A stretch of DNA of 64,000 bases from Candidatus Undinarchaeales archaeon (GCA_030753015.1 JASMDC010000004.1:64001-128000), one strand, 5' to 3'; counted from the first letter of the stretch, positions 1-64,000 are shown. The notes: generated by a model not told the origin, from the letters alone. Made by a program: numbers and translations.

Positions 1-1798
1 CCTGTACGAACACGCTCGCTGCGGGACCGTTCTCCGGATGCAGATAGACATAGTCTATACCGTAGCGATCAAGGAGACCGCAATCCCCTTTGACCATGCG
101 CTCCGTGTCCGCCAGCGCCTCCTTGTAATCGATACCGACGAACTCCATATTGATGTACCACCCCATATACGTCCTTCTCCCCGCGAGCGAGGTCACGGCA
201 CTGTAAGGATTGAAGAAGTAGCTATCTTTGTACGGCGGTGGTGTGAGCAAAATTGCATCGGGCGGCGTATTGTCGCGAACCCATTCCGCGACCGCGATGG
301 AATCGTTCGTGAACAGGATGCTCGGGCTCGATAAGGTCGGATTATCGGGATCAAACATGAACATGGGTCCGAGATAGAGCACGCTCGATGCGAGCACGGG
401 CACGACAAGGATAAGCCCGATAGGTCCCTTTCGTAGGGCTCGTAAAGCACCCTCGCATAATACGGGAAGTGAGCCCACCAACCAAAGAACGACCATCTTC
501 GAACTGTCCCATTCCTTTGGCTGGAGTATAACGATATTCGGGATGATGAGTAAGGGCAAGGATGCGAGGACGAGAACGCGGGCCGACCGTGGGAGGCCTC
601 GAAGACCAAGAGCGTACAGAATGAGCATGAAGCCGAGGTTCTTTATCCAGAATCCCGCGACCTCGAGCGGACCAGTACCCTCGTCAAGCATCCACCACCA
701 TGACTGACGTATGAAACCCTGCTGAGAGAACTGACCTGACATGGCCATGACCTGCGGGATGGCTAATATGGCTATTGGAACGAGAAAACAGAGTGCATCG
801 GAAGCGCCGCGCTTGTCACGAAGCTCCATGAGGGCCACCCCCGCGAACACAACGCAGGAGGCGAGGAAGGAGTGCGCATGATACATGGGGAGGAGGCCCG
901 CGATAAGGCCCGCGAGAGCGAGCTCATAACGCCGGTTGGCGCATCTTTTTGACACGGCCCTTCCCAATAGCAGGAGTATTGCAGAGAAAGCGCAGATTCC
1001 TATCACGGTCGTACGCTGTGGGAGCAGGAATGCCCAGACGGTATTGTGGATGTGGAAACCAAGATCTGATAGACTGAGCGGGTTCCTGATCCCGTAGGCC
1101 GAGGCATAGAGGAACTGGAGGCCACCTGCATAACAGAGCAGGATCGGTGCGAGGCTAGCTACATGATCGTCCTCAAGCACATGCCGGACAAGGGAGTAGA
1201 CCAGGGTCGCACAGCAGGCGTACATCACCATGTCCGGCACGAGGAGCGAGAGCCGCAGGGATGCACCAAGGTCCACGAGTATGGCCGATATGAAATCTAT
1301 CAGGAACGGATACCTCACGGGAATGGACGGGAAGAACGGATAGACGGGAGGTATGTTGCCGCCGTAAGTAAAGGACGAAATGAGCGACAGATGGAAGGGT
1401 ATGTCCCACCACGTTTGCTGCTGTGAATACATCCCCTCGGGCCCGCGAGGGATGTTCGCCAATGACGCAAGAAGCCATAGCGGAACGAGAACGACGAAAA
1501 GAGCTGCACTGAACGTGATCGGAAGCGTGTAGGAGCGGCGGGACGGACGTGAGATGGCAAGCGACAGGAGCGCCAGAGTGCACACGACCGACATCGACAG
1601 GAGGGGTGAGAGACCTCCCTTCAGGACCGTCAACTGGTAGATGATATGCCCTGTCAATAGCGTACCGAGAACGAAGGAAAGACAGCCTTGGGTCTCAGTG
1701 GGCAGGTCATCCAACCTGGAGACGGGGCCAAAGCCGACGACCATACAGAGGGCCAGGAAGATGAACGGTCCAAGCACGGCAGGAAGCACGTCAATCAA
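1..1798 (-). CDS. Polytopic membrane protein, GT-C-like glycosyltransferase (3' end outside window)
   Basis: Not in the ORF track because it has no stop in the window. Manual translation from TTG at 1798 gives MIDVLPAVLGPFIFLAL...WWDIPFHLSLISSF...GNIPPVYPFF...YPFLIDF...EWVRDNTPPDAILL...LAGRRTYMG...YGIDYVYL, with many hydrophobic segments. Confidence 0.7.
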   Translation of the reverse strand, partial: MIDVLPAVLGPFIFLALCMVVGFGPVSRLDDLPTETQGCLSFVLGTLLTGHIIYQLTVLKGGLSPLLSMSVVCTLALLSLAISRPSRRSYTLPITFSAALFVVLVPLWLLASLANIPRGPEGMYSQQQTWWDIPFHLSLISSFTYGGNIPPVYPFFPSIPVRYPFLIDFISAILVDLGASLRLSLLVPDMVMYACCATLVYSLVRHVLEDDHVASLAPILLCYAGGLQFLYASAYGIRNPLSLSDLGFHIHNTVWAFLLPQRTTVIGICAFSAILLLLGRAVSKRCANRRYELALAGLIAGLLPMYHAHSFLASCVVFAGVALMELRDKRGASDALCFLVPIAILAIPQVMAMSGQFSQQGFIRQSWWWMLDEGTGPLEVAGFWIKNLGFMLILYALGLRGLPRSARVLVLASLPLLIIPNIVILQPKEWDSSKMVVLWLVGSLPVLCEGALRALRKGPIGLILVVPVLASSVLYLGPMFMFDPDNPTLSSPSILFTNDSIAVAEWVRDNTPPDAILLTPPPYKDSYFFNPYSAVTSLAGRRTYMGWYINMEFVGIDYKEALADTERMVKGDCGLLDRYGIDYVYLHPENGPAASVFVQ

Positions 1799-1854
1799 AT
1801 TATAAGTGTTGATATGGCGGGGTGGTCGATCCGTCACAGGTGTCCATATACAGG

Positions 1855-3201
1855 TTATCCTTGACCGGCCCCATCCCATCGAAGGTATGCCTTCACGTCA
1901 TCGACCGCTGTCGCTGAGGCCTGGATTGTATTGTTGATGTTCCTGCTGAAGGGATAGACCTGGAAGCTTCCTGCCATGAAGAGCCCTTCGATATCCGTCC
2001 TGGGGCGAGGCATGTGGTCGCCATACTCCGTCAAGAACTGCGGTGTCGCGTACTCGTCTCTGGCAAGGGCACTCCAGATGACGTCCTCTTCGCTGAGGTC
2101 CGGGAAGATCCTCTCAAGGCCTGTGAGCACCTCGTGTCGAATACGAGCCTCGTCCATCGTCCACCATGGGTCCGACGTATCGAGATATCTGAAAATATAC
2201 ACGATGTGCTCACCCGTATAATCATTTTCTGGAACAAGGTTGGTGTGCTCGATGATACCTCCGAAGGGAAGCCCTTCATCCAGAATATTGAGCCAGTAGT
2301 ATGGCATCAATCGGCGCTTGAGGCCAATGGTCAGGCAGAGGACGGCACGGTAGCTGATTCGGGAGAGACGTGCTCTTGTCTCGGAGGGGGGATTACTCAA
2401 CAGTTGGAGAAGCAATGGGATTGGAAGGGTATTCAGTACTGCATCCGATCTGATTACTTCCTCTGTACCATCGATATTGACCCTGATAGAGAACCCGGTA
2501 TCACTCCGTTCGAGGGAACGCACATCGGCCCCAGTCGCGATGTGTCCCCCCCTTTCCTCGATGCCCCTCTTCCATGCCTCGATGAGCCGGTGGAAACCGC
2601 CATGGATATAGCCGAGCCTCTCTTTGACCATGCCAGGACCACGAGCACCGACGCGGGCTTGTAGGCGACCGCCCACGAACGCCGCGGAGGCCTTGTCCAT
2701 CGATAATCCGAACTTCGTGAGGAGCAAGGGACGGAACATCTTCCTGTAGATCGATTCTCCATATGTCGCAATGAGCCAATGCTCGGCATCCACCCCATCA
2801 AGATGTTCCCAATCGAGCTCTCCCCTCATTCGCAGAGTCTGGACGCCCAACCTGATCCTCTCAATCAAGTTCAGTGGACCGAATCGCAACAGGTCCAATG
2901 GCGTGTTCAGATCGTAGAATGTTCCCTCGAAGTAGAATCCTGTCTTTCCTGAACGCCACATTACATCGTCCGCCAAGCCCATCTCGTCGAGAAGTTCGAG
3001 GAGCGAAGTGTCGGTGGGAAAGATATGGTGGTAGTACCTCTCGATGCGATAGGTCGTTCGATCATGGTCCGAACAGAGCCCCCCGAGACTGTCCTCTTTC
3101 TCGATGAGCAAGGGAGTAACACCGGCCTTTGCTAGGAGGTACGCTGCATGAAGACCGGCTACGCCGCCACCAAGGACCGCGATACGGACGTCCTTTATCA
3201 T
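1855..3201 (-). CDS. FAD-dependent oxidoreductase (amine oxidase/protoporphyrinogen oxidase-like fold), glycan-cluster associated
   Basis: Rossmann motif IAVLGGGVAGL...EKEDSLGGL and YYHHIF; overlaps the GT2 stop. Confidence 0.85.
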   Translation of the reverse strand: MIKDVRIAVLGGGVAGLHAAYLLAKAGVTPLLIEKEDSLGGLCSDHDRTTYRIERYYHHIFPTDTSLLELLDEMGLADDVMWRSGKTGFYFEGTFYDLNTPLDLLRFGPLNLIERIRLGVQTLRMRGELDWEHLDGVDAEHWLIATYGESIYRKMFRPLLLTKFGLSMDKASAAFVGGRLQARVGARGPGMVKERLGYIHGGFHRLIEAWKRGIEERGGHIATGADVRSLERSDTGFSIRVNIDGTEEVIRSDAVLNTLPIPLLLQLLSNPPSETRARLSRISYRAVLCLTIGLKRRLMPYYWLNILDEGLPFGGIIEHTNLVPENDYTGEHIVYIFRYLDTSDPWWTMDEARIRHEVLTGLERIFPDLSEEDVIWSALARDEYATPQFLTEYGDHMPRPRTDIEGLFMAGSFQVYPFSRNINNTIQASATAVDDVKAYLRWDGAGQG

Positions 3202-4154
3202 GGTCCGATTCTCTCTCGTATCGAATAGTTACGGGTAGAGGCCATTCTATAGAAGATCCGTACTTGTACCTCGAAGAGGAAGCCGAAACATATGAACAGG
3301 AAGCCAAGGATGACGCATACTATCCCGATGAGCTGGATGGGCCCGATGAACACTTCCTGGCCGATGACAAAGAAGAGATAGATCTGTTGGCCAAGCTTCA
3401 GTGCTCCTGCCAAGAAACCGGTAATGACAAGGAAGAGTCCGAGACGACCGAAGAGGTGGAGCGGTCTGTTGGAGAAGGTGGACCAGAAAGTTATGTACAG
3501 AAGGTCCAGGATCCCGTTCACGAGTCGGGCCGAGCCGTATTTCGTAACACCATGTCGCCGGGGATGGTGCGTCACCGCCACTTCGGCGATACGAAATCCT
3601 TGTGCATGGAGGAGCGCAGGGATGTAGCGGTGCATCTCACCAAAGAGGTCGAGGTGGCTCACCGCCTCTCGCGAGAAGCATTTGAGGGTGCAACCCGAGT
3701 CGTGGATGTCAAGCCCGGTCAGTCTTTTATGGAGCCAGTTCGATATGAGGGAGGGAAAGCGCTTGGAGAGAAATGGGTCCTTCCGGTCCGATCGCCACCC
3801 TGTCACGACATCGAAGCCCTCGTCCATCTTCTCAAGAAGCTTCGGGATGTCCTCCGGATCGTTCTGGAGGTCGGCATCGAGAGTTATGATGACCTCACCC
3901 TGTGCTTCCTTGAAACCGGCGTCCATGGCCGCGCCCTGACCGAAGTTCCTCCTGAAAACGAGGGCGCGGACCTTGGGGTCCTTCTGAACGAGTCCAGCAA
4001 GGACCTCACGCGTCCCGTCACGGCTCCCATCATCGACAATGATTATCTCGTAGGAACGCTCCATCCTCTGGAGGGTAGCCATCAGAGCATCATAGAGTTC
4101 GGGAATACTCTCGGCCTCGTTGAACGCAGGAACAATGATTGATAGCTCCACCAT
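3198..4154 (-). CDS. GT2 polyprenol-phosphate glycosyltransferase (DPM1/ArnC-like)
   Basis: MVELSIIVPAFNE, IVDDGSRD, RNFGQ, LDADLQNDP, two C-terminal TM helices. Start trimmed to ATG 4154. Confidence 0.92.
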   Translation of the reverse strand: MVELSIIVPAFNEAESIPELYDALMATLQRMERSYEIIIVDDGSRDGTREVLAGLVQKDPKVRALVFRRNFGQGAAMDAGFKEAQGEVIITLDADLQNDPEDIPKLLEKMDEGFDVVTGWRSDRKDPFLSKRFPSLISNWLHKRLTGLDIHDSGCTLKCFSREAVSHLDLFGEMHRYIPALLHAQGFRIAEVAVTHHPRRHGVTKYGSARLVNGILDLLYITFWSTFSNRPLHLFGRLGLFLVITGFLAGALKLGQQIYLFFVIGQEVFIGPIQLIGIVCVILGFLFICFGFLFEVQVRIFYRMASTRNYSIRERIGP

Positions 4155-4223
4155 CCTTTGACGAACATGTAATGCATCGCCTTCTTTTTTAAATGTGATA
4201 ATTACTCCATAGGTTGTTTTCCC

Positions 4224-6173
4224 TTGTGCGGCATATGCGGTATTACATGGGATGATCCGGATCTCATCAAGCGTATGAGCATTGTCCTGGGACACCGCGG
4301 AACCGACGACGATGGGATCTACACCAGCAGCGGAGTCTCCCTGGGCCATCGGAGATTGTCCATCATCGACCTTGAGGGTGGCCATCAACCCATTACGAAC
4401 GAGGACGGGGACGTCGTCGTCTGTGCCAATGGCGAGATCTATAATCATCAGCGACTCCGCGCTCAGCTCGAAAAGCAGGGGCATTCATTCTCCACTGATT
4501 CGGACACGGAGGTTATTGCACATGGGTACGAGGAGGACGGTCCCGCATTTTTCGGGAAGCTCAACGGCATGTTCGCAGTGGCGGTCTGGGACGAGGGAAC
4601 CGGATCATTGGTGCTCGCACGCGACCGTCTCGGGATAAAGCCGCTCTATTACACCCGGGTCGGCGACAAGCTTCTGTTCGCCTCTGAGATCAAGGCGCTC
4701 CTCCAATACGAGGGGGTTCCTCGAAGGCCCGACATGCAAGCTCTCGCTCACTTCATGACCTTCCGATACACCCCTTCCGCACAGACCATGTTCGATACCA
4801 TCCACGAGGTCCCACCCGGCCATGTATTCGTTGTCAGGAATGGCCGAATCGCCAAGACCATCAGGTATTGGGAACTAGACGAGGTCTTCTCAGGGACCAC
4901 ATCATCCGCTACCTCGCCGAAGGAAATGCGAGGGATCCTCACCGAGGCGGTCCGCCTCCGTCTCATGAGCGATGTTCCTTTGGGTGTCTTTCTTTCCGGT
5001 GGTATCGACTCCTCGATCATCGTGGGCCTCATGAGCGAGATGATCGACGAGCCCATCTCCACGTTCAGCGTCGCATTCGATGCCGAAGAGCCCATCAACG
5101 AGGCACGGTTCGCCCAACTCGTCGCCGATCGGTTCGGTACCAACCATCATGTGCTGACGGTCGAGCCTAACAGCATCGATCTCCTGCCGACCACCATCTG
5201 GCATCTCGACAATCCTGTATCCGATCCGACGATCATTCCCGAGTATCTCATCTCCGAGCTCGGACGTAAACATGTGAAGACGGTCCTTACCGGCGAGGGA
5301 GCGGACGAGATCTTCGGAGGATATATGCAGTACAAGGTCATGTGCCTTGGGGAGCGGTACTCCCGCCTTTTACCGCCCCGTCTGCGCCGTCTTGTCGCAC
5401 GTACTGCTCTTGCATCAATACCTGATGCCCTCCTTGACAGGCTCTTTCCGTACGCGACCGCCCTTGGCACGAAGGGACGTGAGCGTGCTCTCTCCTATCT
5501 TGAGAACATCGAGGACCGAGCACGGACCTTCGTTACACTCCGGTCCTTCTTCTCGGAGGATGAGAAGGCAGAGCTCTACTCACCCGAGCTCCACGATACG
5601 GAGGTCCGACAACAGGGATACATCCCTGAGATGGAGCCGTTCTTCTCGAACGGAGGTACCCGCTCGCTCCTTGACCGGCTCATCCTCATCGACCTCGAGC
5701 GCCGACTTCCCCACTTCATCCTTCATAAGACCGATAAGATGATGATGGCGCATGCGCTTGAGGGCCGGTTCCCCTTCCTCGACCATCGCCTTGTAGAGTA
5801 CTCTTTCAAGATACCCTCTGATATGAAGCTGCGAGGGACCACGGAGAAGTATATCCTCAGGCAGGCATTCTCCGATATACTCCCGCCCGAGATCAGGAAG
5901 AGAAGGAAGCACCCCTTCATCGTTCCCATGAAATCCTGGATCGACGAGAACCTCAAGGGACTCATCCCGAGCATCATCGAGGGCTCTCCCATATGCAGGG
6001 GAACGTTCCTCCGCAAGCGTACGATCGACAGGATCGTTCGTGACTTCGACTCGTCACCCCTCTACTATGGCCGACAGCTCTGGTCGATCCTCACGCTCGC
6101 CATCTGGCATCGCATCTACATCGAGTCGGATGATATCACGAGGCCCCAGCTCGACCTCGAGCGCCTGTTCTAA
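4224..6173 (+). CDS. asnB: Asparagine synthase (glutamine-hydrolysing) family amidotransferase
   Basis: N-terminal MCGICG, HRRLSIID, NGEIYN, LSGGIDSS, LTGEGADE, RFPFLD. Confidence 0.93.
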   Translation: MCGICGITWDDPDLIKRMSIVLGHRGTDDDGIYTSSGVSLGHRRLSIIDLEGGHQPITNEDGDVVVCANGEIYNHQRLRAQLEKQGHSFSTDSDTEVIAHGYEEDGPAFFGKLNGMFAVAVWDEGTGSLVLARDRLGIKPLYYTRVGDKLLFASEIKALLQYEGVPRRPDMQALAHFMTFRYTPSAQTMFDTIHEVPPGHVFVVRNGRIAKTIRYWELDEVFSGTTSSATSPKEMRGILTEAVRLRLMSDVPLGVFLSGGIDSSIIVGLMSEMIDEPISTFSVAFDAEEPINEARFAQLVADRFGTNHHVLTVEPNSIDLLPTTIWHLDNPVSDPTIIPEYLISELGRKHVKTVLTGEGADEIFGGYMQYKVMCLGERYSRLLPPRLRRLVARTALASIPDALLDRLFPYATALGTKGRERALSYLENIEDRARTFVTLRSFFSEDEKAELYSPELHDTEVRQQGYIPEMEPFFSNGGTRSLLDRLILIDLERRLPHFILHKTDKMMMAHALEGRFPFLDHRLVEYSFKIPSDMKLRGTTEKYILRQAFSDILPPEIRKRRKHPFIVPMKSWIDENLKGLIPSIIEGSPICRGTFLRKRTIDRIVRDFDSSPLYYGRQLWSILTLAIWHRIYIESDDITRPQLDLERLF

Positions 6174-6604
6174 AAGAGCATCACTCGGACCAGCGTCACC
6201 CCTCGACGGGAGCGGATGCGGTCGGCCAGGGAACGGACCTGGTCAAAGGAACCCTTGGCGAGGATGACCTCCATGCACCCCTCATGTGAAAGGTGGTGAT
6301 GCACCGTGGTGACGATGATGTCGTGGTACTCGTGCTGTGCGTCGAGGATGTCGGTCGCCACCCGCGGGACGTGGTGATCGTACACGAAGGTGATCACAGC
6401 CGAGCCGTACTGCCCCGCACGGTCAACCCCGCGCCAGCGCGCCATGGCATCACGTATGGCGTCGCGGATGGCCTCGGACCGGGTGGTATATCCCTCATCC
6501 CGGATCATGGCGTCGAAGCCCTCGAGCAGGGAGGAAGGAAGGCTCACGCCGATGCGTGTTATCCCTTCGTCTGCATCAGTAATATCCGTGTTATTTTTCT
6601 GCAT
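6170..6604 (-). CDS. nikR: Nickel-responsive regulator NikR
   Basis: RIGVSLP...FD...GYTTRSEAIRDAIR ribbon-helix-helix; HHHLSHEGCMEV nickel site. Confidence 0.95.
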   Translation of the reverse strand: MQKNNTDITDADEGITRIGVSLPSSLLEGFDAMIRDEGYTTRSEAIRDAIRDAMARWRGVDRAGQYGSAVITFVYDHHVPRVATDILDAQHEYHDIIVTTVHHHLSHEGCMEVILAKGSFDQVRSLADRIRSRRGVTLVRVMLF

Positions 6605-6609
6605 TGAAT

Positions 6610-6636
6610 GTGTTACTTGTGAAAAAATATTAATAC
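6610..6636. promoter_or_regulatory. Putative NikR operator in the nikR/cbiM divergent promoter
   Basis: Pseudo-palindrome GTGTTAC-N13-TTAATAC with an AT-rich spacer, the architecture of NikR sites. Confidence 0.55.
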
Positions 6637-6657
6637 TCGCCGATCAATCCTTTACAT

Positions 6658-7293
6658 ATGCACATCCCCGACGGGTTCCTCTCGATCCCCATCTGGGGGA
6701 TACTATGGCTGGTCACCATCGGCGTGGTGGGCTACGCCGTTCAGCAGACCGACCAGCGACTCAGCGAGAAGGCCGTGCCCTTGATGGGTGTGCTCTCGGC
6801 GTTCATCTTTGCCGGCCAGATGCTCAACGTCCCCGTTGCGACAGGCACCTCGAGCCACATGCTGGGTGGCGTGCTCGCCGCGGTGTTTCTGGGCCCCTGG
6901 ACCGCCACTATCATCATGGCCTCTGTGTTCACGGTTCAGTGCGTGCTCTTCCAGGACGGCGGGCTGCTCGCCCTGGGCGCCAACATCGTGAACATGGGCC
7001 TCATCTGCACCATCCTCGGCTACTATATCTTCCGAGCTGTGGAGAGTGTCGTGGGCGGTAGGAACGGGCTCCTCGCGGGCTCAGCTGTGGCAGCCTGGCT
7101 GGCGGTGGTCATCGCATCGGCTGCGACGGCCGTGGAACTGGCCGCTTCCGGAACCTCCCCCCTCAACATCGTGCTGCCCGCCATGGTGGGGGTCCACGCC
7201 ATCATCGGGGTCGTGGAGGCGGCGGTCACGGTGGCGGTGATCGGGTTCGTCATGAGGACGCGGCCTGACCTACTGGAACTGGAGAGGGTCTAG
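6658..7293 (+). CDS. cbiM: ECF Ni/Co transporter substrate component CbiM/NikM
   Basis: MHIPDGFL N-terminus; GTSSHMLGG; FQDGGLLALGAN. Confidence 0.95.
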   Translation: MHIPDGFLSIPIWGILWLVTIGVVGYAVQQTDQRLSEKAVPLMGVLSAFIFAGQMLNVPVATGTSSHMLGGVLAAVFLGPWTATIIMASVFTVQCVLFQDGGLLALGANIVNMGLICTILGYYIFRAVESVVGGRNGLLAGSAVAAWLAVVIASAATAVELAASGTSPLNIVLPAMVGVHAIIGVVEAAVTVAVIGFVMRTRPDLLELERV

Positions 7294-7305
7294 GAGGGGA
7301 TATGG

Positions 7306-7650
7306 ATGGAATGGAAGTACACTGCGCTCATCATCGCGCTTATCATGGCAGCTCTTCTCTCCCCTTACGCTTCGCCGGATCCCGACGGGCTGGAGAGGGT
7401 TGCCGAGGACAAGGGGTTTATAAAGAAAGGGGAGGATCACGACGTCTTCACAGCCCCCATACCCGACTACGAGGTCCCCAATCTGGGCGACGCGTTAAAG
7501 GGACCCGTCGCTGGCATCATAGGCACCCTGGTGACGTTCGGCCTGGGCATCCTCCTCGGCAGACGGCTCAATGGACCGGAAGGGGAGCGGGCCGAGGAGA
7601 AGGATCAAGGGACAGAGGAGGACGTGGGTTCGACCGGTCCCGCCCGGTGA
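7306..7650 (+). CDS. PDGLE-domain ECF accessory protein (NikN/CbiN-like)
   Basis: ASPDPDGLERVAED, APIPDY, two TM segments. Confidence 0.9.
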   Translation: MEWKYTALIIALIMAALLSPYASPDPDGLERVAEDKGFIKKGEDHDVFTAPIPDYEVPNLGDALKGPVAGIIGTLVTFGLGILLGRRLNGPEGERAEEKDQGTEEDVGSTGPAR

Positions 7651-7688
7651 GAACATTTTTCAAGCTTGCCTGCAGGAGCAACCACGCG

Positions 7689-8462
7689 ATGGAGATGGAG
7701 CATGACTTCCTTGACAAGTATGCACACATAGATGGCCCGGTCCAGCGACTGCACCCCCACCCCAAGATCCTACTGGCCGTGCTCACCATCCTCCTCGTGG
7801 TGCTCACCTCCCCCACCAACACGGCACGGTTCGCGGGCGTGGGCATCCTCCTGGCCCTCACGCTCGCCGTCTCGGGCGTGCCCGCCAGCTTCGTCCTCCG
7901 CCGCTCCCTGGTGGTGCTCCCCTTCGTGCTCGCCGTGGCCCTCGGCGCCCCGTTCCTGGAGCCCGGGGCTGGCGGCCACGTCCCCATCGTAGCAGGTCTC
8001 GAGGTCCCGCGGGCGGGCCTCCTCGTCGTCTGGAACGTGCTCGTGAAGTCCTGGCTCTCGGCCGTCACCATGCTGCTCCTCGTATCCACTACCCCCTTTC
8101 CCTCCCTCCTTGACGGTGCCCGATCACTGGGCGTGCCACGGATCATGGCCCAGGTGATCGCCTTCATGTACCGCTATCTCTTCATCATACAGGACGAGCT
8201 CATGCGCCTCGTCCGAGCCCGGACGTCCCGGTCCATCGGGAACGAAGGGTTCCTGTGGCACGCGCGGACCGCCGGCGGCCTCCTGGGAAGCCTCTTCATC
8301 CGCTCGTACGAGCGCGGGGAACGGGTGTACCTCGCCATGGCGGCTCGCGGCTACGCTGGCGAGCTGCCCATACTCGAAAGGCAGAAGATGGCGTCGAGGG
8401 ACGTGGTAGCCTCCCTGGTCATGGTGCTCGTCCTTGCCTGCGTCGCGGGGGTGACCCTGTGA
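7689..8462 (+). CDS. cbiQ: ECF transporter T component CbiQ/NikQ
   Basis: RLHPHPKI, STTPF, FMYRYLF, LFIRSYERGERVYLAMAARG. Start trimmed to ATG 7689. Confidence 0.92.
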   Translation: MEMEHDFLDKYAHIDGPVQRLHPHPKILLAVLTILLVVLTSPTNTARFAGVGILLALTLAVSGVPASFVLRRSLVVLPFVLAVALGAPFLEPGAGGHVPIVAGLEVPRAGLLVVWNVLVKSWLSAVTMLLLVSTTPFPSLLDGARSLGVPRIMAQVIAFMYRYLFIIQDELMRLVRARTSRSIGNEGFLWHARTAGGLLGSLFIRSYERGERVYLAMAARGYAGELPILERQKMASRDVVASLVMVLVLACVAGVTL

Positions 8463-9280
8463 AGGCCGTAGAGGTGACAGGGCTGAGCTACGCCTACCCC
8501 GACGGCACCCGCGCCCTGCGCGACGTGGACCTCTGCATCGATGAAGGGGAGTCGGTGGCGCTGCTCGGGCCCAACGGGGCGGGGAAATCCACCCTCCTGC
8601 TCCACCTCAACGGCGTACTGGCGGTGTCCGACCGCGTCCACATCGGCGGCCTGCCCGTCCTCCAGGAGAACCTTTCCGAGGTGCGCCGCCGGGTGGGCCT
8701 GGTGTTCCAGGATCCGGACGACCAGCTGTTCTCCCCCTCCGTGTTCGATGACGTCGCTTTCGGCCCGTTGAACCTGGGCGTGCCACCAGACGAGGTTCGC
8801 AAGCGCGTCGACGCTGCCCTCGAGAAGGTGGGGATGGCGGGGTACGGCGATCGTTCCCCGTTCCATCTGAGCTTCGGCGAGCGGAAGCGCATCGCTCTCG
8901 CTACGGTGCTCTCCATGGAGCCGAGCCTCCTCGTCCTCGATGAGCCCACCAGCAACGTCGATCCCCGAGCGCGACGCGAGATCATCGAGCTCCTACGCGG
9001 GATGGGACTTACCAAGGTGATCGCCAGCCATGACATGGACATGGTGGCGGAGCTCTGTGATCGCGTGATGGTGCTCGCGGAGGGTCGCGTCGTAGCCGAC
9101 GGACCGGTGGATGAGATCCTGACCGACGTCGAGCTCCTCGAGAGGAACGGCCTAGAGCCGCCCTCCTCCGTCAGGGTCCTCTCCATGCTCGGTGTACGGC
9201 ATCCCCCCGTCGTGCTCTCTCCGGAGACCGCGCGAGAGGCCCGGGACCAGGTCCGACGGGACGGGAGCCGCTCGCCATGA
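8459..9280 (+). CDS. cbiO: ECF transporter ATPase CbiO/NikO
   Basis: GPNGAGKST, VFQDPDDQLF, LSFGE, LDEP; GTGA overlap with cbiQ. Confidence 0.95.
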   Translation: MKAVEVTGLSYAYPDGTRALRDVDLCIDEGESVALLGPNGAGKSTLLLHLNGVLAVSDRVHIGGLPVLQENLSEVRRRVGLVFQDPDDQLFSPSVFDDVAFGPLNLGVPPDEVRKRVDAALEKVGMAGYGDRSPFHLSFGERKRIALATVLSMEPSLLVLDEPTSNVDPRARREIIELLRGMGLTKVIASHDMDMVAELCDRVMVLAEGRVVADGPVDEILTDVELLERNGLEPPSSVRVLSMLGVRHPPVVLSPETAREARDQVRRDGSRSP

Positions 9281-10857
9281 GACGGCTCGTCCTGGTCCTC
9301 CTACTCATCGCTGCCCTGGCCGTCGGCCACCCTCCCATCCGCCTGCTGAGCTCGGAGGGGGGGGGCGCCGTCGCATCGTACCACGGCCGTGACGTCACCG
9401 TCCAGTCCAACTCGACGCTCGGGCGGTTCCGCCCCGTGGGGCCGTTCATGGATTTCCATGCGGTGAATGCCAATGGGAGCCTGGTCAGGCACGAGGTGCG
9501 GCTCCTACGGGTCATCGCATGGGCCGATGAGGATGGTGATGGATCAGCGGACCCGGGCGAGACCGTCCTGGCCGACCTCCACCCCGCAACGGCCCAGTGG
9601 GACGTCCCTTTCTTCTCCTACATACCATCGGGGGGACGAATAGCGGGGATCCGGTTCCCGCTCGTAATGTTCACCAACAACACCAAGGTCGATCCCCTCC
9701 TCCTCGCCAGCCTACGGGTCGAGGCCTCCATGGTGGATGCCGACCACACCGAGACGCTGATGCCGCCGGCGGACCCGCCCATCAAGCTCGCGTATAATGG
9801 CATGCGAGACGTGGGGTTCGACATCGTCGTGGACCCGTGGGAGGGTCCGGATGCTACCCTCCTCTTGACGGTCGATGTCCTCGGTGGGAGTTCGTCGCCC
9901 GATGGCTTCACCCTCGAACGGAAGGATGGGGCGGCACGTCTCTTCCACGGCGACTTCATCCTCCATATCGCCCCGGCCCAGGCGAACGCCACGCCCGCGA
10001 CGGCCGTACGGGTACCCGTGAGAATCAGCGAGGACCTCTCCCGCCCATCACGGGCCGTCCTGAACCTCACCATGCCTCTAAACCATGGTGCCTCGATCCG
10101 GATCCCCCTGATCGCCCATGGAACGGGGACGGAACAGCGCGAGGAGGAACGCTCGTTCATCTGGTTCGCCCTCCTGCTCGGTGGCGCGTTCCTCACGGGA
10201 GCGCTCCACGGGCTGGAGCCCGGTCACGGGAAGACCCTTGTCGTGACCTACCTCGTCGGTACAGGGGCACGACTGGTCGATGCCGTGGTCCTGGGGCTCA
10301 CGGCCACTGTCACCCATACAGCCGGTGTCCTCGCGCTGGCCGTGCTCGCCCTCTCGGCGTCCGAATACTTCCTCCCCGAGGTCATCTCCTATGCCCTCAG
10401 CGTGCTCTCAGGCACCCTGGTCACGATTGTGGGGCTGTGGATGTTCCGTCGCGCCTGGCGGGGCAAGACACACGATCATCATCATGTGCACAAGCATGGA
10501 GAGCGTGTGCACGACAATGATCATGAGCACCTGTCGCCCGGAGAGGGCACGCGCAGGAACTTCCGAGAGCTCGTCTCGTTGGGCATGGCGGGGGGAATCG
10601 TGCCCTGCCCCGCGGCGCTGGTTCTCCTCATCGTCGCGGTGTCCCGCGGCAGGTTCGCCGAGGGCATCGCCGTGCTCCTCGCCTTCAGCCTCGGGGTGTC
10701 GACCACGCTCGTGGGGATAGGTGTTGCAGCAGTCGCCTTCACCTCGGTGATGCAACGGGTTCTGGGGAGCAGCACCCCCGTATGGGCCCAGCGCATCTCC
10801 CTGGCGAGCGCCACGGTCATCACCTGCATGGGGCTGATGATTCTCCACCTGGCCTGA
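9277..10857 (+). CDS. RcnA/NicO-like Ni/Co transporter with large N-terminal extracytoplasmic domain
   Basis: Signal peptide; C-terminal GALHGLEPGHGKT, His-rich loop HDHHHVHKHGERVHDNDHEH, GIVPCPAAL. Confidence 0.85.
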   Translation: MRRLVLVLLLIAALAVGHPPIRLLSSEGGGAVASYHGRDVTVQSNSTLGRFRPVGPFMDFHAVNANGSLVRHEVRLLRVIAWADEDGDGSADPGETVLADLHPATAQWDVPFFSYIPSGGRIAGIRFPLVMFTNNTKVDPLLLASLRVEASMVDADHTETLMPPADPPIKLAYNGMRDVGFDIVVDPWEGPDATLLLTVDVLGGSSSPDGFTLERKDGAARLFHGDFILHIAPAQANATPATAVRVPVRISEDLSRPSRAVLNLTMPLNHGASIRIPLIAHGTGTEQREEERSFIWFALLLGGAFLTGALHGLEPGHGKTLVVTYLVGTGARLVDAVVLGLTATVTHTAGVLALAVLALSASEYFLPEVISYALSVLSGTLVTIVGLWMFRRAWRGKTHDHHHVHKHGERVHDNDHEHLSPGEGTRRNFRELVSLGMAGGIVPCPAALVLLIVAVSRGRFAEGIAVLLAFSLGVSTTLVGIGVAAVAFTSVMQRVLGSSTPVWAQRISLASATVITCMGLMILHLA

Positions 10858-10861
10858 GGAC

Positions 10862-11377
10862 TCAAGCCTCCAGCCGTTCGCCGCCCGTACAGTAGGACGA
10901 TCCCCCAAGATGCTGGAGCAGGGTCAACCGGTCCAGACCTGGTTCGGCGTGCACGGCGACGACCTCGGCTACGAAGATGGTGTGGTCGCCCGCGGGGTGG
11001 GACGCCGTCACCCGGCACTCCACAGCAGCAGGGCAGCAATCCAGAATGAGGGTGTCGACCTCATCACCCGTCCGTCCCGTGAGCCCGAGACCTGCGAGCT
11101 TGTCGCCTGAGCGACCGCTAGTACAACCTGCGGCGTGTACCTTCGCAAGGAGGTCCTTCCCGGGAACATTGAGGATGAAGGCACCTTCCCGCTCGACGAG
11201 CGAATGGGTGTAACGTCCAGGGGCGATGCTCACCGCGAGGAGAGGGGGTCGGACGGACACAGGCATCATCCAGGCCGCGGGCATGGTGTCGTGCCGGTCG
11301 TTCTGCCGATCCCGGGCGGTGACGAGCACCACGGGAGGTGCTGGGAGCAGGGTGCGGAACGTGGCGATGGAAGGCAT
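10862..11377 (-). CDS. Flavin reductase (flavoredoxin/DIM6-like) family protein
   Basis: PVVLVT, MPAAW, PPLLAVSI...YTH, GCTSGRSGDKL, GDHTIFVAEV. Confidence 0.9.
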   Translation of the reverse strand: MPSIATFRTLLPAPPVVLVTARDRQNDRHDTMPAAWMMPVSVRPPLLAVSIAPGRYTHSLVEREGAFILNVPGKDLLAKVHAAGCTSGRSGDKLAGLGLTGRTGDEVDTLILDCCPAAVECRVTASHPAGDHTIFVAEVVAVHAEPGLDRLTLLQHLGGSSYCTGGERLEA

Positions 11378-11516
11378 GTCATCGAAAAGGGAGTGATGAA
11401 TAAAAAGATGACATCCGGTGGGCCCACTCCTCCCTGTAGGGCAGTGATGGGGGGCGGGCTTAGTCGAAAAAAGGTTAAGTAGTTGTGCCAATCGAAAAAA
11501 GTGAAGAGTTGAGACC

Positions 11517-12044
11517 ATGGCGGACATCCAGGAGTTATCGGTAGAGGAATCGGAGAACATCCCCATAATCTCTGTCGTAGGCAGATCAGGCACAGGTAAG
11601 ACCACCGTCCTTGAACTGCTCATCGGAGAACTCGTGCGGCGAGGGTACCGAGTGGGTACGGTCAAGCACTGCAGCCATGGATTCGACGCGGACCAACAGG
11701 GTAAGGACTCCTGGCGTCATGCACAGGCCGGGAGCGAGGTCGCGGCCATCTCATGTCCACACAAGATGGCGCTTTTCCGGAACATGGAGAGTGAGATGCC
11801 CCTGGACGACATCGTGAGTTTGATGGGCAAGGTGGACGTAGTGCTCACCGAGGGGTACAAACGTGGGGAAAAGCCGATGATCGAAGTGAGCCGCCAAGCG
11901 GTCGGGACCGATCTGTTGTGCCCGCCAGAGGGTCTTGTGTGCGTCATGGCCGACTACGATGTTGATACTTCAGTGCCATTGTTCGCCTTGGACGACGCCA
12001 AGAGCGTAATCTCTCTCCTAGAGGAGCGCTTCTTGCGTGGTTGA
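11517..12044 (+). CDS. mobB: Molybdopterin-guanine dinucleotide biosynthesis protein B
   Basis: VVGRSGTGKTT, VGTVKH, GKDSWRH, VLTEGYK. Confidence 0.93.
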   Translation: MADIQELSVEESENIPIISVVGRSGTGKTTVLELLIGELVRRGYRVGTVKHCSHGFDADQQGKDSWRHAQAGSEVAAISCPHKMALFRNMESEMPLDDIVSLMGKVDVVLTEGYKRGEKPMIEVSRQAVGTDLLCPPEGLVCVMADYDVDTSVPLFALDDAKSVISLLEERFLRG

Positions 12045-12168
12045 GGGCTGGACTGCATCTCATCGAACTGAAAGAATACCTTGACGGGGCGCCGGGAATA
12101 GTCTCCTGTGCTGTGGGACCGGTGTCAGGGGGGGGTATCATACTGCTGAAGAAGATCGTTGAATCTAC

Positions 12169-12687
12169 TTAGGCAAAGTCCCCGTAGTATAGGGAATGCT
12201 CGAACGTGATGGGATGGAAGTCGGTACCCATCCAGTACGCTGCCTTCGCCATGATGATCCTGACGAGTATTGAGCGATCCATCCTCTTTCCCCTCTTGAC
12301 GATCCTGTCGAACCTCTCGATGTATGTCCTGTAGGGGCCACGAAGTGTCCCCGGCAGGTCGTCCACGTCCGTGATCACATCGCTTATCATCGCTGTCCCG
12401 TTTATCATCACACCCTCGTTCTTGAACGGGTCCTCTAGGTGGCGTATGTCCACGGTGAAGGAGACGTGCGGATTATCGATGATGTTCCTGATCTTCTTCG
12501 AGGTCCTGTCCGTCACGAACAGGATCTCATGCAGGTGCGGGATGTAGGCGAAGAAGACGGGTGTTATATGAGGGACGTTGTTACGGTCTCCTGTGCAAAT
12601 ATAGCCGATCCTCTCCTCCCCCAGGAGCCCTTCGACGAGGGCGAGCGTTCTCTCATCTTCAGCAAGGTCTTCAGACAGGGAGCGCAA
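12169..12687 (-). CDS. Pyridoxamine 5'-phosphate oxidase-like split-barrel protein
   Basis: PHITPVFF...TDRTSKKIRNIIDNPHVSFTVD. TTG start at 12687 after GGAGG. Confidence 0.8.
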   Translation of the reverse strand: MRSLSEDLAEDERTLALVEGLLGEERIGYICTGDRNNVPHITPVFFAYIPHLHEILFVTDRTSKKIRNIIDNPHVSFTVDIRHLEDPFKNEGVMINGTAMISDVITDVDDLPGTLRGPYRTYIERFDRIVKRGKRMDRSILVRIIMAKAAYWMGTDFHPITFEHSLYYGDFA

Positions 12688-13960
12688 TGTGTCTCGCCTC
12701 CTGCCAAAAGACCATGGTCTCGGGAATGACCTCGATGGGAACCCTCCTGATGAGGGGCGTGAGCTGCCAGGCCTCGGGCAGGCGCCGTCGTCCCGTAATG
12801 TACTCCTGAACGTATTCCGGATACTTGTCGTGGAAGAGCGCCCACACACGGAAGAGCTTGATCATGTTCGGAAGTACGTCCCGCCAGCCGAATATCCGCG
12901 CTCTTCCGGTGATAAGCACGGCCTTGTTCTTCATCACGTCATCAGGGTCCCGGACATCTATAAGGAACGCTATCCTTGGGTTCTGCTGGATGTTCCTCAC
13001 CTTCTTCGAGCCCACGGAGGTCTGGAAATAGACCGAATGCCCGTCGAAGACATACGCGACCGGTGTCACATGTGGCATTCGTCGATCATCGGCAGTGCCG
13101 ACATGGGCGAACATCCCTTCCTCCACAAGGGAATGGATGTCCGGGGGCAGCCAGGGTATCCCTCCGATCAGATGAAGGGAGAGGAATGAGACGCAGACGA
13201 TGTAGAGTGAATACAATAACAGGAAGGATGTCAACAAGGTGTCCGTTATGAACACGGGGATGAGGAGAAGTGAGAAGAGTCCAAAGAGGAAGAACTTCGA
13301 ATCGATGTTCCTCAGCCCGTTCAGGTCGTGGAGCGGCGTGTACTCCAACTTCCTACGCCATCCCAGCTCGATCCTGAACATGATCGAACGCACCAGGGAG
13401 ACAGAGGTGACCCATATACCAAGCCCCATCCTGTACGAGACGTCCCAGTGAAGCAGGTACACAAGGAAAAGGACGACGGGATTTGCCTGGTCGCCGAACC
13501 ACGTCACAAGCAGGCTCGTCTCCCACGGCATCCAGTTGTTCAGGTAGGCGAAAGAGAGCACGAAGATCACCACCCCGGGCGCCATCTCCAGGTGTCTGGG
13601 CGAGAAAAGGCGCTTTCGGTATCTCTTGAGGATTAGGCTCTCCGAAAGGCTGCGAGACGGCTTGAAATCACGTATGATGGGTCCTAGCTCGAGCGCGAGA
13701 ATGCTCCATAAAATGGTCGTGAGGATTACGATGGAGCCAAAAAGTACGGTCCGGATTTCCAGATCGAAATACCTTCCGAGCGCGATTCCGATGAGCTCCA
13801 TGAGGATTAGCTGCGCGAGCACGTTGTACCGTCGGGGAAGATGCGAGAGCAATGGCAGCCTCTCCGCAATGGATTCGTACACCCATTTATGTTCGAACTC
13901 TCCTTCCTCTTCCTGCTGTCGACAGATGTTATGATCATCTCGTGCAGTCTCAGAGGGCAT
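12671..13960 (-). CDS. Membrane protein fused to a C-terminal PPOX-like domain
   Basis: About 6 TM segments, then PHVTPVAYVFDG...SKKVRNIQQNPRIAFLID. Confidence 0.8.
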   Translation of the reverse strand: MPSETARDDHNICRQQEEEGEFEHKWVYESIAERLPLLSHLPRRYNVLAQLILMELIGIALGRYFDLEIRTVLFGSIVILTTILWSILALELGPIIRDFKPSRSLSESLILKRYRKRLFSPRHLEMAPGVVIFVLSFAYLNNWMPWETSLLVTWFGDQANPVVLFLVYLLHWDVSYRMGLGIWVTSVSLVRSIMFRIELGWRRKLEYTPLHDLNGLRNIDSKFFLFGLFSLLLIPVFITDTLLTSFLLLYSLYIVCVSFLSLHLIGGIPWLPPDIHSLVEEGMFAHVGTADDRRMPHVTPVAYVFDGHSVYFQTSVGSKKVRNIQQNPRIAFLIDVRDPDDVMKNKAVLITGRARIFGWRDVLPNMIKLFRVWALFHDKYPEYVQEYITGRRRLPEAWQLTPLIRRVPIEVIPETMVFWQEARHIALPV

Positions 13961-14201
13961 TGGAGTCGCATCCTTGCTAGGGGATTCGTTCTGGACCGGA
14001 CAGGGAGGCTAGGACCATTCCAAAGGGCGGGATCTTGAATGATCTCCATGTGTCCATGTTCGTCCTCGGCCGGGATTCACAATTGTTATATCAGATAAAA
14101 GCATATCGGTAGCATCGGCCTTGTCAACGGTTTTAATGTAGAAAGCCCTCCTCCTTTCATGTGTGGGAAGAATAAAGGGAGCATACAAGTACATGCTCTG
14201 G

Positions 14202-15119
14202 TCATGGGCGGACAGTCTCCATCTCTATCTCGCTGGGAAATCCCATAATCCTATCGAGATGACGCAGGTAAAGGAGCACGGAGGGTAGCGTCTCGTTCTC
14301 CGAGAGCTCGCACATGAGCCTTTGGTGATACTCCTGCTCTAGCCGCCGCAGGGTTCTGATCCATCCATCCCGTGTCTCGTAAGCATTTCCCTCCCCGGTC
14401 GTCCCCAGGTCATCCAGGTCATCACGGAGCTGGTAGAGGGTGCCGAGCTCGAGGCCGATGTGTGCGCACCTTTCCTGAACGTCAGTGGAAGCGCCTGCGA
14501 CCAGTGCGCCCAGCCGGCACGACGCCGAGAAGAAACAACCCGTCTTCCATCTGATCATGCGAAGGTACTCCTCGGGAGTTGTGGTCGCGTCATTTGCCAG
14601 CGTGATCTCTAGAATCTGCCCCTCCTGGGTCCTTGCCGCAGCTTCAAAGAAGTTACGGGAGACCTCGCCGGAGTCGATCTCCAGAAGAATCCTGAAGGAC
14701 TCCCTGAGGAGGACATCCCCCGCAAGGACTGCGGCCCCGGTTCCGGCCTGTACGTGGATGCACGGAACCCCCCTTCGAGTGGTGTCGTCGTCGATTATGT
14801 CGTCGTGGATGAGGCTGTAGTTGTGCATGAGCTCCAGCAGGGTACAGAGCTTCTCCATGAGGTCCTCATCCTCTTGTGAAAGGGACCCGCCCTTGAGGTC
14901 CGTGTAGCAGAGGTATAGGAGGAGCGAACGGAGCCGCTTTCCGCCCCCGACCACGTGTTGACGGAGCAGGGATCCAAGGGGCCTAGGGAGGGTCTCGAGC
15001 CGCGATCCTATCATGGAATCTACGATTTCCTTGACATGCGATAGGGTGTCGGTAAGGTCCGATGATCCCTTCTCGACCATGGAACTCCCTGACAAATTGC
15101 CTATTGCCTGTGCTATCAC
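14202..15119 (-). CDS. Polyprenyl diphosphate synthase (GGPP/FPP synthase family)
   Basis: GGKRLR, LIHDDIIDDDTTRRG, GQILE, KTG, YQLRDDLDD. GTG start overlaps the flxA stop. Confidence 0.88.
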   Translation of the reverse strand: MIAQAIGNLSGSSMVEKGSSDLTDTLSHVKEIVDSMIGSRLETLPRPLGSLLRQHVVGGGKRLRSLLLYLCYTDLKGGSLSQEDEDLMEKLCTLLELMHNYSLIHDDIIDDDTTRRGVPCIHVQAGTGAAVLAGDVLLRESFRILLEIDSGEVSRNFFEAAARTQEGQILEITLANDATTTPEEYLRMIRWKTGCFFSASCRLGALVAGASTDVQERCAHIGLELGTLYQLRDDLDDLGTTGEGNAYETRDGWIRTLRRLEQEYHQRLMCELSENETLPSVLLYLRHLDRIMGFPSEIEMETVRP

Positions 15120-15952
15120 ATCTCCCCCTTGACGTCCTTCAGCACGTCCCACGAGAACACCGGCCCGTCCTTGCAGACGTAGACGTTGCCGATGTTGCAG
15201 CGCCCGCACTTGCCGATGCCGCACTTCATCCGCATCTCAAGGGTTGTGAAGATCTGGTCCGGTGTGAAGCCGAGCTTCTCTAGGGCCTGTATCACGAACT
15301 TGATCATAATGGGCGGGCCGCAGGTGATGGCGATGGTGTTCTCAGGCGAGGGAGCAATACGCGTGAGGTTGGTGGGGACGAATCCCACGAAGCGCGTCCA
15401 TCCCTCCTCCTCGTTGTCGATGGAGAGGTGGACGTCCACATCGTCACGCTTCTCCATCTCTTCGAGCTCCCCCATGAAGCACAGGTCTGCGGTGGAGCGC
15501 GCGCCGTAGATCACGTCCAGCTTCCCGTAGTCCTTCCGGTTATCCATGACATACTGTATGAGGGAGCGCAGCGGCGCCTGGCCGATCCCGCCCCCGATGC
15601 AGAGGATGTTCTTGCCCTTCCATTCGTCCACGGGGAACCCGTTACCGTAGGGGCCGCGGACGCCAACCGTTTCGTCCACCTCCAGCTCGTGGAGGGCGCG
15701 TGTTACCTTGCCCAGCCTCATGATGCTGAACTCCAGGTACCCCTTCTTGGTAGGGGAGCAGGAGATGGCGAAGAAGCATTCCCCCTTCCCGAGGAGGGTG
15801 ACCATGCCACACTGCCCTGGGATGTAATCGAAGCTGTCGGCGAGCTCGGCATCGTTGAACCGCACCCTGAAGGTCTTGATGGCCCGCTCACCTTTTACCT
15901 CCTCCTTGAGGCCGATGATCGTGGCCATGTTCGGTACGTACGGATTCTCCAT
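15116..15952 (-). CDS. flxA: FAD/NAD-binding subunit FlxA (AsrB/HydG family)
   Basis: VRGPYGNGF, GGGIGQAP, CGPPIM, MKCGIGKCGRC [2Fe-2S]. Confidence 0.85.
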   Translation of the reverse strand: MENPYVPNMATIIGLKEEVKGERAIKTFRVRFNDAELADSFDYIPGQCGMVTLLGKGECFFAISCSPTKKGYLEFSIMRLGKVTRALHELEVDETVGVRGPYGNGFPVDEWKGKNILCIGGGIGQAPLRSLIQYVMDNRKDYGKLDVIYGARSTADLCFMGELEEMEKRDDVDVHLSIDNEEEGWTRFVGFVPTNLTRIAPSPENTIAITCGPPIMIKFVIQALEKLGFTPDQIFTTLEMRMKCGIGKCGRCNIGNVYVCKDGPVFSWDVLKDVKGEM

Positions 15953-16960
15953 CTAGATCCCTCCGAGCGTGGAGAGCTCCTCCACGATGCTGAGCCCCAC
16001 CGGGCAGTTCGAGGCGCATCTTCCGCAGCCCACGCAGGCGATGACACCGAAGTTGTCGGGGTAGTACTGGTACTTGTGCAGGATCCGGTTCCTCATCCGG
16101 TTCTTCCTCCCGGGCCGGGGGTTGTACCCGGAGCCGTGGAGGGTGTACTCGGGATTGCTACAGCTGTCCCACACGCGGATCCGCCGTCCCTTCCGTCCCC
16201 GGACCTCGTCCTGGATGTCAAAGCAGTGGCAGGTAGGGCAGAGATAGGTGCAGTTGTAGCACCCCAGGCATGTCTGTGCCATGTCCTCCCAGACAGGATG
16301 GTCGAACAGCGTCTTCAGCTTCTCGGGAAGCCCCGAGACGTCCACCGTTCGTTTGATGGCGCTCTCGGCGCGTTCCCTGATCTCATCGGCGGTCCCGGCC
16401 TCGTCGGTGGCCTCCTCGAAGAGCTCCTCGTTCTCCGTAAGAAGCGTCTTTCCTTTCTCGGTGACGCTCCGCACGAGGAACCGGTCACCCATGTCCACCA
16501 AGAGCAGGTCCAGCCCTGTGGTGTCGAAGGGACCGGCGCCCAGTGAGGTGCAGAAGCAGTTCCTACCGGGGATCGCGCACGCCAGGCCTACGAGCACCGT
16601 ATTCTCCCGCCGTCTGATGTAGTAAGGGTCCTTGAAGTCCTTCGTGAACAGCGGATCCAGGATGGCGAAAGAGCGTGCGTCACAGGGCCGGATGCCAAGG
16701 ACCATCCGCTTTATCGTCTCGGGCGTTCGTTCGGCGATCGTCTTCCCATCGAAGGCGAACAGCTCCTCAGTCTGCGGGAAGAATATCTTCTTAGGAGGCA
16801 CCACGGAGTTCGCATAATCCCATGCGATGTCGGATGCCTTGCTCACGGTCTCGAAGGAGACCGTCGTGCCCTTCCTGACGGGGGCTATGACCTCGTATCC
16901 CAGCTTGGTGATGAGCTCGTCGAGCCTGTCCTTTTTGAGTACAGCGTCCATGATGATCAC
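15953..16960 (-). CDS. flxB: 4Fe-4S dicluster subunit FlxB (AsrA/HydB family)
   Basis: GIRPCD, CLGCYNCTYLCPTCHCF, CVGCGRCASNCP. Confidence 0.85.
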   Translation of the reverse strand: MIIMDAVLKKDRLDELITKLGYEVIAPVRKGTTVSFETVSKASDIAWDYANSVVPPKKIFFPQTEELFAFDGKTIAERTPETIKRMVLGIRPCDARSFAILDPLFTKDFKDPYYIRRRENTVLVGLACAIPGRNCFCTSLGAGPFDTTGLDLLLVDMGDRFLVRSVTEKGKTLLTENEELFEEATDEAGTADEIRERAESAIKRTVDVSGLPEKLKTLFDHPVWEDMAQTCLGCYNCTYLCPTCHCFDIQDEVRGRKGRRIRVWDSCSNPEYTLHGSGYNPRPGRKNRMRNRILHKYQYYPDNFGVIACVGCGRCASNCPVGLSIVEELSTLGGI

Positions 16961-17911
16961 CTACTGGATGAAGTCCTCCTCATCATCCGTCTTGAACGAC
17001 CCGAGCAGCGGCTTGGCCTCGGGATCGGTGCCGGAGGAGTACCCGAAGATGTCCTCAGCCTCGCGTGCCATCCTCTTGTTCAGGGTCATGAGGGGGATGC
17101 CCACGGGGCAGGCGCGTTCGCACGCGCCGCACTCCGCACACCGTCCCGCGTGGTGGAAGGCGCGAATGAAGTGCCACATGGTGTTCTCGGAGAGGTTCAC
17201 GGACCTCTTGACCCAGTTGGGCTTGAGCGAGTCACCCGCGCAAACCTCGCAGAAGCAGAGCGGGCACGCCTGTCGGCAGGCAAAGCACCGGATGCATTTG
17301 CTGAACTTGTCAGACCAAAACGCCCAGCGCTCCTCTGCGCTCATGCCCTCGGTGGGATCGCTCGCCTCCCCGCCGCGGGGCTCAACGGGCTCACCCAGCA
17401 TGACGTCGGCCATGAGCGGGGTGGGGTAGGTACAGGTGAGGCACTCGTCGAACAGCACGTCCTCCTTCTTCAAGGTCTGCTCGCCGTCCCTCGTCTTGAT
17501 GATGAACGTGTCGCCATCCTCGGATATCTCGAGGATGTCGTCCTCGATAACCTCCTGATAGAGCTTGTCCGGTTCGATCATCCCCGTGCAGGGAACACCC
17601 AGGATGACGAGGTCGTCCCGCTCGACACCCCGTTCCTGCAATACCTGAATCAGGGCGCGGGCATCGCACCCCTTGACGATCAGGGCGACCTTCTTCTTCT
17701 CGGGGTCCGTGGGGGGCTCGAGCGTAAGGTATACGGTGAGGTTGTGCTTGCACATGGGCGTGAGGATCAGCCGGTCAGCATCGTCCGGCGAGGTGATGAT
17801 GCAGGGTCTCGCACCCTGGCCTAACTCCCCCTTCTCGTAGCCGATCACGGACGCCACCTTGCCCGTGCTGAGAAGGTCGCGGACGGTGTCCCTCATCTTC
17901 TCTTCGTCCAT
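16961..17911 (-). CDS. flxC: 4Fe-4S dicluster subunit FlxC (FdhB/FrhB-like)
   Basis: VKGCD, CIRCFACRQACPLCFC, AGRCAECGACERACP. Confidence 0.8.
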   Translation of the reverse strand: MDEEKMRDTVRDLLSTGKVASVIGYEKGELGQGARPCIITSPDDADRLILTPMCKHNLTVYLTLEPPTDPEKKKVALIVKGCDARALIQVLQERGVERDDLVILGVPCTGMIEPDKLYQEVIEDDILEISEDGDTFIIKTRDGEQTLKKEDVLFDECLTCTYPTPLMADVMLGEPVEPRGGEASDPTEGMSAEERWAFWSDKFSKCIRCFACRQACPLCFCEVCAGDSLKPNWVKRSVNLSENTMWHFIRAFHHAGRCAECGACERACPVGIPLMTLNKRMAREAEDIFGYSSGTDPEAKPLLGSFKTDDEEDFIQ

Positions 17912-17913
17912 GG

Positions 17914-18339
17914 TCAGACCTCCCTCACGAACTGCTCGTTCGGTCCGAGCTTCCGCACGTCCTCGGTGACCTTCTTGATCACGTCCGCGAACTTCGGGCC
18001 CTCGGAGGCGGAGACCCAACTCATCTGGACCCGACCGGAATCTATGCCCACGTACTCCAAGAGCCGCGTTATGAGGTTCATTCTCCTTCGGGCGAAGTAG
18101 TTGCCCTGGATGTAGTGGCAGTCACCCGGATGACAACCCGAGATCAGCACCCCGTCCGCGCCCTGTTGCAGGGCATGGAGCACCAGCAGGGGATTGATCC
18201 GGCCGCTGCACATCACTCGCACCACCCGAACGCTGGGCGGGTACTGGATCCTGCTGGTGCCAGTGAGGTCCGCTCCCGCGTACGAGCACCAGTTGCACAG
18301 GAATGCCACGATCTTGGGCTCAAAGTCGTCCTCTGCCAT
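17914..18339 (-). CDS. mvhD: MvhD/FlxD [2Fe-2S] subunit
   Basis: FEPKIVAFLCNWCSYAGAD, MCSGR, GCHPGDCHY. Confidence 0.95.
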   Translation of the reverse strand: MAEDDFEPKIVAFLCNWCSYAGADLTGTSRIQYPPSVRVVRVMCSGRINPLLVLHALQQGADGVLISGCHPGDCHYIQGNYFARRRMNLITRLLEYVGIDSGRVQMSWVSASEGPKFADVIKKVTEDVRKLGPNEQFVREV

Positions 18340-18344
18340 GGTTA

Positions 18345-21300
18345 TCACCACTCCGTCATTGCATCGAGCGTGGACATCAGCTGCTCGTCCGTGAATCCCT
18401 TCTGCTGCATCGCACCCGACAGACAGGCAGCGGCGCACGAGCCGCAGCCCTTGCACAGCGAAGCGTTCACCGATGCCACGGTCACCTCCTGGCCCGACCG
18501 CTGCTTCCTGGTGACCAGCTCCACGGCACTATAGGGACAGACCTCGACGCAGAACCCACATCCGCGGCACAGCGACTCATCCACCGAGGAGATGGTCGCA
18601 ATGGTCTCCATCTCCGTCTTCGATATGATGGTGCCGGCCCTGGACGCGACGGCATTCGCCTGGGCGATGGTCTCATCCAGGAGCTTGGGGAAGTGTGCGG
18701 ACCCACACAGGAAGACACCGTCGGTGGCGAAATCCACGGGCCGGAGCTTTGCATGCGCCTCGAGGTAGAATCCATCGGGCCCCACGGGGACCTTGAAGGC
18801 CTGGCTCAGACCCTCGGTCTCGTTGGGGACGATGGGGGTGCTCAGGACAACGAGGTCGGCCTTGATCCTGAGGGTTTTGCCGAGGAAGTGGTCATAGACA
18901 TCGACCGTTCCGTCCTCTGCGACCTCCGGCTCGCTGTTGGCCGAGTAGCGCACGAACAGGACGCCCTTCGTCCGGGCTTCCGTGTAGAGGGGCTCCCAGA
19001 GGCCATAGGTCTGGATGTCCCGGAAGAGCACGAAGACGTTCGTCTTGGGTGACCTCTCCTTCAGACTGATCGCGTTCTTTACGGCCTGGATGCAGCATAT
19101 CCTCGAGCAGTAGGTCCTCGGTGGCGTGTTCTCGCGGGAGCCGACGCACTGGATCATGACCACGTTCTTCGCATCGGTATCGTCCAATCGCGTCTCCAGC
19201 TCTGCCTGTGTGATGACCTTGTCCGAGGTGGAGTGGTGGAAGTATCCCTCCGGATCGAGGGGACTCCCGCCTGTGGCGAGGACGGCGGCACCGAATTGGA
19301 TCTCTTCGTCGTTCAGTCTGGCCTTGAAGTTCCCGACGCTGCCTGAAACGTCCTCGAGCACGGCATCGGTGACGACGCTGATGAGCTCGTTGGAGGTCAC
19401 CCTCTTGGTGAACTCCTCCGCGATCTCCTTCCCGCTCTGGCCCGTGTGCAGACGTGGAACGTCGAGTAGGACTCCGCCCAGATGGTCAGACCTCTCCGCC
19501 AGGGTCACGGGGAAGCCCATTTCGGCGATGGCCAGGGCCGCGGTCATCCCGGCGACGCCCCCGCCAACGACGAGTGCTGACTGCTCCACGGTGAACTTCT
19601 CGATATGAAGGGGTTCAAGAAGACGGACCCGTTCCACCGACATGCGGACCAGGTCCTTGGCCTTCTCCGTGGCCCGCTCCTTCTCCTCCCGGTGGACCCA
19701 CGAGCAGTGTTCACGAATGTTCGCAAGGTCGAAGAGATGCGGGTTCAGTCCGGCTTCCCGCTGGGTGCCCTGGAAGAGGGGCTCGTGTGTCCGGGGGGTG
19801 CAGGCGGCCACCACGATCCGGTTCAGGTCGTGCTCCTTGATGGCCTCCTTGATCTTCAACTGATGATCTGAAGAACACGCGTAGATGGTCTCGGCCGAGT
19901 GTACGACATTGTCCAGGGTCTTCGCGTACTCGGCGACCTCCCGAACGTTCACCACGCTGCTGATGTTGATACCGCAGTGACAGACGAACACGCCGATCCT
20001 GGGCTTTCCGGATACGTCCTTCTCAGGGGGCAGTTCCTTTGACGATACGAGCTCGCCCCGGGCCTCGGAGATGGCCGCGCCCGCCTTGGCAGCAGCCCCG
20101 CTCGCCTGGGCCACGGTCTCGGGTATGTCCTTCGGTCCCTGGGATACTCCTGCGACGAATATCCCCGGCCGGTTCGTCTCCAGGGGCCTGTCCAGCGAGG
20201 TCCGCAGGTAGCCGAAGTCATCAATCTCAAGGCCGAGCGTCTCCGCGAGCCTGGATATGTTGGGTGTCGGGTCGAGCCCGGTACCGAGCACCACCATGTC
20301 GAAGTCCATCGTCCGGATCTTTCCGGTGTCCAGGTCCTCGTACTTGAGCGAGAGGCCCTCTGTCCTGGGATCTATCCGGATCGCGCCGATCCGTGATCGT
20401 ACGTAAGTGATCCCGAACTCGTTCTTGCCCCTCTCGTAGAACTCGTTGAACGCCTTACCACAGGCACGGACGTCCATGTAGAACATGTAGGGCTCGATGT
20501 CCGGATCGTGCTCTTTTGCGATGATTGCCTCTTTCGTCGTCATCATGCAGCATACCGACGAGCAGAGGTCCCTGTTGATGTGGGGGTTCCTCGAACCCAC
20601 GCATTGGATGAACGCGATCCTTCGCGGCGTTGTTCCGTCCGACGGCTTCTTCACATGTCCGCCGGTAGGACCGGAGGCGCTGAGGTATCGCTCGAACTCC
20701 AGCGAGGTCAGGACGTCGGGATGATGGTAGCCGAGCTCCGTCTGGTTGGTAGGATCGAACGGAGTGAAGCCCGTGGCGACGATGACCGAGCCGACGTCGA
20801 TGTCGAACTTCCGGTCCTCCTGCTCGAAGTCGATCGCACCGGCCCCGCACGCCTTCTCACAGAGGCGACACACACCCTTCGCGTGATAGAGACATTTCTC
20901 CTTGTCCATCACGGCAACCAGAGGCACAGCCTGGGGGAAGGGGATGCGGACGTTCTTGGTAACGACCGTCCCGGCGTTGTACTCGTCGGAAATCTTTATG
21001 GGGCATTTCTCCTGGCATAGCCCACAGCCGGTACACTTCTCCTCGTCCACAAAACGTGTCTTCTTCTTGATGGTGAGGCTGAAAGCACCCGCCTCTCCAG
21101 TGATGCCCTCCACCGTGGACATGGTCAGGAGCTCTATGTTCGGATGCCGCGCAATCCCAACGAGCTTCGGGCCCAGGATGCACATAGAGCAGTCGAGTGT
21201 GGGGAAGGTCTTGTCCAGCTGCGCCATCCGTCCACCGATGCTCGGCCCCTTCTCGATGAGGTACACCTTGAACCCAGAATCAGCAAGGTCGAGGGACGCC

Positions 21301-21407
21301 TGCATCCCGGCGATCCCGCCGCCGATGACCGCGACGGCGCCAACCTTCTTGCTCGCCGGTGGTGCCCCCTGGGCCTTATCATCCTTGGTCTCGTCAGTGT
21401 TGTTCAT
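18345..21407 (-). CDS. hdrA: Heterodisulfide reductase subunit A (about 1000 aa, two FAD modules)
   Basis: GGGIAG...LDKTFPTLDCSMC, FIQCVGSR, GPKDIP, FVCHCG, second VVGGGVAG module, C-terminal ferredoxin. Confidence 0.95.
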   Translation of the reverse strand: MNNTDETKDDKAQGAPPASKKVGAVAVIGGGIAGMQASLDLADSGFKVYLIEKGPSIGGRMAQLDKTFPTLDCSMCILGPKLVGIARHPNIELLTMSTVEGITGEAGAFSLTIKKKTRFVDEEKCTGCGLCQEKCPIKISDEYNAGTVVTKNVRIPFPQAVPLVAVMDKEKCLYHAKGVCRLCEKACGAGAIDFEQEDRKFDIDVGSVIVATGFTPFDPTNQTELGYHHPDVLTSLEFERYLSASGPTGGHVKKPSDGTTPRRIAFIQCVGSRNPHINRDLCSSVCCMMTTKEAIIAKEHDPDIEPYMFYMDVRACGKAFNEFYERGKNEFGITYVRSRIGAIRIDPRTEGLSLKYEDLDTGKIRTMDFDMVVLGTGLDPTPNISRLAETLGLEIDDFGYLRTSLDRPLETNRPGIFVAGVSQGPKDIPETVAQASGAAAKAGAAISEARGELVSSKELPPEKDVSGKPRIGVFVCHCGINISSVVNVREVAEYAKTLDNVVHSAETIYACSSDHQLKIKEAIKEHDLNRIVVAACTPRTHEPLFQGTQREAGLNPHLFDLANIREHCSWVHREEKERATEKAKDLVRMSVERVRLLEPLHIEKFTVEQSALVVGGGVAGMTAALAIAEMGFPVTLAERSDHLGGVLLDVPRLHTGQSGKEIAEEFTKRVTSNELISVVTDAVLEDVSGSVGNFKARLNDEEIQFGAAVLATGGSPLDPEGYFHHSTSDKVITQAELETRLDDTDAKNVVMIQCVGSRENTPPRTYCSRICCIQAVKNAISLKERSPKTNVFVLFRDIQTYGLWEPLYTEARTKGVLFVRYSANSEPEVAEDGTVDVYDHFLGKTLRIKADLVVLSTPIVPNETEGLSQAFKVPVGPDGFYLEAHAKLRPVDFATDGVFLCGSAHFPKLLDETIAQANAVASRAGTIISKTEMETIATISSVDESLCRGCGFCVEVCPYSAVELVTRKQRSGQEVTVASVNASLCKGCGSCAAACLSGAMQQKGFTDEQLMSTLDAMTEW

Positions 21408-21408
21408 C

Positions 21409-22266
21409 TCACTCCACCTCCAAGACCTTCAGCGGGGATACCATGTTCCGGCTCAGGCCCAGTTCCGAGGGATCTATCCCGAGGGCATAACCGAGGAGCT
21501 GTGTGAAGTAGAGGATCGGGATCTGGAACTTCTTCTTGAGCACCCGCTCCACCTTGAACTGGATCCCGTCCAGGGCCATGTGACACATGGGGCAGGGAAC
21601 GACGATGAAGTCTGCTCCCGCGTCCTGCGCCTCGGTGAGGATCTCCCCCGCCAGGGCGTAGGCATGATCCTCGTTCGTTACCATGAGCGGACCGCCGCAG
21701 CATTTGGACTTCCTCTCGAAGGGCAGGGGCTCCGCTCCCGCGAGCTTGATGATGGTATCGAGCGACGTGGGATTCTCCGGGTCCTCGTAGGCGACCTCCG
21801 CGGGCCGCACGATCAGGCACCCGTAGTAGCCGACGCCCTTCTTCCCCTTCAGGCGTCGCTTCACCTTCTTCTCGATTTCCTCGGATCCGAGGTCGTTGAC
21901 GAGCACATCGAGAAAACGCCTCGACTCGACCGTGCCCTCGAATTTCACGTCCATGATGTCGTTGATCTTGGTACGGAGCGCCTCGTCCTCGAGGAGCTCG
22001 CGATGCGCCCTCTTGACCCGGTTGAAGCATGCGCTGCACACCATGACGAGGTCCATTCCCTCCTTCTCTGCAACGGCCAGGTTCCTCGCCGGCAGTGCCA
22101 CCGAGGCGACGTGGTCGAGGGCCCCTACCTCCAACGCACCACAACAGTTCCAGTCCTCGATCTCTACAAGCTCGATGCCGAGCGCCTTGGCCACGGCCTT
22201 GGTCGACATGTTGTATTCCTTTGCAGAGGAGTCCAGGGAGCACCCGGGGAAATAGGCGTACTTCAT
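21409..22266 (-). CDS. hdrB: Heterodisulfide reductase subunit B
   Basis: YFPGC, WNCCG, YYGCLIVRP, KCCGG, PCPMCH (CCG domains). Confidence 0.95.
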   Translation of the reverse strand: MKYAYFPGCSLDSSAKEYNMSTKAVAKALGIELVEIEDWNCCGALEVGALDHVASVALPARNLAVAEKEGMDLVMVCSACFNRVKRAHRELLEDEALRTKINDIMDVKFEGTVESRRFLDVLVNDLGSEEIEKKVKRRLKGKKGVGYYGCLIVRPAEVAYEDPENPTSLDTIIKLAGAEPLPFERKSKCCGGPLMVTNEDHAYALAGEILTEAQDAGADFIVVPCPMCHMALDGIQFKVERVLKKKFQIPILYFTQLLGYALGIDPSELGLSRNMVSPLKVLEVE

Positions 22267-22856
22267 TCCTTCCCCCCCCCCTTTGTACCAAAGAGCCTTC
22301 TGACCTTCGAGGAGCCCTCTATCCAGTGGGGCAGCAGCGGGATCTTACCCTTGAGGAACATCCTGAGCCCGAGCTCCGTGTAGCCGAGCGCGCCGATGGG
22401 CCCCTTTCCGAAGAGGAGGTATCGGGTCATCATCTCGGGCTCGAAGATGCGTCCATAGCGGCGGACGGTCCCGGCGAACGCCCGATCGAAGATGGGCTTG
22501 GAGCTACCGAGCTTGATGCGGCCCGCATCCGATTCCTTGAGCGCGATCCTTCGCAGGGATTCGACGACGTCGGTGAACCGCACGTTCTGTGGACATCGCT
22601 CGTAGCACATCAGACATCCGGCACAGTTCCAGATGTCCTCGGAGGAGAGCACGTCCTCCCGCATCCCCAGCAGGACCTTCCGGATGATTCGGCGGGGATT
22701 GAATCCATCATCGAGCTCGGTGATGGGGCATGAGAGCGTGCACGAGCTGCACTGGAAGCAGGCCTTGATGTTCTCGCCCCCGGGCTCTCGGGCCACCTCG
22801 TGCTTGAATTCCGAATCAAGGAGAGCGATCTCGACTTTATTTTCATCCGCTGCCAT
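22263..22856 (-). CDS. hdrC: Heterodisulfide reductase subunit C
   Basis: CFQCSSCTLSCP and IWNCAGCLMCYERCP; start could extend to 22904. Confidence 0.93.
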   Translation of the reverse strand: MAADENKVEIALLDSEFKHEVAREPGGENIKACFQCSSCTLSCPITELDDGFNPRRIIRKVLLGMREDVLSSEDIWNCAGCLMCYERCPQNVRFTDVVESLRRIALKESDAGRIKLGSSKPIFDRAFAGTVRRYGRIFEPEMMTRYLLFGKGPIGALGYTELGLRMFLKGKIPLLPHWIEGSSKVRRLFGTKGGGKE

Positions 22857-23163
22857 GCGCGATTCCTCCAGAGCAGAGAGGGTCTTAAACCTTCCTTTTT
22901 CCATTTGGTCGGGGACGTACCTTCACGATATCCGATCCCTCCGGGACGTGCGTCGCGGCCGGGGATGATCCGTGTGGATATTCCCTATTTCCGATGGAGC
23001 TATTAACGATTGTTATCGCCATTGGGAGGGCATTTTTAAGGGTTGCTAAGATGCCCTCGCGTTTTTAATTAGAACCGGCATATCGGTTAACATTCCATGA
23101 GGCGATCCGGCGCATCCCGCCACCACAACCCCAGATCCCGGTGGGTATGTCCGTCCCACCATC

Positions 23164-23340
23164 CTAATCTGTGCGAGGTTTGCCCTCTTCCGGATCGTCA
23201 TCACTGGAAACACCCTTCTTGAATTCGGACCGTGCCCTGCCAAGTGACCTGGCGAGCTCAGGTATCCTCTTCGCTCCGAAGAGGAGGACCGCTACCAGTA
23301 ATATGACCAGCCATTCCGAGAGACCGACAGAGAATACCAT
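23164..23340 (-). CDS. tatA: Twin-arginine translocase subunit TatA
   Basis: Below the ORF-track size cutoff. Manual translation: MVFSVGLSEWLVILLVAVLLFGAKRIPELARSLGRARSEFKKG...*. Confidence 0.93.
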   Translation of the reverse strand: MVFSVGLSEWLVILLVAVLLFGAKRIPELARSLGRARSEFKKGVSSDDDPEEGKPRTD

Positions 23341-23353
23341 GGTTTTTCACATC

Positions 23354-24685
23354 CTAAGGTAAGTTATCAAGAGAGTCCATGAGGAGAACGTCCACTTCCG
23401 ATCCCGCCTCGAGAGGCTCCCTTCCGGGAGGGATTACCGCAAGGCCGTGGGATCCCATCATCGAGAGCAGGCGCGACGAGCCATGGCGTCCCGCCGCCAT
23501 CCTTGCGATGTATTTTCCTTCGGACAAGCTGAGGGAGACAGCTATGATGCGGGTCTTCTTGGCCTCCCTCTTGAGGCCTGTCTCAAGGACCGCCTTTACA
23601 CTTGGCCGCTGGTACTGTTTCCTTCCACTCAGGCGTAGCACCATGGGGCGGCCGAACAGCTCGAAGGCGATCATGGCAGCGAGCGGATTGCCGGGGAGAC
23701 CCAGGACGGGGCTCGCGCCGATCCTACCGAATGCCACAGGCTTCCCGGGCTTCATGGATACCTTCCAGAAGATGAGCTCACCTATCTCGTCCAGAGTGCG
23801 GGTGACCAGATCGAACTTCCCCATGGAGACGCCGCCGGACGTGACGATCGCGTCCGCCTTCAGCCCTTCCTCAAGTCGGGACGTCAACTCATCCTGGTTA
23901 TCTCGGGCCGTAGGAAGGAGGATGGGAATCCCGCCCGCACGTGATACCTGGGACGCGATGAAGTACCGGTTCGCATCCCATATCTTGCCTGGGGAGAGCC
24001 TGAGACCCTCATCGAGGTCCTCGATCTCCCCTCCAGTTGAGATGATCGCGATCCGGGGTCTCCGGTGGACCGGGATGCGGCCAATCCCGATTGATGCCAG
24101 TATACCCACCTCCGGTGGGCGGACGACCGAGCCTTTAGTCACGGCGACCTCACCCGCGTGGAGGTTCTCCCCGCAGAGGGCGACGTGCTTCCCCTCCTTG
24201 GACTCATAGAGGATCTCAACTTGGTCCTCGCGGGGCCTAGTCCTCTCCACCATCACAACCGCATCGGCTCCAGCAGGGAGGAGTGCTCCGGTCATAATCC
24301 GTATCGCGTCCCCGGCCCCCACTTTAAGTGTGGACGCCGAGCCGGCCTCTAGCTCCCCCACCACTCTGAGGGTGGCAGGTGAATCCTCGCTCGCACCTCG
24401 CGTGTCCGACGCACGCACGGCGTAGCCGTCCATGGCTGCCCGGTCGAAAGGGGGTACGTTCATGGGGGAGACTATGTCCTCGGCAAGGACCCTGCTGAGA
24501 GCATCGAGGATCGGGACGTTCTCGATTCCCTCTACCACGTTGGTACAGGAGAATATGTGGGAGAGCGCCTCATCTATGGGAATGAGGCTCGGAGGGGCTG
24601 TCGATAGGAGAGGCATTCCCTCATCCCAAGGTGATGGGACGGCAACGACATTCTTCCTGGCACGTTCTCGTTCCATCCCTATCAC
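23354..24685 (-). CDS. moeA: Molybdopterin molybdotransferase
   Basis: PPFDRAAMDGYA, IMTGA, STGGE, TSGGVSMG, MKPGKP, GLPGNP. Confidence 0.95.
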   Translation of the reverse strand: MIGMERERARKNVVAVPSPWDEGMPLLSTAPPSLIPIDEALSHIFSCTNVVEGIENVPILDALSRVLAEDIVSPMNVPPFDRAAMDGYAVRASDTRGASEDSPATLRVVGELEAGSASTLKVGAGDAIRIMTGALLPAGADAVVMVERTRPREDQVEILYESKEGKHVALCGENLHAGEVAVTKGSVVRPPEVGILASIGIGRIPVHRRPRIAIISTGGEIEDLDEGLRLSPGKIWDANRYFIASQVSRAGGIPILLPTARDNQDELTSRLEEGLKADAIVTSGGVSMGKFDLVTRTLDEIGELIFWKVSMKPGKPVAFGRIGASPVLGLPGNPLAAMIAFELFGRPMVLRLSGRKQYQRPSVKAVLETGLKREAKKTRIIAVSLSLSEGKYIARMAAGRHGSSRLLSMMGSHGLAVIPPGREPLEAGSEVDVLLMDSLDNLP

Positions 24686-24701
24686 TCCTGGAACATATCA
24701 C

Positions 24702-25340
24702 TTACACATCTTCGGTCCCGAGCCGGTCCCGTTCGCTAAGGATGAAGCTCTCCATGGCTCCCGCCACCTCCAGGTAGAGGGGATTGGTAGTGGAGCTGCG
24801 GATCTTGTCGCAGAGCTGTGTGATCCACTTGGCAAGATGCTTGTCGATGAACTTCCTTTGAATATCCCGCGTTCGGCGGACTGCGTCGTCATCCCTCTTC
24901 CCTAGCTCTTCAGCCTCTCTACGGCAAAGCAGTTCCATGAATCCCAGCTCCACCCCTATGTGATCGTGTGGCTCGGGAAAGCTGGTGGGGAGTGCCACTC
25001 CTGTTTCCATGTACATGCTCTCAACAGCATGTGTGGACTTCCCCAAGACCTGGCCCCCGGTCTCCCCCTCTGTATCGAGATAGACCGATTCGAATGGTTT
25101 CACGTACAGGGTACCCGGGACTATGAAGAGGGTGTTGAACTCGATTACGGTGTCCTCCAACACGGGACGAGGAACGTCTTTCTCGCCTTTTACGCGTGGG
25201 GCCAGTTCGCGGAGTACTCTCTTCTCAAGGATGGCGCTCAGCAAGTTGTCCGTCGGTTCCAGGAGGACCGACCGGGAGAGCAACGCGTAGATGCTCTCCC
25301 GGGCACTCGCCTCGTCCTGTTTGGTCCTGGGGCGAGACAC
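24702..25340 (-). CDS. TorD/DmsD-family molybdoenzyme chaperone
   Basis: PFESVY, EPHDHIGVELGFM, HLAKWI. Confidence 0.9.
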   Translation of the reverse strand: MSRPRTKQDEASARESIYALLSRSVLLEPTDNLLSAILEKRVLRELAPRVKGEKDVPRPVLEDTVIEFNTLFIVPGTLYVKPFESVYLDTEGETGGQVLGKSTHAVESMYMETGVALPTSFPEPHDHIGVELGFMELLCRREAEELGKRDDDAVRRTRDIQRKFIDKHLAKWITQLCDKIRSSTTNPLYLEVAGAMESFILSERDRLGTEDV

Positions 25341-25347
25341 GAATGTC

Positions 25348-28215
25348 TCACCCGATGCGCTTGATCTCGACTGCAGTGTCGTAGAAGGACGAACTCCCGC
25401 CGATGGGATCCTGGAGTCCGATGTCCTTGAGCACTGGATCAAGGCGCATGATCGGATTCCCCGACACACCAGCGCCCCTCCATGTCTGGGCCTCGGTCTT
25501 CGTCCCGTCGACATCGGTCGCCTTGGCGCCGTACTCCCAGTGGCCGTAGGAGTGGCAGATGTTCACCACACCGGGCCGGACGCCCTCTATGACTAGTGCC
25601 TTGCCCTCGACACCCTTGCTGGAGCTTGCGGACGTTATACGAATGCGGTCGCCTGTCTTGATACTCCTTGCCGCGGCGTCCTTCGAGTTGATCTCAATGG
25701 AGTTCTCGGGCTCGAGCTCCATGAGCCACTCGTTCTGGGCGGTCCGCGACTGGGTGTGGTACGACTTCTTGTAGGTGTTCAGGACGAGGGGGAAGCCCGA
25801 GTTGTCGATGGGTTTCCACATGCAATCCTTGATGGCCTCATACATAGGCAGACCGTCGTAGGTCTTGCCGGTCATGGAGTCGATGGTTGTCGCGAGCTTC
25901 TCCGAGTAGAAGAGGCAGACGCCCTTCCAGGTATGCGCGTGCACGTCGTCCTTGTAGCGCTTGGAGTGGTCCTCGAACCGCCCGCCACGGGCGAGGATGT
26001 AGTCGACCTTCTCCTGCTCCGTTGAGCCGGGGACACCGTCACCCTCGCCGGCGATGTTGGCGATACACTTCATGTACCAGTCCACCGCCGAGTTGAGCGG
26101 CATCCCGGGGCCGAATCCGTCGTCGCCGTAGCCGGGAAGCCCCATCTTCTTGGCGATATCGATGATGACGTCCTCCTCCAGGCGCGTCTCCGGGTACACG
26201 GGATCGACGAGCGGGGTACGGACCTGGCTTACCGTGGTGAGGATGGCAGGCGCCGTGTGCGTCGTTGAGTAGCGCTCCAGGTAGTGGCGGTCGGGAAGTA
26301 TGTAGTCACAGAGCGCGTCCGTCTCCCCCATGATGGTTGTGAAGGCTATGTGAAGCGGCAGCTTCTTGGAGTCCTTCAGCATCTCGATGTAGACCGATCC
26401 CGCCGGTGTCGAGTAGACCGTGTTCCCCATGTGGTTGATGAGGCACTTCACGGGATAAGGGTAGTTGTCCTTGATGCTCGGTACGATCTCCTGCCAGTTC
26501 CCGTGGAGGGCCAGGGGGAACCACGGCCGCTTTGCCGGGTAACCGTTGGTCTTGAACTCCGTGGAGCTCTCGTAGTTCTTCTTCACCCGCGTCAGTGGGA
26601 TGCCGGAGGCCTTGACCTTCCCGGGATGGAGCTCCTTTGCGAGGTTGTAGTCGTTGCCCTTCTTCCCGCCGGTCTCGTGCCAGTGGCCTCCGCCCTGGGC
26701 CATGCCGCCCTTGAAGCCCACGTTGCCGATGAGCCAGTTGAGCTCGGCGATGGCCATGGCGTTGTAGGTGCCGTTTGTGTGCTGCACCGTGCCGCGGTAG
26801 AAGTCCGCGCACGCCTTCCTCCCGTGGGATGTGAACTCGTCCGCGGCAGTGGTGATGATGTTGGCGTCCAGCCCGCAGATGTCAGCGTACTCCTGGATCG
26901 ATTTCTCCATCACCCGCTCCTTCAGGAGCTGGAACACGGTCTTTGTCTGGATGCCGTTGACATCGACTGCGTTGCCGTCGGGAGTGAAGAGGTCACCCGC
27001 GTCGGCCTTGTCGGCGATGGCGGGTGCCCCACCTGAGAGAACCACCAGTTGCTCGTCCGTGCCCTCGGGAAGGCCTGCGGCGTCGGCACGCAAGTACTTC
27101 ATGGTGTCCAGTCGCACGAGCCAGGTGGCGTCCGACCAGTTGGGGATGCCGTCGGCAGAGGCTGCGTCCTTGCTCGGGTTCTCGAGGTACTTCGTGTCGA
27201 AACGCCAGTTCTCGAAGATCCAGCGCATCATGCCCAGGGCGAACGCGGCGTCAGTGCCCATCTTGATGGGAATCCACTGGTTCGCCTTCGCTGCGGACTT
27301 GGAGTACCGCGGGTCGACGATGACCAGCTTACCGCCCCGCACTCTCATCTGGACGAGCTTGCGCGCCAGCGCCTGCATGGGGAAGTTCGCCTCGATAGGG
27401 GAAGAGCCGAACCAGATGATGTACTCGGAGTTCTCGATATCGGGCTTGAGATGGTTCTTGGGCTTGCCGCCGAGGCCTCCCTTGTGGAGGAGGAGCTCGT
27501 AGCCCACGTGGTGACTGGTCTCGCAGATGCTCGTGTGGTCGATCCGCTTGTTGGTCGTCCCAAAGGAGCTTCCGAAGAAGCGGTCCGTGAACTCCTTGCG
27601 CCCGTGCTCGGAGCGTCCCACGCTGTAGACGAGCTGGTTGGCCTTGGGACCCAGCTCGGGGGCGTTGGCGTCGATGGGGGTGTCAAGGTCGCGGATTGCC
27701 GCAAGCCCGTCCACTTGACCCTCGCCGAACAGGTCCCCGCCGTTTATGATCTCGTCGATCGCCTGGTCCCAGGAGATCCGCTTCCACTTGCCCGAGCCCC
27801 GGGGGCCCGCGCGCTTCAGCGGGTACTTCACCCGAAGGGGATCGTAGAGCTCCTTGAAGCCTGCCTGTCCCTTCACGCAGGCGGTCCCCGCGATCTTCAT
27901 GGCTTCGGACGGGTCCGTGGCGTAGGGGAGATGGGGCTCCTTCGTGCGCGGGTCGTAGGGGTTGCCGTCGATCTTGATGATCCGGCCGTCCTTGATCCGT
28001 GCACGAATAGCGCACCCGCTGTGGCACATGAGGCAGGTGCTGTACTTGACCTGCACTCCGGCGTCCATTTCAGTGTTCCCTTCCGGCCCTACCTTGTAGG
28101 CCGTTGCGGGGACGAAAAGCTTATCCCGTCCCTCGAGGGCTAGCACGGCCGCTGCCGCAGCCCCCACCTTGATCATACCGAACATGTTGCGCCGGGATAT
28201 CTTCTTGCTATTCAT
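25348..28215 (-). CDS. Tat-exported DMSO-reductase-family catalytic subunit, TtrA/SrdA-like
   Basis: SRRNMF Tat motif; CLMCHSGC...C [4Fe-4S]; GNPYDP insert; HTSICE; SYGHWEYG. Substrate not determinable. Confidence 0.85.
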   Translation of the reverse strand: MNSKKISRRNMFGMIKVGAAAAAVLALEGRDKLFVPATAYKVGPEGNTEMDAGVQVKYSTCLMCHSGCAIRARIKDGRIIKIDGNPYDPRTKEPHLPYATDPSEAMKIAGTACVKGQAGFKELYDPLRVKYPLKRAGPRGSGKWKRISWDQAIDEIINGGDLFGEGQVDGLAAIRDLDTPIDANAPELGPKANQLVYSVGRSEHGRKEFTDRFFGSSFGTTNKRIDHTSICETSHHVGYELLLHKGGLGGKPKNHLKPDIENSEYIIWFGSSPIEANFPMQALARKLVQMRVRGGKLVIVDPRYSKSAAKANQWIPIKMGTDAAFALGMMRWIFENWRFDTKYLENPSKDAASADGIPNWSDATWLVRLDTMKYLRADAAGLPEGTDEQLVVLSGGAPAIADKADAGDLFTPDGNAVDVNGIQTKTVFQLLKERVMEKSIQEYADICGLDANIITTAADEFTSHGRKACADFYRGTVQHTNGTYNAMAIAELNWLIGNVGFKGGMAQGGGHWHETGGKKGNDYNLAKELHPGKVKASGIPLTRVKKNYESSTEFKTNGYPAKRPWFPLALHGNWQEIVPSIKDNYPYPVKCLINHMGNTVYSTPAGSVYIEMLKDSKKLPLHIAFTTIMGETDALCDYILPDRHYLERYSTTHTAPAILTTVSQVRTPLVDPVYPETRLEEDVIIDIAKKMGLPGYGDDGFGPGMPLNSAVDWYMKCIANIAGEGDGVPGSTEQEKVDYILARGGRFEDHSKRYKDDVHAHTWKGVCLFYSEKLATTIDSMTGKTYDGLPMYEAIKDCMWKPIDNSGFPLVLNTYKKSYHTQSRTAQNEWLMELEPENSIEINSKDAAARSIKTGDRIRITSASSSKGVEGKALVIEGVRPGVVNICHSYGHWEYGAKATDVDGTKTEAQTWRGAGVSGNPIMRLDPVLKDIGLQDPIGGSSSFYDTAVEIKRIG

Positions 28216-28231
28216 GATAATCACCTTCCTC

Positions 28232-29257
28232 CTAGGACAGGGGAATCGTCTGACCCCCAATTATCAGAACGTACTTCATAGCGAACACCCCGATGAGCAC
28301 GAGGAGCGACACCAGCTGGTAGGTGGCGACGGACTCTCCGCCGATGAAGACCAGAATGGCCAGAGGGATGAGCAAACCCACTACGACCTGTCCGCCGATG
28401 TACAGGGTGCTCATGCTCCCCTCGGTGAGGAGCTTGGCCGTGGCCTGGCCCTCGGCGCCCGAGTACTTCAGGACGATCATGTCCGAGAACACCAGGATCA
28501 GTTCGAAGGCAAGGAAGATCGCAAGAATCGTTCCCAGGAGCGAGATGACCTCGCCCTTCGTGGGACAGTAGTCGTCCTCAGACTCCGCCTTCACCACCTT
28601 CGCAGCGGGCTTCGGCTTGGCCTCCTCCTTGGACTCCTTGACTGTCTTCTCTTCCTTCTCCTCCTCTTCGGCCTCGTCATCCTCTTCTTCGTCAGCCTTC
28701 TTCGGGCAGCTGTGCGCGGGACCAATTATCCCGTGGACGAGGATGATGAGGGCGGCCGATGACGTGATCGCCGACACCAGGAACACCAGGGGAAGTGTGG
28801 GGCTATGCCAGAGCGGACGCTGTCGGATCACACCGAAGAGAACACCCTTGTACATCTCGATGGCAACGGCGGAGAGGAAGCCGAGCTTGCCGGCGAATTG
28901 GACGAGATCGTTCTTCCCGGTATTGAGGGCATAGAAGTAGAGCGCGCTCATCAGTGTGAAGAGAGATCCGATGTACACGTCCCAGGTCATGGGAGAGGTC
29001 ACGTTCACCCTGAAGAACAGGGTTATGAAGCGCTCAGGGCGCCCCATCTCTGCGATGATGAAGAGGGGACCGACCATGGCGAAGATCAGCGCCAGGAGGG
29101 CTGCCGTCTTCGCAATGGGCTTGAGCCGGCGTATACCGAACACCGGACCCAGGGTGGCGAGCATGAAGGAACCCGCCCCGAGCCCCAGAAGGGTCGAGTA
29201 GATCACGACGAGGTTCCCCCAGAAGAGCTCAGTGACGACCGTGTGGAAGATCGCCAT
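28232..29257 (-). CDS. NrfD/PsrC-type membrane anchor
   Basis: EMGRPERF, SPMTW, RPLWHSP..FLVSA; polytopic; contains a charged insert. Confidence 0.9.
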   Translation of the reverse strand: MAIFHTVVTELFWGNLVVIYSTLLGLGAGSFMLATLGPVFGIRRLKPIAKTAALLALIFAMVGPLFIIAEMGRPERFITLFFRVNVTSPMTWDVYIGSLFTLMSALYFYALNTGKNDLVQFAGKLGFLSAVAIEMYKGVLFGVIRQRPLWHSPTLPLVFLVSAITSSAALIILVHGIIGPAHSCPKKADEEEDDEAEEEEKEEKTVKESKEEAKPKPAAKVVKAESEDDYCPTKGEVISLLGTILAIFLAFELILVFSDMIVLKYSGAEGQATAKLLTEGSMSTLYIGGQVVVGLLIPLAILVFIGGESVATYQLVSLLVLIGVFAMKYVLIIGGQTIPLS

Positions 29258-29258
29258 G

Positions 29259-29954
29259 CTAGAAACCCCCTTCGTATGACTCTTCCTCAATTCTGCCCAT
29301 GATCGTTCCCTCCGGATAGATGTAGAACACGTGGGGATCGGTCCCGAGCTCGGGCTTCAGCACGATGGTCGGGTTCTGGCTGATGAGCTTGAAGGCCTCG
29401 CTATCGGGATCGGTTAGGTCGCCGAAGACGCGTGCCCTTCCCGTGCAGTTGTCTACACAGACGGGCTTCAGGCCCTTATCAACCCGGTGGGAGCAGAACG
29501 TGCACTTGTTCGCCACGCCATCGATCGGGTTGCGGAAGCGGGCGTCGTAGGGGCAGGCGACGATGCAGTAGCCGCACCCGACACAGATGTCGTAATCGAT
29601 GAGCACGATGCCGTCGTCCCTCTTGTGGGCTGCCTTCGTGGGGCAGACGGAGACGCATGGGGGGTCCTCACAGTGGTTGCACAGGCGGGGAAGGAACTGC
29701 CGTGAGACGTTCGGGTACTTGCCTTGCTCCACATCCTTCACCCATGCGCGCCATTTACCCTTGGGGACCTCGTACTCGCTCTTGCACGCTATTGTGCAGC
29801 TGTGGCACCCGGTGCATTTGCGCAGGTCGATGACCATGCCGTAACGCGGTCCGGGGTGTGTGGGATGTCCCGCCAGCGACGATATAGGCACCATCGCTGC
29901 CGCGGCGGCGGTTGCGGCGACCGCCTTTACTACGTTCCGTCTCTTTTCGTCCAA
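29259..29954 (-). CDS. 4x[4Fe-4S] electron-transfer subunit (TtrB/PsrB-like)
   Basis: KRRNVVK Tat-like leader; CTGCHSCTIAC, CNHCEDPPC, CVGCGYCIVACP, KCTFC. Confidence 0.92.
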   Translation of the reverse strand: MDEKRRNVVKAVAATAAAAAMVPISSLAGHPTHPGPRYGMVIDLRKCTGCHSCTIACKSEYEVPKGKWRAWVKDVEQGKYPNVSRQFLPRLCNHCEDPPCVSVCPTKAAHKRDDGIVLIDYDICVGCGYCIVACPYDARFRNPIDGVANKCTFCSHRVDKGLKPVCVDNCTGRARVFGDLTDPDSEAFKLISQNPTIVLKPELGTDPHVFYIYPEGTIMGRIEEESYEGGF

Positions 29955-30146
29955 GCATATCCCTCCAATAACACGGTGATAGCGCCGGGGAGGTGCCCCG
30001 GTTTTTTAAAAGTTATCATCGAAACTTTGCATTTTAAAGATTATTCCGATATAAGTTTCAAAATAGAAACTCTCTCTTCGATTGAACGTTTATTTTGTCC
30101 TATCTATACCCATTATATCCTTCAGTTCATAGGTTTCAGACCATAA

Positions 30147-30365
30147 TTATAACAGGGGGATAATCTGCCCTCATATCACGATCATGTACTTCATCGTAAA
30201 GACCTCGACGAGGACGAGAAATGACGCGAGCTGGAATACAGGAACGGGCTTCTCTCCACCAAGGAACGCGAGGATGGCGAGCGGGATGATCGATCCCAGA
30301 ACGATATTGATCCAGATGAACTGGGTGCTCATGGCGCCCTCCGTGAGGAGTTTTACGGTTTCATC
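30147..30365 (-). pseudogene. 3' remnant of an NrfD paralog
   Basis: ETVKLLTEGAMSTQFIWINIVLGSIIPLAILAFLGGEKPVPVFQLASFLVLVEVFTMKYMIVI*GQIIPLL* aligns with the C-terminus of the NrfD at 28232; internal TGA and no 5' part. Confidence 0.85.
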
Positions 30366-30407
30366 CCCATTATCTGGGCGGGGCCATGGCCACTTCTACC
30401 ACACGTC

Positions 30408-31100
30408 CTACCTTATCTGGCACGATGCCACATATCCCCCCACGACCTCCTTCATGACCCGCAGCTCATCCTCGCCGGGGCTCCTCGCGTCCATGAGGTC
30501 CGGATCGAGGAGCTTCGATGAAGGGCGGAATCCCTGGAGGAAGAATCGTCGGGCCCCGCGGACCATGGCCCCCACTTCCATGAGGTCCCCCTCCTTGAGC
30601 TGGGACCCGACGACGGTGGTCCTGAACTCGTGGTCGATCCCCGAATCGATGATCGTGGCGATGCTTCGAAGGACCCGGTCCTTGTCGATCCTTTTCCGGA
30701 CGATCGATCCGTACCTGTCCAGGGGCCCTTTCACGTCCATGGCGACATAGTCGACGAGCCCGGAGCTTATCACCCTCGCGAGCCTGTCCGGGAAGCTGCC
30801 GTTGGTGTCCAGCTTAACGAGATAGCCGAGCCTCTTGACCTTGTCGAGGAAGTCGTCGAGATCACGGTGTAGGAGGGGCTCGCCGCCCGTGACGGTGACG
30901 GCGTCGAGCTTCCCTCTTCGCTCTCCCAGGAAGGACAGGACTTCCGCTTCCGGGATGGGAGCGTGGAACCGTTCCGGGTCCACGAGCTCGGGATTGTGGC
31001 AATAACCGCATCTCAGATTGCACCCCTGGGTGAAAACGACGGCCGAGAGCTTGCCAGGGTACTCTATCAGCGAGAACCTCTGGAGGCCGGCGATCTTCAT
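30408..31100 (-). CDS. nrdG: Anaerobic ribonucleotide reductase activase (radical SAM)
   Basis: VFTQGCNLRCGYCHNP, TGGEP, KLDTNG; adjacent to nrdD. Confidence 0.93.
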   Translation of the reverse strand: MKIAGLQRFSLIEYPGKLSAVVFTQGCNLRCGYCHNPELVDPERFHAPIPEAEVLSFLGERRGKLDAVTVTGGEPLLHRDLDDFLDKVKRLGYLVKLDTNGSFPDRLARVISSGLVDYVAMDVKGPLDRYGSIVRKRIDKDRVLRSIATIIDSGIDHEFRTTVVGSQLKEGDLMEVGAMVRGARRFFLQGFRPSSKLLDPDLMDARSPGEDELRVMKEVVGGYVASCQIR

Positions 31101-31102
31101 GG

Positions 31103-33208
31103 TCACCCCTCCACGGCATACACGGTCCTCGTCCCGAACTCGGCTTTCTTTCCCTTGTTCCACTGACTCGTGGGCCTCAGGTACCCCACCACCCTCGAGA
31201 AGACCTCCGCTCTGCGCCCGCAGGTGGGACAAGTCTCATGCTCGCCTGCAAGATAGCCATGAGTGGGGCAGACGCTGAAAGTCGGGGTGAAGGTAATATA
31301 GGGTAGGCGGTAGTTCTCGCAGAGCCGTCGGACCAGGAGCTTGACCGTGTCGGGGCTCAGGGGCATTTCACCTGCGAAGACGTGCAGGACCGTCCCCCCG
31401 GTGTACCGTGTCTGGAACTCGTCCTGCAGATCGAACGCCTCGAACACGTCGTCGGTGAAGTTCACGGGCAGGTGTGTGGAGTTGGTATAGAACGGCTCGG
31501 CCCCTTGGCCGTGGTGTTCCTCGTTGGCGCATATGATGGCGGGATGCTTCTCCTTGTCGGCCTTGGCAAGCCTGTAGGACGCTCCCTCCGCAGGGGTGGC
31601 CTCGAGGTTGTAGTTGTTCCCCGTCTCCTCCTGGAACGTCACGAGCTTCTCCCTCATTGCGTCAAGGACCTTGAGCGTGAAGGCATGCCCGCGCTCGCTT
31701 GCGATGTTTTCTCCGAACAGGTTCAAGCAGGCCTCGTTCATCCCAATGAGACCGATCGTCGAGAAGTGGTTCTTCCAGTATTCACCGAACCTTTCTTTGA
31801 TATGGTCGAGGTAATGCTTCGTATATGGATAGAGGTCGTTCTCCGTGAACTTCTCCAGCGCCTTCCTCTTTATCTCAAGGCTCTCCCTGGCCAGGACCAT
31901 CAGTGCGTCAAGGCGCTCCATGAACCCGTTCTCGTCATCGGCGAGAAAGCCGATCCTCGGCATGTTCAACGTGACCACACCGATGGAGCCTGTCAGTGGA
32001 TTGGCGCCGAAGAGCGCGCCTCCCCTCTTCTCCAGGACCCGGTTGTCCAGTCGTAGCCGGCAGCACATCGAGCGGGCGTCCTCGGGACTCATATCGGAAT
32101 TGATGAAGTTGGAGAAGTAGGGCACCCCGTACTTTGCCGTCATCTCCCACAATCCCTCCAACCGGGGATTTTCCCAGTCGAAATCCTTGGTGATGTTGTA
32201 GGTCGGGATCGGGAAGGTGAACACCCTCCCCTTGGCGTCCCCTTCCATCATCACTTCGAAGAGCGCTCTGTTGAAGATGTCCATCTCCTCTTGGAACTCC
32301 CGATAGGGCTCACTCTGCATGACGCCGCCGATAATGACGCCTTGATCGGAATAGGCGCTCGGCACCGTCAGGTCCAGGGAAAGGTTCGTGAAAGGCGTCT
32401 GGAAACCCACTCTCGTGGGAACGTTCACGTTGAAGACGAACTCTTGGAGGCACTGCTTGACCTCTTTATAATTCAGCCCATCGTACCGTATGAAGGGGGC
32501 CAGGAGGGTGTCGAAATTGGATAGTGCCTGTGCACCAGCGGCCTCACCTTGCAGCGTGTAGAAGAAGTTGACCACCTGTCCGAGAGCACTGCGAAAATGT
32601 CTAGCCGGATCGCTCTCCACCTTCCCCGGAACACCCCTGAATCCTTCCATCAGCAGTTGATGGAGGTCCCAGCCGACGCAGTAGACGGAGATGGTATTGA
32701 GATCATGGATGTGAAGGTCGCCGTTCACATGGGCCGCTCTCACCTCCGGCGGGTAGATGCTGTTCAACCAGTAGACCTTGCTGACCTCCGAGGATATGTA
32801 ATTGTTCAATCCCTGCAATGAGAAGGCCATGTTGCTGTTCTCGTTGACCTTCCAATCGTTCAGCTCGAGATACTGGTCCACGAGGTCAACTCCTGCCTTC
32901 TCTGCGATCTCCCGCATCCGTGCATGTTGCTCTCGGTACAGGATGTACGCTTTGGCCGTCATGCGGTAGGGGGATGACAGCAGCACCTCCTCGACGACGT
33001 CCTGCACCTCTTCCACCGTCGGGACCTTGTGGGTGATCACCTGCTGGACAAGGCTCAGGACCTTCAGCGTAAGCCGCTTGGCGACCACCTCGTCGAACTC
33101 GCCCGTGGCCTCCCCGGCCCGCCGGATGGCGACCGTTATCTTTGCAGGATCGAACTTCCGGATCTTCCCGTCCCTCTTCCTAATTCTCTTGAATACATGG
33201 GGGGCCAT
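31103..33208 (-). CDS. nrdD: Class III anaerobic ribonucleoside-triphosphate reductase with ATP-cone
   Basis: IRKRDG ATP-cone, RSMCCRL, EATPAEG, YTGGT, glycyl-radical loop SRVVGYLRP. Confidence 0.96.
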   Translation of the reverse strand: MAPHVFKRIRKRDGKIRKFDPAKITVAIRRAGEATGEFDEVVAKRLTLKVLSLVQQVITHKVPTVEEVQDVVEEVLLSSPYRMTAKAYILYREQHARMREIAEKAGVDLVDQYLELNDWKVNENSNMAFSLQGLNNYISSEVSKVYWLNSIYPPEVRAAHVNGDLHIHDLNTISVYCVGWDLHQLLMEGFRGVPGKVESDPARHFRSALGQVVNFFYTLQGEAAGAQALSNFDTLLAPFIRYDGLNYKEVKQCLQEFVFNVNVPTRVGFQTPFTNLSLDLTVPSAYSDQGVIIGGVMQSEPYREFQEEMDIFNRALFEVMMEGDAKGRVFTFPIPTYNITKDFDWENPRLEGLWEMTAKYGVPYFSNFINSDMSPEDARSMCCRLRLDNRVLEKRGGALFGANPLTGSIGVVTLNMPRIGFLADDENGFMERLDALMVLARESLEIKRKALEKFTENDLYPYTKHYLDHIKERFGEYWKNHFSTIGLIGMNEACLNLFGENIASERGHAFTLKVLDAMREKLVTFQEETGNNYNLEATPAEGASYRLAKADKEKHPAIICANEEHHGQGAEPFYTNSTHLPVNFTDDVFEAFDLQDEFQTRYTGGTVLHVFAGEMPLSPDTVKLLVRRLCENYRLPYITFTPTFSVCPTHGYLAGEHETCPTCGRRAEVFSRVVGYLRPTSQWNKGKKAEFGTRTVYAVEG

Positions 33209-33882
33209 TACAATCTTCCTCTAATCCCAAGGAATCGGGGATGAGTTCCGCCCGGGGGTGGGGGTGGGTGGAAATGTCCTTCTTCGAAGGGGATAAAGAT
33301 ACAATAATTGATTCTTTATATTTCCATGCTTGGGGTTGTTGAGTTGCCATTCTTCACCTGCGGAAATCGTGTTTGATTGGGCTGCGGGTCATCGGTTTTC
33401 AGAGTCTTTATAAACGTCACGGCCGCGTGTTAAGGTATCCCTATTGATACTATTTATTTAATAGTTATCGGGATTCTGTCGATTTTACATTCCCTGCGGC
33501 CGAGGCCGGCTGATTCATGGAGATTTTGATGGAATGGACCGCTCCCACGTTCCCACTGGGTTTGCAGTGGCCCAGTTAATGTGATCTCCGAGAGCGGCGC
33601 CTTTAGAGTCATTACATTGGATTTGAGGTAGATGAAGGCGTCCCATGAATCACTCTCAATGAGCGTCGCCTCTTTATTCCACCAGATGAAGGCCCTTGAG
33701 CATCCCTCCGGACAATAGTAGGCGGTTCAACGTTATATACAAAAGGAGGGTGGCATGCCGGTACTCAGGTGGATCTCGTACCTTTCGGATTTGGTTCCCC
33801 CCCGGGAAACACGATATTCATCCTACCCATGAATTTGTGGGCTTTCTAGATGCTCCGCCACTAGGCTGCAACGGCCAGGGCG

Positions 33883-34202
33883 GAGCTGGTCGAGGTGGAA
33901 CCGAGGAACACGTCACGGATGTGCAGCCTGTGCGGGAACATCGTTCCCAGGGCGCGGATCAGCGCCCATCGGTGCCCGCATTGTGGGTCTGAGGAGCATT
34001 AGGACGTGAACGTCGCAGTGAACATTCTCGCAGAAACTAGGGCTGGACGAGCCCGAAGTCATGCCTGTGGAGATCCTGCCTCTACTCCCTCCCTGAACGC
34101 GGGGGCTAGCGGAGTCGACGAAACTGGAACTATACGCGGTTGTCCGCACGCCCGTGTGGTCACCGCTGGAAGCCCGTGGATTTATCCACGGGAGGATGTC
34201 AC
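33883..34202 (+). mobile_element. tnpB: Decayed IS200/IS605-family element: tnpB 3' fragment plus right end
   Basis: VEVEPRNTSRMCSLCG...CPHCGSEEH*DVNVAVNIL (zinc ribbon plus RuvC-III, TAG at 34000). Right-end hairpin CCCGTGGA-TTTA-TCCACGGG then AGGATGTCAC. Confidence 0.88.
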
Positions 34203-34309
34203 CTACAGTTTGACTTCAACGGCCCTTTGCGTCGGAATTCCTGCATCGTATCCTGGCGCTCATGGGATGCCAATGTCGGGAGGCCCGGTCGCCCATGCGA
34301 CTCCTACCA

Positions 34310-35557
34310 TCATTCCTGCTCGTGTTCGCACACGTCTCTGACGTCGTCCTGGGACAACGCCCGCCGCAGCTGCGCCGTGAGCACGGGTATCACCTCGTTC
34401 ACGTCCCCCACGATACCGAAGTCGGTGTGGTCGAAGATGGGGGCCTCCGGATCGTTGTTGATGGCCACGATGACCTCCGATGTCTGCATGCCCGCCATGT
34501 GCTGGACGGCACCGGAGATGCCGCAGGCGATGTAGAGCCGTGGGCTGACTGTCCTGCCGCTCAGTCCGACCTGATGTGCGTGATCGGTCCAACCCTCGTC
34601 CACCAGCGGCCGGCTCACGCCAACCACGCCCCCCAGGAGATCCGCAAGCTCCCGGAGCATCAACAGTCCCTTCCGGTCACCAAGACCGCGCCCGCCGGCG
34701 ACGACCACATCGGCGTCGACGATGCTCTCCTCCCGTACACCACAGACGATGTCAAGGACACGGATGCGCTCGGTGAGGCCGGACAGGTCGGACACCTGAC
34801 GCGCGATGTCGCCCTCGTGATGGGGGTTCGACAGCGGCCTGGGGAAGGTGCGCGGGCGCACGGTGGCCATCTGCGGCCGGCTGTCAGGGCAGACGATGGT
34901 GGCCATGACGTTGCCGCCGAAGGCGGGGCGCGTCTGGAGAAGGAGCCGTCGTCCCTCGTGCTCGCCAATTGCCAGACCGGTGCAGTCGGCCGTCAGTCCC
35001 GTTCGCAGTCGCACCGCCAGACGCGGGCCCAGGGATCTACCCAGGGAGGTGGCGCCGATCAGCAGGATGCTCGGACACACCTCGCCTACGAGCCCGGCCA
35101 TCGCCGCTGTGAGGGCTTCCACGCGGGGATTGGTGAGGCAAGGGTCGTCGAGCAGAAGGACGCGGTCGGCCCCCGACATCACCAGGGAGCTGGCCAGTCC
35201 TTCATCAACTGGTCCCGGCAGGGCGCACACCAGAGGCTCGGCCAGCTCGTCGGCCAGCTCCCGGCCCTTGCTCAGGAGCTCGAAGGCAACGTCCCGCACG
35301 GCATCACCATCGCGCTCGGCGAATACCATGACACCACATCCTTCGTCAGGTCCCCGGCGCGGGACGGCCTCGCGAAGGATGAGCGCCACCTCGGGACAGG
35401 CTTTGATGCACGCACCGCACAGGCGGCAGCTATCGTCGATGACGGGGTACGGATCCAGCAAGACCGAGCCGAAGGGGCAGACGTCGCGACACACGCCGCA
35501 TCGCGAGCACCGGTCGCGGTCCAGATCGATGGCGCCCTGATCCCTTTTGCCGCTCAT
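34310..35557 (-). CDS. etfA: Electron transfer flavoprotein alpha with N-terminal 2x[4Fe-4S] domain
   Basis: CSRCGVCRDVCP and CRLCGACIKACP; GLTADCT, QTRPAFGGN, QVGLSGRTV, GISGAVQH. Confidence 0.93.
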   Translation of the reverse strand: MSGKRDQGAIDLDRDRCSRCGVCRDVCPFGSVLLDPYPVIDDSCRLCGACIKACPEVALILREAVPRRGPDEGCGVMVFAERDGDAVRDVAFELLSKGRELADELAEPLVCALPGPVDEGLASSLVMSGADRVLLLDDPCLTNPRVEALTAAMAGLVGEVCPSILLIGATSLGRSLGPRLAVRLRTGLTADCTGLAIGEHEGRRLLLQTRPAFGGNVMATIVCPDSRPQMATVRPRTFPRPLSNPHHEGDIARQVSDLSGLTERIRVLDIVCGVREESIVDADVVVAGGRGLGDRKGLLMLRELADLLGGVVGVSRPLVDEGWTDHAHQVGLSGRTVSPRLYIACGISGAVQHMAGMQTSEVIVAINNDPEAPIFDHTDFGIVGDVNEVIPVLTAQLRRALSQDDVRDVCEHEQE

Positions 35558-36384
35558 AGGCCGCCATCCCCTACGATGCGCTGTTCGAGGAGCACCTGGA
35601 CGAGCCCGGAGACCGCGTCCTCGGGATCCCCGTCGAACACCCTGCCCCGTGCCCGCTTCGGCGGCGGGAACACACGTACTACGCGGGTCGGTGAGCCCGC
35701 GAGGCCCAGGCGCCGGATGTCCACGTCGAGGTCCTTGGCCGTCAGTACCTTGAAGGATCGCTCCCGGGCCGCCATCCATTGTTCGAGGTCGGGCATCCGC
35801 GGCTCATTGATCCCCTTGACGACGGTGACGAGGCAGGGGAGGTCCACCACGAGCGTCTCGACCCGAAGGTCCAGCTCCCGCTCCACGGTGAGCGCCCCTT
35901 CATCCGGCCCCGAGACGGACGTGACATAGCACACGTGGGGTATCGCCAGGAGCTCGGCCAGTCCCGGCCCCACCTGACCAGTGTCCCCGTCGGTCGTCTT
36001 GGTACCGCAGAGGATCAGGTCGAACCGGCCGCACGCCGCCACACCTCGGGCGAGCGTGTAGGATGTAGCGAGGGTGTCAGCGCCGGCGAAGGCCCGGTCG
36101 GAGAGGAGCACAGCGCGATCGCAGCCTAGGGCCAGCGCGTACCGTAGAGCGTGCTCTGCCTGGGGCGGGCCCATGCTCAGCGCGGTCACCTCAGCGCTGC
36201 ACCCCGTGGCCGCCAACCGCCCGCGTATGCGCACCGCTTCCTCGAGTGCATAGAGGTCGAAAGGGTTGAGCTGCGAGGCGACACCGGTGCGCTTCAGCGT
36301 CCCCGTCCCCTCGTCGGTCTCCACCGTCTCGGAGGCCGGCACCTGCTTGACACAGACAATGATGGAGAACGTATCGCCGGTCAC
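35554..36384 (-). CDS. etfB: Electron transfer flavoprotein beta
   Basis: IIVCVKQVP, NPFD..ALEEA, SDRAFAGADTLATSYTLA, DGDTGQVGP. Confidence 0.95.
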   Translation of the reverse strand: MTGDTFSIIVCVKQVPASETVETDEGTGTLKRTGVASQLNPFDLYALEEAVRIRGRLAATGCSAEVTALSMGPPQAEHALRYALALGCDRAVLLSDRAFAGADTLATSYTLARGVAACGRFDLILCGTKTTDGDTGQVGPGLAELLAIPHVCYVTSVSGPDEGALTVERELDLRVETLVVDLPCLVTVVKGINEPRMPDLEQWMAARERSFKVLTAKDLDVDIRRLGLAGSPTRVVRVFPPPKRARGRVFDGDPEDAVSGLVQVLLEQRIVGDGGL

Positions 36385-38858
36385 GCGAGCACCTCCACCC
36401 GAGGGACGACCTTGCGGTACACCGCCTGCGGCGGGCAAAGGCGTCCGTCCACCGTGAGGAGCTCGCGCAGCGCAATGCCGAACAGCCGCTCGTTCTCCTC
36501 GAGGTAGGGTCTGATGAGCTCCCAGTCGTCGGCGGAGAGCTCGGTGAAGACGCCTCCGTTGAGCTGGCCCTCATCCAGCTGACTACGAGGATCGCGGATG
36601 TAGAGCGCGCCACCCGACGCGAGCGAGAACAGGTTCCCGCCGGAGAAGGGGGTGTCAAGCTCGTGCAGGGTGCCGTCTGGGAGGGCCGCAACGCCGTTGA
36701 GCACGGCGAAGCCGCCACCGGCAAGCGGATCGCCCGCCATGAAGCTCTCAGCCAGGTAGTCGAGGCAGGTGCCGTTGATGACCACCCGCGGACCCCCCAC
36801 GGCGTTGATAAGGGGACGGCCCGCGGCGTTGCCCCGCACGTAGACCTCGCCGCCCTTGGCGCCGTAGAGGAAGGTCTGTCCCACGTCCCCGTGGACCACC
36901 AGGCGTCCCGCGGCGAGGATCTGGCCCAACTGGTCCTGGCCATCGGCGTGGACGCGGACCTCGCCGTTCATGAGACCTGAGCCCAGGTAGTCGCCGGGGC
37001 TGCCGTACACGTCGATGATCACCGGCTCCTCCTGCCCCAAGAGCCCGCACCCCACGAACCGCTGGCCGCACAGGTCGAAGGCGATGATGTGCCGCCATCC
37101 GGCACGATAGGCGTCCACGATGGACCGGGAGAGGGAGTCTGGGCCCTCCATGGGATATCCCCTGCCGCGCACCACGAGGGTGGCTCCGGAGCCGGGTGGC
37201 GAGGGAACAGGGCCCGTCCCCGCGTGGCGGTGAAGCCCGCCCACGTCAGGTCCGGGGAGCACCATGGTGCGGAGGAGGAGGTCGTTGATCGCGCTCTCGA
37301 TGAGCGTCCGACGCCATCCTGGTGAGACGTGCGGCGTGTCTACCCCGCGGTCCAGGAGCAGGGTGAGGAGCCCGAGCACGGTCCGGGGTCCAGGTCCTTC
37401 GGTGTCGTGGGCACTCGCGGCGAGCCCGCTCAGCAGGCCGCGCAGTCCGTCACTGGTCGCCCCTGCAAGCAGCGGGCGGAGCCACAAGAAGGCGCTTTCG
37501 ACCCCGTTGCGTGCGAGGTGGGCCATCACCGTGTCCGCTGACGGGATGGATCCGTTACGGGAGGAGGGCGTTGCTCGCGGACAGTCCACCTCACCACCGT
37601 ACTTGTCGCGGCATACGAGCAGGCCGTCCTCCAGGGAGAACGCGAAGGCGCCACCATCGGTGTGGCTCCCGCCCCGGGCGTTCCAGTACAGGTCCGCCCG
37701 CGTCGGCACACCTGATCGCTCGCCGTGGATGTTCTCCAGCACGGCGTCGATGGCCTGCTTCTCGCTGGCGACGAGCCCGATATCCAGCTCCCCCCGCTGG
37801 AGGGCGAACACCTGGGGGCGGAGCATGGAGGTATCGGTGATGCCCACCAGCTGCAGCAGGCCCCGGTCCGGCTTGGCGCGCCCGATGATGAAGAACCACG
37901 GGCCGTCGGGCGAGCCATGGATGTGGGTGCGCTGGATGGCTGCGTACACCTCCTGCTTCCCTTCGGGCAGCATGAGGAAGTCACGCTCGGTGGTGGGGGC
38001 GAGCGCCTCGATGATGTACTCTAGCGGGTAGCCATACACTCTGTCCAGCAGGTCGAAGAGCTGGACGGACACCTCGGTGTCCGTGAGGAACAGGGGCGTC
38101 ATCCCGTGCTGTCCCAGATAGTCGCGCACGCTCTGGTAGTTGGCGAAGTCACCGTTGTGCACTAGCGCCTCGTTGAGGCCAATGAAGGGGTGGGCGCCAC
38201 CGGGGTGCCAGACCCTGCCCTTGGTTGGGTAGCGCTGGTGGGCGATCCAGAGTCGGGCGTGAAGGTCGCCCAGGCGGTAGTTGGTGATTACCTGCTCGGC
38301 GAACCCGACTATCTTGAACACCAGAAGGTCCCGCCCGTGACAGAGCACGAAGGCCTGCGGGTCCGGGCGGTCAGTGTAGTAGGCGGTGTTGAGGGCGAAG
38401 GAGTTGGCGTGGACGAAGGCGTCCTCCTGCGAACGGCGGTCCAGGTCCGCAAACCCCCGCTCCGCGACGAACGCAGCCAGCTGCTCCTCCCGTGGTCGAC
38501 AGAAGTACCGCCACACCTCGGGAGGCGGCACCTCCAGCCCCGGGACGTCATGCCAGTCATCGATGGCAGGCACCCGTTCGGACCGGGCCACTGCAAACGG
38601 CCCGAGGACGTGCCGGTCCTCGACCTCCTCCCGGCACTCTGGATCCAGGTAGGCCACCTGGACGAGGTAGTGGGAGCGCAGAACCTCGGGCGACACTCCC
38701 AGCTGTGCCGGATCGAGGCCGGCGGCCACGATACCACCGCCCTTACCGTTACCGCGGTTGTTCATCTGTCGGGCGGCCGCCTCCAGGTGCCGTCCGGCCA
38801 CGGGCTCGGAGGCCAGGAACCCCACGACCCCGCATCCGCCCTCGGCCGGCTGTCTCAA
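36381..38858 (-). CDS. Glutamate synthase amidotransferase domain fused to GXGXG (GltB3-like) domain
   Basis: EGGCGVVG, NRGNGKGGG, HQRYPT, HNGDFANY, DTEV; C-terminal GDYLGSG...GQTFLYGAKGG. TTG start overlaps the upstream TGA after GAGGAGG. Confidence 0.88.
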   Translation of the reverse strand: MRQPAEGGCGVVGFLASEPVAGRHLEAAARQMNNRGNGKGGGIVAAGLDPAQLGVSPEVLRSHYLVQVAYLDPECREEVEDRHVLGPFAVARSERVPAIDDWHDVPGLEVPPPEVWRYFCRPREEQLAAFVAERGFADLDRRSQEDAFVHANSFALNTAYYTDRPDPQAFVLCHGRDLLVFKIVGFAEQVITNYRLGDLHARLWIAHQRYPTKGRVWHPGGAHPFIGLNEALVHNGDFANYQSVRDYLGQHGMTPLFLTDTEVSVQLFDLLDRVYGYPLEYIIEALAPTTERDFLMLPEGKQEVYAAIQRTHIHGSPDGPWFFIIGRAKPDRGLLQLVGITDTSMLRPQVFALQRGELDIGLVASEKQAIDAVLENIHGERSGVPTRADLYWNARGGSHTDGGAFAFSLEDGLLVCRDKYGGEVDCPRATPSSRNGSIPSADTVMAHLARNGVESAFLWLRPLLAGATSDGLRGLLSGLAASAHDTEGPGPRTVLGLLTLLLDRGVDTPHVSPGWRRTLIESAINDLLLRTMVLPGPDVGGLHRHAGTGPVPSPPGSGATLVVRGRGYPMEGPDSLSRSIVDAYRAGWRHIIAFDLCGQRFVGCGLLGQEEPVIIDVYGSPGDYLGSGLMNGEVRVHADGQDQLGQILAAGRLVVHGDVGQTFLYGAKGGEVYVRGNAAGRPLINAVGGPRVVINGTCLDYLAESFMAGDPLAGGGFAVLNGVAALPDGTLHELDTPFSGGNLFSLASGGALYIRDPRSQLDEGQLNGGVFTELSADDWELIRPYLEENERLFGIALRELLTVDGRLCPPQAVYRKVVPRVEVLA

Positions 38859-41416
38859 CCCATCACCTCCTCGCCCAGTTCCCGGCCCTCGGCCATGAGG
38901 AGGAGCTCGGGATGTCCCCGCAGGTCGGCGATGGAGCCCAGACCCAGACCGAGGCAGATGGCCCGCAGCTGTGCCTCCCAGGAGCGCCGGAGGTTGACGA
39001 TGCGCTGGCGACCCCACTGCGGATCTATGAGCGCCGCGCGCCGGGGATCAGTGGTGGTGATGCCCAGCGGGCACCCCCAGTCCTTCTCACAGCTCCCCAA
39101 GCGCTCGCAGCCCAGCGCCACGAGGTCCGCTGTCCCGACCATGGCCCCGTCGGCGCCCAGTGCCACAGCCTTGGCTATGTCGAACGCCGTCCGTACCCCG
39201 CCCGAGGCGATGAGCACCACCTCGTCGCGAACGCCCTCCGACTGCAGGAAGTCGTGTACCTTGGGGATGGCGTACTCCACGGGCATGGCGATGTTCTTCT
39301 TGCTCACCTCAGGGGCGGCGCCGGTGCCGCCGTAGGAGCCGTCGAGGTTGATGACGTTGCTCCCGGCGTGGTAGCTGCCCACCGCCACCATGTCGACGTC
39401 GGTGGGGGTGGACACCTTGGTGATGACCAGGGCGTCGGGATTGATGGACCTGATCCAGTCGATGTGCTTCTTGTGGTCCTCCACCGAGTACACCGAGTGG
39501 AAGGGGAAGGGGGAGAACAGGGAGATGCCGGGGACCGAGCCCCGGGCGATGGCCACGGCCTTGGACACCTTCTCGGCGAGGAGGTGGCCGCCCAGCCCGG
39601 GCTTGGCACCCTGGGCGTACTTGAACTCCACCACGGGCACGCTGGCGATGGTCTCCTCGCTCACCCCGAACAGCCCGGTCGCCACCTGGGTGATGACGTG
39701 ATCGCGGTAGGGGACCAGCTCCCGGGGAAATCCGCCCTCGCCCGTGGACACCAGGCTCCCGGTGTCCGCCGATGCCATGGCGCGGGCGAGCATGACGTTG
39801 CTGGAGATGGAGCCGAAAGACATCCCGCCGCCGTACAGGGGCATGCGCAGGGTGTACTGGGGACCGTTGCTCCGACGGTTGAGGGGGAGGGCGAGATCCA
39901 CCGACCGGTCGACGGTCCCGCGCTCCATGAGCGCATCAAGGTCCGTACCATCGGTCTCGAAGGGAAGGAAGAGGGCATCGAACCCGCCGCCAGAGCGACC
40001 GGCACGGTAGTCAATGGAGCTTGCCGGGGGATGGCCGGTCCGGGCCTGCTCGATGGTGGCGCGCAGGAGCTCAGGTGTCCAGCGCATATCGCCGATCAGG
40101 CCCTCGCGGAAGCCGCCGGCCCGGTCACGCAGGGGAGACCCGGCGGGGAGCCTCCCCGTCACCAGTTCCCTGAAGGCGGCCTCCTCGTGGGCGTAGAAGA
40201 TGACGCGGCCCGTCTCCCCGCGCAGCCGTCGCACCTCCCGCATCCCCATGGCGCCCAGCACCTCCAGCAGCTGGTTGCGCCAGGCGGCCATGAGGTTGCA
40301 GATATGGGCGGCACCCTCTGTGGGTTCGACATCGCCGTGCTCCACGGGACAGGGGTACCGGGTGTCGGCCCAGAGCATGCACCCGAGCGCCACCATGAGC
40401 GCGAGGTCCACGGTGACCGCGTCAGCGCCGCACGCCAGCGCCTTGGGCACGTGCTCGGCATCGGCGATCCCGCCGCTAAAAAGCACCGTCACGGCGTCTC
40501 GACTCTCTGCCTCCAGCAGCAGCCTGTGGAGCCGGTGAAGAGTGCGGCCGGCGAAGCGACCCGATCCGTCCCGGTCCCGGGCATGGTGGTCGGCGTTGAG
40601 GTGGATCCAGTCAAGCTCTACGCCACCAGCCACCAGGGCGGCGAGGGCGTCGGCAGCGCGGAGCGTGCACGGTGCCCGCACGCCCACTAAGGCGTCGGGA
40701 GCGAGGTCCCTGAGCACGCCAAGGAGATCGACGACCGTCTCCCTGTCCAGCTCGTCATTGTCCAGGCTGAGTTCGATGGCAGGGAGGCCCGCGGAAGCGA
40801 GCTCGTTCACACGCTCGACCTGGCTCGCCTCGATCCGGAGCACGACCGAGTGACGGAACGGTTCACGGTCCTCCCCCCACTGGGACACGGGCACCACCGC
40901 CAGTGTCCCGACATCCTGTGCTGCACGCAGCACGGACAGGTGGGCGCCCCGGCCCGAGGTCGGGATGTTGGGGAGCTCGAAGAGCACGGGGAGTGGAAGG
41001 TCGATGTGGGGCGGCATCTCGGTGGCTACCCTGCCGTCGGGATGGAACCGGAGGAAGGACGGCGCCCGTCCGAGCTGAACGGTCGTCGAGATGTACTCGC
41101 GCCCGTGGATGCCGTCCCGGGTGGGCCGCACGATCTCGGACATGTCGAACCAGATGCTGTCGAAACCAACACCCGCGAACCGACCCCCATACCCAGCCCC
41201 GGAGATGGGGATGCGGCCGGTGACGGCCTGGTAATGGGTGCGGCTGAGCACTTGGGATGTCCAGTGGGGATCACCACCCCTGCCGATGTCGAAGGCAAGG
41301 CGTCCGAACCGTACGTAATCATCGACCTTCTGGAGGTGGAAACGGGTGGGCAGCCCCGTCGGCTCCACTTGCCGGACCGCTATGGTATACCTGCCCGAGC
41401 CTGCTGGGTTGACCAT
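38855..41416 (-). CDS. Glutamate synthase FMN-binding protein with two tandem synthase-like barrels
   Basis: Second half: GGMSFGSIS, TGEGG, QVATGLFG, KYAQGAKPGLGGHL, SGGVR, CERLGSCEKDWGCP. First half is a divergent barrel (SGGIADAEHVPKALACGAD). Confidence 0.87.
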   Translation of the reverse strand: MVNPAGSGRYTIAVRQVEPTGLPTRFHLQKVDDYVRFGRLAFDIGRGGDPHWTSQVLSRTHYQAVTGRIPISGAGYGGRFAGVGFDSIWFDMSEIVRPTRDGIHGREYISTTVQLGRAPSFLRFHPDGRVATEMPPHIDLPLPVLFELPNIPTSGRGAHLSVLRAAQDVGTLAVVPVSQWGEDREPFRHSVVLRIEASQVERVNELASAGLPAIELSLDNDELDRETVVDLLGVLRDLAPDALVGVRAPCTLRAADALAALVAGGVELDWIHLNADHHARDRDGSGRFAGRTLHRLHRLLLEAESRDAVTVLFSGGIADAEHVPKALACGADAVTVDLALMVALGCMLWADTRYPCPVEHGDVEPTEGAAHICNLMAAWRNQLLEVLGAMGMREVRRLRGETGRVIFYAHEEAAFRELVTGRLPAGSPLRDRAGGFREGLIGDMRWTPELLRATIEQARTGHPPASSIDYRAGRSGGGFDALFLPFETDGTDLDALMERGTVDRSVDLALPLNRRSNGPQYTLRMPLYGGGMSFGSISSNVMLARAMASADTGSLVSTGEGGFPRELVPYRDHVITQVATGLFGVSEETIASVPVVEFKYAQGAKPGLGGHLLAEKVSKAVAIARGSVPGISLFSPFPFHSVYSVEDHKKHIDWIRSINPDALVITKVSTPTDVDMVAVGSYHAGSNVINLDGSYGGTGAAPEVSKKNIAMPVEYAIPKVHDFLQSEGVRDEVVLIASGGVRTAFDIAKAVALGADGAMVGTADLVALGCERLGSCEKDWGCPLGITTTDPRRAALIDPQWGRQRIVNLRRSWEAQLRAICLGLGLGSIADLRGHPELLLMAEGRELGEEVMG

Positions 41417-41569
41417 CTCGATGCCTTGCCGGGGTTGGCACTATGCCAATCTAATATACTGATATTGGACTCTAGATATATAACACTGAAAGAAAATAAT
41501 AAAATTGGAAATAAATTTATAGTAATTAACGAAAATAATTAACAAAGTAGAAAAATCGAGGGAAATACC

Positions 41570-42070
41570 GTGCCACAGATTACGAAACATTCCATCGATG
41601 CCACGGACCTGCGCATCCTGGACCTCCTCATGGACGATGCCCGACGCACCTACCGTCAACTTGCCGACGAGGTCGGTGTGTCACCGGTAACGGTGATGAA
41701 GCGCGTCCACAGCATGGAGCGCACGGGCGTCGTCCAGGGCTATACTGCGCGGCTGGACTACCAGGCACTGGGATACGACATCCTGGCCATCATCCAGCTG
41801 CGGATCTCTAAGGGGAAGCTCCTGGAGGTGGAGAAGCGCATCGCCACCCACAACGCCGTGTTCGCCGTGTACGACATCATCGGCCCCTTCGATGCACTGC
41901 TGCTGACGCGGTTCCGCACGACACCAGACATGGACCGGTTCCTTAAGACCATCCAGACCTACGATTTCGTGGAGCGGACCGAGACTATACTGGTGCTGAA
42001 CACGATCAAGGACGAGCCGCTGCGGGTAGGGGAGGACCGGTCTCCCCCGCTGCCGCCGCGCCTGCCGTAG
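41570..42070 (+). CDS. Lrp/AsnC family transcriptional regulator
   Basis: IDATDLRILDLLMDDARRTYRQLADEVGVS; divergent from the glutamate synthase operon. Confidence 0.93.
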   Translation: MPQITKHSIDATDLRILDLLMDDARRTYRQLADEVGVSPVTVMKRVHSMERTGVVQGYTARLDYQALGYDILAIIQLRISKGKLLEVEKRIATHNAVFAVYDIIGPFDALLLTRFRTTPDMDRFLKTIQTYDFVERTETILVLNTIKDEPLRVGEDRSPPLPPRLP

Positions 42071-42074
42071 CAGG
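42044..42074 (+). repeat. Dispersed GC-rich direct repeat, copy 1
   Basis: CCCCCGCTGCCGCCGCGCCTGCCG is identical at 46497-46520; a 22/25 match lies at 47941-47965. Confidence 0.8.
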
Positions 42075-42127
42075 GGGCCAGTGCTCCTGAGCGGTCTGCG
42101 TGACCCCCCAGGACCTGTGCGAGCCGT

Positions 42128-43189
42128 TCACGGGGGCCTGGCCACGCGGTCCCCACTGAAGGCGACGATGTGCGCTGGGGCCGCCGTCACGCTGACCCTC
42201 GTTCCTCGCTCGACCAACAAGGTGGAGGGACGGCTGCTGTGCACCAGCTTCCCCGAGGCGAGGCTCAGGGTGTAGATGTTCTCCGAGCCCCTGAACTCCT
42301 GTCCTTCCACGACCGCTCCACCCTGGTCATCCACCGTGAACGTGATGTCATCGGGCCTGATCATGAGCTGAACGTCCGATCCCTCCGCCAATCCCGCTTT
42401 GTTCGGGAACACACCCAGTTCGGTCTCGATGCCCTCCTTTTCCACGAGGCCGTCGATGAAATCGGCCTGCCCCACGAAGTCTGCGACAAAGCGGGTGGAT
42501 GGGAAATGATAGATCTCCTCCGGGGTTCCGACCTGCTCGGTCCGCCCAGCGTTCAGCACGGCCACGCAGTCGGCCATGGAGAAGGCCTCCGCCTGGTCGT
42601 GCGTCACCAGGATCGCGGTGGAGTGTGCCTTTTTCAGGATGTTCAGCACCTCGTCCCGCATCTGGGCACGCATGTCGGCATCGAGGTTGCTGAGAGGTTC
42701 ATCCAGTAGTATGACCACCGGACAGGGGGCAAGCGCCCTGGCCAGGGCGACGCGTTGCTGCTGGCCGCCGGAGAGCTGGTGCGGATAGCGATCCCCCAAT
42801 CCCTCCAGCCCGACGAACTCCAGCATGTTATCAACGATCTTCTCACTCTTCTCCCTGTCGAACCCGGTCAGCCCATAGGCGATGTTGTCCTTCACCCTCA
42901 GGTGGGGGAACAGGGCGTAGCCCTGGAACACCATGCCGACATTCCGCCTATTGGGGGGGATGAACACCCCGCCGCCGGCGACGGGCTCACCGTCGATCAG
43001 TATCTCACCGCTGTCCGGTGTCTCCACTCCGGCGATCAGGCGGAGGGCCGTGGTCTTCCCGCATCCGCTGGGACCGAGGAAGGCAAATATCTCCCCCTTC
43101 TCCACCGTAAAGGACATGTCATCGATTGCCTTCACGTCGTCGTAGCTCTTGGCCACGTTCCTCAATTCGATTCTCGTCATAGATCCCAT
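42128..43189 (-). CDS. fbpC: Fe3+ ABC transporter ATP-binding protein (FbpC-like)
   Basis: GPSGCGKTT, VFQGYALFPH, LSGGQQQ, LLDEP. Confidence 0.88.
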   Translation of the reverse strand: MGSMTRIELRNVAKSYDDVKAIDDMSFTVEKGEIFAFLGPSGCGKTTALRLIAGVETPDSGEILIDGEPVAGGGVFIPPNRRNVGMVFQGYALFPHLRVKDNIAYGLTGFDREKSEKIVDNMLEFVGLEGLGDRYPHQLSGGQQQRVALARALAPCPVVILLDEPLSNLDADMRAQMRDEVLNILKKAHSTAILVTHDQAEAFSMADCVAVLNAGRTEQVGTPEEIYHFPSTRFVADFVGQADFIDGLVEKEGIETELGVFPNKAGLAEGSDVQLMIRPDDITFTVDDQGGAVVEGQEFRGSENIYTLSLASGKLVHSSRPSTLLVERGTRVSVTAAPAHIVAFSGDRVARPP

Positions 43190-43319
43190 CCCCCTCGTCC
43201 TCGGGACGTCACTTCAGGGCCCTCCTGCAAAGGTCCTTGCCGTAACCCGATCGTGCATCGAGCGAGTCCAGCAGGGCCGTATGGAGGCCCACGTCGTCAT
43301 CATAATCTCCATCACGGAT

Positions 43320-44927
43320 TCACCCGTTCTCATCGCTGCCCGGTTCCTGGGAGAGGATGATCATCATGGAGAGGGCCGAAACGCCCACCAATAGAAGTGC
43401 CGGGATCGCGGCACGTGCAAAGTAGACATCGTCCGTGGCTGACCACACGCGGGTCGCCAGGGTGCTGAAGCCCGTGGGCGCCAGGAGGAGCGTCGCCGGG
43501 AGCTCCTTCATGGTAGTGAGGAACACAAGGGACGCGCCGGTGAGCAGGCCTGGGGAGATAAGGGGCAGGGTAACCGTACGCATGGCACGCCAGGGCGTGG
43601 CACCCAGGCTCCGGGCCGCCTCCTCCAGCTGGGGGCTCAACTGCAGGAGGGATGCGCGGATCGTGCCCACAGCCTGGGGGATGAACAGCACCACATAGGC
43701 GAAGATGAGCATGGCCGTGGACTGGTAGAGGGGCATGGCGTACGTTACGCCGAAGAACACCAGGGAGAGGGCGACCACGATGCCCGGTAGGGCGAATCCG
43801 ATGTAGGTGCTCCGCTCCAGCAGGTTGCTGAGCAGTCCAGGGAACCGCACCGAGAGCGAGGCTACGGGAATTGCTGCGAGCATGGCAACGAGGGCCGTCA
43901 GTCCGGAGACGTAGATGGAGTTCGCGGCGAGATGCCATACGGGAGTGAGCTGCTCCCCGGCGGAGAGCCCGCGCACAAGCCAATAGGTGATCACGCTCAG
44001 GGGCATCACCAGCGACAATCCCACGATTGTTGTGCAGAAGAGCAGGGCAGGCCAACGCCAGCGGCCCAGCTCGACAGTACCGGGGGATCTCCTGGAGCCT
44101 GTGCCGCTGGTGTAGTACCTGCCCCCGCTGCGGGCCAGGTATTCCAAGATGAGGAGAATTGCCGCTAGCCCGACCAGGGAGATGGAAAGAACGGCCGCCA
44201 TGCTCCGATCGAAGCTGGACTGGTACTGGATGTAGATGACCCTGGTGAATGAGTCGAAGCGCATCAGGGAGGGCGTCCCGAAGTCTCTCAGGGTGTAGAG
44301 GGCCACCAACAGCCCACCCGCCGCGATGGAGGACTTGAGGAGGGGGAGGGTCACCCGAATGAAAGTCTGCCAGCGACCGTGCCCGAGGCTGCGCGAGGCC
44401 TCCTCGAGGGCCGGGTCGAGGGAAAGCAGGCTGGCACGCACGGTCAGGAGGACGTAGGGATAGCTGAAGAGGGTGAGCGACAGCAGCGCACCGGGCCATC
44501 CGTAGATGGACGGCAGCCGCTGTACACCGAGCAGCTCGAGCCATGTCTGGAGGATGCTCCCCTTGGGGCCGAGGGCGGCGATGATGGCGAAGCTCCCCAC
44601 GTAGCTGGGGATAACCAGGGGGAGTGCCGTGGCCACCGACCAGAACCGTCTTCCCGGGAGGTCCGTCCGCACCGTGAGGAAGGCAAGGGGCACGGCGATG
44701 AGGGTGGACGCAACGGTGACGGCGAGGGCAAGGAGTGCGCTGTTGACAAAGACCCGGATCGTGCGGGGATGGAGGAGGAGATCCCAGACGCCATCCCCTA
44801 CACCGGCCGTGCGGATGACCAGATAGGCGAGCGGGAACAGCATGGCAGAGGCGACGAGGATGGAGGCGAGGACCAGGGGAAGGGGGGGCCTGGGTGAGGG
44901 GATGAGGCGCGTCAGCAACGTCACCAT
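43320..44927 (-). CDS. fbpB: Fe3+ ABC transporter permease (FbpB-like)
   Basis: Two EEAxRSLG motifs, DFGTP, MKELPATLLL. Confidence 0.9.
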   Translation of the reverse strand: MVTLLTRLIPSPRPPLPLVLASILVASAMLFPLAYLVIRTAGVGDGVWDLLLHPRTIRVFVNSALLALAVTVASTLIAVPLAFLTVRTDLPGRRFWSVATALPLVIPSYVGSFAIIAALGPKGSILQTWLELLGVQRLPSIYGWPGALLSLTLFSYPYVLLTVRASLLSLDPALEEASRSLGHGRWQTFIRVTLPLLKSSIAAGGLLVALYTLRDFGTPSLMRFDSFTRVIYIQYQSSFDRSMAAVLSISLVGLAAILLILEYLARSGGRYYTSGTGSRRSPGTVELGRWRWPALLFCTTIVGLSLVMPLSVITYWLVRGLSAGEQLTPVWHLAANSIYVSGLTALVAMLAAIPVASLSVRFPGLLSNLLERSTYIGFALPGIVVALSLVFFGVTYAMPLYQSTAMLIFAYVVLFIPQAVGTIRASLLQLSPQLEEAARSLGATPWRAMRTVTLPLISPGLLTGASLVFLTTMKELPATLLLAPTGFSTLATRVWSATDDVYFARAAIPALLLVGVSALSMMIILSQEPGSDENG

Positions 44928-45193
44928 CGGATCAGTCTCCAGATGTTACAGTGCATGTTTTATCGTTTCCCCTCCTTCGACGTGACTGGCGCTCATCCCG
45001 CGGGACGTGCCCCCCGCCGGAGGGTCGGGGCTCTCGTGCTTCACCCCTTTCGTCCGTGCGTTGCCGGCCTCGGACTCCGCGTGCATCCTCCACAGGCACG
45101 ACCCGCCGCTCACATGGTCACCTCGGGAGGTCGGTTCCGGCAGCGGGCGGGAGTGGCGGCCCCCACCCACGCTTGCGGATCCCTGTCCTCCCG

Positions 45194-46225
45194 CTACAGG
45201 GCACCAACATCCTGAAGGAGCTTCAGCGTCCCCCTCAGATCGTCCAGGTCGCTCAGGTCGATGTCCGGCGAATTGATGTCCGAGAGGCGCTTCTGCGGTC
45301 CGAGCACGCTCGTTCCATTGACCAGCGGGTACTCGTAGGTCTGCGTGGCGTAGGAGGTCTGTGCTCCCTCGTTGAGCATGAACCCGATGAACCTCTCTGC
45401 AAGCGCTTGATCAGTTGAGGTGTCAACGATCCCCAGCCCCGCCACGTTGATCATGGAGCCGGCGTCGCCCGTGGTGTAGTGGTGCGCTACGGGGAACCCG
45501 GGGTCCTCCGCTTGGAAGCGGTGGAGGTAGTAGTTGTTCACGAAGCCTACGTGGATCTCTCCGCGGCCAAGGGCCGCGACGATGGGTGAGTTCTTGGGGT
45601 AGACCTGGGGCTCGTTGGCTATGATCCCTGTCAACCACTCCCGCGCCTTCTCCTCGCCCTCGAGCACCCTGAAGGCGGTGATGAATGACTGGAAAGAGCC
45701 GTTTGTCGGCGCCCAGCCGATCTTACCACCGCCCCATTTCTCCTCGACGAACCCCCAGATGGAGTCGGGAAGCTCCTCCTTGCTCACCAGCTTCATGTTG
45801 TAGTCGACCGTCCTCGCCCTGCCGGAAATGCCGATCCATTTCCCCGAGCGGGAGCGAAATCGAGGCTCCACACGCTGCAAGAGCGCGTCGGAGAGTGTGG
45901 ACAGGCGTCCCTCCTTGGAGAGTGCGCCGAGCGCCCCTGCGTCCTGAGCGAAGAAGAGGTCGGCAGGGCTGTTCTTTCCCTCCTCCAGGATCGTGGCGGT
46001 CAGCTCGGCCGTCTTGCCGTACCGAACCTCGGTCTTGATGCCTGTCTCCTCCTTGAACTTGTCGATCATAGGGCCGACAAGGCTCTCCCCGCGACCGGAA
46101 TAGATTGTCAGTGTCGGCGGTTCGGCCGAGACGCTCCCGCCGGCCGGCCCCTGTTTCAGACAACCTGCGGTCGCGACGCCCAGTGCCGCCACGCCCAGGT
46201 ATTTCACGAGTGTCCGCCTATTCAT
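45194..46225 (-). CDS. fbpA: Fe3+ ABC transporter substrate-binding lipoprotein (FbpA/FutA-like)
   Basis: MNRRTLVK Tat-like leader plus ATAGC lipobox; IYSGR, EGKNSPAD, VNNYY tandem Tyr ligands. Confidence 0.9.
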   Translation of the reverse strand: MNRRTLVKYLGVAALGVATAGCLKQGPAGGSVSAEPPTLTIYSGRGESLVGPMIDKFKEETGIKTEVRYGKTAELTATILEEGKNSPADLFFAQDAGALGALSKEGRLSTLSDALLQRVEPRFRSRSGKWIGISGRARTVDYNMKLVSKEELPDSIWGFVEEKWGGGKIGWAPTNGSFQSFITAFRVLEGEEKAREWLTGIIANEPQVYPKNSPIVAALGRGEIHVGFVNNYYLHRFQAEDPGFPVAHHYTTGDAGSMINVAGLGIVDTSTDQALAERFIGFMLNEGAQTSYATQTYEYPLVNGTSVLGPQKRLSDINSPDIDLSDLDDLRGTLKLLQDVGAL

Positions 46226-46291
46226 CACGGTGTAGCCGGGTTCAGGATTGTCGAGCGTTGGGGTGAACATGGTCATCACTTTTTTTGTAAA

Positions 46292-46306
46292 CCTAACATT
46301 GTTAGG
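46292..46306. promoter_or_regulatory. Palindrome upstream of the iron ABC operon
   Basis: Perfect CCTAACA-T-TGTTAGG next to an AT-rich TATA-like stretch; TTAGG/CCTAA resemble DtxR-family half-sites. Confidence 0.45.
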
Positions 46307-46496
46307 CCCCCATATAATATTTAAACTTTTCGAACTTCATTAACCTCAAGCCCGCCCGAGTGCTGACAGGATATCTGCGGCGTCGCGTCGGCACCTCACG
46401 CATACAGCCTTGTCTCTCCAGCTCGTCAGGATCCAAGAACCTCAACCACCAGCGGTATGGTCCTCCCCGACACCACGTCGGCGAGGAACGGATCAC

Positions 46497-46520
46497 CCCC
46501 CGCTGCCGCCGCGCCTGCCG
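46497..46520 (+). repeat. Dispersed GC-rich direct repeat, copy 2
   Basis: 24/24 identity with 42044-42067. Confidence 0.8.
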
Positions 46521-46614
46521 AACGCGTGCGCCGGTGCAGCGAGTAGGATCCCCCGAGGGTGAGCCCTAGTCGTCCCGTCAGACGCTGACGACATCCTTGA
46601 CCGAGGGAACCCCC

Positions 46615-46914
46615 CTAGTCATAGGCCCATACGTACATGCCTTTCTGCTCCGCCTCGAACAGGTAGTGGAGCAGCATTGAGTCGTGGTCGTTGATGATCC
46701 TCAGCGTCTGGCCCGGCTCGAGCCGCTCCCTATTCCTCGAAGATCCTCTCGTGCCGTTAGAACGACAGCATGGGCTGCATGTGCAGCTCCACGGCGACCT
46801 CTCCGGGCCCTTGGTCCTCCGAGGTGAAGCAGCAGTAGCCAATCTTGTCGCAGTCCCTCTTGATCGTGTCCCACTCCTCGGGCGTGAGCACCTGGAGGGC
46901 GATCTGGTAGAGAG
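46615..46914 (-). pseudogene. Degraded copy of the 3' part of the hemerythrin/DUF2249 gene
   Basis: About 300 bp homologous to 48300-48597 (LYQIALQ...CDKIGYCCF...LRIINDHD); in-frame TAA at 46757 and a 1-nt insertion near 46731. Confidence 0.9.
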
Positions 46915-46938
46915 CGACATGACCAAGTGAACGCCAAT

Positions 46939-47757
46939 CTACGTCAGCTTCCTCCGGATGGCGTCGGCGATCCTCATGACGTGTCGGGACGCGGGGGCGT
47001 CCAGGTCCTCGGCGACGATGGGGTTCCCCGCATCGCCCGAGGTGCGCATCTCTAGCGAGAGGGGGATGGAGCCCAGATGGTCGATCCCGTACCGCTCTGC
47101 GGTCCTGGCCACGCCCCCCTCGCCGAAGATGTGGCTCTCGGTCAGGCAGTTGGGGCACACGAACCCAGCCATGTTCTCCACGAGCCCCAGCACGGGGACG
47201 TCGATCTGTCTGGCCATATTGATGGTCTTGCGCGAGTCCAGGAGGGCCACGTCCTGGGGGGTGGAGACGATGACGACACCGTCGAGGGGGATTGTCTGCA
47301 TCACGGTCAGCGGCTCGTCGCCGGTGCCCGGTGGGAGGTCCACTAGGAGGATGTCCAGCTCCCCCCACGCGACATCCGAGAGGAACTGCCGCAGCACCCC
47401 CATTTTGAGGGGGCCCCGCCAGATGACGGGTGCGTCGTCCTCGTCGAGGAGGAAGGACATGGACATGGTGAGTATCCCTCCCTTGCTTACCACCGGGAAT
47501 ATCCCGGGGGGACCGGACGTCGCCCGCCGCCCCTGGACGCCCAGCATCTTGGGGACGTTGGGGCCATGGATGTCTGCGTCCAGGACACCCACGCGCAATC
47601 CTTTCGCGGCGAATGCCGCGGCCAGGTTCACGGTGACCGAGGTCTTGCCCACGCCGCCCTTGCCGCTCATGACGGCGACCTTATACCTGATGTGGTCAAG
47701 CGTAAGACTGATCCTCTCGTTCTGCTCCTCCATCTCTTCCTTGTGTCCCATGGTCAT
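46939..47757 (-). CDS. mrp: Mrp/NBP35 Fe-S carrier ATPase
   Basis: SGKGGVGKT, DADIHGP, WRGP, DLPPGTGD, ENMAGFVCPNC. Confidence 0.95.
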   Translation of the reverse strand: MTMGHKEEMEEQNERISLTLDHIRYKVAVMSGKGGVGKTSVTVNLAAAFAAKGLRVGVLDADIHGPNVPKMLGVQGRRATSGPPGIFPVVSKGGILTMSMSFLLDEDDAPVIWRGPLKMGVLRQFLSDVAWGELDILLVDLPPGTGDEPLTVMQTIPLDGVVIVSTPQDVALLDSRKTINMARQIDVPVLGLVENMAGFVCPNCLTESHIFGEGGVARTAERYGIDHLGSIPLSLEMRTSGDAGNPIVAEDLDAPASRHVMRIADAIRRKLT

Positions 47758-47940
47758 GCCTCCATCCGTACATCCTGTTTTGTTTTCCGGGCCATTGTCC
47801 GGAAGAACGTCCTCCGGCCGAGCTCGGTCATATGCTTGATGCGCTCGAACCTCTCGCCGTGGTCCTCCCCCTCGGAGGCGGTCCCTCCGGGATCAGGATA
47901 CGGCGCCATCATGTTGTGGTCGGGGCGGGGAGCCCATCAA

Positions 47941-47965
47941 CTACCGCCGCGTCTGCCGCAGCAGG
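47941..47965 (+). repeat. Dispersed GC-rich direct repeat, copy 3 (degenerate)
   Basis: CTACCGCCGCGTCTGCCGCAGCAGG versus CTGCCGCCGCGCCTGCCGTAGCAGG at 42050-42074. Confidence 0.6.
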
Positions 47966-48018
47966 ACGCCGACACAGTTGGAGGGGACCGCCAGAGGTAT
48001 GTCTTGGAAAGAGCCCAG

Positions 48019-48240
48019 TCAGGCGCTCACGACCTCCGTGACGCCCGGCACCCGCTCCTTGAGCAGGCGCTCGATCCCCATCTTGAGCGTCATCATGCTC
48101 ATCGGGCACCCAGCGCAGTGGCCCATGAGCCGTACCGTCACCACACCATCGTCGCTGACGTCCAACAGCTCGACGTCGCCGCCGTCGGCCTGGAGCGCGG
48201 GCCTGATATCGTCCAATGCCTTTTCAATGTCATCTTTCAT
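48019..48240 (-). CDS. NifU C-terminal (Nfu) domain protein
   Basis: IRPALQADGGDVELL...GHCAGCPMSMMTLKMGIE. Confidence 0.95.
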   Translation of the reverse strand: MKDDIEKALDDIRPALQADGGDVELLDVSDDGVVTVRLMGHCAGCPMSMMTLKMGIERLLKERVPGVTEVVSA

Positions 48241-48254
48241 GTGGTTTCACCTCG

Positions 48255-49475
48255 TCACTTCGTTCGCGTGATCCTCACGATCCAGTCACGGGGCCCTTCC
48301 TGGTCGTAGGCCCATGCGTACTTGCCTTTCTGCTCCGCCTCGAACTGGTAGTGGAGCGGCCTGGGGTCGTGGTCGTTGATGATCCTCAGCGTCTGGCCCG
48401 GCTCGAGCCGGTCCCATTCCTCGAAGATCCTCTCGTGTCGCTGGAACGGCGGCATGGGCCGTAGATCCAGCTCCACGGTGACCTCCTTGGGCCCCTGATC
48501 CTCCGGTGTGAAGCAGCAGTAGCCGATCTTGTCGCAGTCCCTCTTGACCGTGTCCCACTCTTCCGGAGTGAGCAGCTGGAGGGCGATCTGGTAGAGAATG
48601 TTGTCCTCCTTGAATATGTGGGCCTCCAGCTCCCGGGACAGGTAGCGGCCCAGCTCGATGATCCTTCCCTTGAACTCGTCGAAGGGGAGGTCCTCGGGGT
48701 TGTGGGCGAGCCGGTACAGCTCTTGCTTCCGCTTCCGCAGCTCGAGGTGGTCCATCCGCATGATGTTCGGGGGCTCGACCACGTCGTGCTTCTCCAGCGC
48801 AGGGAACAGCGCCTCCTCCTCCCGCTCGTGATGGCTCTCCGCCTCCACCAAATGGTGGGCGATGTCCTGCAGTCTCGCCACGTCGTCACCCATGGCCTTC
48901 AGGTCCTTTACGTCCTCCAGCCGCCCCACGAGGGTGGCCAGCTCACCCAGGCTCTCGAGGATGACCTTGTGCTCCTCCATGAGGGTGTTCACCGGGTGGG
49001 GCGCTTGCACCTCCTTCCTGCTCTCCACCAGTGCGTCCCGCATGAACTCGAGGTGGATGTCGCACAGTCCCCCCCGGATCTCGTCGTGGGACACACCCTC
49101 CCTGATCAGCTCTTGTTCCAGAATTCCCAGGGTGCTCGCGTCCACCTCACTCAGAAGCTCCCGAACGCGCTCCTTGATCTCCTCCGACACATCACCACTC
49201 TGCAGTTCCCTCAGCAGCGCTCTCAGGCGGTCTTTCTTGTCCCCGCCGCTGGTGATGCGCTTCACGCCCAGGATCCATGCCTCGGGGCCCTCCTTCTCGT
49301 GGGCGACCTCGAACTCTTCCCTGGCTTTGAGCATGTGGACGAGCGGTACGGGATTGAACTCTATTACGAGCCGGAGCGCATCCCCGTCCCTGAGAGCCTC
49401 TAGCGCGGGGAAGATCAGCGCCTCCCGCTCGCTGTGTTCCAATCCTCTCACATCGATCGTTCTTGCAGTTTCCAT
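48255..49475 (-). CDS. DUF2249-DUF438-hemerythrin-DUF2249 protein
   Basis: IDVRGL...PVPL; LCDIH...PHPVNTLMEEH; HHEREEEALFP; HIFKEDNILY; LDLR...INDHDPRPLHYQF. Confidence 0.85.
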   Translation of the reverse strand: METARTIDVRGLEHSEREALIFPALEALRDGDALRLVIEFNPVPLVHMLKAREEFEVAHEKEGPEAWILGVKRITSGGDKKDRLRALLRELQSGDVSEEIKERVRELLSEVDASTLGILEQELIREGVSHDEIRGGLCDIHLEFMRDALVESRKEVQAPHPVNTLMEEHKVILESLGELATLVGRLEDVKDLKAMGDDVARLQDIAHHLVEAESHHEREEEALFPALEKHDVVEPPNIMRMDHLELRKRKQELYRLAHNPEDLPFDEFKGRIIELGRYLSRELEAHIFKEDNILYQIALQLLTPEEWDTVKRDCDKIGYCCFTPEDQGPKEVTVELDLRPMPPFQRHERIFEEWDRLEPGQTLRIINDHDPRPLHYQFEAEQKGKYAWAYDQEGPRDWIVRITRTK

Positions 49476-49476
49476 G

Positions 49477-50124
49477 TCATATCCTCCTTGTCTCGATAGT
49501 AATCCACTGGTCGATATCCCGTCGCTCCGCGACCATGAGCTGCACCCGTTCCATCCACAGGTCCTGGAACTCCTTCCGCTCCTCGTCCCTGGCGGCGTCC
49601 CATACGACCTTCTCAAGAAGGCGGGCCATCCGCTCCCCGCCCGCGGGTACGGGCACCAGCCCTGGTCGGTAGGTGACCAGAACGGCCTCATGTGTGTCCG
49701 ATCGTTCGAACTCGAAGCATATGGCCCCAGGCTCGCTCCCTCCGGGCTCGAACCGGAGCAGGTCCTTCCTCCTGAACTTGTGCCCTAGTCCTCTGAAGCC
49801 CGAGTGCGGGGCGGCGCCGGTCAGAAAGGAGAACACCTGTCCCATGACACCGAAGACGCCCTCGTCGGGCTCGCCGTGGACGGTGACCGCCACCTCCCCC
49901 CTCACGGGTACGGCATCGGGATAGAGCCGCTCGAGTGCCAGCTGGCAACAGAGGTAGGCGGCCGCCACCGTGGGGCAGGCATGGCCGGCCATCTTCACGG
50001 TATCGATGAAGGTGTACTCGATGACGTTGTCCTCTGAAGTGAGGGCCCCCAAGGTTCCGGCAAGGGGTTCCTTGAAGAGGATCGGCTCGACCTGAGTGAG
50101 GGCCTCCTTGAACGCTTTAACCAT
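49477..50124 (-). CDS. FmdE-like protein of unknown function
   Basis: KMAGHACPTVAAAY (GHxCP motif), GFRGLG...RRKDLL. Confidence 0.65.
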   Translation of the reverse strand: MVKAFKEALTQVEPILFKEPLAGTLGALTSEDNVIEYTFIDTVKMAGHACPTVAAAYLCCQLALERLYPDAVPVRGEVAVTVHGEPDEGVFGVMGQVFSFLTGAAPHSGFRGLGHKFRRKDLLRFEPGGSEPGAICFEFERSDTHEAVLVTYRPGLVPVPAGGERMARLLEKVVWDAARDEERKEFQDLWMERVQLMVAERRDIDQWITIETRRI

Positions 50125-50204
50125 GGGGCATCGACCTTTTCTTCATTATACACACTATATTGTTAGTAAAATATATAAATATTCCCCTCCTTTATATTAT
50201 CAGC

Positions 50205-50861
50205 ATGGCGGAGGACACCCAAGAGGTCCGGATGCCCGAGAAGGGGCCACGTATCACCATCCTCAAGCACCTTCTGGGCGAGGACCTCGGCGCCGTGGAG
50301 CTGTGCGCTCTGCTGGGGATCGCCGAGAACGCGGCACGGCGACACCTGGACATCCTCGAGAACAAGGGATTGGTGGAGCACCACTTCGAGCGGGCGGCCC
50401 GTGGCCGGCCCAAGAAGCTCTACCGGCTCACCCAGGCCGGGCGCGACCTCTTCCCGCGGCAGACGGGACTGTTACTTTCCATCATGCTGAGGAAATGTGA
50501 GGAGAGGTTCGGGAGCCGGGAGGTGGAGGACCTGCTGAACGCGGTGGTCGAGGAGCTGGTGGACCACTTCGTCGCCGAGGACGTAGGTGACGACCTTGAG
50601 ACTCGGCTGGAGGCACTGGTGAGAGCCTTCGACGAGTTCGGGTTCTTCTCCACCCTCTCGCGGGAGGACGGCTCTTACAACATCGAATACCGGAACTGCG
50701 CTTTCTCGGACGTGTCACGGGACACCGCCACGCTGCTCTGCAAGGTGCACCGCCGGGTGGTCCGGCGTGCCCTGCGGAACGTTGACATCAGACAGGACCT
50801 GTGCGTCATAAAGGGCGACTGCCTGTGCCGGCATGTCGTCAACATCAAACCGGACCGGTGA
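50205..50861 (+). CDS. HTH metalloregulator (SufR-like) with Cys-containing sensor domain
   Basis: ARRHLDILENKGLV...GRPKKLYRLT..GRDLFP; NCAF, LCKVH, CVIKGDCLC. Confidence 0.82.
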   Translation: MAEDTQEVRMPEKGPRITILKHLLGEDLGAVELCALLGIAENAARRHLDILENKGLVEHHFERAARGRPKKLYRLTQAGRDLFPRQTGLLLSIMLRKCEERFGSREVEDLLNAVVEELVDHFVAEDVGDDLETRLEALVRAFDEFGFFSTLSREDGSYNIEYRNCAFSDVSRDTATLLCKVHRRVVRRALRNVDIRQDLCVIKGDCLCRHVVNIKPDR

Positions 50862-50924
50862 GTGCAGTGGTCGACCAATTATTAACTGTTACGTCGGAAG
50901 GGTAAGAAACAAGGAAGGCGTATA

Positions 50925-52133
50925 ATGATGGAACCAAGGAAGATGACCGACTCAGTGACCTGGATGGGAGCGATCGACTGGGACCGCCGACTGTTCGACG
51001 CGCTCATCCCGCTACCTGATGGCACGAGCTACAACGCGTACCTCATCAGAGGAAGCGAGAAGACCGTGCTGTTGGACACGGTCGATCCGACAAAGGCTGA
51101 GGTGCTCCTGCGTCAGTTACAGGACGTCAGGTCCATAGACTACATCGTGTCCCATCACGCCGAGCAGGACCATTCAGGCGCTATACCGGACGTCCTCGAA
51201 CGCTACCCCGAAGCACGGGTGATCACGACACCCAAGGCTAAGCCGATGCTCATCGACCTCCTGGGTATCGACGAGGACCGAATCATAACGGTAGAGGATG
51301 GTTCTACCATATCGCTCGGGGACAGGACCCTCACCTTCATCCACACGCCCTGGGTGCATTGGCCTGAGACGATGGTCACGTATATGCCCGAGGAGCGCAT
51401 CCTCTTCAGCGGCGATTTCTTCGGTTCGCATTTGGCGACCACTGACCTCTACGTGACCGACGGGGCGAGGGTGCTCGAGGCGGCCAAGCGGTACTACGCC
51501 GAGATCATGATGCCGTTTAGGACGATCATCGCCAAGAACCTGGCGAAGCTCGAACAATTCGACATCAGGACTATAGCTCCAAGTCACGGCCCCCTGTACG
51601 ACCAGCCATCGTTCATTGTGGACGCCTACAAGGCCTGGACGTCGGACCATCTGACGAATATCGTGGTGCTCCCCTACATTTCCATGCACGGCAGCACCGG
51701 GACGATGGTGACGCATCTCATCGGGGCGCTCGCGGAACGTGGCGTGATGGTGGAGCCCTTCGACCTCGCCGTCACGGACATAGGAAAGCTCGCGATCGCC
51801 CTGGTGGACGCCCCCACCATTGTGGTAGGTACGCCGACGGTACTTGGCGGGCCGCACCCGTCCGTGACGTACGCCGCAACGCTGGCGAACGCGCTCCGGC
51901 CCAAGACGCGGTTCGCGGCGGTCATCGGCTCCTACGGCTGGGGTGGGAAGGCCGTGGAGACCGTGGTAGGATCGATCCCCAACCTCAAGGTCGAGGTCGT
52001 CGGCTCGGTCCTGTGCAAGGGCACGCCTGGAAAGGATGAGTTCGTCGCCCTAGACGGGCTCGCCGACACCATCGCCGGCAAGCACCGGGAGATCGGTGTC
52101 CTGGAGGTCGCAGGGGATGAGGGCGATGTTTGA
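50925..52133 (+). CDS. fprA: Flavodiiron protein (O2/NO reductase, FprA family)
   Basis: GTSYNAYL, HAEQDHSG, HWPETM, DFFG, IAPSHG, flavodoxin SMHGST and GSYGWGG. Confidence 0.95.
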   Translation: MMEPRKMTDSVTWMGAIDWDRRLFDALIPLPDGTSYNAYLIRGSEKTVLLDTVDPTKAEVLLRQLQDVRSIDYIVSHHAEQDHSGAIPDVLERYPEARVITTPKAKPMLIDLLGIDEDRIITVEDGSTISLGDRTLTFIHTPWVHWPETMVTYMPEERILFSGDFFGSHLATTDLYVTDGARVLEAAKRYYAEIMMPFRTIIAKNLAKLEQFDIRTIAPSHGPLYDQPSFIVDAYKAWTSDHLTNIVVLPYISMHGSTGTMVTHLIGALAERGVMVEPFDLAVTDIGKLAIALVDAPTIVVGTPTVLGGPHPSVTYAATLANALRPKTRFAAVIGSYGWGGKAVETVVGSIPNLKVEVVGSVLCKGTPGKDEFVALDGLADTIAGKHREIGVLEVAGDEGDV

Positions 52134-52272
52134 GCCGAAGATAGAGCGTGCCTGATGCCCCGAGATCGACACCATCATCGATGATCATGGACGTATCATC
52201 GCGCAGAGCGACCGTCTCGGGCAGCCCATATGGAGGTCTGATGATCCGGAGGGACGTGATGTCGGGTCCCGC

Positions 52273-52821
52273 TCAGCCCTTGGCCCTGCCCTCGAGCTCC
52301 TCCACGATCGACAGGAACCGCTCCTTGGACCCTTTCTCGAACCTCTTTTGCTCGGCCTGGTCAAACCGCTTCAGGATCGATTGCTTCACCTTTGCGTCCA
52401 ACGCCTCCTCGGCCATGACGTAGAGGATGTTGTCCTCCTTGTAGATGTGCTCCTGGAGCAGCTGCGCGTAGTTCAGAGCGTTCTCCATGACCTTGGACGG
52501 ATCGTTCTCACCCACCCCTGCCTCCATGCCCTTGACGAAGTCCCTCCCGATGTCGTGCTCGTGTAACATTTGCGGTATGGGATTGCAGTGCATTTGCACG
52601 TCGTCCTTGCACAGCTCGACGAACAGGATGTCCTCCTCCTTCGCATGGTGGAACCTGTCGGCATAGTTACGTATGAAGTCGATGGCCTTCTCAAAGAACT
52701 CCCTGTCTAGCTCCTTGCCCGATCGAAGGGACTCGCATTCCTTGACCAGTGCACCTATCAGCCTCAGTATGTTCTGGTGTTCCTCTGAAAGGATCGTTGT
52801 TGGTCTTTCGGCAGGGTTCAT
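52273..52821 (-). CDS. Hemerythrin-like (HHE) domain protein
   Basis: LSEEH, YADRFHHAKEEDILF, MLHEHDIGR, HIYKEDNILY. Confidence 0.92.
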   Translation of the reverse strand: MNPAERPTTILSEEHQNILRLIGALVKECESLRSGKELDREFFEKAIDFIRNYADRFHHAKEEDILFVELCKDDVQMHCNPIPQMLHEHDIGRDFVKGMEAGVGENDPSKVMENALNYAQLLQEHIYKEDNILYVMAEEALDAKVKQSILKRFDQAEQKRFEKGSKERFLSIVEELEGRAKG

Positions 52822-52855
52822 GTCAGTGGTTGATGAAGCCAATAATTATTTATAC

Positions 52856-52879
52856 ATATGTGAATTTAAATTCACATAT
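52856..52879. promoter_or_regulatory. Perfect 24-bp palindromic operator candidate
   Basis: ATATGTGAATTT/AAATTCACATAT between the divergent hemerythrin and ArsR genes. Confidence 0.75.
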
Positions 52880-53013
52880 AATGTATGGACGAGGTGGACA
52901 ATAGCATAGGGATAGCCATGTTCCTCTTAGAGACCGGGGACCACCAGATGGTGTTCATTTGACAGCTTTCGCTGGAGGTGGAGGATGCACAGCACATGTG
53001 AGTCCCATTTCAA

Positions 53014-53328
53014 ATGACGCGTGAATGTCATCTCTTCTTTGAGACCCTGGGCACAAAGGTGAAGCTCAACATCCTCACCACCCTGAGGGAAGGGCCGTTG
53101 AGCGTCAATGAGCTTTCAAGGGCCGTCAATCATGAAAGGAGCAAAGTCTCCCATGCACTACGCTCCCTTCATGACTGCCGCTTCGTCGTGGTCAGTAAGG
53201 ATGGGAGGAGGAGAATCTACTCTCTGAACACGGACACGATCGTGCCGCTGCTCGACCTGGTCGAGAGGCACATGAACACCTATTGCATGGGCAAGGGCTG
53301 CAACAAACAGGCCCGCGGGGGTCGGTAG
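53014..53328 (+). CDS. ArsR/SmtB family regulator
   Basis: FFETLG...ILTTLREGPLSVNEL...SKVSHAL..L...GRRRIYSLN; C-terminal HxxxYCxxxxC. Confidence 0.9.
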   Translation: MTRECHLFFETLGTKVKLNILTTLREGPLSVNELSRAVNHERSKVSHALRSLHDCRFVVVSKDGRRRIYSLNTDTIVPLLDLVERHMNTYCMGKGCNKQARGGR

Positions 53329-53345
53329 GCCGGGCGTTCGGGACG

Positions 53346-53520
53346 CTAGACGGCTATCGCAACAGTGCCAGAAGCCGCTCCTCCGCGCCGTAGAGCCATC
53401 CCTGGAAGGAAGGTCGTCCCCACGTAACGGTTCAAGATGATCAGCTCCCTAGAGAAGATGAGGTCGCCCAGCACGAGGAACAGCAGTCCGGAGACCAGCG
53501 AAGTGGAATGGAGAAAGGCC
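53346..53520 (-). pseudogene. Possible 3' remnant of a CcdA-like membrane protein gene
   Basis: LHSTSLVSGLLFLVLGDLIFSRELIILNRY resembles the last TM helix of CcdA-type proteins; no plausible 5' part. Confidence 0.3.
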
Positions 53521-53672
53521 GAGTCAGACGGGAACCGAAGGAAGTTTTTATAACAATTGTTATGTTCGCTTTGCCATGGACACGTGTGGACACCACGAAC
53601 ATGTCCCGGCCGGAACGACACCGGTCACGAGCAGAGGGGGCACACCCCCCGCCCTTCCCTGAGATAAGGACC

Positions 53673-55229
53673 ATGGAAACCATATCGCGTACCGTTGCCC
53701 TGACCCTGCTCATCTGTTTTGTCCAAGCAGCGAGCCTGTCGCCAACACCTGTCCCTACCATGACTGCCGTACCGACCTCGGCGGGCATTGAAGTAGAATG
53801 GTGCGGACGCTACACCCGCATCTGCGGGCCGTGGCCAGCCGACGCCGAGAAGGGGTGCGGGTCGTTCTGGGAGAAATCCCCGACGGGCAGCGAAGGGGAC
53901 ACCCGTGGAGCGACGAAGGTCTGCTACAACACCCACCTCACCTTTGCAGAGGTGGAGGGGCCGGGCAGCGACGAGCGGACCATGCACTGCGGTCACGCCC
54001 GCGGGGAGCCGCCGTGCGTCGATCCGGAATGGTGCGGACGCTACACACGCATCTGCGGGCCGTGGCCAGCCGACGCCGAGAAGGGGTGCAGGTCGTTCTG
54101 GGAGGGAGCACCGACGGGCGGCGAAGGGGACACCAGTGGAGCGACGAAGGTCTGCTACAACGCCCACCTCACCTTTGCAGAGGTGGAGGAGCCGGGCAGC
54201 GACGAGCGGGCCATGCACTGCGGTCACGCCCGTGGGGAGCCGCCGTGCGTCGAACCGGATGAGGTGGAGGGCGAGGTCACCCCCGTGCCGGTGGATGCCG
54301 TCGAGCTAGAGGAGTCCAGAGCAGCGACCACCGGCCCCGAGGTCACCGCTCCACCGGCGCCGCCGTCCCCCACGCCCTCACCAAGCCCCGCACCCGAGCT
54401 CCTGTTCGGAGTCATCCCCAAGGCCAGGGAGGGGATGATCGCCTTCGCCAAGGAGTACTGGGAGATCTTGGCCGGCGCCATCGGCTCCCTGGGTGTCGTC
54501 GCCTACTACCTCCACGTCCTCAAGCGCAAGACTCTGGGCGAGGAGGACGTGGTTGTCGAGCGGGGGAAGACGCTGGATGGGAACGCTGTCAAGGTGGCTA
54601 TCACGGTCAGGAACAACTCCACCTTCAAGATCACCGATATCAAGGTCACCATCGACCACCCCCCCGCCTTCAAGGTCCAGGGCGGCTCCCCCACCGTGGA
54701 GCTGGGTAACATCAGGGCCGGCGAGTTCCAGAGCTCCGTCTTCCACCTCGTCCCCACCAGGAGCGTGAAGGGTTCGGTGACCGGCTCCATCACCTACGAG
54801 AACAACAAGGGCAGGCCCAAGGTCGTTCCCATCGAGCCCATTGATCTGGGCTCGGTGTCCCCCGCCCTTGAGCAGGTGCGGCTCTCCCACGAGGAGTTCG
54901 CTCAAAGGGTCCAATCCCTCATACAGGACAGCAAGACCGTGACCATCCGAACCGACCCCGCCACGGTCTTTGGCAGGATCAAGGAGCGGTTCTCCGCCAT
55001 CCACACCGTGTATGAGGTGGTGGACCCCGAGCGGACGACGTTCCTCGGCGAGTATGCGGGCCAGAACGCCTACAGCAAGGCATTCATCGGCGCATGGATC
55101 AATGTCGTCGGGGGCGCTGCGGAAGGCCAGGTCGAGCTCATCGTGTACGGCGAGGAGGAGGCGAGTGTCACGGGCCTCCTGAGCGAGCTCGTGGAGCTCA
55201 TCGAGACTAAGGAGAGCTGGGTGGCGTAG
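53673..55229 (+). CDS. Single-pass membrane protein: signal peptide, two Cys-rich repeats, Pro-rich stalk, TM, beta-rich C-terminal region
   Basis: METISRTVALTLLICFVQAA leader; 2 x 77-aa repeats; PPAPPSPTPSPSPAP; TM ILAGAIGSLGVVAYYLHVL then KRK. Confidence 0.85.
   Translation: METISRTVALTLLICFVQAASLSPTPVPTMTAVPTSAGIEVEWCGRYTRICGPWPADAEKGCGSFWEKSPTGSEGDTRGATKVCYNTHLTFAEVEGPGSDERTMHCGHARGEPPCVDPEWCGRYTRICGPWPADAEKGCRSFWEGAPTGGEGDTSGATKVCYNAHLTFAEVEEPGSDERAMHCGHARGEPPCVEPDEVEGEVTPVPVDAVELEESRAATTGPEVTAPPAPPSPTPSPSPAPELLFGVIPKAREGMIAFAKEYWEILAGAIGSLGVVAYYLHVLKRKTLGEEDVVVERGKTLDGNAVKVAITVRNNSTFKITDIKVTIDHPPAFKVQGGSPTVELGNIRAGEFQSSVFHLVPTRSVKGSVTGSITYENNKGRPKVVPIEPIDLGSVSPALEQVRLSHEEFAQRVQSLIQDSKTVTIRTDPATVFGRIKERFSAIHTVYEVVDPERTTFLGEYAGQNAYSKAFIGAWINVVGGAAEGQVELIVYGEEEASVTGLLSELVELIETKESWVA
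53796..54257 (+). repeat. Tandem 231-bp duplication (2 copies, 13 mismatches)
   Basis: 53796-54026 versus 54027-54257, aligned by hand without gaps. Confidence 0.97.
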
Positions 55230-55319
55230 CTGCATCCAAAGATCCCCTGCATCGTCGGCGACGGTTGTCATCACACGACGGGCCCCCCGTCATCTCTTTA
55301 GCCACCTCAGGAGACCCAC

Positions 55320-55925
55320 CTATGCTTCGTCGCTTTCTCCCAGCAACGTGACGATGTCCTTCCTGATGCCCTCGGGCTCCCACTTGTTCATAAGGTACAT
55401 CTTCCTCACGTTGTTGTCCCGGTCAATGAGAAGGGCGATCATGGAATGGCGGAAGGTCTCGTCATCCTGCCTCTCCGCGATGATCTCGTACTCGTCGAGG
55501 ATCTTTTCTATGGCTTCTTCGTCCCCACCGAGGAAGTGCCAGTTACTGAAGTCCGCGCCGTACAGCTCCCCGTACTTCTTGAGCATACCGAGGGTGTCGC
55601 GCTCGGGATCGAACGAGACGAGAATAAGCACGGTCCTTCCACCGAGCTCCTCCCCCAGGGATTCCTGGAGCCTCCTGAAGTTCTTGGTGGTCCTCGGACA
55701 CATGTTCGGCATCTCGCAGCTCGTGTAGATGAAGCTCATCACCTTCACCTTTCCAAGGAGCTGGTCCGAGGATATCGTCTCATTGTCCTGGTTCAGAAGC
55801 TCGAAATCGGGAGCCTTTTTGATGATGTGTAGAACTTTCTTCTCAGGTGCTGCTCTATAGGAGATTATAAATATACTCCCTAATACGATTATCCCTATTA
55901 TTATGGCTATTATCTTCGATTCCAT
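55320..55925 (-). CDS. SCO1/SenC-family copper chaperone
   Basis: N-terminal TM, APDFELLNQD, FIYTSCEMPNMCP (CX5C variant), SFDPERDT, FRHS. Confidence 0.9.
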   Translation of the reverse strand: MESKIIAIIIGIIVLGSIFIISYRAAPEKKVLHIIKKAPDFELLNQDNETISSDQLLGKVKVMSFIYTSCEMPNMCPRTTKNFRRLQESLGEELGGRTVLILVSFDPERDTLGMLKKYGELYGADFSNWHFLGGDEEAIEKILDEYEIIAERQDDETFRHSMIALLIDRDNNVRKMYLMNKWEPEGIRKDIVTLLGESDEA

Positions 55926-56767
55926 TATTTCACCTCGAGCTTGACCCAGTCCGATATGTACTTCCTGCCTCCACGGTCGCCCTTTGCACCGTTCCACACG
56001 GCGAACGCAAAATAGCTTATCTCACCGGATACGAACGTAGCATCGGGCTCACTGTGGGCGGAATCGAGCCTCCGTTTGAACACCACGTGCCACCTCCCGT
56101 TGTCGTACAGGCCCCGACCCTGCACCGTCTGGTTCTCCTTCACCACAGAGGTGCCGATCCCCGTCGCCACGAGGTCACGCACCGCCGAATTGAGCGCAGG
56201 TCGTGTGACGACGAGCACCTCCTCCTCCTCGAACGGATAATGATAGTCGGCATAGGGCGTCGACCCCTCTGGAACCTCGTTCGACCAGAACTGACCATCC
56301 AGGTCGGCCTTCCAGTGCCAGATACCGACCATGTCCTTGAAGCCCATTATGATCGAGGAGGGCTTTGTCCTGTTCTTCAGGGGGAACATGATCGCGCAGG
56401 CGTCAGAGAACGTGTTCGTGCCAGACAGGATGTCCTCGGTTTCGTCATCCCAGCTCACATAGAGATAGATGTCCTTCCCGTTGTGGAAGGCCTTCACGGC
56501 GATGGGGGGGAGCGAACCTTTTGCGGGCCAGGGGATCACCGTGAGCTGGTAGACGAGCTCGACCTCCGTTGGTGGCTGCGTGTCCCACACCTCCAGGGAG
56601 ATGCCCGTGGACAGATCTATGTCCCTGTCGACGAAGGGCGCTTCTGTAACCTCCGGTTCCCCCACCCCCACCGGGCCCTCCACCGACCGGATGAAGCCAT
56701 AGGTGACGAGCACCAGGAAGGAGAGCACCAATGTGATCGATACGATCACGACGGTCTTCGGTCTCAT
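55925..56767 (-). CDS. Membrane-anchored heme b subunit (ethylbenzene dehydrogenase gamma-like)
   Basis: VKAFHNGKDIY, FSDACAIMFP, IIMG, IWHWKA, FAVWNG..GDRGGRK. Confidence 0.87.
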   Translation of the reverse strand: MRPKTVVIVSITLVLSFLVLVTYGFIRSVEGPVGVGEPEVTEAPFVDRDIDLSTGISLEVWDTQPPTEVELVYQLTVIPWPAKGSLPPIAVKAFHNGKDIYLYVSWDDETEDILSGTNTFSDACAIMFPLKNRTKPSSIIMGFKDMVGIWHWKADLDGQFWSNEVPEGSTPYADYHYPFEEEEVLVVTRPALNSAVRDLVATGIGTSVVKENQTVQGRGLYDNGRWHVVFKRRLDSAHSEPDATFVSGEISYFAFAVWNGAKGDRGGRKYISDWVKLEVK

Positions 56768-56861
56768 GCAGGCGTCCCTCCACGGCGATCCTCCCCGGCC
56801 CGTCCGGACACACTATCCATGAACCCCTTCAGAGGCCTACGGGACCATTGATCGCGAGGGA

Positions 56862-57950
56862 TCATCGATGACCCTCCCCCGAAGGATGGTACACGCAGTA
56901 CGGCTCCTCGCCCAGGAGGTTCCCCGAGGTGCCCAGCGCTCTGGCCCTGCACCCCCCGCAGACCGACCGGTACTCGCAGACGCCGCATCTGCCCTCTAGC
57001 AGGTCGTGGTCCCTGAGCGACCGGAAGAGGGGGGAGCCCTGGTATATCCTCTGGAAGGACTCCTGCCGGACGTCCCCCGCCTTCACCGGCAGGAATCCGC
57101 ACCCGTACACCTCGCCCGTGCTGGAGATGAAGCAGAAGCCGTTGCCGGCCATGCATCCCCTACCACCCGAGCGTGAGCCCCGTCCACCGCCGTGGGGCCG
57201 GCCCGCAGGTCCATCCGGCGGCTTGCCGTCGTCCTCCCCCTCCATCTGGGCGATGACCCTCGTGTAGTGCGGGGCGCAGGTCATCTTGATAGGGAGCGGC
57301 AGAGAACGGTTCCATCCATATACTCTCCTCAGCGTCCGCTCGTACTCCTCGGGAGATATCTCCATCCTCACCTTGGCCCTTCCCGTGGGCACCAGCATGA
57401 ACACGTCCCACGCCTTGGCACCGAGCCTCTCGGCAAGGTCCCGGATGTTGGGAAGGTCCCCCAGGTTGTGCTGGGTGACGGTCGTGTTGATCTGGAAGGG
57501 CATCCCGCCGTCCTTGAACACCTTGAGGGCCGATGCGGCCATCTCGAACGAACCCGCCACCTTGCGGAAGCCGTCATGCACCTCGGGATTCGAACCGTCG
57601 ATGCTTATGGAGACCATCCTCACCCCGCTCTCCTTCATCCTCCGAACGGTCCCGGGCACTATTTTGCTCCCGCTCGGCGCCATGACAACCCTGAAACCCC
57701 GCTCGTCGGCGCGTGCCGCTATGTCGAAGATGTCCTTCCTGAGAAGGGGATCACCGCCCGACAGGATGAAGACGGGTTTGGCGAACCCGGCGATGTCATC
57801 GATAAGCCTGAAGGTCTCCTCGGTGGTGAGCTGGTGTGGATCGGGCTCGGTCTGCGCATTGGCCCTGCAGTGGACGCACGCGAACCTGCAGGCCCTGGTG
57901 GACTCCCAAGCAATGACCCGGGGCGAAGGGTGATCGTCCGACACCCTCAT
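56862..57950 (-). CDS. ahbD: AdoMet-dependent heme synthase
   Basis: IAWESTRACRFACVHCRA, LVPTGR, KMTCAPHY, SPASM motif; ahb context. Confidence 0.88.
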   Translation of the reverse strand: MRVSDDHPSPRVIAWESTRACRFACVHCRANAQTEPDPHQLTTEETFRLIDDIAGFAKPVFILSGGDPLLRKDIFDIAARADERGFRVVMAPSGSKIVPGTVRRMKESGVRMVSISIDGSNPEVHDGFRKVAGSFEMAASALKVFKDGGMPFQINTTVTQHNLGDLPNIRDLAERLGAKAWDVFMLVPTGRAKVRMEISPEEYERTLRRVYGWNRSLPLPIKMTCAPHYTRVIAQMEGEDDGKPPDGPAGRPHGGGRGSRSGGRGCMAGNGFCFISSTGEVYGCGFLPVKAGDVRQESFQRIYQGSPLFRSLRDHDLLEGRCGVCEYRSVCGGCRARALGTSGNLLGEEPYCVYHPSGEGHR

Positions 57951-59101
57951 ACAACCTCCATCCCGATCTCCTCGTCGGTGAGGTAGCATGCCGGATCGGG
58001 TGCCCAGAGGTCGTGGTGGGCGGCCTCCGCCCGCACCCTGAGGTTCCCGTTGCACATGTCGAGGTAGCTGCATCCAGCACACCTCCCCGTGAGGAGCGTT
58101 TTACGGTTCCTGAGGTCCTTCAGCAGCGGTTGGTCCGGATCCGACCAGATCTCGCTGAACCTGCGCTCCAGGATGCTCCCCACCGAGTGGTGGTGCCAGA
58201 ACTGGTCGGCATGCACGAATCCGTTGAAGTCGACGCATCCTATGCCCGAGCCGGAGCTGTTCCCGCCGTTCATCCGGAAGAGCTCCCGGGCCTCCTGCGC
58301 CCTCTCGGGATCCTGTTCGAGCAGCTTCCGATAGACATAGGGGGCATCGCAGTGGTTGTCCACGGTCAGGACCTCCACGTCCCTCCCGCTCCTGTCCAGT
58401 GCCTCGACCCTCTCTATCATGTGGTCGATGAAACCGCGCCTCTCGGCGTGCGACAGGTCGTCGTGGATCAGGTCTGCCGCTCTCCCCGAGTAGACCAGGT
58501 GGTAGAAGCACACCCGCGGTATCCCCTCCTCCTCAACAAGGTCGAACATCCGGTAGGCGTCCGGAAGGTTGTGCCTCGTGAGTGTGAACCTCAGACCGGT
58601 CCTGAGCCCGGCCGAGATGCAGTTCCGGATCCCCTGCACAGCGGAAGCATAGGCGCCGTTCAGTCCCCTGAAGCGGTCGTTCGTCCCCTCCATCCCGTCC
58701 AGGCTTATCCCGATGTAGGAGAATCCCGCTCTCTTCAGTCTCCCGGCATTCTCCCTGGTGATGAGCGTCCCGTTGGTGGACAGGACAGTCCTCATCCCGA
58801 GATCCTTCGCCCTGCCTGCCAGGTCGAACAGGTCTTCCCTCATGAGGGGCTCACCTCCCGAGAATATGAGGACGGGCACGCCGAACTGAGCAAGATCGTC
58901 GATGAGGTCCTTCCCCTGCTCCGTGGTGAGCTCGTCCGGGCGGATCCCGCCCTCGGCCCGGGCATAGCAGTGCACGCAGCTCAGGTTGCATCTTTGCGTG
59001 GTGTTCCAGACCACCACGGGCCTGCGGTGAACACCCCTCCGGTACCGGAGGTGGTCACCCGCTCCCTCCCTTCCACACCATATCCTGGTTATATTGATAA
59101 T
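57947..59101 (-). CDS. ahbC: Fe-coproporphyrin III synthase (radical SAM)
   Basis: PVVVWNTTQRCNLSCVHCY, CFYHLVYSGR, EVLTVDNHCD, NGGNSSG. The open frame extends up to ATT at 59101. Confidence 0.9.
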   Translation of the reverse strand: MINITRIWCGREGAGDHLRYRRGVHRRPVVVWNTTQRCNLSCVHCYARAEGGIRPDELTTEQGKDLIDDLAQFGVPVLIFSGGEPLMREDLFDLAGRAKDLGMRTVLSTNGTLITRENAGRLKRAGFSYIGISLDGMEGTNDRFRGLNGAYASAVQGIRNCISAGLRTGLRFTLTRHNLPDAYRMFDLVEEEGIPRVCFYHLVYSGRAADLIHDDLSHAERRGFIDHMIERVEALDRSGRDVEVLTVDNHCDAPYVYRKLLEQDPERAQEARELFRMNGGNSSGSGIGCVDFNGFVHADQFWHHHSVGSILERRFSEIWSDPDQPLLKDLRNRKTLLTGRCAGCSYLDMCNGNLRVRAEAAHHDLWAPDPACYLTDEEIGMEVV

Positions 59102-59619
59102 GTCCGATCAACTTCCCCTGTGACGGCTGCTATCGCCCGTTCCACGATGCGGCCGTTGCTCGTCTTCTTGAACTGCCTCGTGCTGAAGAGGATGAGGTAG
59201 TTCGCGATCCCGGTGGAGTCGCTCATCTCCTGCACGAGCCCCTCGACCGTTGCACGATCACGGCCGTGGAGTACGGTGAACAGGTTGTACGTCCATCGGC
59301 CGGGCACCGTCCCGCGGAGGATGCAGTGTGTCACCCGCTCGTTTCCCGCGAACGCCGTCCCCACGTCCTCGATCCGGCTCTGCGGCACCTCCCAGGCTAC
59401 CAGGGCGTTGGCAACGATCCCCACCCTTCTGTGGTTTATCGATGCACCGAAGCGGCGTATCACGCCATTCTCCTTCAGCCTCTTCAGCCTCGTCACGACC
59501 TCGTCCTCGCTCAGGCCTGTGACCCTGGCTATGTCGCGGAAGGGCTCTGGCACGAGCGGTATCCCGTCCTGGGTGGCTCGCAGTAGGGCGACATCCCTCC
59601 CATCCAACTGAGGCTCCAT
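59089..59619 (-). CDS. ahbB: Siroheme decarboxylase subunit beta
   Basis: IPLVPEPF, GVIRRFGASINH, VTHC, WTYNLFTVLHG. Confidence 0.9.
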   Translation of the reverse strand: MEPQLDGRDVALLRATQDGIPLVPEPFRDIARVTGLSEDEVVTRLKRLKENGVIRRFGASINHRRVGIVANALVAWEVPQSRIEDVGTAFAGNERVTHCILRGTVPGRWTYNLFTVLHGRDRATVEGLVQEMSDSTGIANYLILFSTRQFKKTSNGRIVERAIAAVTGEVDRTLSI

Positions 59620-59621
59620 GA

Positions 59622-60113
59622 CTACCGCCCGCCCATGTTGAAGTTCACCCTTACCTTGAAGAGGCGTTCTGTGGGGAGGTTCAGGACATCGCCTTCAGAG
59701 ATCCCTGTCCTCATGTGTATCTCGGAGAGGAGGTGGGTCAGGCTCTCTCGGTCAGGTGCGGTGAGCGTGAACCAGACGTTGTATATGTGGTCCCTCTCGT
59801 AGTTGTGTGAGACCTCATCGTAGCCGTTGATGATCCCCACGATCTCGGAGAGCTTCCTGGAGGGCACCTTCATCGCCACCAAGGTCGCAGCCCTCAGCCC
59901 CACCTTCCGTGCGCTTATCACGGGGCCCAGCTTTCTCACAATCCCCTCCTCGCTCAGCCGTCTCAGCCGCGCCAGCACCTCCTCGCCGCTCAGGCCAAGC
60001 CCCCTGCCGATCTCCGCCCACGGCTCCTCTGTCAGGGGTATCTCCCTCTGTACCGCATCCAGAAGCTGCCTGTCCGGGCCATCAAGCCCTTCATCCACAT
60101 CTCTTTCGGGCAT
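59622..60113 (-). CDS. ahbA: Siroheme decarboxylase subunit alpha
   Basis: IPLTEEPW, ATLVAMKV, VSHNYERDHIYNVWFT. Confidence 0.9.
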   Translation of the reverse strand: MPERDVDEGLDGPDRQLLDAVQREIPLTEEPWAEIGRGLGLSGEEVLARLRRLSEEGIVRKLGPVISARKVGLRAATLVAMKVPSRKLSEIVGIINGYDEVSHNYERDHIYNVWFTLTAPDRESLTHLLSEIHMRTGISEGDVLNLPTERLFKVRVNFNMGGR

Positions 60114-60121
60114 GCAAGGAC

Positions 60122-60505
60122 CTACTCCACCGTCAGCTCTCCGGTCATGTCCATGTGATGGTTGGAGCACCACACCGTGCACATGAAGGGGAAGGTCCCC
60201 TTCCTGTCGGGCGTGAACTCGATCACCTTCACGTGCCCGGCCTTGATCTCGGGGGCCGCGACATCGAACGCCGGCAGGGCGAACCCGTGGCTCACGGTGT
60301 CGACGTTCCTGATGCGCATGGTGACCTTCTCCCCCACAGGGACCGTGACGTGCCTCGGTTGCCAGTTTCCCCTCTCGGGTGCCCTGGCGATGAGGTCCAC
60401 TGTGTATGCGCTGCTCCGGTAGCTCTCGGCCCCGAGTATAGCTGCGACGACGCCCACCGTGGAGATGAGCACGATGATGACTGCAATCATTTCTCGTATT
60501 TCCAT
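60122..60505 (-). CDS. Membrane-anchored CuA cupredoxin (heme-copper oxidase subunit II-like domain)
   Basis: N-terminal TM; HGF...CTVWCSNHHMDM (H...CX3CX3HX2M). Confidence 0.9.
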   Translation of the reverse strand: MEIREMIAVIIVLISTVGVVAAILGAESYRSSAYTVDLIARAPERGNWQPRHVTVPVGEKVTMRIRNVDTVSHGFALPAFDVAAPEIKAGHVKVIEFTPDRKGTFPFMCTVWCSNHHMDMTGELTVE

Positions 60506-60509
60506 GTCC

Positions 60510-62363
60510 TCACCCCAGGAACAGCTTCAGGAACCCCAACGTCGCCAGCGTCAGGAAGCAGAGCATGGGAAGCCAGCCACGCTGTGCCTCTCCGGGTTCA
60601 GGATAGGTCTGCTTGGACAGCCGGTAGCCGAACGCGATACAGAACAGCTGGAACACGATCAGGACGGCTCCCTGCAGGTACCCCATCACATCCGTGAACA
60701 CAGGTGTCCAGGGGAAGTTCGCCGTGCCCAACAGGTTCCATCCCCAGGCGAAGGGATCGGAGATCACGTGCAGGAGATAGCTCCCGTTCGGGAGAAGTAT
60801 GCCGAGGCTGAACGCTATCCACACGCCAAGACCCATGGGGACGAGGGTGTAGGAGAAGTTCACGAACACCCTCTTCAGCGACACCTCCCTGTTCCCGCTC
60901 GCAAGCTTCGAAAGATAGGCGAACACGCCGAACACGGCGGGTAGGGCGATGAGGCTGACCGTCGAGTGGATGGCGATGAACGTCAGGAATCCCGAGTAGG
61001 TCGTTGCCCTCATCATGTCCTTGAGCTCGCCGTAGGGACCCTGGTAGATTATGAAGAAGACCACGGCGATACCCAGCATGATGAAGCCCTTCCACGCCTC
61101 GTCAAGCCCCCTCTTCTCCCTCTTGGTCTCCACCAGCAGGTCCACACCGGGAGGCCTCAGGTTGAACGCCATGTTGTCGTGGGGGCAGGTCTTGAAGCAC
61201 TCGAGGCACATGCCGCAGTAGGTGTTCTTCTTGAAGTCGAAGGGGGTCAGGAGCCAGGGGCATCCGTGCCCCTCCTCACTTCCCACGAAGCATGTCTTGG
61301 GTGTGTGGCCCTTACAGATTTCCGGGTCCTTGCACCGAATCTCGCTCATGGCGAACTGGGAATAGAGCGCCTGGAACCCGGAGACGGGACACATGTACAG
61401 GCAGAAGGACCGCTTCTTGTACACCAGCCCTACGATGAACGAGGCCAGGATGACGGCTCCCAGGAGGATGAAGCTTGCCAGCGGCTTCACGGTCATGAAT
61501 CCGGAGAAGAACGTGGTGCCCAGGAACAGGAAGTTCATGACCCACATGTTCTTGAGGCTCTTGGGCCACGGCTTGTTCAGGCCCGATTGCTTCCCCGGCT
61601 TGACCTCGATCACCGCTCCCCGGTGGTACCAGTCGGAGAAGAGGGGGAACGGGCACACCATGCACCACGTCCGGGCGAAGAAGGGTACCAGGATGAACAT
61701 CAGCATGACCCACCAGAGGATCCATACGAACATCACTCCCACGTTGTAGTTACCGGCCGAGTACCCCCCCACGAACATGGAGAGGAGGAGGGCGAAGAAG
61801 AAGAGGAGGTTGACCAGGATGGCTCCGAGGGGGAACCACCTCGACTTGAAGAGCGTCCTTATGGGCTTGAAGCTCGTGAGGTCGAACCGCCAGTCCAGGT
61901 CGATGAGCCCGAACAGCTTGTCCTTCGCAGGCTTGTCACCGTTCCCTTCCCGAGCCATCACAATCAGGCTTCCCAATGCCACGAGCACCGCCAGGGCCGC
62001 GTACCCGTTGAACGGCGAGTTGGGCTCGACGTAGAGGTGGCCGACCATGTAGGGATGGAACTCCCCGCAGGTCACCGAACACCTGAAGGTGAACCGACCC
62101 GGTTTGTCGGCGACGAACGTGATAACACCGTCCTGTCCTGGATGGGCCTTGGTCTGGACCTCATATCCGTCTAGGAACAGTCCGTGGTGCACGTCCTCGC
62201 TCGTCAGGCGGATCGTCACCACGTCACCCTCGTTTACCTTGATGACGCCGGGCGTATAGGAGAACGTCTTTCCGCTGACCTCGATGTATCTCTCCTCGGC
62301 AACGACAAAAGGCGCGATGAGAAGGCCTACCAGGAGGGCCAGCGCCAGTACCCTGATCATCAT
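60510..62363 (-). CDS. CuA cupredoxin fused to a NapH/NosR-like membrane polyferredoxin
   Basis: HGL...CSVTCGEFHPYM; TM region with WCMVCP, FCLYMCP, CGMCLECFKTCP. Confidence 0.88.
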   Translation of the reverse strand: MMIRVLALALLVGLLIAPFVVAEERYIEVSGKTFSYTPGVIKVNEGDVVTIRLTSEDVHHGLFLDGYEVQTKAHPGQDGVITFVADKPGRFTFRCSVTCGEFHPYMVGHLYVEPNSPFNGYAALAVLVALGSLIVMAREGNGDKPAKDKLFGLIDLDWRFDLTSFKPIRTLFKSRWFPLGAILVNLLFFFALLLSMFVGGYSAGNYNVGVMFVWILWWVMLMFILVPFFARTWCMVCPFPLFSDWYHRGAVIEVKPGKQSGLNKPWPKSLKNMWVMNFLFLGTTFFSGFMTVKPLASFILLGAVILASFIVGLVYKKRSFCLYMCPVSGFQALYSQFAMSEIRCKDPEICKGHTPKTCFVGSEEGHGCPWLLTPFDFKKNTYCGMCLECFKTCPHDNMAFNLRPPGVDLLVETKREKRGLDEAWKGFIMLGIAVVFFIIYQGPYGELKDMMRATTYSGFLTFIAIHSTVSLIALPAVFGVFAYLSKLASGNREVSLKRVFVNFSYTLVPMGLGVWIAFSLGILLPNGSYLLHVISDPFAWGWNLLGTANFPWTPVFTDVMGYLQGAVLIVFQLFCIAFGYRLSKQTYPEPGEAQRGWLPMLCFLTLATLGFLKLFLG

Positions 62364-63205
62364 GTCCCCGCCTCCAAAGAGACGAAGTCGGAAATCGATT
62401 TCCTGCCGCCCCTGTCGCCGCTCGCACCGTCCCATACGGCGAACGCGATGGAGTAGGTCTCCCCGGGAGTGAAGGCGGCGTCCACCTCCGGATCGGAGGC
62501 GGTGAGCGAGCGCCTGAACATGACGTGCCAAGTGCCGTCGATCCAGAAGCCCCTGCCCTCCACCAGGCTCACGTTCTTGCGGGTTAGCGTGGCGATCCCT
62601 GTTGCGATTATGTCATTTACGGCAGATACGTGTTCGAGGCCCATGACCGTGAGCGTCTCATTCTCCTCGAAGGGATAGTAGTAATCCGCGTACACCCTGG
62701 CCCCCGGCCCCTTTCCCGACCAGAACTCCCTGTCCTGGTTGGCCTTCCATTGCCAGATATTGGAGCTCCCCATGAAGCCCATCATGAGGGTCGAGTTGGG
62801 CACGTCCTCGCCCAGAGGGAACATGATGGCGTTAGCGTCGGAGAACGTGTTCCCCCCATGGATCTCGTCCAAGGTATCGTCCTTATAGCTCAAATAGAAG
62901 TAGATGTCCTTCTTATTGTGGAAGGCCTTCACGGTTACGGACGGCACCGAATCCTTCGGCCACGGGAGGACCATCAACTGGTAGAACAGCTTGATCTCCT
63001 TGGAATCGATGCCCTCCCACTCGTCCAACGACGTCGCCCCCCTGAAATCGATGTCCTTGTCGATAAAGGGAGCCTTGAGGACCACCCGTTCATACTCGTA
63101 GTCGGCAGGGATGCCCCATGCATGTTGCATGCCGTAACGGACCAGGCCCAGGAACAATGCAATCAAGACGATAGACAATACTATGACGGTGTTCTTCTTC
63201 ATCAT
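62360..63205 (-). CDS. Second heme b (ethylbenzene dehydrogenase gamma-like) subunit
   Basis: Paralog of 55925..56767: VKAFHNKKDIY, FSDANAIMFP, LMMG, FAVWDG..GDRGGRK. Confidence 0.87.
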   Translation of the reverse strand: MMKKNTVIVLSIVLIALFLGLVRYGMQHAWGIPADYEYERVVLKAPFIDKDIDFRGATSLDEWEGIDSKEIKLFYQLMVLPWPKDSVPSVTVKAFHNKKDIYFYLSYKDDTLDEIHGGNTFSDANAIMFPLGEDVPNSTLMMGFMGSSNIWQWKANQDREFWSGKGPGARVYADYYYPFEENETLTVMGLEHVSAVNDIIATGIATLTRKNVSLVEGRGFWIDGTWHVMFRRSLTASDPEVDAAFTPGETYSIAFAVWDGASGDRGGRKSISDFVSLEAGT

Positions 63206-63768
63206 GCATCCCTCCCGAGGAAGCGTTCATCGGATTCCAGGAACTCGAGCAGTTCCTGTGCGGTCTCCCGATAGAAACCGTTCTCGGACTTGGCGAGGAT
63301 CGCTTCCGCTATCTTCGTTGCCGCGGGATGTACGTGCCTGCGGAAGAACTTCCTCTCCGCATCCTGGCATATCCGGGCCTTCTCGCGGGCGTCCTCGGTG
63401 TCGCCGTTCTTGAGGGCATGAAGCCTTTTGAAGATGAGATAGTGCATGAACTCGAGCTCGCCTGACAGGGAATCCGGTCGGTCCCTGTCCGGCTCAACGC
63501 CGAAGGCCCGGTAGAACCCCATGATGTCGGCCAACTCGTTCGACCGCTGGAACTCGTTCTTCGCAAGGTGCTCCGTCCCGTAGAGCCAGACCTCGCTGGC
63601 CCTGAAGAGCCCGTCATATGCCCGCTTCAGCTCGTCCAGTTCCTTGTTCGAGAACGAACCCTTGAAGAATGAGAGGAATTGATCGTCGGGGTACGAGAAC
63701 GCAACGGCGAAGCTCTTGTAGGTGAGCATCCGGTCCCTCTCGCCCCTTTCCTTCTTGCTCATGTCCAT
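63202..63768 (-). CDS. TorD/NarJ-like chaperone
   Basis: ELADIMGFYRAFG, RPDSLSGELEFMHYL; GGAGGTG SD before ATG 63768. Confidence 0.88.
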   Translation of the reverse strand: MDMSKKERGERDRMLTYKSFAVAFSYPDDQFLSFFKGSFSNKELDELKRAYDGLFRASEVWLYGTEHLAKNEFQRSNELADIMGFYRAFGVEPDRDRPDSLSGELEFMHYLIFKRLHALKNGDTEDAREKARICQDAERKFFRRHVHPAATKIAEAILAKSENGFYRETAQELLEFLESDERFLGRDA

Positions 63769-63784
63769 CACCTCCGTCACAGGC

Positions 63785-64000
63785 TCAGCTGATGCTGATC
63801 CTATGGACATCCCGTTGTCCGTCATAGACGTCCCTCACGACGATCGGCTCCTTCAACGGCACCTTGATGATCTCCTTCCCGTCCGCGTCATACCCATAAC
63901 AGGAGCCGCTGTCCAGGTCCCCCTCGACCTTGAACGAGTGGATGATATTGTCGGTGGCGCCGAAGAGCATCAGGAGACCGATGAGGTTCATGTCCTCGGT
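63785..64000 (-). CDS. C-terminus of an extracytoplasmic nitrate reductase/nitrite oxidoreductase beta subunit (partial)
   Basis: LIGLLMLFGATDNII..F...GYDADGKEIIKVPLKEP resembles the C-terminal tail of NarH/NxrB proteins; context of chaperone plus heme b subunits. Only about 70 aa visible. Confidence 0.6.
   Translation of the reverse strand, partial: TEDMNLIGLLMLFGATDNIIHSFKVEGDLDSGSCYGYDADGKEIIKVPLKEPIVVRDVYDGQRDVHRISIS

Follow-up and report, generated by a model that had tools for sequence, protein, structure and literature searches.

A candidate ETF-dependent, GltD-less glutamate synthase in a Candidatus Undinarchaeales archaeon

The GS-GOGAT pathway is the main route of ammonium assimilation. 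According to excerpts of PMC8097209, electrons enter GOGAT through a GltD subunit, from NADPH (or NADH in fused forms), or from free ferredoxin. The first arrangement is represented by GltB/GltD of A. brasilense (1EA0/2VDC/6S6S) and B. subtilis (7MFM), and the second by Fd-GltS of Synechocystis (1LLW/1OFD), a single polypeptide. Bifurcating ETFs, on the other hand, are described in excerpts of PMC12042025 (2025) as partners of acyl-CoA dehydrogenases, ETF-QO and FixCX. A literature search found no paper on an ETF-linked glutamate synthase of the kind presented below, in agreement with the initial annotation of the locus, which knew of no characterised enzyme of this kind.

The locus lies in a window of 64,000 nucleotides (the whole stretch of DNA analysed) from a Candidatus Undinarchaeales archaeon (GCA_030753015.1 JASMDC010000004.1:64001-128000). 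It comprises four genes in the order g1-g2-etfB-etfA, all on the minus strand and placed where the initial annotation had called them, and a divergent regulator gene:

g1, 38855-41416, minus strand: 853 aa; central-domain barrel and predicted FMN/3Fe-4S synthase barrel of glutamate synthase
g2, 36381-38858, minus strand: 825 aa, TTG start; Ntn glutaminase with predicted 8-residue propeptide, helical linker, GXGXG beta-helix
etfB, 35554-36384, minus strand: 276 aa, GTG start; bifurcating-type ETF small subunit
etfA, 34310-35557, minus strand: 415 aa; N-terminal 2x[4Fe-4S] ferredoxin domain
Divergent intergenic region, 41417-41569, no strand: 153 nt, from g1 start to regulator start
Lrp/AsnC-family regulator gene, 41570-42070, plus strand: divergent from the operon, 153 nt from the g1 start

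The four genes are joined by 4-nt start/stop overlaps, as had been claimed, and these can be read directly in the sequence: TTGA between g1 and g2 (TTG start, GAGGAGG upstream), GTGA between g2 and etfB (GTG start, GGAGGTG upstream) and ATGA between etfB and etfA. Two of the three internal starts are thus TTG and GTG, which corrects the initial annotation. The divergent gene was rightly assigned to the Lrp/AsnC family, given its plus-strand position and its Pfam matches (HTH_AsnC-type, 52.7 bits; AsnC_trans_reg, 45.6 bits); its top NCBIfam match is a haloarchaeal Lrp with 105 bits, under that model's cut-off. Its product would regulate the operon, and the 153-nt intergenic region is the presumed promoter/operator region. 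GC content is 0.53 in the bin 41400-41999 vs 0.64-0.70 within the operon. Downstream (3') of etfA, about 1.1 kb contains no credible ORF save a TnpB remnant and is followed by nrdD; an ABC transporter lies past the regulator on the g1 side. Inspection of this neighbourhood and Pfam searches found no gltD, acyl-CoA dehydrogenase or fixC gene within or adjoining the four-gene unit, as first reported.

Fold and sequence comparison show that g1 and g2 together encode the whole of a glutamate synthase alpha subunit. All four domains of the GltB alpha subunit are present, but the single-polypeptide order glutaminase-central-FMN-beta-helix is replaced by two genes in permuted order: central and FMN domains on g1, glutaminase and beta-helix on g2. 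g1 matches Pfam Glu_synthase (PF01645) in two stretches with 327.5 bits (cut-off 20.4). Its residues 524-843 score 154-172 bits against GltS FMN domains, and residues 48-845 of its model superpose on residues 452-1182 of the A. brasilense GltS alpha chain (Z 29.6, rmsd 3.7 A over 620 residues). The description of g1 as a double FMN-barrel protein was overstated: the PF01645 synthase barrel is the predicted FMN barrel, and the N-terminal barrel corresponds to the central domain of GltS. Lys605, Arg625, Glu560 and Gln602 of g1 agree with GltS and are invariant in 43 aligned relatives, whereas the Gln of the GltS GGQ motif is His611 in all of them. Cys770, Cys776 and Cys782, also invariant, align with the cluster cysteines of 7MFM and 2VDC and are putative [3Fe-4S] ligands, with one additional residue in the second spacer (C-x5-C-x5-C vs C-x5-C-x4-C in the solved enzymes). 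g2 matches GATase_6 (29.8 bits) and GXGXG (43.4 bits), and its top fold matches are GltS alpha chains, whose two ends, the N-terminal and the C-terminal domain, it covers. In alignment with GlmS, Cys9 falls on Cys1, and the Arg of HQRY as well as HNGD and TDTE fall on the GlmS motifs; EGGCGV is found in 76 of 76 homologues, behind a leader of 8-35 aa. We take the kept residues to serve the glutamine site in g2 and the 2-oxoglutarate site in g1. Fold matches and kept catalytic and cluster residues agree with the earlier view of two GltB-type proteins and show them to be jointly complete.

Two other systems are close to this core. Fd-GltS likewise has an alpha-type core without an NAD(P)H subunit (Z 26-29 with the g1 model), but takes its electrons from free ferredoxin, whereas the present core is predicted to be co-translated with an ETF of the two-FAD type that is dedicated to it and bears a ferredoxin domain. 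The archaeal three-gene glutamate synthase, with separate glutaminase, FMN and GXGXG proteins, is also split and also without GltD. In ten Asgard loci of that type a glutaminase of about 400 aa adjoins the FMN-domain gene; the proteins are 26-39% identical to g2/g1 and have neither the central-domain barrel nor a glutaminase fused to the beta-helix, and no ETF was seen in the 1.5-kb flanks of these loci. The unit was also compared with N-methylglutamate synthase (MgsABC), which consists of three separate GltB-derived subunits, acts on methylamine and usually has gmaS and mgd nearby. No MgsABC model was among the NCBIfam matches at E <= 0.01, and no gmaS or mgd gene was found in the neighbourhood examined.

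In the place of GltD (PF14691 + PF07992), the operon carries etfB (Pfam ETF, 144.9 bits) and etfA (Fer4 models; ETF, 135.6 bits; ETF_alpha, 119.8 bits). The EtfB motifs DRAFAGADTLAT and DGDTGQVGP and the EtfA motif RPAFGGN, on which the first assignment relied, are all present in the translations. EtfB scores 183-234 bits against five solved bifurcating EtfB chains, with LctB best, and 86-89 bits against the canonical human, Paracoccus and Methylophilus chains; EtfA scores 255-339 bits against bifurcating EtfA chains, CarE being aligned full length, and 124-139 bits against canonical ones. The ferredoxin domain of EtfA, CarE/LctC-like, has eight invariant Cys. R210 of EtfA aligns with R146 of A. 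fermentans EtfA, an arginine that section 4.2 of PMC12042025 places at N5 of the bifurcating flavin. Bit scores about twice the canonical ones, R210 and the eight Cys support the assignment of EtfBA as a predicted two-FAD bifurcating-type ETF with a CarE-like N-terminal ferredoxin domain, as initially proposed. The EtfB/EtfA sequence type and the bifurcating-flavin Arg are shared with CarCDE (6FAH), Ldh-EtfAB (7QH2), Bcd-EtfAB (5OL2) and EtfABCX (7KOE). In contrast to those complexes, the window's ETF has none of the known partner types (acyl-CoA dehydrogenase, GlcD-type Ldh, FixCX/ETF-QO) encoded beside it, and the candidate partner is an FMN/Fe-S amidotransferase.

We consider it probable (roughly 0.6) that the unit is a glutamate synthase that has no GltD, depends on the ETF and runs on NADH; its substrates, the physical contact of its parts, the electron path and NADH as donor are what we infer. 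g1 and g2 would together form what corresponds to a single GltS alpha subunit. Removal of the 8-residue propeptide of g2 would expose the Cys, and the glutaminase domain would hydrolyse glutamine and pass ammonia to the synthase barrel of g1, where 2-oxoglutarate would be aminated and reduced by FMN. This FMN would be fed single electrons via the 3-Cys iron-sulfur cluster. EtfBA would take a hydride from NADH onto the bifurcating-site FAD and deliver electrons to the g1 cluster via the electron-transfer FAD and/or the two [4Fe-4S] clusters of EtfA. Several points count against this scheme. Among the 80 nearest metagenomic relatives of the ferredoxin-bearing EtfA, 36 have an acyl-CoA dehydrogenase and four an Ldh-type FAD oxidase alongside, and none adjoins GltB-like genes. 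Moreover, given the potentials of electron-transfer FADs and the low potentials of GltS, transfer to the core would be uphill until substrate reduction pulls. For GltS, excerpts of PMC8097209 give about -240 mV for FMN and about -280 mV for 3Fe-4S, rising to -190 mV with 2-oxoglutarate.

Two forms of this explanation can be distinguished. The non-bifurcating form is a real possibility, though it falls well short of being probable. The bifurcating form, in which exergonic amination of 2-oxoglutarate drives NADH-dependent ferredoxin reduction, two ferredoxins being reduced via the semiquinone of the bifurcating FAD and the [4Fe-4S] clusters of EtfA, is somewhat less likely. In its favour, the sequence of the ETF has every hallmark of the bifurcating group, R210 at the bifurcating flavin among them. 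In the ETF tree, its nearest neighbours are Ldh-type ETFs, and the top score of its EtfB is with LctB, from the confurcating Ldh-EtfAB. Energetics would allow bifurcation, since the 2-oxoglutarate+NH3/glutamate couple, with glutamine hydrolysis contributing, lies above pyruvate/lactate in potential. Sequence type is nevertheless no guarantee, acryloyl-CoA reductase-ETF being a non-bifurcating example. Furthermore, the position of the 2x[4Fe-4S] module is not fixed: seven Asgard loci and the window carry it on EtfA and lack it on the barrel protein, and locus L218 shows the reverse. A module that moves between EtfA and the barrel protein looks more like a link between these partners than like a way out to free ferredoxin. 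Where the barrel protein has the insert, a loop of the N-terminal barrel adds 3-4 Cys, which suggests that they are part of an internal wire. A plain electron wire into the synthase would explain the shifting module no worse than a branch that reduces ferredoxin.

It is unlikely that the core catalyses some other, related amidotransferase/FMN reaction, in which a different 2-oxo acid or a different amine is used and the ETF supplies or removes electrons. Such a reaction would fit His611 of g1, which takes the place of the GGQ Gln of solved GltS and does not vary among the 43 aligned relatives, and the invariant H297, R306, K325, C346 and C356 that are particular to the N-terminal barrel. Both proteins are also far under the cut-off of the NCBIfam GltB equivalog NF008730 (194.7 bits for g1 and 13.8 for g2, cut-off 1047); His611 and the low g1 score count against the preferred reading as well. 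However, the residues of the glutamine site are kept, and so are Lys, Arg, Glu and Gln at the 2-oxoglutarate site. In addition, glnA adjoins the pair in 11 of 80 loci from four unrelated lineages (Asgard, Acidobacteriota, one Woesearchaeote, Desulfobaccales), which supports a genuine GS-GOGAT function. A PF01645 search of the window's genome gave g1 as the only strong match (297 bits), the runner-up being a generic FMN barrel of 423 aa (86 bits), and a g1 homologue was the only strong match in each of the four Asgard genomes with the ETF-linked form. The pair is the only GOGAT candidate in these five genomes.

Still less probable is a ferredoxin-dependent split glutamate synthase whose ETF serves another dehydrogenase or is only loosely coupled. 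The g1-g2 pair is widespread, being found in 76 of 80 fetched loci, and most of the family has no ETF: the order g1-g2-etfB-etfA occurs in nine of the 53 judgeable loci, with ETF linkage only in archaea, and the 44 others speak against an ETF-dependent reading, as do ten of the 16 Asgard genomes with g2. By analogy, this ETF-less majority may work like Fd-GltS. Five bacterial genomes with the same fused g1 encode no orthologous ferredoxin-bearing EtfA and no Cys-rich insert, from which it follows that the core works with other donors and that the ETF could be dispensable. Against loose coupling stand the 4-nt overlaps joining g2, etfB and etfA, which recur in L218, and the inheritance of the genes. 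The four-gene order, whose conservation the initial annotation had proposed to survey, recurs in Asgard archaea. The window's ETF and the nine linked ETFs form one clade (SH-aLRT 98 and 97 in two trees); a tree in which the ten corresponding g2 rows were constrained together was not rejected (p-AU 0.87) and was 33 log-likelihood units above the free quick tree. Conserved and co-inherited linkage in Asgard archaea is therefore supported. In two further Asgard genomes, a second bifurcating-type ETF, without ferredoxin domain and from another part of the ETF tree, follows g1-g2 with overlaps. This supports two recruitments of an ETF by the pair, from two bifurcating-type lineages and no canonical one, a pattern that also favours the bifurcating form discussed above. 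Finally, the window's genome already has a separate ETF adjoining an acyl-CoA dehydrogenase and a thiolase.

Operation in reverse like Ldh-EtfAB, with glutamate oxidation and reduced ferredoxin jointly reducing NAD+ (confurcation), is very improbable: the ETF is nearest to Ldh-type ETFs and the synthase half-reaction is reversible in vitro, but the strictly conserved glutaminase nucleophile and propeptide would be pointless, the neighbours in related loci are glnA and, 3' of etfA in Asgard loci, a glutamine-dependent NAD synthase gene (nadE), and the genome's four GDH-family genes are already there for glutamate oxidation.

The ETF-dependent glutamate synthase, as preferred here, suggests a fourth, so far uncharacterised electron input to nitrogen assimilation. 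If true, it would add a further class of GOGAT electron input and widen the partner range of bifurcating-type ETFs. If it bifurcates, it would add a new enzyme class to flavin-based electron bifurcation, present in Asgard archaea as well as in a widespread marine archaeon, and nitrogen assimilation would thereby return low-potential electrons to the cell. Because the Asgard genomes examined have no other GOGAT candidate, and because the window's copy recurs in marine metagenomes, the unit bears on the NADH, ferredoxin and nitrogen balance of abundant uncultured archaea. 

Electron input in the family takes several forms: an ETF that carries a ferredoxin domain, an ETF combined with a ferredoxin insert, an FAD-oxidase/Fe-S protein, or no such module. 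With modules as interchangeable as these, the family offers a natural experiment on how an Fe-S flavoenzyme can be wired from separate parts.

Besides the operon, the window's genome carries one glnA and two GltD-family genes, the latter in NfnAB-like and PreTA-like pairs away from the unit. The g1-g2-ETF cluster is absent from the same-genus genome examined and looks horizontally acquired; this absence, together with the four GDH-family genes, indicates that the unit is not essential to the lineage, a point against the preferred reading. A divergent Lrp/AsnC gene lies upstream in 16 of 80 related loci, in keeping with a role in nitrogen assimilation. Metatranscriptome contigs from two libraries of two studies, at least 99% identical to the window, span parts of g1, g2 and etfA; these matches place the genes in RNA libraries, which falls short of proving transcription. 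Near-identical copies of the window's genes occur in marine metagenomes from 12 studies.

The ETF genes lie at the 3' end of a minus-strand unit of four genes, which is bordered by a divergent regulator gene:

38855-41416, minus strand: g1, central-domain plus FMN/3Fe-4S barrel protein, 853 aa
36381-38858, minus strand: g2, glutaminase plus GXGXG protein, 825 aa, TTG start
35554-36384, minus strand: etfB, 276 aa, GTG start
34310-35557, minus strand: etfA, encoding an EtfA with an N-terminal 2x[4Fe-4S] ferredoxin domain (Fd-EtfA), 415 aa
41570-42070, plus strand: Lrp/AsnC regulator gene, divergent from g1, with 153 nt between

Reading of the DNA bore out the overlapping unit and the divergent regulator described in the initial annotation: the junctions are TTGA (g1/g2), GTGA (g2/etfB) and ATGA (etfB/etfA), and purine-rich stretches precede the starts of g2 and etfB. 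The domain content proposed there agrees with the Pfam and NCBIfam results, the quoted motifs (DGDTGQVGP in EtfB, RPAFGGN in EtfA) are found in the translations and, with both flanks examined, gltD, acyl-CoA dehydrogenase and fixC genes are indeed missing within and next to the unit. On the 3' side of etfA, 1.1 kb holding only a TnpB zinc-finger remnant is followed by nrdD, and ABC transporter genes lie past the regulator. The adjoining transporter (42128-46279, minus strand, GC 0.61-0.66) is made up of a solute-binding protein (SBP_bac_8/1/11/6 type), a double permease of 535 aa and a TOBE-domain ATPase. Genes for a molybdopterin oxidoreductase that has a membrane subunit of the NrfD type (25348-29290, minus strand) and for an anaerobic ribonucleotide reductase (31103-33208, minus strand) are also found near the operon.

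Sequence comparison and structure prediction indicate that g1 and g2 together make up one complete alpha subunit (GltB) of glutamate synthase (GltS), split and permuted. The C-terminal barrel of g1 scores 154-172 bits against the FMN/synthase domains of glutamate synthases with a known structure and retains AQGAKPG, SP.P.H..YS.ED and GGTGA.P, together with three Cys aligned to the 3Fe-4S ligand positions. Among 43 aligned relatives, K605, R625, E560, Q602 and the three cluster Cys are invariant, as is His611, whereas solved GltS enzymes have Gln at this position. The AlphaFold model of g1 (pLDDT 80, pTM 0.85) superposes with residues 48-845 on residues 452-1182 of A. brasilense GltS alpha (Z 29.6, rmsd 3.7 A over 620 residues), that is on the central and FMN domains, and g1 accordingly corresponds to the middle part of GltB. 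Taken singly, each g1 barrel also resembles FMN-dependent 2-hydroxy-acid oxidases in fold (Z about 23-24). The Ntn glutaminase of g2 retains the Arg, Asn-Gly and Asp stretches, and its Cys9 takes the position of Cys1 in an alignment with GlmS. All 76 homologues have the motif EGGCGV, preceded by a leader of 8-35 residues. The best fold matches of the g2 model (pLDDT 85, pTM 0.90) are GltS alpha chains, with about 1,560 columns spanned; g2 covers the N-terminal glutaminase and the C-terminal beta-helix, the middle being absent, and contributes both ends of GltB.

More than 4,000 relatives of g1 occur in the protein collection, with a highest identity of 58%. A genome scan for g1 yielded 377 loci, and the counts that follow rest on the best 80 of these. 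The g2 gene comes after g1 in 76 of the 80, the sequence of the other four ending within about 210 nt of g1, and in many loci the counterpart of g1 consists of two genes. A conserved protein of 133-156 aa with no family match is encoded 3' of g2 in 13 loci. Aminicenantes-type and 'Eubacteriales' MAGs (17 of the 80 loci) carry a FAD-oxidase/Fe-S gene just upstream of the split GltS genes; its 600-aa product combines FAD_binding_4, FAD-oxidase_C and 4Fe-4S dicluster domains (e.g. L036:7936-9741) and may feed electrons from 2-hydroxy acids into glutamate synthase. Loci with this upstream protein are L036-L049, L057, L067, L069, L072, L074 and L080. The classical archaeal split GltS, in which an FMN-domain gene adjoins the gene for a glutaminase of some 400 aa, was found in ten loci of an Asgard genome sample (L206-L214, L216), and genome G163 holds both this enzyme and the ETF-linked form.

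Gene context and the presence of a single PF01645 candidate support a real GS-GOGAT role for the predicted g1-g2 system. Glutamine synthetase adjoins the pair in 11 of the best 80 of 377 loci, from four unrelated lineages, and Lrp/AsnC regulators lie upstream of it in 16 of these 80; in Asgard loci, etfA is followed by a glutamine-dependent NAD synthase gene. The window's genome, archaeal because S8e is present, has g1 as its sole strong PF01645 match, and the same is true of the double-barrel gene in four Asgard genomes that carry the ETF-linked form. The same genome encodes one glnA, four GDH-family genes and two GltD-family genes, one in an NfnAB-like pair and one in a PreTA-like pair. A second ETF of this genome has no ferredoxin domain and is encoded beside an acyl-CoA dehydrogenase and a thiolase.

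The ETF of the unit was compared with solved ETFs of both types. EtfB scored 183-234 bits with the five bifurcating ETFs of solved structure, highest with LctB, and 86-89 bits with those of human, Paracoccus and Methylophilus, while EtfA scored 255-339 bits against bifurcating chains and 124-139 bits against canonical ones. EtfA aligns over its full length with CarE, including the ferredoxin domain, whose eight Cys are all invariant. In the alignment, R210, Y342 and H353 of EtfA correspond to R146, Y279 and H290 of A. fermentans EtfA, the roles of which are described in PMC12042025 (section 4.2). Scores and these three residues thus match the bifurcating type and not the AMP-containing ETFs, in line with the initial annotation.

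Linkage of this ETF to the pair was seen in archaea only. Among the best 80 of 377 loci, 53 could be judged, g2 being complete and followed by 2 kb or more of sequence, and etfB-etfA lies directly 3' of g2 in nine, all archaeal (seven Promethearchaeota, one Thorarchaeota and one further archaeon). The four-gene order, which the earlier proposal would expect to be conserved, is found in nine archaeal loci but not in the other 44 of 53, where no ETF follows g2. A metagenome scan with the EtfA alignment gave GltB-like neighbours at none of the 80 loci listed. In a concatenated EtfB+EtfA tree (73 rows, LGG4, quick search; 17 of 80 metagenome loci dropped for truncated genes), the window ETF and the nine linked ETFs form a single clade (SH-aLRT 98) whose closest neighbours are Ldh-type ETFs, which answers the question of placement that the initial annotation had left to phylogeny. 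A first quick tree of g2 (62 rows, 15 incomplete loci dropped) grouped the long-branched window sequence with three bacterial rows, outside the Asgard clade. The two origins of ETF-linked g2 suggested by this free tree were set aside, as holding the ten ETF-linked rows in one clade improved the likelihood by 33 log units (p-AU 0.87), and the free placement is treated as a long-branch or search artefact. Because the constrained tree scores better, a single co-inheritance of g2 and ETF is consistent with the data.

Full-length g2 was present in 16 of 201 Asgard genomes sampled: four have Fd-EtfBA downstream, two have an ETF without the ferredoxin domain (Fd-less) joined by overlaps, and ten have no ETF within 1.5 kb of g2. 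The Fd-less ETF is also of the bifurcating type (EtfB 160-198 bits against bifurcating and 78-88 against canonical chains; EtfA 243-318 and 104-148). It is placed elsewhere in the ETF tree, among acyl-CoA-dehydrogenase-type ETFs, and a bifurcating-type ETF was therefore recruited to the core at least twice. This second type, at L218:6088-13427 and L217:2967-9404 (both minus strand), consists of two barrel genes, g2 and Fd-less EtfBA, with overlaps. In L218 an ornithine cyclodeaminase-like gene lies 3' of etfA, and the first barrel protein bears a ferredoxin-like N-terminal insert.

A Cys survey of the N-terminal region of the central-domain barrel covered 83 sources, of which nine lacked the anchor (including L217) and two were truncated. 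An 8-Cys form (two CxxCxxCxxxC) occurs in all 17 loci with the upstream FAD-oxidase/Fe-S protein, in six others and in L218, with its Fd-less ETF; most loci without a partner have about four Cys; a form with 0-2 Cys is found in seven Asgard Fd-EtfA loci, the window, L007, L009, L010, L011, L013 and L020. Barrel and EtfA are thus complementary: a barrel devoid of the 2x[4Fe-4S] module goes with an EtfA that carries it, and an EtfA devoid of it with a barrel that does. This position hints that [4Fe-4S] clusters would link the ETF with the synthase, in the manner of the two [4Fe-4S] clusters of GltD (PMC8097209). Residues 343-357 of the N-terminal barrel of g1 (window about 40346-40390) hold two Cys (C-x9-C) in a loop whose counterpart in the synthase barrel is the 3Fe-4S loop. 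The same loop has four Cys in L036 (10001-11200, C-x2-C-x2-C-x4-C) and three in L218 (12063-13427), and the central domain may hold a further cluster in forms with a ferredoxin insert.

The reading in which an ETF takes the place of GltD in a glutamate synthase, as first proposed from the sequence, is well supported by comparative evidence, and we assign a probability of about 0.6 to it. Bifurcation of electrons to ferredoxin by the complex is the less secure part and seems rather unlikely; it is compatible with a link through clusters, is favoured by the strictly bifurcating-type ETF sequences and would be reasonable thermodynamically. Five bacterial genomes whose fused g1 is Cys-free lack an orthologous Fd-EtfA, and the core can therefore use other donors. 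Complex prediction for partial chains (g1 synthase barrel 447-848, EtfB 6-266 and EtfA core 76-402) scored 0.00, below the mark of 0.32 for a usable answer. A full-text search of main articles revealed no publication on a glutamate synthase that is bifurcating or coupled to an ETF, in agreement with the initial statement that no enzyme of this kind was characterised. According to a 2025 article (PMC12042025), bifurcating ETFs whose function is known pair with acyl-CoA dehydrogenases, ETF-QO or FixCX, and passages of PMC10134865, PMC7325909 and PMC9365771 deal with GltD homologues or separate complexes. The unit represents a new form of a known enzyme, of which the literature searched contains no characterisation.

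The whole unit was likely acquired horizontally in this genome, given its GC contrast (0.64-0.70 in the operon versus 0.603 in the genome and 0.53-0.57 just downstream), its absence from a same-genus genome (99% complete, no g1 homologue) and the TnpB remnant that borders it. At the DNA level, only the Mrp/NUBPL gene and two short repeats of the flanks match the same-genus genome; these repeats (33201-33461 and 33850-34205) lie there on other contigs, at 77-79% identity. The degraded TnpB gene (IS200/IS605-type, 33696-34150, plus strand) is located between nrdD and etfA; a 35-aa ORF matches Cas12f1-like_TNB (30.8 bits), and frames near it look like the C-terminal part of TnpB. An Rfam scan of 33000-34400 gave only a sub-threshold HgcC match (34120-34214; 20 bits, gathering score 50).

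Near-identical copies of the 7.1-kb operon stretch occur in marine and seawater metagenomes from 12 studies. Contigs at least 99% identical from two metatranscriptomic libraries (two studies) cover parts of etfA, g2 and g1, and none of the RNA-library contigs spans a gene junction by 31 letters on each side. This places parts of the operon in RNA libraries, which is less than proof of its transcription or co-transcription. The deepest RNA-library contig in run X19 covers 33329-33701, near the TnpB remnant. Other parts of the window's genome contain FwdABCD-like genes, an NfnAB-like pair and an ETF cluster of the beta-oxidation type. Despite recurring in seawater metagenomes, the organism appears to be a marine archaeon with an anaerobic or facultative way of life.
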